In this document: positions 1 through 64,000 of the stretch, piece after piece | Layout: the number at the start of each line of letters is the position of its first letter | Numbering within the stretch: position 1 is the first letter of the stretch | Origin: Eledone cirrhosa | Taxonomy: Eukaryota | Length of the DNA stretch: 64,000 nt | Direction of reading: 5' to 3' | Assembly (NCBI GenBank): GCA_964016885.1 | Contig: OZ024742.1 | Span: 44,578,001 to 44,642,000 of the forward strand | Program-made: the position numbers and the translations under genes | The notes under the pieces: generated by a model | The model's database searches: none | What the model was told of the DNA's origin: nothing | The model's input: the letters and a program-made list of their open reading frames with translations, nothing else

Positions 1-192
1 CAAAAAGTTTCCAGGGATGGTTAAAGAAAATTGGCCCCTTCACGCTTTTTGGAACGCTTCAAAAGGTATGCTTGCTGGGAACAGCAAGAACCCTCCGATA
101 CGTCCTGAATATCTGAGGCTGCAGGTAGTGGCTTGATATTCATTTCAACAAACTTTCCAGTTAACTAACATCAATGACTGAGACTCAAAGAG
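1..192 (+). mobile_element. 3' end of a Dong/R4-clade (RLE-type) non-LTR retrotransposon: ORF C-terminus (3..116) and 3' UTR, ending at a (TAA)n tract
   Basis: Frame 3..116 reads KSFQGWLKKIGPFTLFGTLQKVCLLGTARTLRYVLNI*. The LQKxxLLGTARxLRxVL motif is the characteristic C-terminus of R4/Dong ORFs. About 75 nt of UTR follows, then (TAA)n, the known Dong target. Confidence 0.75.
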
Positions 193-199
193 TAATAAC

Positions 200-265
<66 letters not shown>
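193..265. repeat. (TAA)n microsatellite shared as tail/target by the Dong element and Tx1 copy A
   Basis: About 24 TAA units read directly, with one CAA variant unit. Confidence 0.98.
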
Positions 266-266
<1 letters not shown>

Positions 267-506
267 TTTTCTTTATTAACCACAAGGGTTTACATAAAGT
301 AGACATTAAGGACAGTACAGGACAATACAGGACGGTACAAATGGGCATTTCTGCGTGTAAAAAAACAGAGGATGAAATAAAATAACAAAGAAAAATTCAC
401 CAATAGGGGGGAGACTTCCGAGGGACATTTGTGGAGAAAGCCCATTAAAAGACCACAGTGGCTGACCACCAGGGCAAGTGTCCTCTCCCAGTTTTCCACC
501 TTTAAT

Positions 507-3500
507 TTACAGACACATACTCAGAGAAGGCCCATTCATTCGGGCCATACTTGCTTCTCTCACCCATCTTTCAACAAAATGCTGGGAAGAGAGCACTTCC
601 CTCTCTACCCTGATTTTCCTTTTCAGATGAAATTTGAAAAAGTTAATCAGGGCATCACCGAAGAGGTAAGTGCTCGTCTTCAACCTTTTCAAACGTGTCC
701 ATCATACTATCTCTTTCGCCATGGCCACCAGACAGATAAAAACTGCCTGCCCTTCCCGGCTAAAGGAAGGGGGCGGGGCAATCCTCACGATGGACTCAGC
801 TGATAGCTGGATCCGTCCTACACGTGACAGCAGGTGTTCGACATAAACCCACAAGTCAGCAATGCTCGGACACTGGACGAGTGCGTGCAGGACGGTTTCG
901 TCGCCCTGCGCGCATCTCGGACATGCCCGGCTGACGGCACCTCCATGCCTGTAGAGTTTATCCTGAACTGGCAAAGCTCCTCGGTAGCACTGCCAGGCCA
1001 GGGATTTCTGGAAGTTGTCCATAGGCCCCGGCCCGAAAGTTCTTCCGAAGAGATTGGCTAGTTGATTTTCGTCGACGCCTAGAGTTTCTCCAAGTACGTC
1101 GTCGCTCTTCCCCTCCACTAATCCCCTATAGAACGCCAAGGTGGAGTTTCCACCGATCACATTGCCCGATTGGTCGAGGGCTGTGAGCGCCTGAAGACAT
1201 TCCAGTCTCCAAGCGCTCCCTCTCGGTCTTCGCTTGACCCAGGACTGCAGCTCCGTCAAGGAGACGAGCTGGGGAAAAACCCGTCTAGCAAACGGCGACC
1301 ACACCTGATCACCGTCGAGGAAGAGGTGGAGATGTCGTAGCCTGAGCGCGTGTCTGCGCATCATCAGCCACGGCATGCCCAGCCCTCCACGTAGCGGGTG
1401 TTGACAGCAGATGGACCGCCTGACCATCGGAGCGCGTCCCTTCCACAAGAAGCGAAAGAGCAAACGCTCCAGCGCAGTCAGGCGGGGCTTAGGACAAGGT
1501 ACGACGGTCAGGCGGTAGTAGATAACGGATGCGATGTACGCATTCGCCACCTCCGCTCGACCTTACAGGGATAGCTTCCTCTCGGCCCATTTCTGGGTGA
1601 GAGAAGACACCCTGCTCGTCACCTCGTCCCAGTTTTTGTCCGTTTTTGATGTTGAACGGTTCCGAAAGGTGACCGTTCACTCTCACTACAGAGCAGATGT
1701 CGCTGTGCATGGCAGCGATCCAGCCTCTGAAGACGGGCCCAAAGCCAGCCGCCCTCAGGACTGCCGCTAGGTAACGATGGTCGACCCTATCGAAAGCTTT
1801 CGACTGATCTAAATTGATCAAAGACCCACCCGTGCCAGGTTCCCTAGCTACCCTCTCTACGATGTATCGCATGAGGTGGAGGTTGTCGTGGATGGATCTG
1901 TCGGGAATGGCGCATGTCTGTGCCTCTCCCACCAGACCACCAACGTCAAGCGCCAACCTCTTTGCTAGCACCTTGGCCAAAATCTTGAACTCTGTGTTTA
2001 GCAGAGTTATGGGCCTAAAATGATCTATGTTATCCCCCTTGTTCGGATCCTTTCTCAGCAGCGCCACCGCTCCTCGGCTCACAGAGCTGGGAATTCTCCC
2101 GTTCTGTTGCCAGTTGCAGTAGACGTCCGCCAAGAGGCCTCCGAACAAGTTTGGCATTTGTACGTAAAGTTCATAGGGCAGACCATCCAAACCAGGCGAT
2201 TTACCCCTTGTGCAACTAGTCATTGCATCCCGTACTTCAGCGGTTGTTATCGGCTTTTCGCAACACTCCGCCTCAGTGGCCGAAAGCCGCGGCAGTCCGT
2301 CGAGGTATACACTAAAGTCCATCCCTCGACCCGGCCCGCCACTGCCCCCGAACAGTTGAGCGAAGTGTCGCTGAAAGGCATCACACATTTGCCCGGGATC
2401 GAGTAGCATGCGCCCGTCGTGGTCCACCAAAGACCGGATCGTGGCTTTGTTGCCACGACGCGCCTCCGCCACTCGGGCCCATTGAATGGCTTTCGTCCCC
2501 TCGTGTCTGAGAGCACGCACCCTAGCTCTGACAACGCAGCCTTCGTGCTTTGCATTGAAGAATTGGTCAAGGGCCAATTTCGCCGCAAGTACGTCGGTCG
2601 CGATGCCTTTGCTAAGCGCCTCATCTAATTTTCTAACTAATTCTCCCTCTGCTCTATTTTTCTCTATTGCTAAAGTCATACTAAACCTAATGGACTCTAT
2701 TCTAATTGCTCTTTTCAGAGCAAACCACCACTTGTTGTTGACGATGGCCTCCGTCAACGCCCGCTTAACTAGTTCGCTAATCCGGTCTCTGTAGGCCTTG
2801 CGCGCTGGTAAGGACGCGTTTAGCTTCCAGTAGCCGGGTCCTCGTCTATGAAGCCTATCTAAGTCAAGCACACAGATCACGAATTTGTGGTCCGTGTAGC
2901 TGACTATCTTGAATTGTGGACAGCCTATGCTAGACCTATCTATTTCCCTACAAAATACTCTATCTAGATATGATCTGGATGACCCTATGCGATTTGTCCA
3001 AGTCCACATTGGTACATTCGGGAAATCCATTCGGTACCTGTCAGACAGTTCAAAACGTCTGAGCAGGTTGGTGAGACTCTTGCACCCTCCTTCCCTATCC
3101 ACTAATCCCACACAATCCCAGCGTGCATCTAAGATCCCGTTCCAGTCGCCCACTAACACTAAAGAGCGGGACGTTCCAAGAAAGGTCTCCAGACGCCGGA
3201 AGAAATCAGGCCGCCCTGCTCCTGTCGGGGCATAGACGCCCACTAACCTGAAAGCTTGCCCGTCTCCGCTGGTCACGTCCAGCACCACCAACTTACCTTC
3301 TGGGTCCAGGAAGATGACCCGTATGGCAAGATCCAAACCTCTCCGAAAAAGCACAGCAACTCCTCCCCCGATCCCGGACGGCTGGGAGATGCGTACACAT
3401 CGTAGCCGCCGAAGATCGGTGCGAAAGCCTGTGCTTCGGAGATTCTGGTCTCGCTGATGGCCACTACATCTATGTTTAGTGACCTGAGGTCGTTGAGCAG

Positions 3501-3566
3501 GTGGCCCTGCTTCCATGACGACCCCAAGCCACGCGCATTTATGCTGCCTATTCTGAGTGAGGTCAT
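507..3566 (-). pseudogene. Tx1 copy A ORF2 (APE endonuclease + RT + Zn motif), disrupted
   Basis: MTSLRIGSINARGL...ISETR, GVAVL, VGDWN, SYLDR, TDH (APE). KSPGLDG, RPITLLN, NLDQSKAFDRVDH (RT). Frameshift at about 3365-3369, a deletion of about 360 bp at about 1644 that removes YADD, and a TGG>TGA stop at 702-704. The true C-terminus is ORF 507..692. Confidence 0.92.
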
Positions 3567-3600
3567 GTTGAAAAGGAATGGAAAAGATGGGAAAGACCAC

Positions 3601-5572
3601 TTACCTTACTTCTCGTAGGGGAAGGACGGTTTTTCCATCCTTTTCACTGCTTGTGGCCTCCTCACGAAGGATGTCCTTATAAATCCTCCTGGAGAGTGCT
3701 TGTCGGAAGTCTCCGATGTCTTTGGGGAATTTTTGTTTTAGTGTCATGTACGTTTTCTGTGTGATGCGAGTGATTTGTATGTGGGGAGGTGGTGTGAATT
3801 TTGGGGTTGTTGTGTAGTCTTTTTCTGTGATGCTGGTGTTGTGTTGGATGTAGTGTAATAATTGCTTGTTGTTCAAATTTAATGCTGTGTAGTGTGTATC
3901 GTTTTGGTTGTTTTGTTTTGTTTGCGTTTGTTGTGGGTTTGTTTCTGTTTCGCATTTTGGTGACTTTTGTGGTGTAGGTGATGGTGGTGTTGGAGTTAAT
4001 GATGGTGATGGTATTGGTGTTTGGGTTGATGGGGTTGGTGATGCTGGTGTGGATGGTGGCATATCTGTCCTAACTTTTTTGTTTCTTAGTTTATTTGTTT
4101 CCCTCTGTATTTTGTTTTTGGAGGGGGAAGGAAGAGAATTTTTTCTTTTTTGGTTTCTTTTTTTTTTTCCGGATATCGTTTCCCACTCCTCGTCGTCACA
4201 ATCTGTCTCCAGTTGTGATAGGCCGGGGAGTGGAAAATCCTCCACAGCCGTTAGTTTTGGTTGTGGTGTGGTGGATGGTGTAGGCGCTGGTGCTAGTTCT
4301 GAAGCGTTGGGTGGTGGTGGTGTTGGTTCTGCTACTGTTGCTGGGGTTGTTGCTGTTACAGTTGCTTCTGTTGTTGCTGCTACAGTTGTTGCTGCCATCT
4401 CTGCTACTGGTGGTGTTGATGGTTGTGTCACTGGGGTGGGTAGGAGAGGTGGCCTCAACCTTTTAGCCTGAGGGCAGAAAGCCCTTAGGTGGGTTCCTTC
4501 ACCACAAACGACACACCTAGGTCTTCTGCCCTCGACAATTACCGTGAGGTGGTTGCCGTCAGTGAGGTCTATTACCTCTGGGATCTCCTCAATGCTTTTT
4601 TGGTCCGCTTGGATTAGGAGCTCCATCCCAGATCCGGACCAGTTTTCCCGCTTTTCTTTTGCTATTGCTATTATTTTCGTGTTGGCTTCGATGCCGGCGA
4701 GGACAGCCGCTATTAGCCAGGGAATTTCGATGGCCGGTGGAACGTGGGTCACCCTGATCTTTACGAGTCTCTGGCCACAATAGCTTGGGACGAGTGTGAA
4801 GTCGTCACTTTTTTAATGGGGCCATGGAGTGTTCTCTAGCCTCCTCTGGTGTTTCAAAGAACACATCCACGGTTCCATACTTTTGCCCACGTCTGATGTG
4901 GGTTTTTCTTGCCCACACATGTCCCAAAGCTTTTTGGATTTGGGACTCGGATGCCCGTTCCACTCGGCGCGATTTTACATTTATTGTTCTATACGACACG
5001 GTGCATAGGCGCCGATGCTCCATTTTATTAGGTGGGGGGGTGAGGCTGACCCTGTACCCATTTTTCTTTACCATTTGTTTGGCATTTTCTAAATCGTCTT
5101 GAGTTACCGTGAATGCTTCAAATTGTTTTGCTACTATGGCGAAACTGAGGGTCGATTTCATAATGTCATTGTTGTTGTTGTTGCTATCGTTATTTGTGTT
5201 AATATTAATTTTAGTTTCAGTTGTGGTGGTGGTGACGTCAGTCGTCTTTGGTGCGGAAGAGTCCATTTTGCTTGATTTCATTTCGACATCACGAGTTAAT
5301 TTATTTTTTTCTTCTTTTGTTTCTGTTGTCGCGGTGGTGGTGGGGGTGGTGGTTGTCGCGGTGGTGGTGGTGGTGGAGGCTTTAACACCTGCAGTCATTG
5401 GTAATGGCGGGAAATGAATGTCTGCCTGAGACAAATTTAAAATATTGCTACTGCTTATATTTTTTTTTTTTGTGTTGGCCAACGTAGTAACATTTACAAT
5501 GGTGGTGTCGGTATGAGGTGTTAATTTGTGAGGAAGGCTTTCAGCTGCTTGTTGCAGAGGTGAATTAGCCAT
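3601..5572 (-). pseudogene. Tx1 copy A ORF1 (gag-like, CCHC zinc knuckle, Thr/Pro-rich linkers), one frameshift near 4810
   Basis: ATG at 5572 (MANSPLQQ...). ORFs 4805..5848 and 3601..4752 join as ...PLKSDDFTLVPSYCGQRLVKIRVTHVPP if one base is removed from the T6 run at 4809-4814. The knuckle reads CVVCGEGTHLRAFC. Confidence 0.82.
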
Positions 5573-5782
5573 TTTTTTTTTCAAAGAAATTTTTTGATAA
5601 TAATAAAAGTTAAAATTTTGGGCACAAGGCCCCAATCTTTTTGGGTGTCCTTTTCGGAAAACAATGTATGTGTGCTTATAAACAGTTAACAATAAAATTT
5701 TCCATAAATGGCAATTTTTAACAAACGGAAATAACAAACCTTTGCGGAGCTCACGATGATACGATTTACTACGTAGGTCGCC

Positions 5783-5830
<48 letters not shown>
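5783..5830. repeat. (TAA)n microsatellite: tail of Tx1 copy B, abutting the 5' end of copy A
   Basis: 16 AAT units read directly. Confidence 0.98.
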
Positions 5831-5832
<2 letters not shown>

Positions 5833-8800
5833 TTTCTTTATTAACCACAAGGGTTTACATAAAGTAGACATCAAGGGCAGTGCAGGACAATACAGGACGG
5901 TACAAATGGGCATTTCTGCGTGTAAAAAACAAAAACAGAGGATGTAACAAAAAAATAACAATGAAAAATTCCAAAATAGGGGGGAGACTTCGGAGGGACA
6001 TTTGTGGAGAAAGCCCAGTAAAAGGCCACAGTGACCCTGACCACCAAGGCAAGTTCCCTCTCCCAGTTTTCCACCTTTAATTTACAGATACGTACTCAGA
6101 GTAGGCCCATTCACTCGGGCCATTCTTGCTTCTCTCACCCATCTTTCAACAAAATGCTCGGAAGAGAGCACTTCCCTCTCTACTCTGATTTTCCTTTTCA
6201 AATGAAATTTGAAAAAGTCAATCAGGGCATCACCGAAGAGGTAAGTGCTCGTCTTCAGCCTTTCAAACGTGTCCACCATACTATCTCTTTCGCCATGGCC
6301 ACCAGACAGATAAAAACTGCCTGCCCTACCCGGCTAAAGGAAGAGGGCGGGGCAATCCTCACGATGGACTCAGATGATAGCCGAATCCGTCCTACACGCG
6401 ACAGCAGGTGTTCGACATAAACCCACAAGTCAGCAATTTTCGGACACTGGACGAGTGTGTGCAGGACGGTTTCGTCGCCCTGCGCGCATCTCGGACATGC
6501 CCGTCTGACGGCACCTCCATGCCTGTAGAGTTTATCCCGAACTGGCAAGGCTCCTCGGTAGCACTGCCAGGCCAGAGATTTCTGGAAGTTGTCCATAGGT
6601 CCCGGCCCGAAAGTTCTTCCGAAGAGATTGACTAGTTGATTTTCGTCGACGCCTAGAGTTTCCCCAAGTACGTCGTCGCTCTTCCCCTCCACTAATCCTC
6701 TATAGAACGCCGAGGTGGAGTTTCCACCGATCACATTGCCCGATTGGTCGAGGGCTGTGAGCGCCTGAAGACATTCCAGTCTCCAAGCGCTCCCTCTCGG
6801 TCTTCGCTTGACCCAGGACTGCAGCTCTGTCAAGGAAACGAGCTGGGGAAATACGTGTCTAGCAAACGGCGACCACACCTGATCACCGTCGAGGAAGAGG
6901 TGGAGATGTCGTAGCCTGAGCGCGTGTCTGCGCATCATCAGCCACGGCATGCCCAGCCCTCCATGTAGCGGGTGTTGACAGCAGATGGACCGCCTGACCA
7001 TCGGAGCGCGTCCCTTCCACAAAAAGCGAAAGAGCAAACGCTCCAGCGCAGTCAGGCGGGGCTTAGGACAAGGTACGACGGTCAGGCGGTAGCAGATGAC
7101 AGACGCGATGTACGCGTTAGCCACCTCCGCTTGACCTTTCAGGGATAGCTTCCTCTCCGCCCATTTCTGGGTGAGAGAAGCCACCCTGCTCGTCACCTCG
7201 TCCCAGTTTTTGTCCGTCTGGAGGTCTGGACCGAACCAGTCCCCTAGCAATTTAACCGGTCCGTCCGTCCAGCGTCCGACGACGCTGTTGGACGGCATGG
7301 ACCTGCCTCTCCAGGTGCCGAGCTGCAGGCCCACTGACTTTTCCTGGTTGATCATTGCTCCTGTCACCGCTTCGTATTCTCTTAGTGTAGTGCCGATCGC
7401 CTCGATGTGTTTGGCGTTCGACACCACTACGGTGACATCGTCCGCATATGCTGACACGGATCTTCCGCATCCTAGTTCGCGCGGGACGCCTCTCAACGTC
7501 TCCAGTTTGTGCAGTAATGGCTCGAGAGTCAATACGTACAAGAGGGACGAAAGGGGACATCATTGGCGGACCGAGTGCATGATGTTGAACGGTTCCGAAA
7601 GGTGATCGTTCACTCTCACCACAGAGCAGATGTCGCTGTGCATGGCAACGATCCAGCCTCTAAAGACGGGCCCAAAGCCAGCCGCCCTCAGGACTGCCGC
7701 TAGGTAACGATGGTCGACCCTATCGAAAGCTTTCGACTGATCTAAATTGATCAAGGACCCACCCGTGCCAGGTTCCCTAGCTACCCTCTCTACGATGTAT
7801 CGCATGAGGTGGAGGTTGTCGTGGATGGATCTGTCGGGAATGGCGCATGTCTGCGCCTCTCCCACCAGACCACCAACGACAAGCGCCAACCTCTTTGCTA
7901 GCAGCTTTGCCAAAATCTTGAACTCTGTGTTTAGCAGAGTTATGGGCCTGAAATTATCTATGTTATCTCCCTTGTTCGGATCCTTTCTCAGCAGTGCCAC
8001 CGCTCCTCGGCTCACAGAGCTGGGAATTCTCCCGTTCTGTCGCCAGTTGCAGTAGACGTCCGCCAAGAGGCCTCCGAACAAGTCTGGCATCTGTACGTAA
8101 AGTTCATAGGGCAGACCATCCAAACCAGGTGATTTACCCCTTGTGCAGCCAGTCATTGTTTCTCGTACTTCAGCGGCTGTTATCGGCTTTTCGCAACACT
8201 CCGCCTCAGTGGCCGAGAGCCGCGGCAGTCCGTCGAGGTAGACACTAAAGTCCATCCCTCGACCCGGCCCACCGCTGCCCCCGAACAGCTGAGCGAAGTG
8301 TCGCTGAAAAGCTTTACACATTTGCCCGGAATCGAGTAGCATGCGCCCGTCGTGGTCCACCAAAGACCGGATCGTGGCTTTGTTGCCACGACGCGCCCCC
8401 GCCACTCGGGCCCATTGAACGGCTTTCGTCCCCTCGTGTCTGAGAGCACGCACCCTAGCTCTGACAACGCAGCCTTCGTGCTTGGCATTGAAGAATTGGT
8501 CAAAGGCCAATTTCTCCGCAAGTACGTCGGTCGCGATGCCTTTGCTAAGTGCATCGTCTAATTTTCTAACTAGTTCTCCCTCCGCTCTATTTTTCTCGAT
8601 TGCTAAAGCCTTACTAAACCTAATGGATTCTATTCTAATCGCTCTTTTCAGAGCAAACCACCACTTGTTGTTGACGATGGTCCCCGTCAACGCCCGCTTA
8701 ACTAGTTCGCTAATCCGGTCTCTGTAGGCCTTGCGCGCTGGTAAGGACGCGTTTAGCTGCCAGTGGCCGGGTCCTCGTCTATGAAGCCTATCTAAGTCAA

Positions 8801-9346
8801 GCACACAGATCACGAATTTGTGGTCCGTGTAGCTGACTATCTTGAATTGTGGACAGCCTATGCTAGACCTATCTATTTCCCTACAAAATACTCTATCTAG
8901 ATATGATCTGGATGACCCTATGAGATTTGTCCAAGTCCACATTGGCACATTCGGGAAATCCAATCGGTACCTGTCAGACAGTTCAAAACGCCTGAGCAGG
9001 TTGGTGAGGCTCTTGCACCCTCCACCCCTATCCGCTAATCCCACACAGTCCCAGCGTGCATCTAAGATCCCGTTGCAGTCGCCCACTAACACTAAAGAGC
9101 AGGACGTTCCAAGAATGGTCTCCAGACGCCGGAAGAAATCAGGCCGCCCTGCTCCTGTCGGGGCATAGACGGCCACTAGCCTGAAAGCTTGCCCGTCTCC
9201 GCTGGTCACGTCCAGCACCACCAACTTACTCTCTGGGTCCAGGAAGATGGCCCGTATGGCGAGATCGAAACCTCTCCGAAAAAGCACAGCAACTCCTCCC
9301 CCGATCCAGGACGGCTGGGAGATGCGTACACATCGTAGCCGCCGAA
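5831..9346 (-). mobile_element. Tx1/L1-clade LINE, copy B, 5'-truncated inside the endonuclease; same family as copy A
   Basis: Colinear with 266-3410 at high identity. Retains SAYADDV. Nonsense codon in the QG motif (VRQ*CPLS, 7560-7562) and a 1-nt frameshift near 6260. ORF2 C-terminus ends at 6082. Confidence 0.93.
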
Positions 9347-9690
9347 AAGTGAACAGTGTATCAGTCATGATATACACTCAAATACATGCTTGTGTGTGTG
9401 TACGGAGGGGGAATATATCATGTGTAGTGTTGGCGAAGTTCGGGAAGCATGGACGTTTTGAAGGATGCAGTGTCCCAACAGCTAATAACTGATGCAGGTA
9501 GTTTGTTCCATGTTTCAGCAACTCTGAGTACGAAAAGATGTTTCCAAAAGTCATGGGAGCTGTACTGTTTTCTGATTTTGAAAGCATGTCCACGGGTTAA
9601 ACACATGGAATTCAAAAAGATGCTCAGGGTTGTTGTTGGCAAGATGGTTAATAATTTTGTGGGTGTCTACCAAGTCAGTTGCCAGACGTC
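9347..9690 (-). mobile_element. CR1-clade LINE 3' fragment
   Basis: ORF 9418..9642 contains TRGHAFKI...LFVLRVAETWNKLPASVI...SFK, matching the CR1 ORF2 C-terminal RGH-K...RV..WN.LP...FK signature. Confidence 0.75.
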
Positions 9691-9696
9691 AGAGCT

Positions 9697-9912
9697 TTAA
9701 GCCTTTAGCATTTACATTATTCTATATTTACTATTGTATTTTTGTGGTAAAGGTTTTATCTTACATAATATTGAATCTATGAGATTTTGATACTATTTAT
9801 TTTGAGAACAATACCTTAACGTCAGAATGATTGGCTGGTTATAGCCGGTTTGAATAGGAAGAGGTGAGAGAATTCTGGCCGGATACAGCTGGCTTAAATG
9901 CTAAAGGGTTAA
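9697..9912. mobile_element. piggyBac-type MITE (about 210 bp), copy 1
   Basis: TTAA at both ends, TIR (c/g)CCTTTAGCATTTA ... TAAATGCTAAAGGG. The internal sequence matches the copies at 18705, 20853 and 21602. Confidence 0.8.
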
Positions 9913-10191
9913 TGTATCCATGTCCAGAGAAGTAAGGCATTCAGAAATTGCTAAAACTTTATTTAAACATCTCTTTTCAAACCCTTTCCATTTCCCACCA
10001 CAGTCCATTTAACAACACTCTTCAATCAAAATGTTAGCATGAGGACGAAATCTTTTAAGGGCATCAATTTTTATTATCTTTACAACATACTTTGGTTCTT
10101 TACCTTTTTCTCTTCTTTATGTACATCCTTGGCTTCTACCAAATCTGCAAATTTTTTCAGTAAAAAAGCCCTTTCTCTTCTCCTTTCCTGT

Positions 10192-10510
10192 CATCATCAT
10201 CATCATCGATTAACGTCTATCTTCCACTCTAGCATGGGTTAGACGGGTTTGTCCCAATTAAAGGCAAGTTGGGTTGGATGACCGTGTCTCACTCACATAG
10301 GAGAGTTTCTGGGTGGTTTCTACAACTGGATGCACTTCCTAATGCCAACCATATTGACAGAGTGTGCTGGGTGCTTTTTGCCGTGTCTTTTACATATCCA
10401 CTTTACAGTGTGGGCTGGGTGTTTGGGCGCTGGTTTTTTATGGCTGGATACCCTTCCTAATGCCAACCACATTTACAGTGTGTGCTGGGTACTTTTCTTT
10501 GTGACACCTA
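10192..10510 (-). mobile_element. RTE-family 3' end fragment with (GAT)n tail
   Basis: Reverse complement of the end seen at 12120-12310 (GTCTAACCCATGCTAG...GACGTTAA-(TGA)n and GTGGTTGGCATTAGGAAG...CATCCAG). Confidence 0.7.
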
Positions 10511-11155
10511 CACGATACAATTATAAGATGTCACCTTCCAATGTCACATCCAATCCAGCTTCAGCAAACTTTGAAACTTCTTCATTACCCCACATCCTTC
10601 AATGTTGTTCTTTGACTTGAGTAGAACTCCCATCCAAACTGCATTTCAGTAGTTTCTCATGACCCTTTTCAGGCAATATCAATAAAATGGACAGCATTTA
10701 AAATGTCAAATGACTGCCAGCAATCTTTTACAGTCATATCAGTGATAGTGTCTAATACCTTGACTATTTTCTTAAACAATTCCTGACGGTAGTGCCTGAA
10801 TTATGGTGAAAAGAAACCAAAGATTGTAAAACATCATAGAAATTCTGTAAACATGCTTTTCTTAAAATAATTATGTTTTGTATGACTTCAATTGTTTATA
10901 ATCAGTTATCTGAACAAAACACTCCCAGCTCATCTCATTTAGATAATTGCAATCTAACTGTAATACACAAATCTTTCACAAAGAATAGTGTGTAAAAAAA
11001 AAAAAAAAAAAGAAAAAAAAAAGATCTTGTTTATAATTGCTCAGTTACCCTATATGCTGGCTGGCTGAAATTGCACTGGTGGTGCTGCTGTGAAAATTTA
11101 AATTAGGGAAAATTTCAAATGGCATAAAATTAGAATGGCCAGTAAATATATATAT

Positions 11156-11294
11156 ATCTTTATTTTATTTAGAAATGACTTCTACAGGACTAGAACTATT
11201 TCATTTATATGAAATCATTGGGACATTTCTGATGATTTTGAGTGAATGAAACAGTTCTAGTCCTGTAGAAGTCATTTCTGAATACAATAAAGAT
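11156..11294. repeat. 50-bp inverted repeat (11156-11205 / 11245-11294) between (TA)n tracts; probable PLE inverted pseudo-LTR remnant
   Basis: The arms match at 47 of 50 positions when reverse-complemented. The right arm overlaps a hammerhead motif and an AATAAA. Confidence 0.85.
11222..11273 (+). ncRNA. Type I hammerhead ribozyme-like motif (degenerate stem II)
   Basis: CTGATGA at 11229-11235 and GAAA at 11248-11251. Stem III is CAG/CTG around an 8-nt loop. GTA cleavage triplet at 11265-11267. Stem I is GAC(A)TTT paired with GAAGTC. Confidence 0.62.
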
Positions 11295-11559
11295 GCCTAT
11301 AATCTACCAATGTATTTCCCAATCCCCATCAGGAATCCACCCATAATTATATATATATCTTACTAAACCCCCACAGAACAGAGAACGCTCTTCTTTTGTG
11401 CCAAAGACCAACAACCAATCTAGCCTTGGTATTATGTTGTTTTTTTTTCACCCTGACTCCAAGTTCTTCTGCTCCTGTTGTATATAATTAACCCTGAAGT
11501 TCCATCAAAGTCAATATTATCCAAATGTTTAATCAAAGGAATGGAAGAAGTTCAGGGAG

Positions 11560-12320
11560 CTACTACCAATGCTAGTTACAAAAGGCTTTTCCCCAAAAAA
11601 TAAAAGGAAGACTGTATGATGCATGTATACGAACAGCAGTGTTGCATGGTAGTGAGACCTGGGCACTGTGTGCAGAAGACTTGCAAAGATTGGAAAGAAA
11701 TGAAGCTTGCATGCTCCGATAGATCTGTAATGGTAATATACATGAATGGCAAAGCATAAATGAACTGAGAGAAAAACTAGGCATAAGATGAATTAGATGC
11801 AGTGTGCAGAAGAGAAGATTATGTTGGTATGGACATGTGATGCATATGAAGGATGACAGCTGTGTAAAAAGGTGCAGAGCGCTCAAAGTTGATGGAAACC
11901 ATGGAGTGGGGAGGACCCAGAAAGACTCGGGATGAGGTGATAAAAGCTGACCTAGCACAATTGCACCTCTCAAAGATGATGACAGGACTAAGATCTCTGG
12001 TGCCATGCAGTAACACAGAAGACCCACCTTCCCATGGGCACACTGTAAAGTGGTTGTGTAAGTCTCCTGACAAAAAGCACCCAGTCCACACTATAAAGTG
12101 GTCATGTAGCTGTCACAACAAAAAGCACCCAGTATTCACTGTAAATATGGTTGGCATTAGGAACGGCATCCAGCTGTAGAAACCAAGCCAAAATCAGTTC
12201 TGTATGAGCAAGACATGGTCTCCTAATCTGGCATTTCTCATAACAGGACAACTTGTCTAACCCATGCTAGCATGGAAACTGGACGTTAAATGATGATGAT
12301 GATGATGATAATCATCATGA
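11560..12320 (+). mobile_element. RTE-clade LINE, 5'-truncated, degenerate, with (GAT)n tail
   Basis: Plus frame reads KGRLYDACIRTAVLHGSETWA...LERNEACMLR*IC...RRLCWYGHV...GPRKT, the RTE C-terminal region, with stops. The 3' end carries (TGA)n at about 12290-12310. Confidence 0.85.
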
Positions 12321-12949
12321 TCTCTCCTATAGCTTCAGACTGATCAATGCCCTTTAAGTGGAGTTTGGTAAATAAAAATTGCATAAGCTACTTGGAAATG
12401 CAGTGGTCTGTGCTGCCTGTAGCCATTGGTTCTCAAAACAGATGCATAATAAATATTTTTCTTTTCCTTTTGGTGGTGGTAGGGTGACAGGTCTTTTAAA
12501 TATTTATAGTGCTGTACTTTCACTTTCACATCTAAACCTATTTACTGGTGCTAGTGCATGTGAGGGGAGCTTATTCAGGAAAAGTGATCAAGCTGTACAC
12601 CCTATATAGAGTAATATTTTAGGGCAGTGGGTGCTCTTCCCCAGGTGTTCAGTTACAACAAAACCAAACTAAGAGGTGAGTTTGTTCAGCAGAGGTGATC
12701 GTGTTACTCATGCTATACAGAGCAAGGGTTTAGGACAGTGGAAGTTCCTCAGCTCCTGTTGTCCAGCTCTGGTAATATTGAAAATAGGACACCAATGTGA
12801 GTCTTTCTGTGTGTGTATAATAAACATATTTTGCTTTGTCATGTAATTTTCCAACTAAAAGAGGGATGGAAAACCCACCAAAAGAAAAGAACTCCACCCT
12901 ATATAAATCAAGTGTCTGTATTCCAAAGGAGGAGATTGAGAGGAAGTGA

Positions 12950-13135
12950 GAAATACAGAGGAAGAATTAACCCTAGTACTGGACTGGTACATTTTTTATT
13001 TTATTTTTATTTCGAAAGGATGAAAGGCAAAGTTGGCCTCAGTGGGATTTGAACTAAAACAACATATAGAATCGAAATGAATGCTGCAAAACATTCTATC
13101 CAACATTCTAATGACTTGCACCAATTCTCTGCCTA
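12950..13135 (-). mobile_element. tRNA-derived SINE fragment with Meta-like central domain
   Basis: Minus strand has a B-box-like GTTCAAATCC followed by ACTTTGCCTTTCATCCTTTCG...GTACCAGT. Homologous copies at about 26090, 32575 and 32930. Confidence 0.6.
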
Positions 13136-13669
13136 AAGCAAAGCTGTTGGCCCTTAATTTCCCTACACTCTAATGAGGCTATACACCTAACTACAGTTTT
13201 ACCACTGGATGACATCCAGCAATGACTTTTATTTATAAGTTGGTTTATATCAACAGTCATTTTATTGACTGAAGTTTTCTGTCTTAAAGTATTTTCTTGA
13301 TTAGGTTACCATACAATAATTTTATGTATTTTCTTGATTAGGTTACCATACAATAATTTTATGTAAGAACACACTAGTTTTACCATAAATACATAATTCA
13401 TACAATGTGTGTGTATGTATGCATATGTAAAAATATGTTCACACATATCTATACAATGCTGTATGTATGCATATACCAGCACAAATAGAGAGAGAGTGAG
13501 ACATACACAAAAGTGGAACATATTGAGCAAGACATGGTTCTCTGACCTGTGTTATATTAGATTGTTGTGAGTAATTTAACACTAGCATGGAGAGCAAATA
13601 TAAAATAAGGATGATACACATGTTTCAGGCATATATGATATATAAAACCTGCCAGATACAGTACTATAT

Positions 13670-13778
13670 GAGCGAGACATGGTCACCAGATCAATCTTGC
13701 CTCAAGTGGAACAATTCCCGTCTAACCCATACTAGCAGGGAAGATAGACGTTAAACGATGATGATGACGATGATGATG
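13670..13778 (+). mobile_element. RTE-family 3' end fragment
   Basis: GTCTAACCCATACTAGCAGGGAAGATAGACGTTAAAC followed by (GAT)n, the same end as at 12256-12310. Confidence 0.65.
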
Positions 13779-13925
13779 AAACATATATATATATATTATT
13801 GAATAAAATGACAGGAAGCCAGATTGGTGAAATTCCTTTAAAGTTTGATTTTTGCAGACACTATATATATTTCAATGGCCAGCTCTATCCAATGGTGAAC
13901 CACCAATTTCAATGAATATATATAT

Positions 13926-16900
13926 ATGAGTGATGTAAAACTACCGGAAGAATTTACCAATGACCACACAGTAAATATCTATGGGAACACTTTAATCAGT
14001 GAACAAGAACAACAAATCCTAAAGTTACCACCAAAATTTGCCATCTACAAAAAGATTAATCCTATGGAATGCAAAACGGAGCTGGAAAAGTGTTTCACAA
14101 AAATACGTTGGAATGCAAAGGTAAACAACAACAACAATAATAACGGTAGTAGTAATATAAACAATAACTCTGGGTATAGAAATAACAGCCATAACCATAA
14201 CAATGGCAGGAAAGTGAGAAATAGTGATAATGGTAATAATACTAGCGATAGACAGAACAACAACAACCACAATAATAATAATAATAGAAACGTTAACCAC
14301 AGACACAGCAACAGTGACCACAGTAGTAATAACGGTAACAATACGAACAACAACAACAACAATAACCACAGTGGTAATAATGGAAATAGTACATGTAGCA
14401 ACATCAACAAAAACAAGAAACATAATAATAGTAACAACCACAATGGTAGAAATAGCAGTAACAACAACAACAATAACGGTGAAGTAAACAACAATACATC
14501 TAGCAATCATAACAATAATAATATTAATGCTAAGGATAGAAACAACAACAACCACCATGATAACAATAATAGCAACACACACAACTATGACGATAGAAAT
14601 AACGACAACCCCTTAGAGAAACTATTTTTCAACCCAGCTGACAAAACATATAAGATGGGTAATATCTATCCTACGAGGTTACCCTTTAATAAAAGAGTTT
14701 GCATACCACAACAAATAGATGACGAGACGGAGGCACAGTTCACCATAGCTAGAAATAAGATTAGACAAGTAGTAGACAGGTACACTATGAGACAGAGCAG
14801 ACCAGAGGCCCAACAACTTGGGATAAAACCTGTAGAAGGCTTGGTTAGCCTCAAGCAGCGCACAAGGGATGGTGAGGTAGTGTGTCTACCCACAGATAAG
14901 TCTGGTAGGATGTCAATAGATAGCATGCCGAACTACATCGAGGCAATGCAACCCCACATCACCAACACGAGCGAAGTTGCACAACTAACACACGATGGGA
15001 GAGAAAAAATCCTCAACGCTCACATGATGATGTGGACTGACATCCTAAAGCCAAGCAGACGCACTGCCAACAACTTCCAGGCGTCTAACAATGGCATACC
15101 ACCCTTGTATGGGCTCCGCAAAGACCACAAGACAGTCGACGACCCGACAATAGGACCACCAACAAGACCGGTATGCGGAGCTAATATAGCTAGCAACTAC
15201 AGGATCTCCTACTTCCTCTCAATGGTTATACGCCCCATAATCAAGATGTCCCCAGATGTATGTGAAAGTACAGAGGACCTCCTCAGCAGAATCAGTGAGT
15301 GCAACAAAAACAGGAGCCTATCCAACTGCATAATAGGCAGCATGGATGTGGTGTCACTGTACCCATCCATTAACATTGATTTTGCTGTGAAAAGATGTGT
15401 GGAGATGATCATTGAGAGTGAGGTGGAGTTCTGCGACGTCGACACAGACGAACTGGGCCTCCTACTTAGGCTTACCTACGACACTGACTACCTAGACAGC
15501 CATGACCTTAGATGTTTCTGCCCTAGTAGACCTATAAGAGGTAGACCCCCCACCATAACCTCAATGGCTAAAAAGACTCCCATAGGAAGGTGGATTGGGT
15601 GGACCAAAGCTATACGGACCCCCCAAAACACTGATCAGGTAAGAAAAATGGTCGCACATGCAATAGGGGCTAGTATCAAAACTACCCTAAAGGGCCACAT
15701 ATTTAAGTTCAATGAGAAAATCTACACCCAAAATGAGGGAGCAGCCATCGGCGTCAGCATAGCTGGCGATGTTGCCAACCTTTTCATGGTATGGTGGGAA
15801 AGGAGACTTAAAGATCTCCTTAATGAAAGCTCCATAGACCTCATCATGTACTCTCGTTATGTAGACGATATCAATATAGTTATAAGAACACCCCCACTAG
15901 AGAGCACTAACAAGTTTGATTTAGAACGTAGCACGATGGAAAGCATCCAGCAGATAGCTAATTCCATACACCAGAGTATAACTCTAACTATAGACTTCCC
16001 TTCCAAACACCCTAACAATAGACTACCTGTATTAGACACAGAACTCTGGATTAACACTATAGACGAGAGAGCCCAAATTCTCCACTCACACTATGCTAAA
16101 CCCATGGCCTCCAAATACCTGATACTCAAAAACTCAGCAATGTCCAGTAGTGCTAAGTTTAATATTCTGATCGCAGATTTGGTACGAGTGATGAAGAATG
16201 TGTCCAGCATGTGCGACCCAACAGAAATGGAAGGACACATCCAACACTTCATCAACCGCATGCAGTTCTCTGGCTACAACCAAAGAGACAGAGTCAGAGT
16301 ATACGAAGGAGCCATGGAAAAGTATAAGACCCTCATAGAACTGGACATGAAAGGAATTTGCCCACTATACAGGAGCAAATCATGGAATAGCTTAGATAGG
16401 GCTAGACATAAGATAGGGAAGGCCACATCATGGTACGACAACCAGAGATATCAGAGTGTCATGTTTGTGGACGCCACCCCTGGAGGGAAATTAGCTAACC
16501 AGTGTAGAAAGGCCCTGAGAAAGACCCACTTAAAAATAAAGGTGGTAGAAAAGCCAGGAACCACCATAAAATCCCTGATCAGCAAAACCTACCCTTTTAA
16601 GAAAACCCACTGTACCAATAGGAAATGTATCATATGTAAGGTGAACCCCCGGATAAACTGTAAAACTAGAAACGTAGTCTATAGCATAAGATGTACAGAG
16701 GGTACTTGCAGAAACACGACAACAACATACATAGGTGAGACAGCTCGTAGCATAGGTGAAAGGATAGACCAACACTGGGGGGAACTAAAAGGACGAAAAA
16801 ACGGGTCAGTACTATACGAACATGCTAGACAACATCATGACGGTAACATAGACAACATAGAAATTAGAATAATATCTAAACATAGGAATGACCCAGCAGA

Positions 16901-17015
16901 TAGGCAAATCAGAGAGGCCAGTGAAATAGAAATTAGAAGACCAAAGCTAAACAGAAAGAATGAGTGGAACAACAACAACACCCAAACAAACAACACTGAC
17001 CTAAGAGAAGTATAA
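13926..17015 (+). CDS. PLE polyprotein, 1029 aa uninterrupted: Asn-rich insert, RT, Cys-rich linker, GIY-YIG endonuclease
   Basis: PTDKSG, LYGLRKDHK, RPV, SMDVVSLYPSI, QNEGAAIG, RYVDD, LPVLD. Linker CTNRKCIIC. EN NVVYSIRC...YIGETARSIGERIDQH...H...RQIREA...LN. The ATG sits at the (TA)n junction and is probably not the native start. Confidence 0.92.
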   Translation: MSDVKLPEEFTNDHTVNIYGNTLISEQEQQILKLPPKFAIYKKINPMECKTELEKCFTKIRWNAKVNNNNNNNGSSNINNNSGYRNNSHNHNNGRKVRNSDNGNNTSDRQNNNNHNNNNNRNVNHRHSNSDHSSNNGNNTNNNNNNNHSGNNGNSTCSNINKNKKHNNSNNHNGRNSSNNNNNNGEVNNNTSSNHNNNNINAKDRNNNNHHDNNNSNTHNYDDRNNDNPLEKLFFNPADKTYKMGNIYPTRLPFNKRVCIPQQIDDETEAQFTIARNKIRQVVDRYTMRQSRPEAQQLGIKPVEGLVSLKQRTRDGEVVCLPTDKSGRMSIDSMPNYIEAMQPHITNTSEVAQLTHDGREKILNAHMMMWTDILKPSRRTANNFQASNNGIPPLYGLRKDHKTVDDPTIGPPTRPVCGANIASNYRISYFLSMVIRPIIKMSPDVCESTEDLLSRISECNKNRSLSNCIIGSMDVVSLYPSINIDFAVKRCVEMIIESEVEFCDVDTDELGLLLRLTYDTDYLDSHDLRCFCPSRPIRGRPPTITSMAKKTPIGRWIGWTKAIRTPQNTDQVRKMVAHAIGASIKTTLKGHIFKFNEKIYTQNEGAAIGVSIAGDVANLFMVWWERRLKDLLNESSIDLIMYSRYVDDINIVIRTPPLESTNKFDLERSTMESIQQIANSIHQSITLTIDFPSKHPNNRLPVLDTELWINTIDERAQILHSHYAKPMASKYLILKNSAMSSSAKFNILIADLVRVMKNVSSMCDPTEMEGHIQHFINRMQFSGYNQRDRVRVYEGAMEKYKTLIELDMKGICPLYRSKSWNSLDRARHKIGKATSWYDNQRYQSVMFVDATPGGKLANQCRKALRKTHLKIKVVEKPGTTIKSLISKTYPFKKTHCTNRKCIICKVNPRINCKTRNVVYSIRCTEGTCRNTTTTYIGETARSIGERIDQHWGELKGRKNGSVLYEHARQHHDGNIDNIEIRIISKHRNDPADRQIREASEIEIRRPKLNRKNEWNNNNTQTNNTDLREV

Positions 17016-17284
17016 ATAAATAAGTAAATTAAATTAAATAAAATAAGATAAATAAATACATACACAAGCACATAAACACACACTAGTCACCCAGCAGACA
17101 ACACTATACACACTAGTCACACATCACACATAACACTATACACACACGCAAACGCATGCGCAAAGAAGACAAAATAAAATAAGATAAACAAACAAGCAAA
17201 TAAATAAATAAATAAATATATAGACAGACTGAACAAAAAAATGGCGTAGACATACAACACAACAGGAGGAACAATGAATATAAC

Positions 17285-17325
17285 ACCACTGACGATGTTG
17301 CAGATGTGCAACGAAAGATTTATGT
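17285..17325 (+). ncRNA. Minimal type I hammerhead ribozyme motif in the PLE1 pseudo-LTR
   Basis: CTGACGA at 17289-17295, stem II GTTGCA-GATG-TGCAAC, GAAA at 17313-17316. The near-palindromic AGATTT forms a minimal stem III with a TTA triplet. Stem I is weak. Confidence 0.65.
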
Positions 17326-17529
17326 AAACTATATATATATGTGTTTGTCTATATTGTATCTGTATTATTTTTGACCGCCGGTCAGTCAATGGCAACATTG
17401 AGGACCGAGTAAGTTAGATCGCAGATATATATATATAAAAGACAGCGAGAAGCGAAAACCAACCAAACAGTGAGTGTGTTCTGTTATTAATTCTGGCAAT
17501 ATTACGCAAATATGACCCTCCCCAAATAT

Positions 17530-17533
<4 letters not shown>

Positions 17534-17572
<39 letters not shown>
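17534..17572. repeat. (TA)n microsatellite at the PLE1 3' junction
   Basis: Read directly. Confidence 0.95.
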
Positions 17573-17575
<3 letters not shown>

Positions 17576-18638
17576 TACCCCTGGCATTTGTGACCCCAGT
17601 TATTTGCAAAATTTTCCTTAGAACCTAACTAATAATTGTTTGTGAAAACCATAGCATATTTTCAGAATTGTAAATATCTTCCACAATTTTTTATGGATTT
17701 TTTTCGTGGTAACATATTTTTTCATGCTTTTTAACGCTAAATCATTAATAACAATATACCATATTTGCTGGCCTATATTTTACGTTATGTTTTGGCATTT
17801 ATAGGCAGGTGCTCTAGGACAACTGTATATATATATATATATTAATTTATAAAGTTAACTGTCTCTAATACATAGACATCTCAATGAAAGGATAATATCT
17901 ATTAATAAATTATCTACCCAGAGAAGTAATAAAATATATTAAACATAAGCCAAGATCTCAATTTGGTGGGATATAAGCTAGACTGACTAAAATAAGTCAG
18001 TTTTACTTATACAGTTTCCCGACCATGATTTCTGGAACTCAAAAAAAAAAACAACATTAATCATTCCAAGACATGGGAATAACCAATATTGGAAGAATTA
18101 CAGTTCCTTCATTGGGAAGAGAATTCTTTGGAATAAGGAAAGAAGTTGAATACATATCATACATTCCATGCTGTTGCTGAACCACATGGTGTCAACGTTT
18201 TCTATGGCTGCAGTCCATAGTATCACCAGTAAAATATGTTCAATATTACTATTTGAGTAAGGAACATAAATAAATTTGTTCTAGTATGCCTGGCTTAGGA
18301 AACAAAGAAACAAAATATATCATCCTCATCATTATACTTATGTTGGCATGGATTGGATGTGACTTTTTGAGGCAATGTTTTAAAGCCCTTCTTGGTACCA
18401 ACCCGTTTTGTCATTTCTTACAATATGCAAGCATATGGTGTACCTATTCTTTACACAGCCACTGGATACACACTCTAATCTTATTTCACATTTCAGTGTT
18501 TAATGTAAAAAAAAAAAAACATCAAATGGAAATAAAAATCAACTGATCTATAAGGGAATAAAGGTATCTCTATGTGGTCTCTAGATCTATGACAAATTGC
18601 AACCAAATATCCCTCAAATCATACTGTAGTGACTAAAC

Positions 18639-18968
18639 CAGGTATGGGTAACCTTTTGTGATCAGAGGGACACACTACTAAAACCATTCAAGGTAATTTT
18701 GAAATTAACCCTTTAGCATTTACATTACTCTATATATACTATTGTATTTTTACAGTAAAGGCATAATATCTCATATAATATAGAATCTATGAGAGTTTGA
18801 TATTATTTATTTTGAGAACAATATCTCAACACCTGTATGAGTGGCTGGTTACAGCCAGTTTGAACAGAAAGAGGTGGGAGAATTCTGGCCAAATATAGCC
18901 GGTTTAAATGCTAAAGGGTTAAGCATGCCATTCAGAAAGCCAAATAGGCCATAGTTTGCCTATGGTTG
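18639..18968. mobile_element. Degenerate hAT-type MITE containing a nested piggyBac MITE
   Basis: Imperfect TIRs CAGGTATGGGTAACCT / AGTTTGCCTATGGTTG, with 8-bp flanks GACTAAAC / GTCTAAAC. Confidence 0.5.
18705..18922. mobile_element. piggyBac-type MITE, copy 2
   Basis: TTAA-CCCTTTAGCATTTA ... TAAATGCTAAAGGG-TTAA, perfect TIRs and TSD. Confidence 0.88.
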
Positions 18969-18976
18969 GTCTAAAC

Positions 18977-19297
18977 CAGTGATTCCCAATGTGGGGTGTA
19001 CACCCCACAGAGGGAGGTGGGTGAATATTTAAGGGGGCCATTTGAAAATGATGTTAATGAGAACAAACTTTAGGTTTTACTTTATTACTTTAACTCCAAG
19101 GCAACTTTCATACACATTACTGTCAGAAACTCCTGTCTCACCTGCTCCACAAATGTTATTGTGCTTCTGGCACCACCTATACACCAATAAGTTTACACTT
19201 TGCCGTTGATCATCGCTGTTTTCATATCAAAGTGGGAGGGACAACAATTTTTTAGATGTTGAAGTGGGCATGGTACACAAAAGGTTGGGAACCATTG
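18977..19297. mobile_element. hAT (Charlie-like) MITE
   Basis: TIRs CAGTGATTCCCAA / TTGGGAACCATTG, with 8-bp TSD GTCTAAAC / GTTTAAAC. Confidence 0.72.
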
Positions 19298-20534
19298 GTT
19301 TAAACCCTTTTGGCATCAAACTATCCGAAATTGCCCATGGTTCTATGATAGTAAGTGTTGATATTTATCTAAAATCCTATCATAATTTTATGTTCCAAAC
19401 ACCAGCTTAAATAACGAGAAAATCAGTTATAAATCAAAGTAGAGATAGAAGGCTTTGCCATAAAACTTGACTAAATTTAATAGTCTTAATAATGGGGCTT
19501 ATAAACCCACTGAATGGAAAAAGATGGGTATCAGCAGACATATTTCCTTTACAATTAGTTATATTACTAAATCCTTCGAAATGCTTGATTATTTTCAAAA
19601 TAATTTGAAAATTATATGTAGTGCCCCTTTCATTAGAAATATGCTTTGTCTATAAATTCTTTGATAATGGCTTATGGATTAAATTTGAACTGGGGCTAAA
19701 TGACAATAGTGTGTGAAAAAATTAAAGAAAAAAAAGATATCATCCTATCCCTCCCAAGTGAGAATGGAATGAGCCAAGGAGTAAGACTATATGTTTACTT
19801 GACCCAGGAGATTTAGAAGCCAAATCTCCTTCCTATTATCTTCAAAAGCAAAATACATATCTCCAACGTGGGAGGAATAGCTATAAAATTGTAAATATCT
19901 AAATATTTTTTGAAATACCTTCATTGCTGCCATACAATTGCTAAATTGAAATACCTTCATTGCTGCTATACAATTGCTAAAGTAGTTGGTGGAGTCAGTG
20001 TTGCTGTCACTTTTAATAGTTCTTAAACATTGATTTTGCCATTTCTTTGAAGTTCTGAAACAAGTTGGATGAATTTCAGCTGCCAAAAACCAAATACTTT
20101 ACTACTATTACTACTACTTATCATGATAATTTCTTTATTTGCCACAAGTGACATACAAATTCAAAACACCTAAATACACTAGCATGGAACAAATATTTTA
20201 GGGTGTGTATATACAAACATATTCACACACACACACACACTAAACATATACATACATATGTATATACTTGCATATGGCTACACATGTATATAAATATATA
20301 CATACATATATGCATATGTATACACATACGTATATAAAAACTTTTATACATATATATGTATATACATATTCAAATTATAAGACATCAAATACAAATATCA
20401 ACATAATATTACTTACACCTACACATAATCCTGTGTGTATAATGTTATATTGAATATTTAGTCTTGCAAAGAGTTCTGTCATCTGTCCTCCATTTTCCTG
20501 ATCCTTGTAAGAATATTCTCAATGAAGGAGACAA

Positions 20535-20722
20535 CAAAAAGCACCCAGTACTCACTGTAAATGTGGTTGGCATTAGGAAGAGCATCCAGCTGTAGAAACT
20601 AGGCCCAAATCAGCTCCGGGTGAGTGAAACACGGTCCTTTGACCTGATTCTCTTTCAAAGGGTCAGTCGATCTTATACATACTAGCGTGGAAAATGGACA
20701 TTAAACGATGATAATGATGATA
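20535..20722 (+). mobile_element. RTE-family 3' end fragment
   Basis: AAAAAGCACCCAGTACTCACTGTAAATGTGGTTGGCATTAGGAAG...(GAT)n, matching 12120-12310. Confidence 0.7.
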
Positions 20723-20852
20723 AATCAACAAGTTTCCTAAGAATAAGTCCAGCTACTGTTTCGTCTCCAAGCTCTCCCCTCAAATTCGACAGAATATTCA
20801 TGCCAATTCTTAATATTGACAGTCTTCTACCAGATCTTGTTTTCTTTTCTTA

Positions 20853-21052
20853 TTAACCCTTTAGCTATTATATTTTCATGGTAAAGGCTTTATCTCACAT
20901 AATATATCACATAATATTTAATCTATGAGATCTTGATATTATTTATTTTGAGAACAATACCTTAACATCAGTATGAGTAGTTGTTTACAGTCAGTTTGAA
21001 CAGAAAGAGGTGAGAGAATTCTGGCCAGATATGGCCGGTTTAAATGCTAAAA
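20853..21052. mobile_element. piggyBac-type MITE, copy 3 (right end clipped)
   Basis: TTAACCCTTTAGC start, internal match to copies 1 and 2, ends at TAAATGCTAAA. Confidence 0.75.
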
Positions 21053-21601
21053 GTTTTGGTACAAAACCACCTGAAACCACCTGTATTTCTATGATTCTAA
21101 GCTGTTTATTTTGAAGTGTTTATATCTATCTAAACATCTTCCATCGTAATTCTATATAAGAACCTTTAAGTTGTGTTCCAAACACTAGCTTAATCATTTT
21201 GTTTCCAACCCACCCAAAACTAGTTCTGGTTCTATGAAATAAAACCACCCATTTTAAGGGATTCCTATTTAAATTAAAATCTTCCTATAAAATTTTATGT
21301 TACTATCTTAGTAATGAAATAATCAATAACTTTTGTAAATCTTTTTAATTAATTGAAATAGAGTGCATTTCATTAAAAACACAGTAATGAAAGATGATAA
21401 TGAAAGGATCAATAAGAAAAAACGTTATATCCCACCTAATTTTTGATTATTTTGAAAATCATAGGCAGTATCTTTCATTAAAAATATGGTAATGAAAGGA
21501 TTAACAAAGAATCCATAATCAAGTTATTCTGATATATGGATGCCAGTTGCTGCTTTAAGATTAGCTAGAATTCCTATCAAGTTACATCATCCAATAGTAA
21601 T

Positions 21602-21819
21602 TTAACCCTTTACCATTTACATTACGCTCAATTTACTATTGCATTTTCACAGTAAAGACTTTATCTCGCATAATTATCTCACATAATATAGAATCTATGA
21701 GAGTTTGATATTATTTATTACCTTAACATCAGTATGAGCAGTCAGTTACTGCTAGTTTGAACAGAAGGAGGTGAGAGAATTCTGGCCAGATTCAGCCAGT
21801 TTAAAAACTAAGGGGTTAA
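21602..21819. mobile_element. piggyBac-type MITE, copy 4
   Basis: TTAACCCTTTACCATTTAC ... AAAACTAAGGGGTTAA, internal match to the other copies. Confidence 0.78.
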
Positions 21820-22189
21820 GATTAGCCATAATTCCTATCAAGTTACCATCATCCAGTAGTAATATTAAAATTTAGGACTTGGTTTCTTATGTTTAAAAGC
21901 CATGCAGGGCTGTATTGTTTATAAGGTTGTGTAGCCTGAGGGACCCCATAGAGACGAGGGAGCCTATCAAATGGTTTTTGTTTTGCAGAAGCACTCTTAA
22001 TATTGAAGAGCCATAGGGGGCAAAAATAGCTGAAAGCTTAGGAGCCAAGCCATGGGTTAATATGGCCCAGCAGCCGTGGGTGAATTGCCAAACTAAAAGT
22101 TAAAGGTTCATCCTTGGCAGCTAGTTTCATTACTAGATTACTGGTGCATTAACATTGTTTCACTTCAGAGATACACTGTACAGGGAATG

Positions 22190-22250
22190 TAATATAGTTC
22201 AATGGTTAAATCTGTTTTGCAATCAAAAGGTTCCTGGTTCAATCTCACTC
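22190..22250 (+). mobile_element. tRNA-derived SINE head remnant
   Basis: A-box-like TAGTTCAATGG and B-box-like GGTTCAATC at tRNA-like spacing; no full cloverleaf. Confidence 0.4.
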
Positions 22251-22546
22251 TGTGTTTATCAAAGACATTATATTTGTCATATTATTCTGAAAGAATTGTG
22301 AGCAATTTGTAATGTTATTTATGTATATATATATAAGAATTAAAATAATTAATTAAAAGAATTAAAATAAATGTATATATATATATATATATATATTATT
22401 TAATTTTTAAAAATACAGTAACAAAAGTATTTTTAAAAATAAATTTTTTTTTTCATATTTTTTAATAATTTATTTGATAAAAAGGATAGGCAAATAGAAT
22501 ATGCCACTATTTAATTACTCATAATTACACATTAAAAAAATTAATA

Positions 22547-22651
22547 TACAGCGTGTCCCCCAAAACTACATACACACTTTGATTATCTGTACAGGCAATA
22601 TTTATTAAAATGCTGTTGAAGTGTGTATACATTATTTGGGGACACCCTGTA
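22547..22651. mobile_element. Tc1/mariner-type MITE (about 100 bp)
   Basis: TA-CAGCGTGTCCCCCAAA ... TTTGGGGACACCCTG-TA. The IR extends inward (ATACACACTT / AAGTGTGTAT). Confidence 0.75.
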
Positions 22652-23746
22652 TGTTGTTTGTTCATATCTCTGAAATATTTCAGGAGTCAAATATATGCCC
22701 TGTTCCTTTAATCTAACTTCATTATGTATCTCAACAATCATGTGTAAGTTATTGAATGGTCAAAAAGTTAAGAACTTATTTTCTTTCTAAATAAAAGTTT
22801 TAAAATAAATTGAAAAGAAACGAATTTTAAAAACATTCTTCCCATAATCGTTATCTGCACACTCAAAAACATATGTCCGCCAAATTTCATTGAAAAATGT
22901 TTTATTGAAAAAACTATGAGGAAATGAATTGGGAAAGTATGTCTATTGTCTCGTTTTGTTGAGCTAATCTATTGGTGGGCGGCAACTGACTGCAAACTGT
23001 CTGTCGAGGGGAAAGAATGTCGGATTCAAAATAAAAAAGAAATTCACAAATAAATCGCTTGGAAAATAGTTTTCATAAATAAATCTTTCCGTTTAATCAA
23101 TTAGAAAAATTCAAAAGACGAAGATTTACAACGAATAAACTGGTACCTTTCATTGAGTATACGCTATTTTATATGCCTCAGTCAAAATATTCCCAGAATA
23201 CGCATAAAAAAAGAAACTTTCTTCCCTAAAATAAATAAGTAGATGCACAAATAAAAGTTTTTCCGTCAAGGGAATATCTAGCTCTTAATAAATCGCCAAG
23301 TGACCCATTCTACTTAAACATGTAATTTCTAAACTGGGCAGGTACACTCCGTTAGAATATAATGGTCTTTTTCCAAAACTACATACAGCTTAATGTTTCT
23401 TGTCAATCACCATGACTTTAATGAAATATTACAGAGATACGTTTCCGAAAGTGTAGATTATGGTGACCGTAGATTTATAAGAACATTACTTGACAGATCA
23501 TAACATTTTTGTTTTTCTATAATTTCCCAAAATTTTTTCGAATCTCCCCATTTTCAAACAGAACAAAAATACGATTCTGCAAACAAAAAAAAAAGAAAAA
23601 AAAAAAGGAAATTTGTTTGAAAATTTCATTTCTTTTTATATATATATATATATATACAGTGGTAGACTGGGTCTAAAAATATTGGTTGCCAGGAGATGAA
23701 GGGGCTCACCTACATAGAGAATGATATCATTTAATTTTTATAATGA

Positions 23747-24361
23747 ACTAGCAGCAGTACCCAGCGTTGCCTGGGTAGGTAAAATAATATATGCTTTGAT
23801 GAAAAGGTGTTGATCTTAGCGACTGCTTTTCGATGACTCATCTATGGCCACACACATCTATGGCCACACACATGCGGGAGAGGGTGGTGATGACCTCTAT
23901 CACTGAGAAACGCGGGTGACTGACGAAGGGGCATGCTGGGGGAGGGAGTTTCGAATTTGAACGAAATCGGCTGAAAAATGTGGGAGCTCGAGCCGAAAAG
24001 GTGGAAATTTGAGCGCAAAGGTGGTATTTTCGAATATTTAAGCGGCTGCCACGCCGTTCCTGAACCAAAAATCCAAAATGTAAAGCCACTTTAAGACGTG
24101 AAATAATCAGATCTAGTAGGTTGATTAATGTGGGAGCTAGAGCCAAAAATCTTATTTTTCGATACCTAAAAAAAGGTGATTTTTATCTGTAGAATGACCA
24201 CGGAATAAAAAAAAAAAAACGATACGCTGATATATAGAAAATACTCCCGATGACTAATCTATGAGCCTGTAAAGTTTCATGAAAATCGGTCGTAAGATGT
24301 AGGCCCCTATAGGTAATACACAGACACACACACACATACTTAATTTTATATATATACAGAT
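23747..24361 (+). mobile_element. Helitron/Helentron-like non-autonomous element
   Basis: One end has ACTAGC plus the subterminal hairpin ACCCAG-CGTTGC-CTGGGT. The other end has AAGTTTCATGAAAATCGGT...(CA)n...TTTTATATATATACAGAT. This layout is typical of invertebrate rolling-circle non-autonomous families. Confidence 0.55.
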
Positions 24362-24487
24362 AAATAACATTTTCGAAAAATACATAAGTGGAAACAAAAC
24401 AGTGCAATCAAATTTTTGCAGGAAATATATCTTACCTTCTCCAATAAAAAATATTATGTATTTTGTGAAATCCTCAGACTTTCAATA

Positions 24488-24938
24488 ATGACCAGAAGTC
24501 GACCCTAAATATTACTAATAGCTCTAGGAAAGCAATGAACGACACCACATTTTTTTAACTTTCATTTTGAGAGTAGGTTTACAATTATCAATTTTCATTA
24601 TACTTTTGTAGCTGTCTCGGTGGCCTAGTTGAAGGAATCATAGGTGGTGATCCTGGTCGGGAGTAGGGTTTCGGTAAAGCCTTTCAGCTTTTTTCTATTG
24701 GTTGTAAAATAAAAACTGAAAAAAAGGTGACATGTACCTCTTAACCAGGATTGAACCCAAGGCAAGGATATCCATCGTTTCTAGTACCTACCGCTAGGCC
24801 ACAGAGACAACGATGAAAATCTTATGAAAATTCATACTTATAAACCTACTTTCAAAATTTTCAAAACAAAATGTTATGGTGTCCTTCATGTCTTCCTTAA
24901 TGTTATTGCTCCTACTTAAGGTCGACTTCTAAATCATT
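24488..24938. mobile_element. Foldback element with long degenerate inverted arms (about 140 bp) and tRNA-like A/B boxes
   Basis: AGAAGTCGACC (24494) / GGTCGACTTCT (24920), GTAGGTTTA / TAAACCTAC, and TGTCTCGGTGGCCTAG / CTAGGCCACAGAGACA. Confidence 0.6.
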
Positions 24939-25035
24939 TGGATGTTCCATAAACTACATCCTCGTTTTGTTTCTCATCTATCTAGACTATATTTTAACCT
25001 GTAATCCATGTGTCATTTATGTTGCACCTCATTTC

Positions 25036-25408
25036 TCACCTCTCTCTACCACCAAGTGCGACAATCGGCCGCACATCACAAGAGTCAACGGAATATCTTG
25101 AGGCAAGCCTATACTCTCGCAGCATAACTACAGGTGATGTTGAGGCTAAGGCGTTGAAACAACCAGGTACCCTCATGGACATCACCTGACACCTCAGTAA
25201 AGCGAGCCGCCAGCGATGACAAAACTTCGCAGTCAGCAGTTCAACTACACTAAACGTCTCGAACACTACAGGCTGGAAAAATAATTATTAGATAGATCCA
25301 GGTATTTTCGGATTTTATTCCGTTCGGCAACGGAACCAAAGACTGCTGCATCGATGATGTGAGAGGGAATAAGAGAGTCACTGACTGTGATGTCCCAGAT
25401 GAGACATC
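25036..25408 (-). mobile_element. CRE-like (RLE-type) non-LTR retrotransposon 3' fragment
   Basis: WDITVSDSL...AERNKIRKYLDL..YF...FETF...LAAR...WLFQRLSLNIT, the restriction-like endonuclease C-terminus, frameshifted. Confidence 0.7.
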
Positions 25409-25640
25409 GGGGGAGTCGGGCCGCTGACTGCGAGATTCCTCTCTTCACTGGCGGCTCGCCTAATAAAGGTAACTGGAGAATCTCGCGATGGCGCTTGGTT
25501 GTTCCAGCGCATTAGCCTCGCCATCACCCGAGGCAACGCTACGAGTGTGCTGGCTTGCCTCAAAAATCAATCGAGAGGTTGCCCGGTACCCCTCGCGACG
25601 CTGCTGTCTTTTGGTCTGGTGGTGGCTCGGTTGTTCACTC
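25409..25640 (+). mobile_element. CRE-like 3' fragment in opposite orientation
   Basis: Plus frame reads GVGPLTARFLSSLAARLIKVTGESRDGAWLFQRISLAITRGNATSVLACLK. Confidence 0.72.
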
Positions 25641-26084
25641 CTTCCTTTACATTTTCTTTAATATTGCAACATTAAAGGAATATATCCTTCTGAAAGAATC
25701 GCGAGCAATTTATAATGTTATCTAAGCATTTGTAATGTTATTTATGTATATGTCTCTTGCACAGGGACAAAGAGTAATGGTGTCTGGTCTCTTCCCATCA
25801 CTTTTTGATAATTCAACCGGCCCCAGAACTGAGGGGATATTTACCCGAGCTAGGGCCTGTTTAATTCCCACGTCAACCATTCATTCGTGATTTTTTTTTT
25901 TTTTTTCAATTTTTTAATTTTTCTTTTACAAATATTATTTCTGGTTGCGATTGTGTTATTTTTTAAATTGTTTTCTTCTTAATTCAGAAAGAAAATAAAT
26001 CCTTTAGCTTTTATAACCATTTAATAGCTTGCTGGCGCCTGTACCATTAATTGTATCTAATTTAAGCAGAAGGCCAGAAATCTT

Positions 26085-26200
26085 AAGGGGATAGGAAATC
26101 GATTAAGTTGAAACCTGTACTTGACTGGTACTTTATTTATCGGTCCCGGATGGATGAAAAGCAAAGATGAGCTCGGCAAGATTTGAACTTAGAACGTAAA
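26085..26200 (-). mobile_element. SINE fragment (same family as 12950-13135)
   Basis: GTACTTGACTGGTACTTTATTT...GGATGAAAAGCAAAG...GATTTGAACT. Confidence 0.6.
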
Positions 26201-27319
26201 GCGTTATATATTGATGTTAATAAATTATGTTCTTCATACTTTCATGTGCCTCAGCCTGCAGGACCGCCTCAGCTGATTTCCACTTCTTTCCAATCTTCAC
26301 TGCAGTTCCTGCACCAAGCACTTTACAATCCCTTGATTCGTGTATTGCAGATGTTTTAATTCAACGAATTCCTATTTGATTAAGCTAAATGGAAGTGTGA
26401 GTTTGTTATTGCTCACATCCTGTCCAATGCTGCTCAAACTGTGTGACAAACCAAGCCATCTACGAAGATGACTACTCACTTCGCTTTGAAGTGAGCAGTT
26501 ATAGGGTCTTCATAGATCAGTAGGGGCCAGAGGATTCTCTGGAGTATCCCATGACGGTAGACCCAAGTCATGAATCTTCCTGCAAGCCCATATCTATCCA
26601 CAACTCGAGGATAGAATTTTAGCCATGAAACTATATCTTTTACAGAGATTGTGCACAGACGATATATGACTCATGAAATAGTGAATCCATAAGGAAAACC
26701 ATACATAGTCAAAATAATGGATTGGCAGAGCAAAATTGTCTTAAATGAAATGGCCTCAGTGTGAGTGTGTGTTATACATACACACCAGACATATACACCA
26801 GGTCCGAACACAAAGGAACCAAACTCCCACACTCACTGCCTCCGCCTCTCCCGCTCTCCCATCTCTCACTTTTATGAGCAAATGGGGGCCCACGTCTGGC
26901 CACCCCCAGCCTCTGTGTACAGAATAGAAAAGGTGAAATAATGCAGGATTTGAATATATAGTTTATTTTTTTATATTGTAAATTATATTTTGTTAACTAT
27001 TAAAAACTATAAATAGATTTTGTTTTATCGTTTTTATTTTATTATGTGTTCCACCCGAGTGGCTGAGGCCATGCTGAGGCACCGCTACCGTTTACTATTT
27101 TGTTTTTATTATGTGGGGTTTTGTGTCCAGTACGAATGGGGATTTTGCTCGAAGGGTAGCACCCTGAACTTTGCAAAGATACGAACAAACAGCATAAGTT
27201 CTTCAGAGATATGAACAAATCTTTGATTTTTAGAAATATATATCGTCTGGTTATTTGAATAAGCAAACAAGGAATTTGTTTATCTGGGTATCTGCATCTA
27301 AGAAAATATATTGGCAAAA

Positions 27320-27660
27320 TTTAAAAAGCACAAAGAAGATTTGCGAAATGATACCTGAATTACAACAACTACAAAATGAAGAAAGATTAAAAAAACTTAT
27401 TTCTACCAACTCTAGAAGAAAGAAAGAGAAGAGACTGATTTAATTGAAACATATAGAATTATTGATAGAAAGGTACAGATCGATAACGCCAACTTTTCCC
27501 AGCTAAACAGAAATAAGATGAGAAGACATGGACATTAAATATTCAAGAAATATACAAGACGAAATATTTGAAATATTTTCTTTTCTGAAAGAGTGATATT
27601 TTGTTGGAATGTTTTGCCAGAAAATGTGGTTTACTCGACCATTGTGAAAAGGAAAAATTA
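27320..27660 (+). mobile_element. Degenerate CR1-clade LINE fragment
   Basis: MIPEL...EERLKKL...DLIETYRII...RHG...FSERVI..WNVLPENVV across frameshifts. Confidence 0.6.
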
Positions 27661-28059
27661 AATGATGATGAATTGTTAATTCTATAACATAAAATATTAA
27701 AGTTGGAGACTAAGCTAGTGAGACAAGCACTGAAGCACCATTAACTACATATTTAGTCTCAGTTACTATAAGTGGTGAGTTTAATACCTGACACCCGACT
27801 TTAATTCCTCAGAACTTTATAAATCATGCATATTTTAAAATAAAATTATACAAATACGTTTTCGAAGGTGTAGATAACGACTAGCACAATGAAATGTGTT
27901 TGCACTTTATCGTCGTAGAAACTACATTAGGTTCCAGCAGAAAATCTATTATATTGTATTATCCTATTTGAAACAATTCGTCAACAAGAAATGTTTCAAA
28001 ATCTTTTATTCACAGCTGTATAAAAATATGATAATATAATGCTTGGAATGGTTGCTGCG

Positions 28060-28600
28060 CAATATCGAGTCGTTCTAGGTTGGGCAGCTTTCAACAAGAA
28101 CAAGGAAATACTAACATCAAAACGAGTTTCCTATCATTCGAAGGCTCAGATCTTTGATACTTACTTCCTACCAGTTGTGTTATATGGTATTGACTGTGTT
28201 AATTGGACGACAAGATCACTTCAAAAGCTCTCTATATTCCAGAACCACATCACCAGACTTATAACTAGCAAGCAGTTCAACGACCGTATCTGTATCAGTG
28301 AGCTGCTCAACATTACCAAACTTAAACTAATTACATCAATTGTCAAGTCAACAGTACTCAAACTATACGGCCATATAAAAATATCAACTGGTGGTGTGAG
28401 TAGGTTATGCCTGGAAGGAAGGTTGGCTGGTAAGAGAAGCAGTGGCCGGCAGCCAAAACGATGGCTTGACAATGTCTATTCATGGACTGGACTTGATCTT
28501 TGCTCTTAGAACTCTGCTGCTGGTGATCGAACTTTGTGGAGAGAGCTATCACATGTTGATGCGGAGTCTGCAACTGTCGGAGATTAGCGTCACAAGAAAA
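28060..28600 (+). mobile_element. RTE-clade LINE 3' fragment
   Basis: LGWAAF...KAQIFDTYFLPVVLYG...LKLYGHI...LEG...GKRSSGRQPKRWLDNV. Confidence 0.8.
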
Positions 28601-28699
28601 ATATAATGCTTACAGAACGAAAACACAAACACAATTGATGTATACAAATATAAACGCATAAAAGAAAGATTTAAAAAGAAAAAAATGAGGGGGGGGGGG

Positions 28700-28830
28700 C
28701 AATTCACCACCCAAGTGCAACAATCGGCCGTACATCACATCTTAGGGGTTAAATAAATACTTTAAGGCAAGCCAATACGCTCGTAGCATTGCCACGAGTA
28801 ATAGCGAGGCTAAGGTACTGAAACAACCAA
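28700..28830 (-). mobile_element. CRE-like 3' fragment, third copy
   Basis: Minus strand reads WLFQYLSLAITRGNATSVLACLK. The 3' UTR motif CCAAGTGC.ACAATCGGCCG.ACATCACA is shared with about 25051-25080. Confidence 0.7.
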
Positions 28831-29752
28831 ACAAAACATTGGAAAGTATGATGAAAAAAAATTCCCAAATTTACGTTTAGTCTACTACAAACACAAACCA
28901 AAAGTATTCAGTAAACTAAAGTGTAAAATGGATCCAGCTCACGTTAGGACACACTAAAGAAATGAAATTGCCTCGTCCATCGAACACACTCTTTGTGGCA
29001 GTATGTATGTCATTGAGGTACACCCTTTTATTGGATATGTTAACCAGACCTGCTAACCTCTAAAAACCCAAATGGAGAGTACCATGAAAAAAATGCCCCA
29101 AAACGGGGAGAAATGAGGCAAAATGGGGAGATGTTACATAATGAAAGCTGTACCCCTTTTCACAAGAGAAGACATCTCTCACCCACCCCAAAGTGGGTGG
29201 TAGATCTCTCCGTCTGACGCGGAAAGTCGACAGGTCTGTATTAACCTGTCAATTTGCACATAAAATGTTGGTTCCAACACTCGAACTAAGAACATTCAAG
29301 TGACGCAGATTATAAAATTAGATGAAAATCTGAGACTAATGAAAATTCTTGAAATTTTTTTTCGGAATCAACGTTATTTTGATTCGTAACTTTTTCAATG
29401 TCTTCCCGCCAAAAATGTATGTAATGCAGTCTTTTCAACAGAAATATTTGCGTGTCATTTGGATGCAAGAGGATTATAATTTCACAAGGTATTTATCCAT
29501 TGGCCTAGCATTCATTACTTTATTTATATATATATATATTTCGTTTCTGAATTTGTTTAGCAAGATTCTTTATCTGAAATCGTGTGTTGAAACCGATATT
29601 GTTATACTTTGGGAGGGTCATGTTGCCAATAAGAAACACATGCACCAGTTGCTTTCACTTCAATTTATTATAATAAATTTATAATAAATTTATAAATTTA
29701 TAAATTTCTGGTTGGTTGGTTGGTTCCACAACCAGATAGTTGTTTATATATT

Positions 29753-29795
29753 GTCATAGTTCTTTCGTCACACACTCTGTGACCTCTTCAGTGAC
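29753..29795 (-). ncRNA. Minimal type I hammerhead ribozyme in the PLE2 pseudo-LTR
   Basis: Minus strand reads GTCA-CTGAAGA-G-GTCACA-GAGTG-TGTGAC-GAAA-GAACTA-TGAC: 4-bp stem I, 6-bp stem II, minimal stem III, CTA triplet. Confidence 0.8.
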
Positions 29796-29996
29796 TGGGG
29801 ATTCCTTTCTTTGTTTCTGTGCCTCTCCTTTGTTCTGTCCTACGCCATTTTGTTTCTGTGTGTGTGTTGTGTGCTCAGTCTGCGCATGCGCCACATCCGG
29901 GTGTCTGTGTGTGTTTATGTTCATTTATTTATTTGTTTATTTACATGTTACTGGTTGGTTGTTTGTTCTATGTGTGTGTGTGTTTTCATTTTGTCC

Positions 29997-31862
29997 TTAA
30001 TTGTAAGTTGTGATGTTGCTGTTCCACTCATATTTTCTATTTAATTTTGGTTGTAATTCTTTTATGTTTATTGCCTCTGTAATTTGTCTAAACATTGCGT
30101 CTTTTCTGTGTGTAGATTCTATTTTTATTTCTATGTTCTCTAATTTACCCTTGTGTTCTATTTTAGCATGTTGGTAGAGTACAGATGATTCTTTACTATT
30201 TTGAAGGTCTCGCCAGTGTTCATTTATCCGTTCCCCTACACTACGAGCTGTCTCACCTATGTACACTATATTTTTGTCTCTACATTGTCCTTCAGTACAT
30301 CTTATGCTATACACTACATTTCTAGTTTTACAGTTAATATGGGGGCTTATTTTACAGGTTATACATTTCTTATCTATACCCTATTGAAAAGGGTATGTCT
30401 TGCTAATAAGTGTTTTTACGGAGGTACCTGGTCTTTCTACTATCTTAATATTGAGTTTATGTTTATTTAGGGCCCTTCTAAATTTGTAAGCTAATTCACC
30501 TCTAGGGGTTGTATCGATGAACATTACACTCTGGTATTTATTGCTATCATACCATGAGTTTATTCTATTAGCCTTGTTCCTAGTTCTTTCTATTCTATTC
30601 CAAAATTTTCTCCTATACAAGGGGCTGGTCCCATTTATGTCATTATTTACCATTTTTTCCCATTTGGTTCTGGCTCCTCTATACACTCTGATTTTATCTC
30701 TCGGATTGTAGCCAGAGAACTGCATACGGTGGATGAAGTGTTGTATGCGTCTCTCTAGTTCTTCGGGGTTGCACATGCGGGACACGTTTCTCATCACCCG
30801 TACCAAATCCGTAATCAGTATGTTGATTTTGGTATGGTCCAAAACGGCCGAGTTTCGGTGGATCAGATGTTTGGAAGTCATGTGTTTGGCATAATGGGAA
30901 TGGAGGATTTGTTTTTTGTTATTAATGGTATCTAACCAGAGCTCTGTGTCTAGTACAGGTAATCGATGGTTGGGGTGTTTACTTGGGTAGTCTATAGTAA
31001 CTCTAATGCTCTGGTGGATGGAGTTAGCTATTTGCTGGATGCTTTCCATTGTGTTTTTCTCTATTTCCTGACTGTTCTCTAGTGGGGGTGTCTTAACTAC
31101 GATGTTTATATCATCAACGTAGCGGGAGTACATTATCTGGGTTAAGGGGTCTTCTAATTGTTCTTTAAGTTTAAGTTTAAGTCTACTGTCCCACCATAAT
31201 AAGTTAGCTATGTCGCCTGCAATGCTAACACCAATGGCTGCTCCTTCCTCTTGGGCATATGTTTTTCCATTAAATTTGAACATATGTTCCTTAAGGGTTA
31301 GTTTTATGCTGGCCCCTACCGCATGTGCAATCATTTTCTTCAGTTCATCGTGGTTTTCGGGTGTCCGTATGGCTCTGGTCCACCCGTTCCATCTATCTGT
31401 GTGGGTTTTCTTGGCCATTGAGGTAATGGTAGGTGGTCTGCCTCTTGCTGGTCTTGTAGGGCACAAGTTGCTAAGGTCATATGTGTCTAGGTAATTATTA
31501 CTATAGGTAAGTTTAAGTAGGAGTCCCAGCTCACTGGTATCAATCCCACGGAACTCAACATTGCTCTCACTGATCATTTCTACGCATTTCTCCACAGCAA
31601 AATCCACGTCAATAGATGGATACAGGGACACAACATCCATACTACCTATTATGCAGTTTGTTAGGTCCCTAGATCGGTTACTCACGCCGATTCTGCTGAG
31701 GAGGTCCTCCGTGCTGTCACATACATCTGGGGACATTTCAATGATGGGGCGTATGATCAGGGAGAGGAAGTAGGACAGTCTGTAGTTACTAGCAATGTTA
31801 GCTCCACAGACTGGCCGTGTTGGTGGTCCCGCGACAGGGTCACTGCCCGTTTTATGGTCTTT
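29997..31862 (-). pseudogene. PLE2 RT-GIY-YIG ORF remnant
   Basis: ORFs 30381..31736 and 29997..30314 are in the same frame. The linker reads *GIDKKCITCKISPHINCKTRNVVYSIRC. Confidence 0.88.
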
Positions 31863-32574
31863 TCATGTCATCCTGACTTCTTGATGCTACTTTGTGATGT
31901 TTTATTTTCAGATCTTGAAGGAAGACATAGACAGAGATAGTAAAATCTGATCTCAAGATCCTGAACTTTGCAAAAGAGAAAAGTGAAGAGAGGTTCTATT
32001 CAAGAGGATTTGTCTAACCCAAGCATTTTAATGTCATTTTGCCTGCTAAAGAAGGGGTTAGACTTGTAGGCCCTATAGCAGGCCCCATACTCATAATCTC
32101 ATAATGTGGTCCTTTTTTAAGCAATGTTTTACAGCCTGGTGCCAATGTTTTCAGTCACCCCTTACATATAGATACATATATATATAAATAGAAACTCACT
32201 TGCTCACTCTCATACACACAAGTATATATATTTATATATTTATTTCATAATTGGCAACATATTAAATGTTACCAATGTATAAGTGAACATTGTTTGTGAT
32301 ATTGCTTCCAAGTTCTATTGATGTCTACACTAAATATTACTAAATATGCATTAGAGCAGCTGTTTTTCTTTCTAACCTAGCAACAGTGAATAGAACATTC
32401 TTAACACAGCCACAAAAACCATACATAAATTATTTCCATATACACCCACGGTGGAAATATCTGCTTAAACAAGCATACATATTATTTATAGAAATAGCAG
32501 TAATTTCTCTTTCAAATTGTCTTAACCATTTTGTGGTCGTATTTATGGTTTCTAACTTATGAACATGGCCGGTA

Positions 32575-32745
32575 ATTTTGTGAGAAGAGAAAAGGCTGTT
32601 AAATCAACCCCAGTATTTTACTGGCCCCTAATTTTATTGATCCCAAAAGGATGAAAGGCGAAGTTGACTTTAGAACTCGGATCATAAATAAATGCTCAAT
32701 TCATTTTGTCTGATGCTCTAACAATTCTGCCAATCTACTACCATT
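32575..32745 (-). mobile_element. SINE fragment (same family as 12950-13135)
   Basis: ACCCCAGTA...AAAAGGATGAAAGGCGAAGTTGAC...CTCTAACAATTCTGCC. Confidence 0.6.
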
Positions 32746-32929
32746 ATGATTGTATCTATAATAAAGTACATGCATGGTCCCATAACTTGAGGGAATTGTA
32801 GGGGCACCAAATTGATGTATGGCATTTCTAGGGCATTTTTAAACCTTGCAGATCTCATCCCTCTTCAGGTCTGAAAAAAGTGGATTTTTTTCCAGAGAAG
32901 GATAGAAAGTGACAGGGAGGAAGTGAGAA

Positions 32930-33105
32930 AGAGATATAGAGGAAGAATTGACCCCAGTACTAGACGGGTACTTTTATTTTAGTGACCTCAAAATGATGAA
33001 TGGCAAAGTTTATCTTGGCAGGATTTGAACTCAGAGAACAGAGCCAGAACAAATACTTCAAAGCAATCTATCTGACGTTCTAATGACTGCCATTTCACTG
33101 CCTAC
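32930..33105 (-). mobile_element. SINE fragment (same family)
   Basis: GACCCCAGTACTAGAC...GATGAATGGCAAAGTT...GGATTTGAACTCAG. Confidence 0.6.
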
Positions 33106-33789
33106 ATAATAAAGTACACTGTATCCTAATCAATTAATGAAAGATTTGGAGGGGTTTCCTAAAATTAATAATTATTTCTCTAATAAGATATTGAGAGATC
33201 ACAGCTCCAATACTACAGACATGTTAGAATGTCTCAGGAAAGAATCACTGGACAGATTTTATGGGCAAAATCAACTGACAGGAAACCCAGAGGTAGACCA
33301 TGAGCAAAATAGTTGGATAATATCCATGAGTTTGATTGGTTTCACTTGAGGATCCAGTCGGATCAATTGGAAACAGATTCTTCTGGCAGGACCTACTGGA
33401 AAATGTACTTGAGGACTCTTCCCTCACAAACCTCCCTGGAATAAGTGGGAAAAGAAGACTAAGATAGTAATTTAACATATGGTTCTTATGTGAAATAGAA
33501 CAAGCAAAAGCTTAACTAGATATCAGGCTTTTACCATTCCCTTTTGCCAATTCCCTCTTGTGTCTGTTGCAATTGAGACTTCTGGTATTTGTAACATAAC
33601 CTAACAAATGATTCTTTTATAAAATTATGTTGAAAGATTTTAATTAAATTGAATAGGAACTATTTAAAAATGGGTGGTTTTATTTCATAGAACTTGAGGT
33701 GGCTTTAGATGGGTTGATATCAATAGGGTTAAATGAGTAAAAGACATATTGGATAACTTTAAAAAGATGTTATATTGGTTTTGCAAGTA

Positions 33790-34690
33790 GTTGTGGAGGT
33801 ACTGTGTGGTATTGATGGTGGAAATTGTAGTTATGGTGGTAGTGGCCGTGCTTGTATTGGAGATGCTGTGTTGTGCTGGTTGTGGCAGTTGTAGCTGTGG
33901 TGGTGGTGGGTGATGATTATGGTAGTTGTCATGGTGGTAGTGGTGAGGCAATGTACTTGTAGTGGAGGTACTATGTTGTGGTAGTTGTAGTGGTGGTAGT
34001 AGTTATAGGGAGATGAAGTATTGGTTGTGGTGGTATGGTAGCTGTGTTAGTTTAATGGTGGTAACTGTGGCTGTTGTTATGGTGGGTGGTGGTGATGGTA
34101 CTTGTAGAGCTTCTGTGTTGTGCTATTAGCAGTGCTGTTGGCAGCTGCACTAGTATGGTGGATGGTGGTGTTGACTGTAGTATTGATGATTGTGCTAGTG
34201 GTGCTATTGGTCATAGTGATGCTGTTTTGTAGAGGTGGTGCTCATGCTAGTTGTACTAATGGAAAGGATTGTTGTTGTTTAGCCCAAGGTCAACCCTAAT
34301 GGAACAGGTTCATGATCAAAGACATTACAATCACTATGATCCTATCTTTTCCTTGTATGCAAGGAACTTATGACCATAACAGCCAATGTATTGTTCTAAG
34401 ATGGTAGTGTAAGATTTAAAAGAATTTAGCTGTTATATCTAGCAAGATGAGTGATCACATAGAGAATCACTTGTTGGCTTTAATTGTAGGTGTGTATTGT
34501 AGTAGTGGTGGTGGGATTGTAGTGGCAGTGGTAGTAGTATTGTATGATAGTGGTGGTAATAGTGATGATAGTGACAGTAGTGATGTATGGTTGTAGTAGT
34601 AGTTGTTCTGGTGTATGGTAGTAGTGATAGTGATGGTAATAGTAGTGGTGTATGGTGGTAATAGTAGTAGTGGTGTTAGTGGAGGTGGTA
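33790..34690. repeat. Degenerate (GTG/GTA/GAT)n low-complexity zone leading into satellite 1
   Basis: G/T-rich trinucleotide mosaic without a fixed period, interrupted by about 230 bp of unique sequence near 34260-34490. Confidence 0.8.
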
Positions 34691-37600
34691 GTAGTAGTAG
34701 TGGTGATAGTGGTAGTTGTGGTGTTGACAGTGGTGGTGGTAGTAGTAGTTGTGGTGATGGTATTAGTTGTGATGTTGACAGTGGTGGTGGTAGTAGTAGT
34801 TGTGGTGATGGTATTAGTTGTGATGTTGACAGTGGTGGTGGTAGTAGTAGTTGTGGTGATGGTATTAGTTGTGATGTTGACAGTGGAGGTGGTAGTAGTA
34901 GTTTTGGTGATGGTGGTAGTTGTGGTGTTGACAGTAGAGGTGGTAGTAGTAGTTGTGGTGATGGTATTAGTTGTGGTGTTGACAGTGGTGGTGGTAGTAG
35001 TAGTTGTGGTGATGGTGTTAGTTGTGGTGTTGACAGTGGAGGTGGTAGTAGTAGTTGTGGTGATGGTATTAGTTGTGATGTTGACAGTGGTGGTGGTAGT
35101 AGTAGTTGTGGTGATGGTGTTAGTTGTGGTGTTGACAGTGGTGGTGGTAGTAGTAGTTGTGGTGATGGTATTAGTTGTGGTGTTGACAGTGGTGGTGGTA
35201 GTAGTAGTTGTGGTGATGGTGTTAGTTGTGGTGTTGACAGTGGTGGTGGTAGTAGTAGTTGTGGTGATGGTATTAGTTGTGGTGTTGACAGTGGTGGTGG
35301 TAGTAGTAGTTATGGTGGTGGTATTAGTTGTGATGTTGACAGTGGAGGTGGTAGTAGTAGTTTTGGTGATGGTGGTAGTTGTGGTGTTGACAGTGGAGGT
35401 GGTAGTAGTAGTTGTGGTGATGGTATTAGTTGTGGTGTTGACAGTGGTGGTGGTAGTAGTAGTTGTGGTGATGGTATTAGTTGTGGTGTTGACAGTGGAG
35501 GTGGTAGTAGTAGTTGTGGTGATGGTGTTAGTTGTGGTGTTGACAGTGGTGGTGGTAGTAGTAGTTGTGGTGATGGTGTTAGTTGTGGTGTTGACAGTGG
35601 TGGTGGTAGTAGTAGTTTTGGTGATGGTATTAGTTGTGGTGTTGTCAGTGGTGGTGGTAGTAGTAGTTTTGGTGATGGTATTAGTTGTGGTGTTGACAGT
35701 GGTGGTGGTAGTAGTAGTTTTGGTGATGGTGTTAGTTGTGGTGTTGACAGTGGTGGTGGTAGTAGTAGTTGTGGTGATGGTGTTAGTTGTGGTGTTGACA
35801 GTGGTGGTGGTAGTAGTAGTTGTGGTGATGGTGGTAGTTGTGGTGTTGACAGTGGTGGTGGTAGTAGTAGTTGTGGTGATGGTGTTAGTTGTGGTGTTGA
35901 CAGTGGTGGTGGTAGTAGTAGTTGTGGTGATGGTATTAGTTGTGATGTTGACAGTGGTGGTGGTAGTAGTAGTTGTGGTGATGGTGTTAGTTGTGGTGTT
36001 GACAGTGGTGGTGGTAGTAGTAGTTGTGGTGATGGTATTAGTTGTGGTGTTGACAGTGGTGGTGGTAGTAGTAGTTGTGGTGATGGTATTAGTTGTGATG
36101 TTGACAGTGGTGGTGGTAGTAGTAGTTGTGGTGATGGTGTTAGTTGTGGTGTTGACAGTGGTGGTGGTAGTAGTAGTTTTGGTGATGGTATTAGTTGTGG
36201 TGTTGTCAGTGGTGGTGGTAGTAGTAGTTTTGGTGATGGTATTAGTTGTGGTGTTGACAGTGGTGGTGGTAGTAGTAGTTGTGGTGATGGTGTTAGTTGT
36301 GGTGTTGACAGTGGAGGTGGTAGTAGTAGTTGTGGTGATGGTATTAGTTGTGGTGTTGTCAGTGGTGGTGGTAGTAGTAGTTTTGGTGATGGTATTAGTT
36401 GTGGTGTTGACAGTGGTGGTGGTAGTAGTAGTTGTGGTGATGGTGTTAGTTGTGGTGTTGACAGTGGAGGTGGTAGTAGTAGTTGTGGTGATGGTGTTAG
36501 TTGTGGTGTTGACAGTGGTGGTGGTAGTAGTAGTTGTGGTGATGGTGTTAGTTGTGGTGTTGACAGTGGTGGTGGTAGTAGTAGTTGTGGTGATGGTATT
36601 AGTTGTGGTGTTGACAGTGGTGGTGGTAGTAGTAGTTATGGTGGTGGTATTAGTTGTGATGTTGACAGTGGAGGTGGTAGTAGTAGTTTTGGTGATGGTG
36701 GTAGTTGTGGTGTTGACAGTGGTGGTGGTAGTAGTAGTTATGGTGATGGTGTTAGTTGTGGTGTTGACAGTGGTGGTGGTAGTAGTAGTTGTGGTGATGG
36801 TGTTAGTTGTGGTGTTGACAGTGGTGGTGGTAGTAGTAGTTGTGGTGATGGTGTTAGTTGTGGTGTTGACAGTGGTGGTGGTAGTAGTAGTTGTGGTGAT
36901 GGTGTTAGTTGTGGTGTTGACAGTGGTGGTGGTAGTAGTAGTTGTGGTGATGGTGTTAGTTGTGGTGTTGACAGTGGTGGTGGTAGTAGTAGTTATGGTG
37001 ATGGTATTAGTTGTGATGTTGACAGTGGAGGTGGTAGTAGTAGTTTTGGTGATGGTGGTAGTTGTGGTGTTGACAGTGGTGGTGGTAGTAGTAGTTTTGG
37101 TGATGGTGGTAGTTGTGGTGTTGACAGTGGTGGTGGTAGTAGTAGTTGTGGTGATGGTGGTAGTTGTGGTGTTGACAGTGGTGGTGGTAGTAGTAGTTGT
37201 GGTGATGGTGTTAGTTGTGGTGTTGACAGTGGAGGTGGTAGTAGTAGTTGTGGTGATGGTGTTAGTTGTGATGTTGACAGTGGTGGTGGTAGTAGTAGTT
37301 ATGGTGATGGTATTAGTTGTGGTGTTGACAGTGGTGGTGGTAGTAGTAGTTTTGGTGATGGTGGTAGTTGTGATGTTGACAGTGGAGGTGGTAGTAGTAG
37401 TTTTGGTGATGGTGGTAGTTGTGATGTTGACAGTGGTGGTGGTAGTAGTAGTTTTGGTGATGGTGGTAGTTGTGGTGTTGACAGTGGTGGTGGTAGTAGT
37501 AGTTGTGGTGATGGTGGTAGTTGTGGTGTTGACAGTGGAGGTGGTAGTAGTAGTTTTGGTGATGGTGGTAGTTGTGATGTTGACAGTGGTGGTGGTAGTA

Positions 37601-40034
37601 GTAGTTTTGGTGATGGTGGTAGTTGTGGTGTTGACAGTGGTGGTGGTAGTAGTAGTTGTGGTGATGGTGGTAGTTGTGGTGTTGACAGTGGAGGTGGTAG
37701 TAGTAGTTGTGGTGATGGTGTTAGTTGTGGTGTTGACAGTGGAGGTGGTAGTAGTAGTTGTGGTGATGGTGTTAGTTGTGGTGTTGACAGTGGAGGTGGT
37801 AGTAGTAGTTTTGGTGATGGTGGTAGTTGTGATGTTGACAGTGGTGGTGGTAGTAGTAGTTTTGGTGATGGTGGTAGTTGTGGTGTTGACAGTGGTGGTG
37901 GTAGTAGTAGTTGTGGTGATGGTGTTAGTTGTGGTGTTGACAGTGGAGGTGGTAGTAGTAGTTTTGGTGATGGTGGTAGTTGTGATGTTGACAGTGGTGG
38001 TGGTAGTAGTAGTTTTGGTGATGGTGGTAGTTGTGGTGTTGACAGTGGTGGTGGTAGTAGTAGTTGTGGTGATGGTGTTAGTTGTGGTGTTGACAGTGGA
38101 GGTGGTAGTAGTAGTTTTGGTGATGGTGGTAGTTGTGATGTTGACAGTGGTGGTGGTAGTAGTAGTTTTGGTGATGGTGGTAGTTGTGGTGTTGACAGTG
38201 GTGGTGGTAGTAGTAGTTGTGGTGATGGTATTAGTTGTGGTGTTGTCAGTGGTGGTGGTAGTAGTAGTTGTGGTGATGGTGTTAGTTGTGGTGTTGTCAG
38301 TGGTGGTGGTAGTAGTAGTTGTGGTGATGGTGGTAGTTGTGGTGTTGACAGTGGAGGTGGTAGTAGTAGTTGTGGTGATGGTGTTAGTTGTGGTGTTGAC
38401 AGTGGAGGTGGTAGTAGTAGTTGTGGTGATGGTATTAGTTGTGATGTTGACAGTGGAGGTGGTAGTAGTAGTTGTGGTGATGACAGTGGAGGTGGTAGTA
38501 GTAGTTGTGGTGATGGTGTTAGTTGTGGTGTTGACAGTGGAGGTGGTAGTAGTAGTTTTGGTGATGGTGGTAGTTGTGATGTTGACAGTGGTGGTGGTAG
38601 TAGTAGTTGTGGTGATGGTGGTAGTTGTGGTGTTGACAGTGGAGGTGGTAGTAGTAGTTGTGGTGATGGTGTTAGTTGTGGTGTTGACAGTGGAGGTGGT
38701 AGTAGTAGTTGTGGTGATGGTATTAGTTGTGATGTTGACAGTGGAGGTGGTAGTAGTAGTTGTGGTGATGACAGTGGAGGTGGTAGTAGTAGTTGTGGTG
38801 ATGGTGTTAGTTGTGGTGTTGACAGTGGAGGTGGTAGTAGTAGTTTTGGTGATGGTATTAGTTGTGATGTTGACAGTGGAGGTGGTAGTAGTAGTTGTGG
38901 TGATGGTGTTAGTTGTGGTGTTGACAGTGGAGGTGGTAGTAGTAGTTGTGGTGATGGTGTTAGTTGTGATGTTGACAGTGGTGGTGGTAGTAGTAGTTAT
39001 GGTGATGGTATTAGTTGTGGTGTTGACAGTGGTGGTGGTGGTAGTAGTAGTTATGGTGATGGTGTTAGTTGTGGTGTTGACAGTGGAGGTGGTAGTAGTA
39101 GTTGTGGTGATGGTGTTAGTTGTGGTGTTGACAGTGGTGGTGGTAGTAGTAGTTATGGTGATGGTATTAGTTGTGATGTTGACAGTGGAGGTGGTAGTAG
39201 TAGTTTTGGTGATGGTGGTAGTTGTGGTGTTGACAGTGGTGGTGGTAGTAGTAGTTTTGGTGATGGTATTAGTTGTGGTGTTGACAGTGGTGGTGGTAGT
39301 AGTAGTTGTGGTGATGGTGTTAGTTGTGGTGTTGACAGTGGAGGTGGTAGTAGTAGTTTTGGTGATGGTATTAGTTGTGGTGTTGACAGTGGTGGTGGTA
39401 GTAGTAGTTGTGGTGATGGTGTTAGTTGTGGTGTTGACGGTGGTGGTGGTAGTAGTAGTTGTGGTGATGGTGTTAGTTGTGGTGTTGACAGTGGTGGTGG
39501 TAGTAGTAGTTGTGGTGATGGTATTAGTTGTGGTGTTGACAGTGGTGGTGGTAGTAGTAGTTGTGGTGATGGTGTTAGTTGTGGTGTTGACAGTGGTGGT
39601 GGTAGTAGTAGTTGTGGTGATGGTATTAGTTGTGGTGTTGACAGTGGTGGTGGTAGTAGTAGTTTTGGTGATGGTGGTAGTTGTGGTGTTGACAGTGGTG
39701 GTGGTAGTAGTAGTTTTGGTGATGGTATTAGTTGTGGTGTTGTCAGTGGTGGTGGTAGTAGTAGTTTTGGTGATGGTATTAGTTGTGGTGTTGACAGTGG
39801 TGGTGGTAGTAGTAGTTGTGGTGATGGTATTAGTTGTGGTGTTGACAGTGGTGGTGGTAGTAGTAGTTGTGGCGATGGTATTAGTTGTGGTGTTGACAGT
39901 GGTGGTGGTAGTAGTAGTTGTGGTGATGGTATTAGTTGTGGTGTTGACAGTGGAGGTGGTAGTAGTAGTTGTGGTGATGGTATTAGTTGTGGTGTTGACA
40001 GTGGTGGTGGTAGTAGTAGTTGTGGTGATGGTGT
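34691..40034. repeat. Satellite 1: 51-bp unit GTTGACAGTGGTGGTGGTAGTAGTAGTTGTGGTGATGGTRTTAGTTGTGRT, about 105 copies
   Basis: 17-codon periodicity (VDSGGGSSSCGDGVSCG) across 5.3 kb. Confidence 0.97.
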
Positions 40035-40815
40035 ATGATAATGGTGGTGATAGTGAAAGTATATGATAGTGGTGGTGATGGTATTAGTAGTGATGGTGAT
40101 GGTATATGATAGTGGGGAGGGTGTTAGTAGTGGTGGGGATAGTGACAACAGGAGTGTTAGTGATGGTAGTAATGGTATATGATAGTGGCAGCCATGATGG
40201 TGTTAGTAGTAGTGGTAGTATTGGTGGTGATGGTATTAGTGGTAGTGGTAGTATTGGTGGTGGTAGTGGTGGTGGTAGTAGTGACCATGATGGTATTAGT
40301 GGTAGTGGTAGTATTGGTGGTGATGGTATTAGTTGTGGTGGTGGTAGTAGTAGTGTAGGTGGTAGTAGTGATGGTGTTAGTAGTAGTTGTGGTGGTAGTA
40401 GTAGTACAAGTCTGCGTGTTTGCAGTTCTACCTTTACTTATGTGTGTTTGTGTTAATGACTACATGTGTGTTTCATACTGTCAGTACTTATGTATGTTTG
40501 TGTGTGTACATGTATGTGTGTTTGTGTGTGTACATGTATGTGTGTTTGTGTGTATAGATGTGTGTGGTGTTTGTGTGTGTACATGTTTGTGTGTGAACAT
40601 GTATGTGTGTTTGTGTGTATACATGCGTGTGGTGTTTGTGTGTGTACATGTTTGTGCGTGAACATGTATGTGTGTTTGTGTGTATACATGTGTGTGGTGT
40701 TTGTGTGTGTACTTGTATATGTGTATGCATTAACTTCTATGTGTGTTTGTGTGTGTACATCTATGTGTATTTATGTACTTGTATGTGAGTCTGTATGCAC
40801 GTATGTAGATGTGTA
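40035..40815. repeat. Degenerate trinucleotide repeats, then (TG)/TACA-rich repeats, forming the spacer between the satellites
   Basis: GTA/GTG mosaic to about 40405, then TGTGTGTTTGTGTGTACA-type repeats. Confidence 0.8.
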
Positions 40816-43800
40816 TAGGTGGGGCAGTAGTGGTGCTGGCTAGTGTGTAGGTGTGTGTGTGTGTGACAAAGGTGGGGCAGTAGTGGTGCTGGCTAGTGTG
40901 TAGGTGTGTGTGTGTGACAAGGATGGGGCAGTAGTGGTGCTGGCTAGTGTGTAGGTGTGTGTGTGTGTGACAAAGGTGGGGCAGTAGTGGTGCTGGCTAG
41001 TGTGTAGGTGTGTGTGTGTGTGACAAAGGTGGGGCAGTAGTGGTGCTGGCTAGTGTGTAGGTGTGTGTGTGTGACAAAGGTGGAGCAGTAGTGGTGCTGG
41101 CTAGTGTGTAGGTGTGTGTGTGTGACAAAGGTGGGGCAGTAGTGGTGCTGGCTAGTGTGTAGGTGTGTGTGTGTGACAAGGATGGGGCAGTAGTGGTGCT
41201 GGCTAGTGTGTAGGTGTGTGTGTGTGACAAAGGTGGGGCAGTAGTGGTGCTGGCTAGTGTGTAGGTGTGTGTGTGTGACAAGGATGGGGCAGTAGTGGTG
41301 CTGGCTAGTGTGTAGGTGTGTGTGTGTGTGACAAAGGTAGGGCAGTAGTGGTGCTGGCTAGTGTGTAGGTGTGTGTGTGTGTGACAAGGATGGGGCAGTA
41401 GTGGTGCTGGCTAGTGTGTAGGTGTGTGTGTGACAAGGATGGGGAAGTAGTGGTGCTGGCTAGTGTGTAGGTGTGTGTGTGTGACAAAGGTGGGACAGTA
41501 GTGGTGCTGGCTAGTGTGTAGGTGTGTGTGTGTATGACAAATGTGGGGCAGTAGTGGTGCTGGCTAGTGTGTAGGTGTGTGTGTGTGACAAAGGTGGGGC
41601 AGTAGTGGTGCTGGCTAGTGTGTAGGTGTGTGTGTGTGACAAAGGTGGAGCAGTAGTGGTGCTGGCTAGTGTGTAGTTGTGTGTGTATGACAAAGGTGGG
41701 GCAGTAGTGGTGCTGGCTAGTGTGTAGGTGTGTGTGTGTATGACAAATGTGGGGCAGTAGTGGTGCTGGCTAGTGTGTAGGTGTGTGTGTGTATGACAAA
41801 TGTGGGGCAGTAGTGGTGCTGGCTAGTGTGTAGGTGTGTGTGTGTGACAAAGGTGGAGCAGTAGTGGTGCTGGCTAGTGTGTAGTTGTGTGTGTATGACA
41901 AAGGTGGGGCAGTAGTGGTGCTGGCTAGTGTGTAGGTGTGTGTGTGTGACAAAGGTGGGGCAGTAGTGGTTCTGGCTAGTGTGTAGGTGTGTGTGTGTGA
42001 CAAAGGTGGGGCAGTAGTGGTGCTGGCTAGTGTGTATGTGTGTGTGTGTATGACAAATGTGGGGCAGTAGTGGTGCTGGCTAGTGTGTAGGTGTGTGTGT
42101 GTATGACAAATGTGGGGCAGTAGTGGTGCTGGCTAGTGTGTAGGTGTGTGTGTGTATGACAAATGTGGGGCAGTAGTGGTGCTGGCTAGTGTGTAGGTGT
42201 GTGTGTGTGACAAAGGTGGGGCAGTAGTGGTGCTGGCTAGTGTGTAGGTGTGTGTGTGACAAAGGTGGGGCAGTAGTGGTGCTGGCTAGTGTGTAGGTGT
42301 GTGTGTGTGACAAAGGTGGGGCAGTAGTGGTGCTGGCTAGTGTGTAGGTGTGTGTGTGACAAAGGTGGGGCAGTAGTGGTGCTGGCTAGTGTGTAGGTGT
42401 GTGTGTGACAAAGGTGGGGCAGTAGTGGTGCTGGCTAGTGTGTAGGTGTGTGTGTGACAAGGATGGGGAAGTAGTGGTGCTGGCTAGTGTGTAGGTGTGT
42501 GTGTGTGACAAAGGTGGGGCAGTAGTGGTGCTGGCTAGTGTGTAGGTGTGTGTGTGTGACAAGGATGGGGCAATAGTGGTGCTGGCTAGTGTGTAGGTGT
42601 GTGTGTGTGTGACAAGGATGGGGCAGTAGTGGTGCTGGCTAGTGTGTAGGTGTGTGTGTGTGTGACAAAGATGGGGCAGTAGTGGTGCTGGCTAGTGTGT
42701 AGGTGTGTGTGTGTGACAAAGGTGGGGCAGTAGTGGTGCTGGCTAGTGTGTAGGTGTGTGTGTGTGACAAGGATGGGGCAGTAGTGGTGCTGGCTAGTGT
42801 GTAGGTGTGTGTGTGTGACAAAGGTGGGGCAGTAGTGGTGCTGGCTAGTGTGTAGGTGTGTGTGTGTGACAAGGATGGGGCAGTAGTGGTGCTGGCTAGT
42901 GTGTAGGTGTGTGTGTGTGACAAAGGTGGGGCAGTAGTGGTGCTGGCTAGTGTGTAGGTGTGTGTGTGACAAAGGTGGGGCAGTAGTGGTGCTGGCTAGT
43001 GTGTAGGTGTGTGTGTGACAAAGGTGGGGCAGTAGTGGTGCTGGCTAGTGTGTAGGTGTGTGTGTGTGACAAGGATGGGGAAGTAGTGGTGCTGGCTAGT
43101 GTGTAGGTGTGTGTGTGTGACAAGGATGGGGCAATAGTGGTGCTGGCTAGTGTGTAGGTGTGTGTGTGTGTGACAAGGATGGGGCAGTAGTGGTGCTGGC
43201 TAGTGTGTAGGTGTGTGTGTGTGTGACAAAGATGGGGCAGTAGTGGTGCTGGCTAGTGTGTAGGTGTGTGTGTGTGACAAAGGTGGGGCAGTAGTGGTGC
43301 TGGCTAGTGTGTAGGTGTGTGTGTGTGACAAGGATGGGGCAGTAGTGGTGCTGGCTAGTGTGTAGGTGTGTGTGTGTGACAAAGGTGGGGCAGTAGTGGT
43401 GCTGGCTAGTGTGTAGGTGTGTGTGTGTGACAAGGATGGGGCAGTAGTGGTGCTGGCTAGTGTGTAGGTGTGTGTGTGTGACAAAGGTGGGGCAGTAGTG
43501 GTGCTGGCTAGTGTGTAGGTGTGTGTGTGTGACAAAGGTGGGGCAGTAGTGGTGCTGGCTAGTGTGTAGGTGTGTGTGTGTGACAAAGGTGGGGCAGTAG
43601 TGGTGCTGGCTAGTGTGTAGGTGTGTGTGTGTGTGACAAGGATGGGGCAGTAGTGGTGCTGGCTAGTGTGTAGGTGTGTGTGTGTGTGACAAAGATGGGG
43701 CAGTTGTGGTGCTGGCTAGTGTGTAGGTGTGTGTGTGTGACAAAGGTGGGGCAGTAGTGGTGCTGGCTAGTGTGTAGGTGTGTGTGTGTGACAAAGGTGG

Positions 43801-46800
43801 GGCAGTAGTGGTGCTGGCTAGTGTGTAAGTGTGTGTGTGTGTGACAAAGATGGGGCAGTAGTGGTGCTGGCTAGTGTGTAGGTGTGTGTGTGTGACAAAG
43901 ATGGGGCAGTAGTGGTGCTGGCTAGTGTGTAGGTGTGTGTGTGTGACAAAGATGGGGCAGTAGTGGTGCTGGCTAGTGTGTAGGTGTGTGTGTGACAAAG
44001 GTGGGGCAGTAGTGGTGCTGGCTAGTGTGTAGGTGTGTGTGTGTGACAAAGGTGGGCAGTAGTGGTCCTGGCTAGTGTGTAGGTGTGTGTGTGTGACAAA
44101 GATGGGGCAGTAGTGCTGCTGGCTAGTGTGTAGGTGTGTGTGTGTGACAAAGGTGGGGCAGTAGTGGTGCTGGCTAGTGTGTAGGTGTGTGTGTGTGACA
44201 AAGGTGGGGCAGTAGTGGTGCTGGCTAGTGTGTAGGTGTGTGTGTGTGACAAAGGTGGGGCAGTAGTGGTGCTGGCTAGTGTGTAGGTGTGTGTGTGTGA
44301 CAAAGATGGGGCAGTAGTGCTGCTGGCTAGTGTGTAGGTGTGTGTGTGTGACAAAGGTGGAGCAGTAGTGGTGCTGGCTAGTGTGTAGGTGTGTGTGTGT
44401 GACAAAGGTGGGGCAGTAGTGGTGCTGGCTAGTGTGTAGGTGTGTGTGTGTGTGACAAAGGTGGGGCAGTAGTGGTGCTGGCTAGTGTGTAGGTGTGTGT
44501 GTGTGACAAAGGTGGGGCAGTAGTGGTGCTGGCTAGTGTGTAGGTGTGTGTGTGTGACAAAGGTGGGGCAATAGTGGTGCTGGCTAGTTTGTAGGTGTGT
44601 GTGTGTGACAAGGATGGGTCAGTAGTTGTGCTGGCTAGTGTGTAGGTGTGTGTGTGTGTGACAAAGGTGGGGCAGTAGTGGTGCTGGCTAGTGTGTAGGT
44701 GTGTGTGTGTGACAAAGGTGGAGCAGTAGTGGTGCTGGCTAGTGTGTAGGTGTGTGTGTGTGACAAAGGTGGGGCATTAGTGGTGCTGGCTAGTGTGTAG
44801 GTGTGTGTGTGTGTGACAAAGGTGGGGCAGTAGTGGTGCTGGCTAGTGTGTAGGTGTGTGTGTGTGTGACAAAGGTGGGGCAGTAGTGGTGCTGGCTAGT
44901 GTGTAGGTGTGTGTGTGTGACAAAGGTGGGGCAGTAGTGGTGCTGGCTAGTGTGTAGGTGTGTGTGTGTGTGACAAAGGTGGGGCAGTAGTGGTGCTGGC
45001 TAGTGTGTAGGTGTGTGTGTGTGACAAGGATGGGGAAGTAGTGGTGCTGGCTAGTGTGTAGGTGTGTGTGTATGACAAATGTGGGGCAGTAGTGGTGCTG
45101 GCTAGTGTGTAGGTGTGTGTGTGTGACAAGAATGGGGCAGTAGTGGTGCTGGCTAGTGTGTAGGTATGGGTGTGTGATAAAGGTGGGGCAGTAGTGGTGC
45201 TGGCTAGTGTGTAGGTGTGTGTGTGTGACAAGGATGGGGCAGTAGTGGTGCTGGCTAGTGTGTAGGTGTGTGTGTGTGACAAAGGTGGGGCAGTAGTGGT
45301 GCTGGCTAGTGTGTAGGTGTGTGTGTGTGACAAAGGTGGGGCAGTAGTGGTGCTGGCTAGTGTGTAAGTGTGTGTGTGTGACAAGGATGGGGCAGTAGTG
45401 GTGCTGGCTGGTGTGTAGGTGTGTGTGTGTGACAAAGGTGGGGCAGTAGTGGTGCTGGCTAGTGTGTAGGTGTGTGTGTGTGACAAAGATGGGGCAGTAG
45501 TGGTGCTGGCTAGTGTGTAGGTGTGTGTGTGTGACAAGGATGGGGCAGTAGTGGTGCTGGCTGGTGTGTAGGTGTGTGTCTGTGACAAAGGTGGGGCAGT
45601 AGTGGTGCTGGCTAGTGTGTAGGTGTGTGTGTGTGACAAAGGTGGGGCAGTAGTGGTGCTGGCTAGTGTGTAGGTGTGTGTGTGTGACAAGGATGGGACA
45701 GTAGTGGTGCTGGCTAGTGTGTAGGTGTGTGTGTGTGACAAAGGTGGGGCAGTAGTGGTGCTGGCTAGTGTGTAGGTGTGTGTGTGTGACAAGGATGGGA
45801 CAGTAGTGGTGCTGGCTAGTGTGTAGGTGTGTGTGTGTGTCAAAGGTGGGGCAGTAGTGGTGCTGGCTAGTGTGTAGGTGTGTGTGTGTGACAAAGGTGG
45901 GGCAGTAGTGGTGCTGGCTAGTGTGTAGGTGTGTGTGTGTGACAAGGATGGGACAGTAGTGGTGCTGGCTAGTGTGTAGGTGTGTGTGTGTGACAAAGGT
46001 GGGGCAGTAGTGGTGCTGGCTAGTGTGTAGGTGTGTGTGTGTGACAAGGATGGGACAGTAGTGGTGCTGGCTAGTGTGTAGGTGTGTGTGTTGACAAAGG
46101 AGGGGCAATAGTGGTGCTGGCTAGTGTGTAGGTGTGTGTGTGTATGACAAAGGTGGGGCAGTAGTGGTGCTGGCTAGTGTGTAGGTGTGTGTGTGTGACA
46201 AAGGTGGGGCAATAGTGGTGCTGGCTAGTGTGTAGGTGTGTGTGTGTATGACAAAGGTGGGGCAGTAGTGGTGCTGGCTAGTGTGTAGGTGTGTGTGTGT
46301 GACAAAGGTGGGGCAGTAATGGTGCTGGCTAGTGTGTAGGTGTGTGTGTGTGACAAGGATGGGACAGTAGTGGTGCTTGCTAGTGTGTAGGTGTGTGTGT
46401 GTGACAAGGATGGGACAGTAGTGGTGCTGGCTAGTGTGTAGGTGTGTGTGTTGACAAAGGAGGGGCAATAGTGGTGCTGGCTAGTGTGTAGGTGTGTGTG
46501 TGTATGACAAAGGTGGGGCAGTAGTGGTGCTGGCTAGTGTGTAGGTGTGTGTGTGTATGACAAAGGTGGGGCAGTAGTGGTGCTGGCTAGTGTGTAGGTG
46601 TGTGTGTGTGACAAAGGTGGGGCAATAGTGGTGCTGGCTAGTGTGTAGGTGTGTGTGTGTATGACAAAGGTGGGGCAGTAGTGGTGCTGGCTAGTGTGTA
46701 GGTGTGTGTGTGTGACAAAGGTGGGGCAGTAATGGTGCTGGCTAGTGTGTAGGTGTGTGTGTGTGACAAGGATGGGACAGTAGTGGTGCTTGCTAGTGTG

Positions 46801-49800
46801 TAGGTGTGTGTGTGTGACAAGGATGGGACAGTAGTGGTGCTGGCTAGTGTGTAGGTGTGTGTGTGTGACAAAGATGGGGCAGTAGTGCTGCTGGCTAGTG
46901 TGTAGGTGTGTGTGTGTGTGACAAAGATGGGGCAGTAGTGGTGCTGGCTAGTGTGTAGGTGTGTGTGTGTGTGACAAAGATGGGGCAGTAGTGGTGCTGG
47001 CTAGTGTGTAAGTGTGTGTGTGTGTGACAAAGATGGGGCAGTAGTGGTGCTGGCTAGTGTGTAGGTGTGTGTGTGTGACAAAGGTGGAGCAGTAGTGGTG
47101 CTGGCTAGTGTGTAGGTGTGTGTGTGTGACAAAGGTGGGGCAGTAGTGGTGCTGGCTAGTGTGTAGGTGTGTGTGTGACAAAGGTGGGGCAGTAGTGGTT
47201 CTGGCTAGTGTGTAGGTGTGTGTGTGTGACAAAGGTGGGACAGTAGTGGTGCTGGCTAGTGTGTAGGTGTGTGTGTGTGACAAAGGTGGGGCAGTAGTGG
47301 TGCTGGCTAGTGTGTAAGTGTGTGTGTGTGTGACAAAGATGGGACAGTAGTGGTGCTGGCTAGTGTGTAGGTGTGTGTGTGTGACAAAGGTCGGGCAGTA
47401 GTGGTGCTGGCTAGTGTGTAGGTGTGTGTGTGTGACAAAGGTGGGGCAGTAGTGGTGCTGGCTAGTGTGTAAGTGTGTGTGTGTGTGACAAAGATGGGAC
47501 AGTAGTGGTGCTGGCTAGTGTGTAGGTGTGTGTGTGTGTGTGACAAAGGTGGGGCAGTAGTGGTGCTGGCTAGTGTGTAGGTGTGTGTGTGTGACATGGA
47601 TGGGACAGTAGTGTGGCTGGCTAGTGTGTAGGTGTGTGTGTGTGACAAAGGTGGGGCAGTAGTGCTGCTGGCTAGTGTGTAGGTGTGTGTGTGTGACAAA
47701 GATGGGGCAGTAGTGGTGCTGGCTAGTGTGTAAGTGTGTGTGTGTGTGTGACAAAGGTGGGGCAGTAGTGGTGCTGGCTAGTGTGTAGGTGTGTGTGTGT
47801 GACAAAGATGGGGCAGTAGTGGTGCTGGCTAGTGTGTAAGTGTGTGTGTGTGTGTGACAAAGGTGGGGCAGTAGTGGTGCTGGCTAGTGTGTAGGTGTGT
47901 GTGTGTGACAAAGATGGGGCAGTAGTGGTGCTGGCTAGTGTGTAGGTGTGTGTGTGACAAAGGTGGGGCAGTAGTGGTGCTGGCTAGTGTGTAGGTGTGT
48001 GTGTGTGACATGGATGGGACAGTAGTGTTGCTGGCTAGTGTGTAGGTGTGTGTGTGTGACAAAGGTGGGGCAGTAGTGCTGCTGGCTAGTGTGTAGGTGT
48101 GTGTGTGTGACAAAGATGGGGCAGTAGTGGTGCTGGCTAGTGTGTAAGTGTGTGTGTGTGTGACAAAGGTGGGGCAGTAGTGGTGCTGGCTAGTGTGTAG
48201 GTGTGTGTGTGTGACAAAGATGGGGCAGTAGTGGTGCCTGCTAGTGTGTAGGTGTGTGTGTGTGACAAAGGTGGAGCAATAGTGTTGCTGGCTAGTGTGT
48301 AGGTGTGTGTGTATGACAAAGGTGGGGCAGTAGTGGTGCTGGCTAGTGTGTAGGTGTGTGTGTGTGACAAAGATGGGGCAGTAGTGGTGCTGGCTAGTGT
48401 GTAGGTGTGTGTGTGTGACAAAGGTGGGGCAGTAGTGGTGCTGGCTAGTGTGTATGTGTGTGTGTGTGTGACAAAGGTGGGGCAGTAGTGGTGCTGGCTA
48501 GTGTGTAGGTGTGTTTGTGTGACAAGGATGGGGCAGTAGTGGTGCTGGCTAGTGTGTAGGTGTGTGTGTGTGACAAGGATGGGACAGTAGTGGTGCTGGC
48601 TAGTGTGTAGGTGTGTGTGTTGACAAAGGAGGGGCAATAGTGGTGCTGGCTAGTGTGTAGGTGTGTGTGTGTATGACAAAGGTGGGGCAGTAGTGGTGCT
48701 GGCTAGTGTGTAGGTGTGTGTGTGTGACAAAGGTGGGGCAATAGTGGTGCTGGCTAGTGTGTAGGTGTGTGTGTGTATGACAAAGGTGGGGCAGTAGTGG
48801 TGCTGGCTAGTGTGTAGGTGTGTGTGTGTGACAAAGGTGGGGCAGTAATGGTGCTGGCTAGTGTGTAGGTGTGTGTGTGTGACAAGGATGGGACAGTAGT
48901 GGTGCTTGCTAGTGTGTAGGTGTGTGTGTGTGACAAGGATGGGACAGTAGTGGTGCTGGCTAGTGTGTAGGTGTGTGTGTTGACAAAGGAGGGGCAATAG
49001 TGGTGCTGGCTAGTGTGTAGGTGTGTGTGTGTATGACAAAGGTGGGGCAGTAGTGGTGCTGGCTAGTGTGTAGGTGTGTGTGTGTATGACAAAGGTGGGG
49101 CAGTAGTGGTGCTGGCTAGTGTGTAGGTGTGTGTGTGTGACAAAGGTGGGGCAATAGTGGTGCTGGCTAGTGTGTAGGTGTGTGTGTGTATGACAAAGGT
49201 GGGGCAGTAGTGGTGCTGGCTAGTGTGTAGGTGTGTGTGTGTGACAAAGGTGGGGCAGTAATGGTGCTGGCTAGTGTGTAGGTGTGTGTGTGTGACAAGG
49301 ATGGGACAGCAGTGGTGCTTGCTAGTGTGTAGGTGTGTGTGTGTGACAAGGATGGGACAGTAGTGGTGCTGGCTAGTGTGTAGGTGTGTGTGTGTGACAA
49401 AGATGGGGCAGTAGTGCTGCTGGCTAGTGTGTAGGTGTGTGTGTGTGTGACAAAGATGGGGCAGTAGTGGTGCTGGCTAGTGTGTAGGTGTGTGTGTGTG
49501 TGACAAAGATGGGGCAGTAGTGGTGCTGGCTAGTGTGTAAGTGTGTGTGTGTGTGACAAAGATGGGGCAGTAGTGGTGCTGGCTAGTGTGTAGGTGTGTG
49601 TGTGTGACAAAGGTGGAGCAGTAGTGGTGCTGGCTAGTGTGTAGGTGTGTGTGTGTGACAAAGGTGGGGCAGTAGTGGTGCTGGCTAGTGTGTAGGTGTG
49701 TGTGTGACAAAGGTGGGGCAGTAGTGGTTCTGGCTAGTGTGTAGGTGTGTGTGTGTGACAAAGGTGGGACAGTAGTGGTGCTGGCTAGTGTGTAGGTGTG

Positions 49801-52800
49801 TGTGTGTGACAAAGGTGGGGCAGTAGTGGTGCTGGCTAGTGTGTAAGTGTGTGTGTGTGTGACAAAGATGGGACAGTAGTGGTGCTGGCTAGTGTGTAGG
49901 TGTGTGTGTGTGACAAAGGTCGGGCAGTAGTGGTGCTGGCTAGTGTGTAGGTGTGTGTGTGTGACAAAGGTGGGGCAGTAGTGGTGCTGGCTAGTGTGTA
50001 AGTGTGTGTGTGTGTGACAAAGATGGGACAGTAGTGGTGCTGGCTAGTGTGTAGGTGTGTGTGTGTGTGTGACAAAGGTGGGGCAGTAGTGGTGCTGGCT
50101 AGTGTGTAGGTGTGTGTATGTGACATGGATGGGACAGTAGTGTGGCTGGCTAGTGTGTAGGTGTGTGTGTGTGACAAAGGTGGGGCAGTAGTGCTGCTGG
50201 CTAGTGTGTAGGTGTGTGTGTGTGACAAAGATGGGGCAGTAGTGGTGCTGGCTAGTGTGTAAGTGTGTGTGTGTGTGTGACAAAGGTGGGGCAGTAGTGG
50301 TGCTGGCTAGTGTGTAGGTGTGTGTGTGTGACAAAGATGGGGCAGTAGTGGTGCTGGCTAGTGTGTAGGTGTGTGTGTGTGTGACAAAGGTGGGGCAGTA
50401 GTGGTGCTGGCTAGTGTGTAGGTGTGTGTGTGTGACAAAGATGGGGCAGTAGTGGTGCTGGCTAGTGTGTAGGTGTGTGTGTGACAAAGGTGGGGCAGTA
50501 GTGGTGCTGGCTAGTGTGTAGGTGTGTGTGTGTGACATGGATGGGACAGTAGTGTTGCTGGCTAGTGTGTAGGTGTGTGTGTGTGACAAAGGTGGGGCAG
50601 TAGTGCTGCTGGCTAGTGTGTAGGTGTGTGTGTGTGACAAAGATGGGGCAGTAGTGGTGCTGGCTAGTGTGTAAGTGTGTGTGTGTGTGACAAAGGTGGG
50701 GCAGTAGTGGTGCTGGCTAGTGTGTAGGTGTGTGTGTGTGACAAAGATGGGGCAGTAGTGGTGCTGGCTAGTGTGTAGGTGTGTGTGTGTGACAAAGGTG
50801 GAGCAATAGTGTTGCTGGCTAGTGTGTAGGTGTGTGTGTATGACAAAGGTGGGGCAGTAGTGGTGCTGGCTAGTGTGTAGGTGTGTGTGTGTGACAAAGA
50901 TGGGGCAGTAGTGGTGCTGGCTAGTGTGTAGGTGTGTGTGTGTGACAAAGGTGGGGCAGTAGTGGTGCTGGCTAGTGTGTATGTGTGTGTGTGTGTGACA
51001 AAGGTGGGGCAGTAGTGGTGCTGGCTAGTGTGTAGGTGTGTTTGTGTGACAAGGATGGGGCAGTAGTGGTGCTGGCTAGTGTGTAGGTGTGTGTGTGTGA
51101 CAAAGGTGGGGCAGTAGTGGTGCTGGCTAGTGTGTAGGTGTGTGTGTGTGACAAAGGTGGAGCAGTAGTGGTGCTGGCTAGTGTGTAGGTGTGTGTGTGT
51201 GACAAAGGTGGGGCAGTAGTGGTGCTGGCTAGTCTGTAGGTGTGTGTGTGTGACAAAGGTGGGGCAGTAGTGGTGCTGGCTAGTGTGTAGGTGTGTGTGT
51301 GTGACAAAGGTGGGGCAGTAGTGGTGCTGGCTAGTGTGTAGGTGTGTGTGTGTGACAAAGATCGGGCAGTAGTGTTGCTGGCTAGTGTGTAGGTGTGTGT
51401 GTGTGACAAAGGTGGAGCAGTAGTGGTGCTGGCTAGTGTGTAGGTGTGTGTGTGTGACAAGGATGGGGCAGTAGTGGTGCTGGCTAGTGTGTAGGTGTGT
51501 GTGTGTGACAAGGATGGGGCAGTAGTGGTGCTGGCTAGTGTGTAGGTGTGTGTGTGTGACAAATGTGGGGCAGTAGTGGTGCTGGCTAGTGTGTAGGTGT
51601 GTGTGTGACAAGGATGGGGCAGTAGTGGTGCTGGCTAGTGTGTAGGTGTGTGTGTGTGTGTGACAAAGGTGGGGCAGTAGTGTTGCTGGCTAGTGTGTAG
51701 GTGTGTGCGTATGACAAGGATGGGGCAGTAGTGGTGCTGGCTAGTGTGTAGGTGTGTGTGTGTGTGACAAAGGTGGGGCAGTAGTGGTGCTGGCTACTGT
51801 GTAGGTGTGTGTGTGACAAAGGTGGGGCAGTAGTGGTGCTGGCTAGTGTGTAGGTGTGTGTGTGTGTGACAAAGGTGGAGCAGTAGTGGTGCTGGCTAGT
51901 GTGTAGGTGTGTGTGTGTAACAAGGATGGGGCAGTAGTGGTTCTGGCTAGTGTGTAGGTGTGTGTGTGTGTGACACAGGTGGGGCAGTAGTGGTGCTGGC
52001 TAGTGTGTAGGTGTGTGTGTGTGACAAATGTGGGGCAGTAGTGGTGCTGGCTAGTGTGTAGGTGTGTGTGTGTGTGTGTGTGACAAGGATGGGGCAGTAG
52101 TGGTGCTGGCTAGTGTGTAGGTGTGTGTGTGTGTGACAAAGGTGGAGCAGTAGTGGTGCTGGCTAGTGTGTAGGTGTGTGTGTGTGACAAAGGTGGGGCA
52201 GTAGTGGTGCTGGCTAGTGTGTAGGTGTGTGTGTGTGACAAGGATGGGGCAGTAGTGGTGCTGGCTAGTGTGTAGGTGTGTGTGTGTGACAAATGTGGGG
52301 CAGTAGTGGTGCTGGCTAGTGTGTAAGTGTGTGTGTGTGTGTGACAAAGATGGGACAGTAGTGGTGCTGGCTAGTGTGTAGGTGTGTGTGTGTGTGACAA
52401 AGGTGGGGCAGTAGTGGTGCTGGCTAGTGTGTAGGTGTGTGTGTGTGACAAAGGTGGGGCAGTAGTGGTGCTGGCTAGTGTGTAGGTGTGTGTGTGTGAC
52501 AAAGGTGGGGCAGTAGTGGTGCTGGCTAGTGTGTAAGTGTGTGTGTGTGTGACAAAGATGGGACAGTAGTGGTGCTGGCTAGTGTGTAGGTGTGTGTGTG
52601 TGTGACAAAGGTGGGGCAGTAGTGGTGCTGGCTATTGTGTAGGTGTGTGTGTGTGACATGGATGGGACAGTAGTGTTGCTGGCTAGTCTGTAGGTGTGTG
52701 TGTGTGACAAAGGTGGGGCAGTAGTGCTGCTGGCTAGTGTGTAGGTGTGTGTGTGTGACAAAGATGGGGCAGTAGTGGTGCTGGCTAGTGTGTAGGTGTG

Positions 52801-55800
52801 TGTGTGTGACAAAGATGGGGCAGTAGTGGTGCTGGCTAGTGTGTAGGTGTGTGTGTGTGACATGGATGGGACAGTAGTGTTGCTGGCTAGTGTGTAGGTG
52901 TGTGTGTGTGTGACAAAGGTGGGGCAGTAGTGGTGCTGGCTAGTGTGTAGGTGTGTGTGTGTGACAAAGATGGGGCAGTAGTGGTGCTGGCTAGTGTGTA
53001 AGTGTGTGTGTGTGTGACAAAGTTGGGGCGGTAGTGGTGCTGGCTAGTGTGTAGGTGTGTGTGTGTGACAAAGATGGGGCAGTAGTGGTGCTGGCTAGTG
53101 TGTAAGTGTGTGTGTGTGTGACAAAGATGGGGCAGTAGTGGTGCTGGGTAGTGTGTAGGTGTGTGTGTGTGACACGGATGGGGCAATAGTGGTGCTGGCT
53201 AGTGTGTAGGTGTGTGTGTGTGACAAGGATGGGGCAGTAGTGTTGCTGGCTAGTGTGTAGGTGTGTGTGTGTGACAAAGATGGGGCAGTAGTGGTGCTGG
53301 CTAGTGTGTAGGTGTGTCTGTGTGACAAGGATGGGGCAGTAATGGTGCTGGCTAGTGTGCAGGTGTGTGTGTGTGACAAGGATGGGGCAGTAGTGGTGCT
53401 GGCTAGTGTGTAGGTGTGTCTGTGTGACAAGGATGGGGCAGTAGTGGTGCTGGCTAGTGTGTAGGTGTGTGTGTGTGTGACAAAGGTGGGGCAGTAGTGG
53501 TGCTGGCTAGTGTGTAGGTGTGGGTGTGTGACAAAGGTGGGAGAGTAGTGGTGCTGGCTAGTGTGTAGGTGTGTGTGTGTGACAAAGGTGGGGCAGTAGT
53601 GGTGCTGGCTAGTGTGTAGGTGTGTGTGTGTGACAAAGGTGGGGCAGTAGTGGTGCTGGCTAGTGTGTAGGTGTGTGTGTGTGACAAAGGTGGGGCAGTA
53701 GTGGTGCTGGCTAGTGTGTAGGTGTGTGTGTGTGACAAGGATGGGGCAGTAGTGGTGCTGGCTAGTGTGTAGGTGTGTGTGTGTGACAAGGATGGGGCAA
53801 TTGTGGTGCTGGCTAGTGTGTAGGTGTGTGTGTGTGACAAGGATGGGGCAGTAGTGGTGCTGGCTAGTGTGTAGGTGTGTGTGTGTGACAAAGGTGGGGC
53901 AGTTGTGGTGCTGGCTAGTGTGTAGGTGTATGTGTGACAAAGATGGGGCAGTAGTGGTGCTGGCTAGTGTGTAAGTGTGTGTGTGTGTGACAAAGGTGGG
54001 GCAGTAGTGGTGCTGGCTAGTGTGTAAGTGTGTGTGTGTGTGACAAAGATGGGGCAGTAGTGGTGCTGGCTAGTGTGTAGGTGTGTGTGTGTGACAAAGG
54101 TGGGGCAGTAGTGGTGCTGGCTAGTGTGTAGGTGTGTGTGTGTGACAAAGGTGGGGCAGTAGTGGTGCTGGCTAGTGTGTAGGTGTGTGTGTGTGACAAA
54201 GGTGGGGCAGTAGTGGTGCTGGCTAGTGTGTAGGTGTGTGTGCGTGACAAGGATGGGGCAGTAGTGGTGCTGGCTAGTGTGTAGGTGTGTGTGTGTGACA
54301 AGGATGGGGCAGTAGTAGTTCTGGCTAGTGTGTAGGTGTGTGTGTGTGACAAGGATGGGTCAGTAGTTGTGCTGGCTAGTGTGTAGGTGTGTGTGTGTGA
54401 CAAGGATGGGGCAGTAGTGGTGCTGGCTAGTGTGTAGGTGTGTGTGTGTGACAAAGGTGGGGCAGTAGTGGTGCTGGCTAGTGTGTAGGTGTGTGTGTGT
54501 GACAAAGGTGGGGCAGTAGTGGTGCTGGCTAGTGTGTAGGTGTGTGTGTGTGACAAAGGTGGGGCAGTAGTGGTTCTGGCTAGTGTGTAGGTGTGTGTGT
54601 GTGACAAAGGTGGGGCAGTAGTGGTGCTGGCTAGTGTGTAGGTGTGTGTGTGTGACAAAGGTGGGGCAGTAGTGGTGCTGGCTAGTGTGTAGGTGTGTGT
54701 GTGTGACAAAGGTGGGGCAGTAGTAGTGCTGGCTAGTGTGTAGGTGTGTGTGTGTGACAAAGGTGGGGCAGTAGTGGTGCTGGCTAGTGTGTAAGTGTGT
54801 GTATGTGTGACAAAGATGGGACAGTAGTGGTGCTGGCTAGTGTGTAGGTGTGTGTGTGTGACAAAGGTCGGGCAGTAGTGGTGCTGGCTAGTGTGTAGGT
54901 GTGTGTGTGTGACAAAGGTGGGGCAGTAGTGGTGCTGGCTAGTGTGTAAGTGTGTGTGTGTGTGACAAAGATGGGACAGTAGTGGTGCTGGCTAGTGTGT
55001 AGGTGTGTGTGTGTGTGACAAAGGTGGGGCAGTAGTGGTGCTGGCTAGTGTGTAGGTGTGTGTGTGTGACATGGATGGGACAGTAGTGTGGCTGCTAGTG
55101 TGTAGGTGTGTGTGTGTGACAAAGGTGGGGCAGTAGTGCTGCTGGCTAGTGTGTAGGTGTGTGTGTGTGACAAAGATGGGGCAGTAGTGGTGCTGGCTAG
55201 TGTGTAAGTGTGTGTGTGTGTGACAAAGGTGGGGCAGTAGTGGTGCTGGCTAGTGTGTAGGTGTGTGTGTGTGACAAAGATGGGGCAGTAGTGGTGCTGG
55301 CTAGTGTGTAGGTGTGTGTGTGTGTGTGACAAAGGTGGGGCAGTAGTGGTGCTGGCTAGTGTGTAGGTGTGTGTGTGTGACAAAGATGGGGCAGTAGTGG
55401 TGCTGGCTAGTGTGTAGGTGTGTGTGTGACAAAGGTGGGGCAGTAGTGGTGCTGGCTAGTGTGTAGGTGTGTGTGTGTGACATGGATGGGACAGTAGTGT
55501 TGCTGGCTAGTGTGTAGGTGTGTGTGTGTGACAAAGGTGGGTTAGTAGTGCTGCTGGCTAGTGTGTAGGTGTGTGTGTGTGACAAAGATGGGGCAGTAGT
55601 GGTGCTGGCTAGTGTGTAAGTGTGTGTGTGTGTGACAAAGGTGGGGCAGTAGTGGTGCTGGCTAGTGTGTAGGTGTGTGTGTGTGACAAAGATGGGGCAG
55701 TAGTGGTGCTGGCTAGTGTGTAGGTGTGTGTGTGTGACAAAGATAGGGCAGTAGTGGTGCTGGCTAGTGTGTAGGTGTGTGTGTGTGACAAAGGTGGGGA

Positions 55801-58800
55801 AGTAGTGGTGCTGGCTAGTGTGTAGGTGTGTGTGTGACAAAGGTGGGGCAGTAGTGGTGCTGGCTAGTGTGTAGGTGTGTGTGTGTGACAAAGGTGGAGC
55901 AATAGTGTTGCTGGCTAGTGTGTAGGTGTGTGTGTATGACAAAGGTGGGGCAGTAGTGGTGCTGGCTAGTGTGTAGGTGTGTGTGTGTGACAAAGATGGG
56001 GCAGTAGTGGTGCTGGCTAGTGTGTAGGTGTGTGTGTGTGACAAAGGTGGGGCAGTAGTGGTGCTGGCTAGTGTGTAGGTGTGTGTGTGTGACAAAGGTG
56101 GAGCAGTAGTGGTGCTGGCTAGTGTGTAGGTGTGTGTGTGTGACAAAGGTGGGGCAGTAGTGGTGCTGGCTAGTCTGTAGGTGTGTGTGTGTGACAAAGG
56201 TGGGGCAGTAGTGGTGCTGGCTAGTGTGTAGGTGTGTGTGTGTGACAAAGGTGGGGCAGTAGTGGTGCTGGCTAGTGTGTAGGTGTGTGTGTGTGACAAA
56301 GATCGGGCAGTAGTGGTGCTGGCTAGTGTGTAGGTGTGTGTGTGTGACAAAGGTGGAGCAGTAGTGGTGCTGGCTAGTGTGTAGGTGTGTGTGTGTGACA
56401 AGGATGGGGCAGTAGTGGTGCTGGCTAGTGTGTAGGTGTGTGTGTGTGACAAGGATGGGGCAGTAGTGGTGCTGGCTAGTGTGTAGGTGTGTGTGTGTGA
56501 CAAATGTGGGGCAGTAGTGGTGCTGGCTAGTGTGTAGGTGTGTGTGTATGACAAGGATGGGGCAGTAGTGGTGCTGGCTAGTGTGTAGGTGTGTGTGTGT
56601 GTGTGACAAAGGTGGGGCAGTAGTGTTGCTGGCTAGTGTGTAGGTGTGTGTGTATGACAAGGATGGGGCAGTAGTGGTGCTGGCTAGTGTGTAGGTGTGT
56701 GTGTGTGACAAATGTGGGGCAGTAGTGGTGCTGGCTAGTGTGTAGGTGTGTGTGTGTAACAAGGATGGGGCAGTAGTGGTGCTGGCTAGTGTGAAGGTGT
56801 GTGTGTGTGTGACAAAGGTGGAGCAGTAGTGGTGCTGGCTAGTGTGTAGGTGTGTGTGTGTGACAAAGGTGGGGCAGTAGTGGTGCTGGCTAGTGTGTAG
56901 GTGTGTGTGTGTGTGACACAGGTGGGGCAGTAGTGGTGCTGGCTAGTGTGTAGGTGTGTGTGTGTGACAAATGTGGGGCAGTAGTGGTGCTGGCTAGTGT
57001 GTAGGTGTGTGTGTGTGTGTGACAAGGATGGGGCAGTAGTGGTGCTGGCTAGTGTGTAGGTGTGTGTGTGTGTGACAAAGGTGGAGCAGTAGTGGTGCTG
57101 GCTAGTGTGTAGGTGTGTGTGTGTGACAAAGGTGGGACAGTAGTGGTTCTGCCTAGTGTGTAGGTGTGTGTGTGTGTGACACAGGTGGGGCAGTAGTGGT
57201 GCTGGCTAGTGTGTAGGTGTGTGTGTGTGACAAATGTGGGGCAGTAGTGGTGCTGGCTAATGTGTAGGTGTGTGTGTGTGTGTGACAAGGATGGGGCAGT
57301 AGTGGTGCTGGCTAGTGTGTAGGTGTGTGTGTGTGACAAAGGTGGGGCAGTAGTGGTGCTGGCTAGTGTGTAGGTGTGTGTGTGTGTGACAAAGGTGGAG
57401 CAGTAGTGGTGCTGGCTAGTGTGTAGGTGTGTGTGTGTGACAAAGGTGGGGCAGTAGTGGTGCTGGCTAGTGTGTAGGTGTGTGTGTGTGACAAGGATGG
57501 GGCAGTAGTGGTGCTGGCTAGTGTGTAGGTGTGTGTGTGTGATAAATGTGGGGCAGTAGTGGTGCTGGCTAGTGTGTAAGTGTGTGTGTGTGTGACAAAG
57601 ATGGGACAGTAGTGGTGCTGGCTAGTGTGTAGGTGTGTGTGTGTGTGACAAAGGTGGGGCAGTAGTGGTGCTGGCTAGTGTGTAGGTGTGTGTGTGTGAC
57701 AAAGGTGGGGCAGTAGTGGTGCTGGCTAGTGTGTAGGTGTGTGTGTGTGACAAAGGTGGGGCAGTAGTGGTGCTGGCTAGTGTGTAAGTGTGTGTGTGTG
57801 TGACAAAGATGGGAGAGTAGTGGTGCTGGCTAGTGTGTAGGTGTGTGTGTGTGTGACAAAGGTGGGGCAGTAGTGGTGCTGGCTATTGTGTAGGTGTGTG
57901 TGTGTTACATGGATGGGACAGTAGTGTTGCTGGCTAGTCTGTAGGTGTGTGTGTGTGACAAAGGTGGGGCAGTAGTGCTGCTGGCTAGTGTGTAGGTGTG
58001 TGTGTGTGACAAAGATGGGGCAGTAGTGGTGCTGGCTAGTGTGTAGGTGTGTGTGTGTGACACGGATGGGGCAATAGTGGTGCTGGCTAGTGTGTAGGTG
58101 TGTGTGTGTGACAAGGATGGGGCAGTAGTGTTGCTGGCTAGTGTGTAGGTGTGTCTGTGTGACAAGGATGGGGCAGTATTGGTGCTGGCTAGTGTGTAGG
58201 TGTGGGTGTGTGACAAGGATGGGGCAGTAGTGGTGCTGGCTAGTGTGTAGGTGTGTGTGTGTGACAAAGGTGGGGCAGTAATGGTGCTGGCTAGTGTGTA
58301 GGTGTGTGTGTGTGACAAGGATGGGGCAGTAGTGGTGATGGCTAGTGTGTAGGTGTGTGTGTGTGACAAAGATGGGGCAGTAGTGGTGCTGGCTAGTGTG
58401 TAGGTGTGTGTGTGTGACAAAGGTGGGACAGTAGTGGTGCTGGCTAGTGTGTAGGTGTGTGACAAAGGTGGGGCAGTAGTGGTGCTGGCTAGTGTGTAGG
58501 TGTGTGTGTGTGACAAAGATGGGGCAGTAGTGGTGCTGGCTAGTGTGTAGGTGTGTGTGTGTGACAAAGATGGGGCAGTAGTGGTGCTGGCTAGTGTGTA
58601 GGTGTGTGTGTGTGACAAGGATGGGGCAGTAGTGGTGCTGGCTAGTGTGTAGGTGTGTGTGTGTGTGACAAAGGTGGGGCAGTAGTGGTGCTGGCTAGTG
58701 TGTAGGTGTGTGTGTGTGACAAAGATGGGGCAGTAGTGGTGCTGGCTAGTGTGTAGGTGTGTGTGTGTGACAAGGATGGGGCAGTAGTGGTGCTGGCTAG

Positions 58801-61800
58801 TGTGTAGGTGTGTGTGTGTGACAAAGGTGGGGCAGTAGTGGTGCTGGCTAGTGTGTAGGTGTGTGTGTGTGACAAAGGTGGGGCAGTAGTGGTCATGGCT
58901 AGTGTGCAGGTGTGTGTGTGTGACAAAGGTGGGGCAGTAGTGGTGCTGGCTAGTGTGTAGGTGTGTGTGTGTGACAAAGGTGGGGCAGTAGTGGTGCTGG
59001 CTAGTGTGTAGGTGTGTGTGTGTGACAAAGGTGGGGCAATAGTGGTGCTGGCTAGTGTGTAGGTGTGTGTGTGTGACAAAGGTGGGGCAGTAGTGGTGCT
59101 GGCTAGTGTGTAGGTGTGTGTGTGTGTGACAAAGGTGGGGCAGTAGTGGTGCTGGCTAGTGTGTAGGTGTGTGTGTGTGACAAAGGTGGAGCAGTAGTGG
59201 TGCTGGCTAGTGTGTAGGTGTGTGTGTGTGTAACAAAGGTGGGGCAGTAGTGGTGCTGGCTAGTGTGTAGGTGTGTGTGTGTGTGACAAAGGTGGGGCAG
59301 TAGTGGTGCTGGCTAGTGTGTAGGTGTGTGTGTGTGACAAAGGTGGGGCAGTAGTGGTCATGGCTAGTGTGTAGGTGTGTGTGTGTGACAAAGGTGGGGC
59401 AGTAGTGGTCATGGCTAATGTGTAGGTGGGTGTGTGTGACAAAGGTGGGGCAGTAGTGCTGCTGGCTAGTGTGTAGGTGTGTGTGTGTGACAAAGGTGGG
59501 GCAATAGTGGTGCTGGCTAGTGTGTAGGTGTGTGTGTGTGTGACAAAGGTGGGGCAGTAGTGGTGCTGGCTAGTGTGTAGGTGTGTGTGTGTGACAAAGG
59601 TGGGGCAATAGTGGTGCTGGCTAGTGTGTAGGTGTGTGTGTGTGTGACAAAGGTGGGGCAGTAGTGGTGCTGGCTAGTGTGTAGGTGTGTGTGTGTGACA
59701 AAGGTGGGGCAGTAGTGGTGCTGGCTAGTGTGTAGGTGTGTGTGTGTGACAAAGGTGGGGCAGTAGTGGTGCTGGCTAGTGTGTAGGTGTGTGTGTGTGA
59801 CAAAGGTGGGGCAATAGTGGTGCTGGCTAGTGTGTAGGTGTGTGTGTGTGACAAAGGTGGGGCAGTAGTGGTGCTGGCTAGTGTGTAGGTGTGTGTGTAT
59901 GACAAGGATGGGGCAGTAGTGGTGCTGGCTAGTGTGTAGGTGTGTGTGTGTGACAAATGTGGGGCAGTATTGGTGCTGGCTAGTGTGTAGGTGTGTGTGT
60001 GTAACAAGGATGGGGCAGTAGTGGTGCTGGCTAGTGTGAAGGTGTGTGTGTGTGTGACAAAGGTGGAGCAGTAGTGGTGCTGGCTAGTGTGTAGGTGTGT
60101 GTGTGTGACAAAGGTGGGGCAGTAGTGGTGCTGGCTAGTGTGTAGGTGTGTGTGTGTGTGACACAGGTGGGGCAGTAGTGGTGCTGGCTAGTGTGTAGGT
60201 GTGTGTGTGTGACAAATGTGGGGCAGTAGTGGTGCTGGCTAGTGTGTAGGTGTGTGTGTGTGTGTGACAAGGATGGGGCAGTAGTGGTGCTGGCTAGTGT
60301 GTAGGTGTGTGTGTGTGTGACAAAGGTGGAGCAGTAGTGGTGCTGGCTAGTGTGTAGGTGTGTGTGTGTGACAAAGGTGGGACAGTAGTGGTTCTGCCTA
60401 GTGTGTAGGTGTGTGTGTGTGTGACACAGGTGGGGCAGTAGTGGTGCTGGCTAGTGTGTAGGTGTGTGTGTGTGACAAATGTGGGGCAGTAGTGGTGCTG
60501 GCTAATGTGTAGGTGTGTGTGTGTGTGTGACAAGGATGGGGCAGTAGTGGTGCTGGCTAGTGTGTAGGTGTGTGTGTGTGACAAAGGTGGGGCAGTAGTG
60601 GTGCTGGCTAGTGTGTAGGTGTGTGTGTGTGTGACAAAGGTGGAGCAGTAGTGGTGCTGGCTAGTGTGTAGGTGTGTGTGTGTGACAAAGGTGGGGCAGT
60701 AGTGGTGCTGGCTAGTGTGTAGGTGTGTGTGTGTGACAAGGATGGGGCAGTAGTGGTGCTGGCTAGTGTGTAGGTGTGTGTGTGTGATAAATGTGGGGCA
60801 GTAGTGGTGCTGGCTAGTGTGTAAGTGTGTGTGTGTGTGACAAAGATGGGACAGTAGTGGTGCTGGCTAGTGTGTAGGTGTGTGTGTGTGTGACAAAGGT
60901 GGGGCAGTAGTGGTGCTGGCTAGTGTGTAGGTGTGTGTGTGTGACAAAGGTGGGGCAGTAGTGGTGCTGGCTAGTGTGTAGGTGTGTGTGTGTGACAAAG
61001 GTGGGGCAGTAGTGGTGCTGGCTAGTGTGTAAGTGTGTGTGTGTGTGACAAAGTTGGGAGAGTAGTGGTGCTGGCTAGTGTGTAGGTGTGTGTGTGTGTG
61101 ACAAAGGTGGGGCAGTAGTGGTGCTGGCTATTGTGTAGGTGTGTGTGTGTTACATGGATGGGACAGTAGTGTTGCTGGCTAGTCTGTAGGTGTGTGTGTG
61201 TGACAAAGGTGGGGCAGTAGTGCTGCTGGCTAGTGTGTAGGTGTGTGTGTGTGACAAAGATGGGGCAGTAGTGGTGCTGGCTAGTGTGTAGGTGTGTGTG
61301 TGTGACACGGATGGGGCAATAGTGGTGCTGGCTAGTGTGTAGGTGTGTGTGTGTGACAAGGATGGGGCAGTAGTGTTGCTGGCTAGTGTGTAGGTGTGTC
61401 TGTGTGACAAGGATGGGGCAGTATTGGTGCTGGCTAGTGTGTAGGTGTGGGTGTGTGACAAGGATGGGGCAGTAGTGGTGCTGGCTAGTGTGTAGGTGTG
61501 TGTGTGTGACAAAGGTGGGGCAGTAATGGTGCTGGCTAGTGTGTAGGTGTGTGTGTGTGACAAGGATGGGGCAGTAGTGGTGATGGCTAGTGTGTAGGTG
61601 TGTGTGTGTGACAAAGATGGGGCAGTAGTGGTGCTGGCTAGTGTGTAGGTGTGTGTGTGTGACAAAGGTGGGACAGTAGTGGTGCTGGCTAGTGTGTAGG
61701 TGTGTGACAAAGGTGGGGCAGTAGTGGTGCTGGCTAGTGTGTAGGTGTGTGTGTGTGACAAAGATGGGGCAGTAGTGGTGCTGGCTAGTGTGTAGGTGTG

Positions 61801-64000
61801 TGTGTGTGACAAAGATGGGGCAGTAGTGGTGCTGGCTAGTGTGTAGGTGTGTGTGTGTGACAAGGATGGGGCAGTAGTGGTGCTGGCTAGTGTGTAGGTG
61901 TGTGTGTGTGTGACAAAGGTGGGGCAGTAGTGGTGCTGGCTAGTGTGTAGGTGTGTGTGTGTGTGACAAAGGTGGGGCAGTAGTGGTGCTGGCTAGTGTG
62001 TAGGTGTGTGTGTGTGACAAAGATGGGGCAGTAGTGGTGCTGGCTAGTGTGTAGGTGTGTGTGTGTGACAAGGATGGGGCAGTAGTGGTGCTGGCTAGTG
62101 TGTAGGTGTGTGTGTGTGACAAAGGTGGGGCAGTAGTGGTGCTGGCTAGTGTGTAGGTGTGTGTGTGTGACAAAGGTGGGGCAGTAGTGGTCATGGCTAG
62201 TGTGCAGGTGTGTGTGTGTGACAAAGGTGGGGCAGTAGTGGTGCTGGCTAGTGTGTAGGTGTGTGTGTGTGACAAAGGTGGGGCAGTAGTGGTGCTGGCT
62301 AGTGTGTAGGTGTGTGTGTGTGACAAAGGTGGGGCAATAGTGGTGCTGGCTAGTGTGTAGGTGTGTGTGTGTGACAAAGGTGGGGCAGTAGTGGTGCTGG
62401 CTAGTGTGTAGGTGTGTGTGTGTGTGACAAAGGTGGGGCAGTAGTGGTGCTGGCTAGTGTGTAGGTGTGTGTGTGTGACAAAGGTGGAGCAGTAGTGGTG
62501 CTGGCTAGTGTGTAGGTGTGTGTGTGTGTAACAAAGGTGGGGCAGTAGTGGTGCTGGCTAGTGTGTAGGTGTGTGTGTGTGTGACAAAGGTGGGGCAGTA
62601 GTGGTGCTGGCTAGTGTGTAGGTGTGTGTGTGTGACAAAGGTGGGGCAGTAGTGGTCATGGCTAGTGTGTAGGTGTGTGTGTGTGACAAAGGTGGGGCAG
62701 TAGTGGTCATGGCTAATGTGTAGGTGTGTGTGTGTGACAAAGGTGGGGCAGTAGTGCTGCTGGCTAGTGTGTAGGTGTGTGTGTGTGACAAAGGTGGGGC
62801 AATAGTGGTGCTGGCTAGTGTGTAGGTGTGTGTGTGTGTGACAAAGGTGGGGCAGTAGTGGTGCTGGCTAGTGTGTAGGTGTGTGTGTGTGACAAAGGTG
62901 GGGCAATAGTGGTGCTGGCTAGTGTGTAGGTGTGTGTGTGTGTGACAAAGGTGGGGCAGTAGTGGTGCTGGCTAGTGTGTAGGTGTGTGTGTGTGACAAA
63001 GGTGGGGCAGTAGTGGTGCTGGCTAGTGTGTAGGTGTGTGTGTGTGACAAAGGTGGGGCAGTAGTGGTGCTGGCTAGTGTGTAGGTGTGTGTGTGTGACA
63101 AAGGTGGGGCAATAGTGGTGCTGGCTAGTGTGTAGGTGTGTGTGTGTGACAAAGGTGGGGCAGTAGTGGTGCTGGCTAGTGTGTAGGTGTGTGTGTGTGT
63201 GACAAAGGTGGGGCAGTAGTGGTGCTGGCTAGTGTGTAGGTGTGTGTGTGTGACAAAGGTGGAGCAGTAGTGGTGCTGGCTAGTGTGTAGGTGTGTGTGT
63301 GTGACAAAGGTGGGGCAGTAGTGGTGCTGGCTAGTGTGTAGGTGTGTGTGTGTGTGACAAAGGTGGGGCAGTAGTGGTGCTGGCTAGTGTGTAGGTGTGT
63401 GTGTGTGACAAAGGTGGGGAAGTAGTGGTGCTGGCTAGTGTGTAGGTGTGTGTGTATGACAAATGTGGGGCAGTAGTGGTGCTGGCTAGTGTGTAGGTGT
63501 GTGTGTGTGACAAGGATGGGGCAGTAGTGGTGCTGGCTAGTGTGTAGGTGTGTGTGTGTGATAAAGGTGGGGCAGTAGTGGTGCTGGCTAGTGTGTAGGT
63601 GTGTGTGTGTGACAAGGATGGGGCAGTAGTGGTGCTGGCTAGTGTGTAGGTGTGTGTGTGTGACAAAGATGGGGCAGTAGTGGTGCTGGCTAGTGTGTAG
63701 GTGTGTGTGTGTGACAAAGGTGGGGCAGTAGTGGTGCTGGCTAGTGTGTAGGTGTGTGTGTGTGACAAAGGTGGGGCAGTAGTGGTGCTGGCTAGTGTGT
63801 AAGTGTGTGTGTGTGTGACAAAGATGGGGCAGTAGTGGTGCTGGCTAGTGTGTAGGTGTGTGTGTGTGTGACAAAGGTGGGGCAGTAGTGGTGCTGGCTA
63901 GTGTGTAGGTGTGTGTGTGTGACAAGGATGGGGCAGTAGTGGTGCTGGCTGGTGTGTAGGTGTGTGTGTGTGTGACAAGGATGGGGCAGTAGTGGTGCTG
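40816..64000. repeat. Satellite 2: about 51-bp unit TGACAAAGGTGGGGCAGTAGTGGTGCTGGCTAGTGTGTAG(GT)n, more than 23 kb, about 450 copies, runs off the window
   Basis: The modal unit is 51 bp (SHTHTYTLASTTTAPPL on the minus strand). Length variants arise from 2-bp steps in the (GT)n tract. Confidence 0.98.

Follow-up and report, generated by a model that had tools for sequence, protein, structure and literature searches.

The 64,000 nucleotides of Eledone cirrhosa DNA analysed here (the window; GenBank assembly GCA_964016885.1, contig OZ024742.1, positions 44,578,001 to 44,642,000 of the forward strand) contain two related copies of a Penelope-like element (PLE), designated PLE1 and PLE2. PLE1 lies on the forward strand and comprises a single open reading frame (13899..17015, 1038 amino acids from stop to stop; protein P0001) that encodes a reverse transcriptase (RT) followed by a C-terminal GIY-YIG endonuclease (EN). 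The copy is 5'-truncated, with homology to full-length relatives starting at ~13920, equivalent to residue ~130-170 of five long homologs. From there the frame runs through LPPKF, an Asn-rich tract, TDKSG (14892..14906; the DKG motif of PLEs in its family form DKS), RT motif A (SMDVVSLYP, 15339..15365, catalytic Asp at 15345), an insert of ~70 residues between two predicted bracing helices (15420..15629, limits approximate), a variant of RT motif B (15729..15779), an intact RT motif C (RYVDD, 15855..15869), the thumb, a zinc-finger-like linker of the form C-x4-C-x2-C-x7-C (16611..16661; Nematis-type in length by eye against Fig. S2 of PMC8557442, statements on published work referring here and below to excerpts of the cited articles) and the GIY-YIG domain (16671..16967) with its CCHH pattern and catalytic R, H, E and N. 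Pfam GIY-YIG is matched by relatives, not by P0001 itself, and Pfam RVT_1 gives only a weak match from residue 570, with the RT remaining below the Pfam cut-off. The Asn-rich tract (14124..14609) places 162 in-frame residues, 51% of them Asn, in the linker before the RT; at this level it is not common to the family, its best 60-residue window reaching 0.55 against ≤0.20 in 47 other members. Many contigs of the public run X2 cover 14124-14609, and the Octopus vulgaris relative P0003 has a Gly/Ser/Asn-rich stretch at the same place.

Downstream of the PLE1 frame, a minimal hammerhead (17285..17326, forward strand) is recognized from its CUGACGA core at 17289, a bulge, a 6-bp stem II, GAAA and a 2-bp stem III, with a weak stem I (stems I and III judged by eye). 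The 3' tail (17512..17572) repeats the start of the ORF (codons for MTLPKYNN) before it enters a (TA)n run, a pLTR-type end in a microsatellite. PLE2, on the reverse strand, is likewise 5'-truncated (coding region 30000..31862, ~72% nucleotide identity to PLE1) and carries an in-frame stop at 30381-30383 before the linker, after which the EN carries on in frame. Its minimal hammerhead (29753..29795, core at 29791) has a 4-bp stem I, and its 3' tail (29535..29621) holds an ORF start, MTLPKYNNIGFNTR..., that resembles the N-termini of full-length relatives and is followed by a TA run. Both copies therefore lack the N-terminus of full-length relatives, and both end by passing from the first ORF codons into TA repeats. 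Stem II differs in sequence between the two hammerheads, the 6 pairs and the 5' bulge being kept in both. A search for the core together with a stem II of at least 5 pairs returned two matches in the window, one after each ORF, where 0.01 matches are expected per shuffle of bases 1-34000. Rfam gave no match at the gathering threshold and missed both hammerheads, and neither fold stands out in stability (z -0.9 and -0.8), so that the call rests on the core pattern; the layout of both fits the minimal hammerhead of PMC4209133.

By every feature tested, PLE1 is a C-terminal EN+ PLE: it has a TERT-related RT with motifs A and C intact, an ORF that also encodes a CCHH-bearing GIY-YIG domain, and a pLTR-type 3' end with hammerhead and ORF start in combination with 5'-truncation. 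Elsewhere in the window, a pair of neighbouring non-LTR retrotransposons that resemble each other occupies 702-9377 on the reverse strand, with frames for endonuclease-RT and, upstream, ORF1-like frames (3601-5854), interrupted by stops or frameshifts; a short frame at 28024-28509 looks by eye like the C-terminal portion of an ORF from a non-LTR retrotransposon; and 34467-64000 holds two tandem arrays, very large and biased by strand (GC skew ~0.9, then ~0.7), in which both strands read as long open frames of low complexity.

The feature that sets the element apart is the distance between RT motifs A and B. In PLE1, the motif A Asp (GAT, 15345-15347, residue 483 of P0001) and the motif B Gln (CAA, 15729-15731, residue 611) are separated by exactly 128 codons in one open frame, as the first-pass annotation had noted, and the same 128 codons, with no indel relative to PLE1, separate the corresponding residues of PLE2 (31637 and 31253). 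The statement in that annotation that canonical PLEs have about half this spacing agrees with 57-60 in Fig. S1 of PMC8557442 (counted by eye: Penelope 58, Poseidon 60, Nematis of C. remanei 60, Neptune 57, Athena 59), from which ~70 extra residues follow for PLE1; the same rows give 84 for Naiad-1_Skow, 119 for Chlamys-1_tObl and, among TERTs, 110 for S. pombe, 115 for human and 149 for Tetrahymena. The extra segment had also been described as conserved in PLE2, and indeed its 70 codons are 69% identical at a dN/dS of 0.21, compared with 0.15 for the upstream core (a single pairwise Nei-Gojobori estimate between PLE1 and PLE2). The insert is under purifying selection. It is made up of an ExGxYL helix, short helices, a basic CPxR..GRxPT loop and RW..W..P. 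Across 138 aligned members sharing 20-70% identity with the window copy, single positions are held at E 83%, P 87%, R 88%, G 91%, P 88% and W 86%, and the loop half has a median net charge of +6 and is positive in 95% of these members.

Faulty assembly, a nested fragment or an intron that happens to stay in frame could also produce extra length as an artefact; introns are known from PLEs (PMC8557442, Fig. 1 legend), and the insert has a length divisible by three. We regard this as having a negligible probability in view of the protein-level conservation across members at 20-70% identity, the dN/dS of 0.21, the confident predicted fold and the public run X2, in which no well-supported joint skips the insert among the 15 of 98 joints listed; one listed skip (15496-15674, CA..AG ends) is a single contig of depth 17 against ~150,000. 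In that run, 16,192 contigs fall on the element and the depth climbs from 5' to 3' without a dip over the insert, a rise expected of an abundant, 5'-truncating retroelement. An origin of the insert as an internal duplication of a neighbouring helix was rejected by hhalign comparison of 5 segments, which found likeness only in overlapping columns, and a known domain was rejected on the grounds that Pfam returned nothing in the stretch beyond the weak RVT_1 match and NCBIfam nothing. The ESM Atlas neighbours in the insert search were short unnamed proteins only (0.87-0.90).

The insert is a family-wide trait and not a feature of one element. Relatives numbered 81 by single-sequence search and 200 by profile search (120 listed), and an exhaustive search gave 3,360 cluster representatives at E<1e-30 (150 of the 3,360 listed), these being clusters at 50% identity that include many fragments and whose tail may include other PLE clades. 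All 250 proteins with both motifs located, a subset of 386 collected proteins with some near-duplicate cluster members, have a spacing of 117-161, and a profile HMM of the insert built from 90 of them matches 244 of the 250 at E<1e-3; the profiles used for collection themselves included the insert, so insert-less sister elements could rank below the listed matches. Of the 128 DK motifs located among 148 long members, 112 read DKS; the EN lies C-terminal to the RT in 65 of the 66 members with a located EN, and in those 66 the CCHH pattern and the short Cys linker each occur in 55, the linker having 6-12 residues between CxxC and the next Cys across the family. Named hosts of members are Octopus vulgaris and Holothuria leucospilota, the best named match being an O. 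vulgaris protein of 69% identity, and neighbours in the ESM Atlas come from Mollusca, Ctenophora, Arthropoda and Nematoda, with other PLE clades possibly among them. A FastTree phylogeny of family members only (111 proteins, 452 columns, midpoint root) puts PLE1, PLE2 and the O. vulgaris protein together in a nested tip group. Two proteins deserve separate mention. P0266 (1517 aa) is the sole family member with linker and GIY-YIG motif before the RT, possibly through read-through of tandem copies or as a permuted form. P0080 bears the O. vulgaris annotation "dynein regulatory complex subunit 6-like isoform"; one part of it matches the element at 74% identity over 20% of the query, and we read this part as an exonised or mis-annotated PLE fragment.

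Motif B was spelled correctly at the outset, with QNEGAAIGVSIAGDVAN in PLE1 and QEEGAAIGVSIAGDIAN in PLE2, and its designation as atypical needs restating. The spelling does differ from the usual one, but the motif stands in normal register, and the Gln and the two Gly are retained, as in most cases is the Ala. Over 138 aligned members the counts are Q 138, G 138, G 120, A/P/S 133, I 133 and G 138, with mostly L/V after the last G, T/A at the place of the usual Ser and G at that of the usual Pro. Being of normal length and common to the members, the form G-G-[APS]-I-G is therefore better described as a family signature, of which EGAAIG is a local spelling, seen in PLE1, PLE2 and the octopus protein (an octopus-type sub-branch). 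The Ile takes the position at which other PLEs show Met and TERTs Gln. GGAIG, GGPIG and GAAIG have 0 occurrences in the supplement of PMC8557442, whose FASTA files cover the Naiad, Chlamys and Hydra families only.

The same interval between motifs A and B holds telomerase's insertion-in-fingers domain (IFD), and structural similarity of the insert to it had been proposed. AlphaFold models of the 719-residue RT-EN part (pLDDT 90.1) and of a 192-residue segment comprising palm and insert (pLDDT 94.7) agree with one another. The modelled insert has an 11-residue helix after the motif-A helix, several short helices and coil, with no sheet; a long helix and a hairpin come next, then motif B. Nearest to the whole RT among solved folds are TERTs, with Z up to 16.1. 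For the 192-residue model all Z are ≤6.2, and comparison with TERT rests for this reason on aligned length and rmsd, its scope being secondary structure and summary alignment numbers. Beetle TERT is not known to carry TRAP, and its segment, 242-352, has 64 residues fewer than that of human TERT; every one of its 111 positions aligns at 2.6 Å, which fixes the core common to both and leaves ~80 model residues unmatched. LINE-1 (109 residues at 2.2 Å) and a group II intron RT (104 at 2.7 Å) behave similarly. TRAP-bearing TERTs align over 119 residues at 3.4 Å (Tetrahymena) and 121 at 3.9 Å (yeast); Candida tropicalis TERT, which ranks first, gains ~15 residues beyond beetle (126-127) at 5.3-5.8 Å, and human TERT reaches 135-137 residues only at 10.7-11.3 Å. 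Wide and viral fold searches with the palm-plus-insert model gave palm-level matches only (best Z 6.1, none at E≤0.001). Superposition on TERT thus separated the proposal into two parts. By the models, the insert sits in the telomerase IFD slot, between bracing helices of the IFDa and IFDc type. The resemblance in structure did not hold up: in TRAP an extended beta-sheet predominates, flanked by two bracing helices (PMC10055720), whereas the modelled insert is helix and coil and gives no low-rmsd superposition on it. The predicted fold is likely one other than that of the telomerase IFD, and an independent origin of the insert is therefore likely.

A remodelled but true homolog of the telomerase and Naiad/Chlamys IFD, inherited from a PLE-TERT ancestor, with loss of the domain in the other clades that have a C-terminal EN, must be weighed against such an independent origin. 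It would account for the shared position between motifs A and B, for a spacing of 128 that falls within the TERT range of 110-149 and for TERTs being the top structural matches of the palm-plus-insert model, and the repeated loss that it demands is allowed by PMC8557442. We nonetheless think it quite improbable. No beta-sheet is predicted in the insert, the additional alignment with human TERT is obtained only at ~11 Å, the A-B segment searched against PDB sequences up to E 10 retrieved no TERT chain (one chance match at E 1.3), and the Trp/Pro/Arg pattern is by eye unlike the IFD rows of Fig. S1.

Regarding function, we consider it moderately probable, by analogy with telomerase, that the insert is a small helical module with a basic loop, gained independently and serving as a putative clamp on the RNA template or the primer-template duplex. 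The suggestion derives from the basic loop and from the TERT element in the IFD slot, which contacts template RNA and primer (PMC10055720). In the likely cycle, which follows established PLE biology, the element would be transcribed from its pLTR (PMC8557442, PMC11167929, PMC4209133); the ORF product would bind its own RNA and its GIY-YIG EN would nick AT-rich DNA, a step with which the TA junctions of PLE1 and PLE2 fit; and target-primed reverse transcription from the nick would leave 5'-truncated copies with pLTR ends and partial tandems (both steps as in PMC8557442 and PMC11167929). During reverse transcription, the putative module would grip the RNA template or the primer-template duplex and might thereby contribute to processivity or template capture, with a possible link to the altered motif B (Ile). 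Alternatively, the insert could be structural, for instance a docking surface for the protein's own N-terminal domain, the endonuclease or a second subunit. The conserved hydrophobic helix (ELGLYLAL) and Trp residues would suit such a surface, and a Poseidon protein is predicted to dimerise (PMC11167929); yet Arg, Gly and Pro of a strongly basic loop rank among the best-conserved residues of the insert, and the part of TERT that occupies this position contacts RNA and DNA (PMC10055720). We judge the docking surface unlikely.

The insert likely marks a large and apparently undescribed C-terminal-EN clade, set apart from the named clades by comparison of motifs and figure rows. The initial suspicion of a distinct lineage was well founded in that C-terminal GIY-YIG, short Cys linker, hammerhead and long insert are combined in what would be a very large PLE lineage. 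No description of the insert family was found in the supplement of PMC8557442 or in the literature covered, including excerpts of PMC3846280, PMC6515669, PMC12632851, PMC13159263 and a 2026 retrozyme preprint; Repbase, Dfam and subscription papers lay outside this scope. Searches for outgroups and flanked loci yielded 312 pattern matches in viral contigs and 93 in metagenome contigs, with 0 confirmed in either, and an EN-region search for outgroups gave 36 candidates, none significant, two further searches finding no conserved stretch. An alternative assignment places the family inside a clade that already has a name (Nematis most probably, with Neptune or a Coprina-related clade as possibilities), or makes it one already catalogued in Repbase or Dfam, the insert then being a lineage-specific elaboration only. 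The C-x4-C-x2-C-x7-C linker matches the short Nematis form of Fig. S2, the C-terminal EN, CCHH and hammerhead each have the canonical form, the helix that opens the insert looks by eye like the Nematis segment after the motif-A helix, and IFD-like regions occur sporadically in Coprina (PMC8557442). Against this stand the short spacing and MG[SAN] motif B in the Nematis, Neptune and Poseidon rows of Fig. S1, the lack of the three family motif B spellings in that article's supplement, the replacement of DKG by DKS and of GxKF by LPPK[FY], and an RT that Pfam RVT_1 barely recognises. The subclade assignment appears to us rather unlikely on this balance.

At its most far-reaching, the interpretation of a distinct lineage would imply a ninth major PLE clade, large, diverse and mostly overlooked by Pfam, whose profile is matched at E<1e-30 by as many as 3,360 of the 50%-identity clusters. 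In it, a helical and basic module that grips the template would have evolved independently in the IFD slot as a functional counterpart of the telomerase domain, alongside a motif B with rewired dNTP contacts. We advance this tentatively, as a possibility somewhat short of even; if true, it would offer a natural comparison for how the IFD slot confers processivity. According to PMC8557442, N-terminal-EN PLEs carry an IFD, unlike canonical PLEs, which was offered as a link to telomerase with the reservation that the domain was maybe gained repeatedly, the sporadic IFD-like regions of Coprina arguing against it as a shared derived trait. A C-terminal-EN family with a longer and, as predicted, differently folded insert breaks the correlation between EN position and IFD, and so favours repeated independent gain at a hotspot. 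Cephalopod and echinoderm genomes gain an abundant, poorly annotated repeat family, and the family provides a tractable RT for studying insert function at the IFD position outside telomerase.

Among known systems, Nematis is closest in layout: a single ORF leads from the RT through a short CX2-5CxxC linker to a GIY-YIG domain with CCHH, and the pLTR carries a hammerhead (PMC8557442). It differs in spacing (~60 compared with 117-161), in motif B (G[LM][AP]MG[SN]xL[AS]P compared with GG[AP]IG[LV]xx[TA]G) and in having DKG and GxKF where the insert family has DKS and LPPK[FY] (PMC8557442). Neptune is distinguished by ~20-30 residues from CxxC to the next Cys in the rows of Fig. S2 as against 6-12 (PMC8557442), and Penelope/Poseidon by ENs without the zinc linker present in the insert family. 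In Adineta vaga, Penelope elements also have a long in-frame Asn-rich tract in the ORF, there located in the RT-EN linker or before the thumb (~460-550 aa, 25-30% Asn; PMC3846280), while that of PLE1 lies upstream of the RT and is shorter and richer in Asn (162 aa, 51%). Hydra elements share the C-terminal EN, the hammerhead, (TA)n targets, a divergent motif B, a modified DK motif and aquatic hosts; as described in the excerpts of PMC8557442, they are without IFD and CCHH and have DKT and a CxCX5C linker, as opposed to the long insert, CCHH and DKS found here. Naiad and Chlamys likewise show extra sequence between RT3(A) and RT4(B) and (TA)n junctions, and the Naiad EN has both zinc motifs (PMC8557442). 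Their EN is N-terminal and they have no canonical hammerhead, in contrast to the C-terminal EN and hammerhead of the insert family; they have DKA instead of DKS, and the Naiad insert, at ~20 residues against ~70, is by eye of other sequence (PMC8557442). The telomerase IFD (IFDa-TRAP-IFDc; PMC10055720), finally, occupies the same topological slot at a similar total spacing, with TERT the nearest solved fold of the RT, but is largely an extended beta-sheet where helix and coil are predicted for the insert, which belongs to a retrotransposon ORF with an endonuclease.

Follow-up and report, generated by a model that had tools for sequence, protein, structure and literature searches.

A likely start of capped RNA between NRF1-like and YY1-like words in the pseudo-LTR of an abundant octopus Penelope-like element

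The window analyzed here, a stretch of 64,000 nucleotides of contig OZ024742.1 from Eledone cirrhosa, contains two 5′-truncated Penelope-like elements (PLEs), PLE1 on the plus strand and PLE2 on the minus strand (Table 1). The region at 17150..17538 represents the pseudo-LTR of a Penelope-like retrotransposon that is very abundant. A domain search of the element gave a weak RVT_1 match (E 2e-4) and a GIY-YIG match (E 3e-5), and the arrangement of a reverse transcriptase (RT) together with a GIY-YIG endonuclease at the C terminus in a single ORF is that of canonical EN+ PLEs. The PLE1 linker before GIY-YIG reads Cx4CxxCx7C and falls within the short Cx2-5CxxC spacing of the Nematis clade, as judged by eye against the rows of Fig. 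S2 of PMC8557442. PLE1 ends at ORF +26, within (TA)n. Additionally, a long Asn-rich insertion was present within the PLE1 ORF, N-terminal to the RT (14120-14610). Elsewhere in the window, we observed two degraded APE+RT non-LTR elements in tandem on the minus strand (702-9377), a 70-bp inverted repeat with 84% complementarity and a 13-nt loop (11149-11301) and two long tandem arrays with a 51-bp period and extreme strand skew (34500-40100 and 40750-64000).

Table 1. Positions of the features of the two PLE copies in the window.
Feature	Position	Strand	Remarks
PLE1, lineage-A subfamily A1, 5′-truncated (RT + linker + GIY-YIG)	13926..17537	+	without the first 181 codons
PLE1 stop codon	17013-17015	+	
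NRF1-like word ACGCATGCGCA	17152..17162	+	putative; likely upstream activator site
Putative transcription-start cluster	17214..17238	+	from 5′ ends of sister copies; extra-G ends at ~17214 and ~17226
YY1/TISU-like word AAAATGGCGTAG	17238..17249	+	contains AAAATGGCG at 17238-17246; start-stop uORF ATG GCG TAG
Minimal type-I hammerhead (predicted)	17285..17326	+	core CTGACGA 17289-17295; stem II 17297-17312; 2-bp helix III; predicted cut after 17322
TATA-like tract	17432..17441	+	retained in lineage A; not followed by a start footprint
GT-rich box GTGAGTGTGTTCTGTT	17470..17485	+	kept in both lineages; splice-donor-like or GU-rich element
ORF start MTLPKYNN	17512..17537	+	copy end = first of two putative reverse-transcription start sites (+26)
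PLE2, lineage-B (B2), 5′-truncated	29536..31862	-	in-frame stop 30381-30383; ~60-nt tail, end at ORF +86
NRF1-like palindrome GCGCATGCGC	29882..29891	-	
Putative start cluster of PLE2	29851..29863	-	by homology with subfamily B3
YY1/TISU-like word AAAATGGCGTAG of PLE2	29840..29851	-	AAAATGGCG at 29851-29843
Minimal hammerhead of PLE2 (predicted)	29753..29795	-	stem I of 4 bp; stem II of 6 bp; cut predicted after 29757
GT-rich box of PLE2	29631..29645	-	before ATG at 29621

Each pseudo-LTR carries an NRF1-like word followed by a YY1/TISU-like word, and CGCATGCG and AAAATGGCG were each found at only these two places within the window. The positions that the first-pass annotation had assigned to the two words and the ATG of both elements, and to the hammerhead core of PLE1, were all confirmed. 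The start-stop uORF ATG-GCG-TAG (17241-17249 and 29848-29840) was present in both lineages at most ~30 nt from the putative cap, and additional uATGs were located before the main ATG. The GT-rich box, a donor-like or GU-rich sequence, lay 24-42 nt before the ATG (17470-17485 and 29645-29631). In lineage B, this box was preceded by AATAAA or ATTAAA, so it may represent a 3′-processing signal. A 5′UTR intron with GTGAGT/GTGCGT as a donor-like site was considered and rejected, as no acceptor or spliced form was seen.

The ORF-start pattern common to the family occurred at 51,635 ends genome-wide (3.0 Gb), and the word pair CATGCGCA-N15-45-AARATGGCG occurred 12,092 times, as compared with a single occurrence of the control. 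On sequence grounds, PLE1 is a young copy belonging to subfamily A1 of lineage A; the 40 kin scored out of 517 candidates were all 99-100% identical. Between lineages A and B, 489 of 730 residues were shared, as were 98 of 186 fourfold sites (53%), and the closest named relative protein was from Octopus vulgaris (69%), with other relatives at most ~55% identical. We found MTLPKYNN to be the true N-terminus of the ORF, which bore out the hidden ORF start (MTLPKYNNI) proposed earlier: in the tandem copy L012, MTLPKYNNICFDTRF... continued into the ORF found in the window, and an open frame of 1257-1283 aa from MTLPKYNN was present in 7 of 30 lineage-B loci. Among 11 clusters picked as paired matches, 10 were inverted two-arm insertions, the pseudo-LTR and inverted truncated copy arrangement of PLEs, and the 11th belonged to lineage B and was not mapped by the reference used. 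One locus (L110) had the layout pLTR-ORF-pLTR. Head-to-tail arrays of full units were observed at L260-L264 (G000:C1:14381657-14395801), L184, L189/L190 and L110, with a unit length of ~4,146 bp in lineage A and 4,290-4,420 bp in lineage B. Together with the open ORFs in many lineage-B copies, these arrays make the family look recently active. The module was absent from 30 loci of other GIY-YIG families in the genome; both words occurred at only one of these loci, far downstream, where they probably represent an inserted copy. No relatives were found when metagenome contigs were scanned with a single protein, nor when collections of viral and prokaryote sequences were scanned with an alignment.

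The upstream palindromic word is labeled NRF1-like by its resemblance to the NRF1 consensus, and the TAG at the end of the second word is not known to belong to the YY1 consensus. Between the two lineages, both words were among the top three exact matches. Of 1000 dinucleotide shuffles, 10 and 16, respectively, contained a match as good as either word, and 0 contained two such words; the neutral-survival P for two words was ~0.016, allowing for the relatedness of the lineages. The between-lineage conservation of the two words is thus real but modest. The UTRs had been described as not alignable for the most part, which was overstated, as a 14-nt low-complexity word scored as high as the two motifs, and the GT-rich box and TGGCAA before the ATG were also common to PLE1 and PLE2.

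To compare the words with their flanks, 106 pseudo-LTRs were placed on trees and a subset was grouped by eye into ten subfamilies, after removal of 13 rows that were odd or duplicated and reduction of the young groups to 8 rows. Across A4-A1, 22 of 23 motif columns were invariant versus 115 of 149 flanking ungapped columns (P = 0.028). The difference was not significant when A5 was included (12/19 motif versus 93/137 ungapped columns) or within lineage B (19/23 versus 114/141 columns). The YY1 core AARATGG was kept in 8 of 9-10 subfamily groups, and CATGCGCA, or one change from it, was kept in 9 of 9-10. In particular, B2 and B3 carried a perfect palindrome, the abundant B1 carried a broken one (ACACATGCGCA), and B0 had an A-type NRF1-like word with ATGGTG at the YY1 word. 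In A5, the YY1 word was replaced, and four A5-type copies contained neither word. The proposal of a selected cassette therefore held insofar as the words were kept across two lineages; the within-lineage tests were mixed, and A5 does without the YY1 word.

The pseudo-LTR contained a predicted minimal hammerhead, as is characteristic of PLEs, with an invariant core and 92.8% of cells paired over 15 distinct rows. Two compensatory pairs were found in stem II, a type of count that related rows inflate. At E up to 1, Rfam gave no hammerhead match in 10000-34500, and the minimal form was therefore evaluated by alignment. When folded as single strands, the hammerheads were no more stable than shuffles (z -0.4), which is what one would expect of a minimal motif. 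Most copies read through the predicted cut. Downstream of the hammerhead, the TATA-like tract TATAAAAG was invariant in all 8 columns across A4-A1 and was followed by the conserved GT box, while B3 contained no equivalent tract. The first-pass annotation had listed a TATA-like TATATAAA in the same order in both elements. This did not hold for PLE2, where TATATAAA (29750) lies 7 nt past the cut, compared with ~110 nt for that of PLE1 (17432), and the two are not the same element.

At their 3′ ends, copies terminated at ORF +26 (42/85 and 37/85) or at +84 to +86 (19/85 and 39/85), as expected of an optional tail, and 70/85 and 75/85 ends ran into (TA)n. The two end points match the tail that Frangieh et al. 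(PMC11167929) trace to two internal reverse-transcription starts.

Copies were then chosen by the 3′-end pattern alone, and their 5′ ends were mapped for the first 100 listed matches each of A1 (3,519 in total) and B3 (3,044 in total). The 5′ ends piled up in an interval from -25 to +6 of the YY1 word, the limits of which were set after seeing the data. In B3, 33 of 61 mapped arms ended in this interval versus 1.36 expected (100 ends, of which 39 ran longer), and in A1, 10 of 59 mapped arms did so versus 1.93 expected (99 ends, of which 40 ran longer). When counted as insertions, since arms form inverted pairs, the pile-up comprised ~18-19 insertions in B3 (P = 1e-14) and ~6 in A1 (P = 0.014). 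The older subfamilies showed 12 of 40 mapped arms versus 1.96 expected (63 ends, of which 13 ran longer and 10 low-scoring ones were left out), although the idea of a pile-up had been prompted by 30 of these 60 older loci themselves. We also found the same pile-up in A5 (122 pattern matches; 30 loci), with 5 ends versus 0.96 expected (P = 0.003). As A5 lacks the YY1 word, the start position does not need this word.

An extra G before A at a pyrimidine-A step was present in 12 of 43 interval arms, counted by hand, versus 2 of 69 arms elsewhere (P = 1.6e-4). In six insertions (L295, L393, L395, L403, L356 and L347), the extra G fitted neither arm; in 6 of the 12 G-before-A arms, the partner arm could template the G or the junction was rearranged. 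The enrichment was weaker for any extra G (15/43 versus 11/69, P = 0.037). An untemplated G is an accepted mark of the copied cap in capped L1/SVA RNA (PMC4859970). The pile-up thus likely marks the start of a capped RNA between the NRF1-like and YY1-like words. We also considered that it might be an RT stop or an RNA processing end, such as a poly(A)-cleavage fragment after the AATAAA tract or a fold-back at the A run. AATAAA repeats do lie just upstream in A1 (17199-17216), A-run stutter was observed at junctions of mapped copies, and the A5 pile-up ends showed no clear extra G. However, the AATAAA tract is >100 nt further upstream in B3, which has the strongest pile-up and the clearest extra G; the extra G occurs at pyrimidine-A starts, and 39-40 of ~100 arms pass the site, so we regard such an end as very unlikely.

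A start after the TATA-like tract or the hammerhead cut is more improbable still. The invariance of TATAAAAG and its neighboring GT box would suit it, as would the lineage-A ends near the cut, which were in weak excess (4 versus 1.43 expected, P = 0.058). This excess did not amount to a clear pile-up and was not seen in lineage B (2 versus 1.35). Only 1 of 59 mapped A1 arms ended at +226..+232, without an extra G, and the missing tract in B3 also argues against such a start. Moreover, copy ends at +26/+85 need RNA that is uncut downstream of the hammerhead. Judged indirectly from the mapped copy ends, no start was found ~30 nt after the box, where a TATA-box promoter would place it. The earlier claim of a promoter thus gained support from the pile-up, with the start moved to between the two words, upstream of the hammerhead. 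As to self-processing of the RNA, compensatory changes preserve the fold, but many copies read through the cut and their ends do not clearly accumulate there.

We consider it probable that the pseudo-LTR acts as a Pol II promoter with a capped start between the NRF1-like and YY1-like words, 85-110 nt before the predicted minimal hammerhead. From the alignments and copy ends, the order is likely an NRF1-like site, the start, a YY1/TISU-like site with the uORF, the hammerhead, the ATG and two reverse-transcription starts. At human starts, NRF1 acts upstream and YY1 just downstream (PMC11269187), and the same order around the putative start was found here. A gene with an NRF1 DNA-binding domain was present in the genome. 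Whether the NRF1 and YY1 proteins bind and activate is less certain, and on balance we lean slightly towards their doing so. Reverse transcription would begin inside the RNA, at ORF +26 or +85. On the 5′ part of the capped transcript, RT would pass the uncut hammerhead and fall off at the cap. The short copies made in this way would begin at the start site, and some would carry a G derived from the cap.

Long copies would mostly come from another RNA. Of the ORF-leading pseudo-LTRs that reached the interval (23 distinct junctions, some of them internal junctions of arrays), only one began there, compared with 43 of 152 arms overall (P = 0.01). By lineage, the contrast was found in B (0/14, P = 0.002) and not in A (1/9 versus 10/69). 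There are hints in these junctions that long copies may derive from RNA extending upstream of the start, either multimers or hammerhead-made circles; circles as a template were proposed by Cervera and de la Pena (PMC4209133). With the NRF1-like word located upstream of the start, only a partial tandem that brings a 3′ end to lie before an ORF would rebuild the full promoter. The notion that one copy drives the next unit is plausible for tandems elsewhere, as 11 of the 14 junctions between a pseudo-LTR and an ORF contained the NRF1-like word. It is not applicable to PLE1 and PLE2, both of them 5′-truncated copies that terminate in (TA)n without a unit downstream, and any promoter activity of these two copies would read into flanking DNA.

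The start could be real and yet be set by an A-rich tract or an initiator, with the two words as inherited remnants under little selection. The persistence of the pile-up in A5, the within-lineage tests that were not significant in B or with A5 and the limited neutral-survival P all lend this some weight. Against it, the words survive in most subfamily groups, where they are arranged around the start in the textbook order, and in A1, where the NRF1-YY1 spacing has grown to 75 nt, the start has stayed near the YY1 word. In addition, CRE words fill the same slot in relatives, as described below. We therefore consider remnants unlikely.

It is less likely again that the words act in RNA, with AUG-GCG-UAG as a TISU-like start-stop uORF adjusting how strongly the main ORF is translated, and with the palindrome serving hammerhead dimers as a pairing signal. 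The ATG and TAG of the uORF were kept while its middle codon varied (GCG, GTG in B0 and GAG in single old copies), and a TAG that is not known to belong to the YY1 consensus fits a role in RNA. TISU (AAGAUGG) doubles as a YY1 site and a translation start for short UTRs (PMC2518114), and minimal hammerheads are thought to act as dimers (PMC4209133). However, the NRF1-like word lies upstream of the putative start and would be absent from the RNA 5′ end, the B1 word is not a full palindrome, and no stable RNA fold was found around the words (z -0.8 and +1.3). A uORF role and a promoter role can coexist.

We compared the slot after the endonuclease with that of relatives at 19 metagenome loci, 8 of which had sequence past the endonuclease. 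The NRF1/YY1 words were found in 0 of these 8, while TGACGTCA, which we take to be the CRE palindrome, was present at most 200 nt after the endonuclease in 6 of 8. Its density there was 10 copies in 1,586 nt versus 1 in 16,854 nt of ORF. In the protein tails, [LMV]TS, one reading of this palindrome, occurred 23 times versus 0.88 expected among the 84 of 119 related proteins whose endonuclease end could be detected (a count on proteins only, in which codons are not seen). The slot thus holds another classic activator site in other hosts, and CRE palindromes after the ORF look clade-wide. One to four of them lie right after the ORF at L121, L122, L123, L124, L128 and L129 and in the tails of P0009, P0010, P0019, P0029, P0039 and P0043. 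We also observed, in L122, a long repeat of a 21-nt type in the N-terminal region followed by a stretch that appeared protease-like by eye. In other GIY-YIG families of the genome, paired TTGGCGC words around CCAATCA, or CACGTG with CCAAT, were observed at L148, L150, L153, L155, L163, L166 and L168 (500-1400 nt after GIY-YIG) and at L154, L158 and L161. These may be cell-cycle-type promoter words, of the E2F, E-box and CCAAT types.

Taken further, the promoter reading allows a broader proposal that we put forward tentatively, as possible rather than probable. Genomic copies may record the in vivo life cycle, in which capped RNA from the NRF1/YY1 promoter would give short cDNAs, made across an uncut hammerhead, and hammerhead circles or multimers would give long copies. 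The pre-hammerhead slot may be an exchangeable U3-like module of host activator sites, holding CRE in marine relatives and NRF1 plus YY1 in octopus, with >12,000 outward-facing promoter cassettes scattered through the genome. Such a start site, readable from genome sequence alone, yields precise predictions that CAGE, reporter and circular-RNA assays could address, and the method (3′-anchored sampling followed by mapping of 5′ ends and extra G) is usable for any high-copy PLE. The arrangement also suggests why partial tandems are needed, namely to restore the upstream site, and it hints that a cephalopod genome holds a large reservoir of potential promoters.

A pseudo-LTR promoter, a minimal hammerhead and a tail are known PLE anatomy (PMC2377424, PMC4209133, PMC11167929); the promoter map and the genomic start footprint, that is, a 5′-end pile-up just before the YY1-like word, often with a cap-like extra G, are new here. 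In the literature found, no report described YY1, NRF1, CRE or cap footprints in PLE pseudo-LTRs, with most subscription papers, Repbase notes and some supplements outside this scope, and D. virilis Penelope was the only PLE with a dissected promoter. As described by Schostak et al. 2008 (PMC2377424), Penelope of Drosophila virilis resembles the octopus PLE in its promoter and start in a partial-tandem pseudo-LTR, its start (371) upstream of the hammerhead, its optional tail at the ORF start and its inverted truncated copy. In contrast, the promoter of Penelope is internal, TATA-less and of the DPE type, and its 5′UTR has an intron (416-491) that ends at helix I, whereas here the start is flanked by candidate activator words, one being upstream of it, and the tail is ~59 nt. 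The Anolis carolinensis element Poseidon (Frangieh et al. 2024, PMC11167929) is similar in its two internal reverse-transcription starts in the ORF, which define the tail, its AT-rich targets and its main substrate of uncut RNA. Its hammerhead overlaps the start codon, whereas the one found here lies 190 nt upstream; that paper maps no promoter and, in the sections consulted, describes no cap footprint in genomic copies. The minimal hammerheads known from metazoan PLEs (Cervera and de la Pena 2014, PMC4209133) share the long helix II, the extra base before helix II, the short helix I and the tiny helix III; compared with those described there, we found no essential difference, and here helix III is self-complementary only in A1/A2. 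The Nematis/Neptune-type PLEs (Craig et al. 2021, PMC8557442) likewise have a C-terminal GIY-YIG with CCHH and (TA)n targeting, and the Cx4CxxC linker spacing resembles the Nematis rows of their Fig. S2, a comparison made by eye. The octopus elements that we found named in the supplement of that paper are Naiads, with an N-terminal endonuclease, and the present PLE is not a Naiad. Human LINE-1 (PMC4859970, PMC11602158) is also similar, in having a YY1 site near the RNA start and an untemplated 5′ G in cap-reaching copies, but it differs in its internal promoter in a true 5′UTR and poly(A)-primed copying, with no hammerhead or pseudo-LTR.

Follow-up and report, generated by a model that had tools for sequence, protein, structure and literature searches.

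Where does the ORF of a retrotransposon begin when both copies at a locus have lost their 5′ ends? PLE1 and PLE2 raise this question. They are two PLEs in a 64,000-nt stretch of the Eledone cirrhosa genome (assembly GCA_964016885.1, contig OZ024742.1, positions 44,578,001 to 44,642,000; hereafter the window), and each is followed, beyond its stop codon, by a short Met-initiated frame that runs into (TA)n. The reading we favor, at a probability of roughly 0.88, is that both are 5′-truncated PLEs whose 3′ ends extend past a UTR bearing a hammerhead-like motif and reach what are likely the opening codons of the element's own gene. Such an arrangement likely arose via reverse transcription that started at a point within the ORF start of the unit that follows on a tandem RNA. 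Both copies share one order: a truncated RT-EN frame is followed by a UTR that contains a hammerhead-like core, then by an ATG-initiated stretch of 9 or 27 codons, and finally by (TA)n (Table 1).

Table 1. Features of PLE1 and PLE2 in window coordinates.
Feature	Position	Strand	Remarks
(AT)6 at PLE1 5′ junction	13916..13927	.	overlaps the AT of ATG 13926
PLE1 RT-EN frame from internal Met	13926..17015	+	uninterrupted; lacks ~170 N-terminal residues
PLE1 untranslated spacer (pLTR body)	17016..17511	+	496 nt from stop to ATG
PLE1 hammerhead-like core	17289..17316	+	CTGACGA, 6-bp stem II, GAAA; stem I imperfect
PLE1 tail	17512..17538	+	probable first 8-9 ORF codons; passes into (AT)n at an ATAT that PLE2 has too
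(AT)19.5 at PLE1 3′ junction	17534..17572	.	
(TA)n at PLE2 3′ junction	29525..29538	.	
PLE2 tail	29541..29621	-	probable start (27 codons) of the RT-EN ORF of this family; may extend into the following AAT AT
PLE2 untranslated spacer (3′ UTR + 5′ UTR = pLTR body)	29622..29996	-	375 nt
PLE2 minimal-hammerhead-like core	29763..29791	-	CTGAAGA, 6-bp stem II, GAAA; stem I GUCA/UGAC in MFE fold
PLE2 RT-thumb-linker-GIY-YIG frame	29997..31862	-	5′-truncated at KDHK (~residue 420 of full-length relatives)

The uninterrupted frame of PLE1 spans 13899-17015 (+), that of PLE2 contains one in-frame stop (30381-30383), and the two copies, 72% identical over 1.85 kb, represent different subfamilies. As in other EN+ PLEs, a single ORF joins an RT to a C-terminal GIY-YIG endonuclease, and a 3′ terminal repeat probably holds the ORF start or tail. 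Pfam matched GIY-YIG in PLE2 above the cut-off (24.6 bits) and RVT_1 in PLE1 below the cut-off only, and the YVDD and linker motifs are present. The original prediction placed the ORF start in a partial-tandem pseudo-LTR. The ORF start probably does lie in the 3′ repeat, but neither copy has a tandem or partial-tandem arrangement in place: both are single 5′-truncated units, which are common among PLEs, and neither spacer recurs, upstream or inverted, within bases 1-34,400. No target-site duplication is readable because the ends lie in (TA)n. The 5′ junction of PLE2 (31862-31880, minus strand), unlike its 3′ end, is in non-repetitive DNA without (TA)n, the nearest (TA)n being ~300 nt off. Within PLE1, an in-frame, Asn-rich stretch of 170 residues (14112-14621, plus strand; residues 63-232, 83 of them N) occupies a position where relatives have a short low-complexity linker. 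It recalls the Asn-rich in-frame inserts of Adineta Penelopes, although these, in the sections of PMC3846280 describing them, lie in the RT-thumb or RT-EN linker, whereas the PLE1 stretch is upstream of the RT core.

CTGAnGA...GAAA cores number three on both strands of bases 1-34,400, and only two have a 6-bp stem II, one in each spacer (at 17289 in PLE1 and 29791 in PLE2); among 100 Markov-resampled controls, one contained a core with such a stem. Stems I and II both form in the fold of the PLE2 motif, which resembles the minimal PLE hammerheads illustrated in PMC4209133. The fold z-scores of the two motifs are only -0.4 and -1.0, and Rfam, at E<=5 over 10,000-34,000, returned 25 matches, none of them a hammerhead. 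From their sequences, we regard both spacers as carrying a putative hammerhead motif, as in the pLTR of EN+ PLEs. The stem II sequences differ between the two cores, yet pair in each.

Are the tails coding? On retranslation, the minus strand from 29621 to 29541 proved, as predicted, to be an open stretch of 27 codons cut by (TA)n, MTLPKYNNIGFNTRFQIKNLAKQIQKR. It starts 375 nt past the PLE2 stop codon and 3′ of the hammerhead-like core; upstream of its Met the frame is open for 11 codons without another Met, and downstream it extends through the (TA)n as NIYIYK before reaching a stop. That PLE1 shares the first nine residues was likewise borne out, since 17512-17538 reads MTLPKYNNI. The two 27-nt stretches differ at positions 12, 15 and 27, all of them third-codon positions and all synonymous (CCC/CCA, AAA/AAG and ATA/ATC); the original prediction had named the first two changes correctly but did not include the third, situated where the tail overlaps the edge of the (TA)n. 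By enumeration, the chance of an all-synonymous pattern is 0.04 for two changes and 0.009 for three, and the chance of eight identical non-Met residues is 0.04, given an ORF-wide identity of 67% over 614 codons. CCCAAA/CCAAAG can also be aligned as one deletion plus one insertion, and the UTRs of PLE1 and PLE2 share one further 24/27 match, in low-complexity (AAAT)n. The synonymous pattern alone is weak evidence of coding, and the 27-nt observation taken alone is modest evidence; similarity to the N-termini of relatives is the stronger indication.

A search with PLE1 residues 235-1015 found at least 131 relatives, of which 120 were listed; the closest named one among the matches listed is a predicted protein of Octopus vulgaris (68%). 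Also among the matches listed, 56 relatives align to the first 66 residues of PLE1, and 32 of these 56 have 156-211 residues upstream. In an RT tree that took in 41 of 119 rows, and with which a 119-row FastTree agrees, PLE1, PLE2 and six full-length references (P0007, P0010, P0017, P0023, P0038 and P0050) form one clade with support of 100/99. The N-termini of these references are predicted ORF starts, were picked after being seen and then tree-checked, and include MVKTKLPCYGLCFSTRETISQLSNQI (P0038), MALKPINYGYNTRSIINAIT (P0017) and MAITRGLSFDTRDTINLILD (P0023). The Met-anchored mean score of the tail peptide against the six was 19.8. Leave-one-out scores of true members were 17.2-25.8 for five and 4.8 for P0007, and Met-fixed shuffles scored 4.3+/-3.2, with 1 in 10,000 reaching 19.8. 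Among the 605 stop-free, Met-started 27-mers of the window the tail peptide ranked first (runner-up, 14.8). Similarly, against a profile built from residues 1-175 of seven relatives, the peptide left out and P0115 included (this relative, too short for the tree, was omitted from the Met-anchored scoring), it topped 4,160 six-frame pieces, aligned to profile positions 1-27, at an E of 2.7 that is not significant window-wide.

Only anchored or profile comparisons detected this similarity. Blastp-short, phmmer and tblastn gave no useful E-value for the peptide against the N-termini of relatives, and with a profile built from all 32 long relatives it stayed outside the top ten rows. The 17 out-of-clade N-termini showed no similarity to it (378 of 2,000 shuffles were as good). 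The 44-residue frame holding the peptide had two candidates among longer proteins, none at E<=10, and PLE1 residues 1-70 had six among shorter proteins, none at E<=0.001. The best 150 entries of a profile search of cluster representatives added no in-clade full-length N-terminus and contained nothing that convincingly matched the peptide, and no entry of the protein set joins the tail peptide in frame to the RT (...LKLPPKF). The prediction that the peptide is the 5′ start of the RT-EN ORF is nonetheless supported by its Met-anchored homology to the six in-clade relatives, a support that comes from homology and not from direct continuity.

Could the 27 nt instead act in cis without being translated, or form a short upstream ORF, with the real start at another place, such as one reached once a 5′ UTR intron has been spliced out, as in Drosophila Penelope? 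The promoter region of Penelope does hold an intron, according to the account of that element in PMC2377424, a GTGAGT donor-like word lies upstream of the PLE1 ATG, and between the hammerhead-like core and the tail ATG there are five other ATGs in PLE1 and two in PLE2. None of these others begins a peptide common to both copies, whereas the tail has solely synonymous differences and matches the relatives' N-termini in both its residue pattern and the position of its Met, and we consider an element of this kind very improbable.

If the tail is the ORF start, what is ATG 13926, from which PLE1 can be read without interruption? Judged by its relatives, it is not the start of the ORF, because the in-clade full-length proteins have 170-174 residues before that position. 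The original prediction was sound to this extent; its further claim, that the ATG is a junction artefact, fared less well. Among the matches listed, 30 relatives align from this residue, 14 close ones all with Met and 16 distant ones with Ile, Val or Leu; expressed by clade, 14 of 17 in-clade relatives carry Met at this site and three carry Phe, and none of 16 out-of-clade relatives has Met. This Met is internal in 11 of the 14 (among them P0115, which is absent from the tree) and stands at a predicted protein start in three. Since Met is conserved there within the clade, ATG 13926 is probably the element's native internal Met codon at the truncation point. That the codon arose by chance, where the (AT)n target was joined to an element-derived G, is an explanation we think improbable: its AT is the last unit of the (AT)6, and these two bases are for that reason unassignable, but such a join would account neither for the clade's Met nor for tblastn alignments that continue two codons beyond the ATG, to 13920. 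A leftover N-terminal piece of the ORF upstream of 13926 was also considered and rejected, as tblastn found none.

How might such copies have formed? By analogy with the biochemistry of an anole PLE, the protein would bind ORF-start RNA, its GIY-YIG endonuclease would nick AT-rich (TA)n DNA, and the RT would initiate internally, ~+26 or +82 into the next ORF, copying back across the UTR and the preceding ORF. Synthesis would have ended early, leaving uncopied about 170 codons at the start in PLE1 and 420 in PLE2, and each copy would as a result be a circularly permuted fragment without an upstream promoter repeat, and probably dead on arrival. The two copies, whose tail codons match by homology the N-terminus of full-length clade members, fit the published internal-initiation model in the steps that we infer for them.

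The prediction that both insertions began reverse transcription inside the coding start of the next unit agrees with the mechanism set out in the biochemical sections of PMC11167929, as transferred here; the short end of PLE1 is the part that may not hold. Both 3′ ends read AATAT into (TA)n, with end points at ~+26 and +82, and that of PLE1 falls exactly at the sole internal ATAT (+23 to +26) of the 81-nt PLE2 tail. This pattern suggests either priming by microhomology, unlike in PAc, or a later deletion in PLE1, in which a longer tail was lost by deletion or slippage between the internal ATAT and the (TA)n target, so that +26 would not mark an RT start. The (AT) tract of PLE1 is the longest in bases 1-34,400 (38 nt), and microhomology-mediated deletions are among the changes that PMC3846280 reports in Adineta Penelope copies. 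Priming by annealing to an ATAT of the RNA predicts the same pattern, however, and two end points tens of bases apart, with and without a tail, are a signature of PLEs in the published examples. We therefore consider such a loss the less likely course, and it would affect only the claim about both insertions. Because the copies are 72% identical subfamilies, their end points may not represent a pair of sites used by the same element.

The remainder of the window is also rich in repeats. Two different tandem arrays, each with a 51-nt period and a strong G skew, occupy 34630-40034 and 40817-64000, the latter with ~450 copies and continuing past the window edge. On the minus strand, 702-9377 contains two adjacent copies of non-LTR retrotransposons that resemble each other and carry the domains Exo_endo_phos, RVT_1 and zf-RVT; we take them to be L1/Tx1-like, and ORF1-like frames lie between them at 3601-5854. 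A frame of 161 codons at 28024-28509 (+) has no Pfam match and presumably resembles a C-terminal fragment of a LINE RT, RTE-like. A MITE-like inverted repeat of 70 nt with a 13-nt spacer (84% complementary) lies at 11149-11301, and several copies of a dispersed repeat ending in (GAT)n are found (10191-10319, 12250-12308 and 13645-13773), one of them ~150 nt upstream of PLE1.

To which PLE lineage does the family belong? Its linker reads CX4CXXC-X7-C in PLE1, with a spacer of 7 in 96 of 144 matches and a CxxC-to-C spacer of <=13 in 143 of 144. The second His pair of the CCHH is present in 65/65 rows with the YxGE motif, DKS in 72/75 matches and RKDHK in 61/65. The parts of PMC8557442 that treat Nematis and Neptune give both a C-terminal GIY-YIG with a CCHH and a CX2-5CxxC linker, as here. 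The reduced linker before GIY-YIG and the short CxxC-to-C spacer (by eye against Fig. S2) are shared with Nematis in particular. The absence of an IFD and the short A-B′ spacing of that clade (~60 by eye) are not shared, the spacing being 128 in our two copies and 123-141 across the family, and DKS replaces DKG and is accompanied by LRKDHK. The long linker of Neptune (~25-30 residues from CxxC to the next C as read from Fig. S2 of PMC8557442) was not found; in that clade a microsatellite bias is linked to the CX2-5CxxC linker, and the junctions here are (TA)n. With Hydra, as characterized in the same source, the family has in common KDHK, the RW(K) motif, a changed DKG, (TA)n targets, hammerheads and aquatic invertebrate hosts. 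However, Hydra elements are described there as <3 kb, with a CxCX5C linker and without CCHH and IFD, whereas the present family has CCHH-type residues, CX4CXXC, a large insertion and ORFs of ~1,050-1,170 aa, and we rejected Hydra on the CCHH and the linker. Penelope/Poseidon, which lack a Zn-finger linker, were set aside on the presence of one here, and Naiad/Chlamys, with an N-terminal endonuclease and no canonical hammerhead, on the C-terminal endonuclease and the hammerhead-like core.

The large insertion lies between RT motifs A and B′ (~15345-15729, plus strand, in PLE1; ~31637-31253, minus strand, in PLE2), at the position of the telomerase IFD. The A-to-B′ spacing is 128 residues in both copies and within its family range in all 94 sequences, of 269, in which motifs A, B′ and C could be parsed, ~70 residues beyond canonical C-terminal-EN PLEs; the E, CPxR, G, P, R, W and P of the insertion are conserved in 76-98% of up to 93 rows. 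Counted by eye in the supplement of PMC8557442, the spacing is 58 in Penelope, ~60 in Nematis and ~115 in human TERT, and the main account there gives insertions in the fingers of ~+20 for Naiads and of 20-40 for Chlamys, while canonical C-terminal-EN PLEs have none. That supplement contains none of five motif words typical of the present family, and the literature sampled on C-terminal-EN PLEs describes no such insertion; Repbase, Dfam, Arkhipova 2006 or bioRxiv supplements may already hold or name the family. A PDB profile search gave two weak bacterial RT matches and no TERT match, and the only ESM atlas matches were eukaryotic clusters of RVT_1, HTH_animal and DUF8422. It is a tentative and rather unlikely proposal that these are members of an undescribed C-terminal-EN PLE clade that would combine a linker of the Nematis type, RT motifs resembling those of Hydra and a conserved insertion of telomerase size in the fingers of the RT (~70 extra residues) with priming by an ORF-start AUAU annealed to nicked (TA)n, unlike the homology-free priming of the anole element. 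If true, a widespread lineage with a TERT-sized insertion would bear on the relationships of PLEs and telomerases, because canonical C-terminal-EN PLEs lack, in the treatment by Craig et al. 2021 (PMC8557442), the insertion in the fingers shared with telomerase.

An ORF start in the terminal repeat is an already known feature of PLEs, of which PLE1 and PLE2 are an instance; their value is that the family's start codon and RT start region can be read from two broken copies, with no change to the model. In the descriptions of Pen2a of Adineta vaga and Penelope of D. virilis (PMC3846280, PMC2377424), the 3′ terminal repeat likewise carries the first ORF codons and an optional extension; the Pen2a pLTR has the first 12 residues, or 22 with its tail, as against 8-9 and 27-28 codons here, and neither of our copies has the second, upstream or inverted, repeat in place. 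The sections of PMC11167929 on anole PLE protein in vitro report that it depends on the initial 172 nt of the ORF RNA and nicks AT-rich DNA, that it initiates reverse transcription internally, 111-118 nt into the ORF, and that genomic tails end at those sites. Neither of our tails forms a stable RNA structure (fold z +1.1 and +1.2), and no counterpart of the PAc stem-loop is evident in them. Whereas PAc starts at a site without target homology and its ATG overlaps the ribozyme, the ends here lie at an AATAT that adjoins (TA)n, and 170-223 nt separate the hammerhead-like core from the ATG downstream of it. Poseidon PAc of Anolis nevertheless shares with PLE1 and PLE2, on the same account, ends inside the ORF start, AT-rich targets and a hammerhead in the pLTR, here a hammerhead-like motif, and the two copies extend this known PLE signature to a non-Poseidon lineage.
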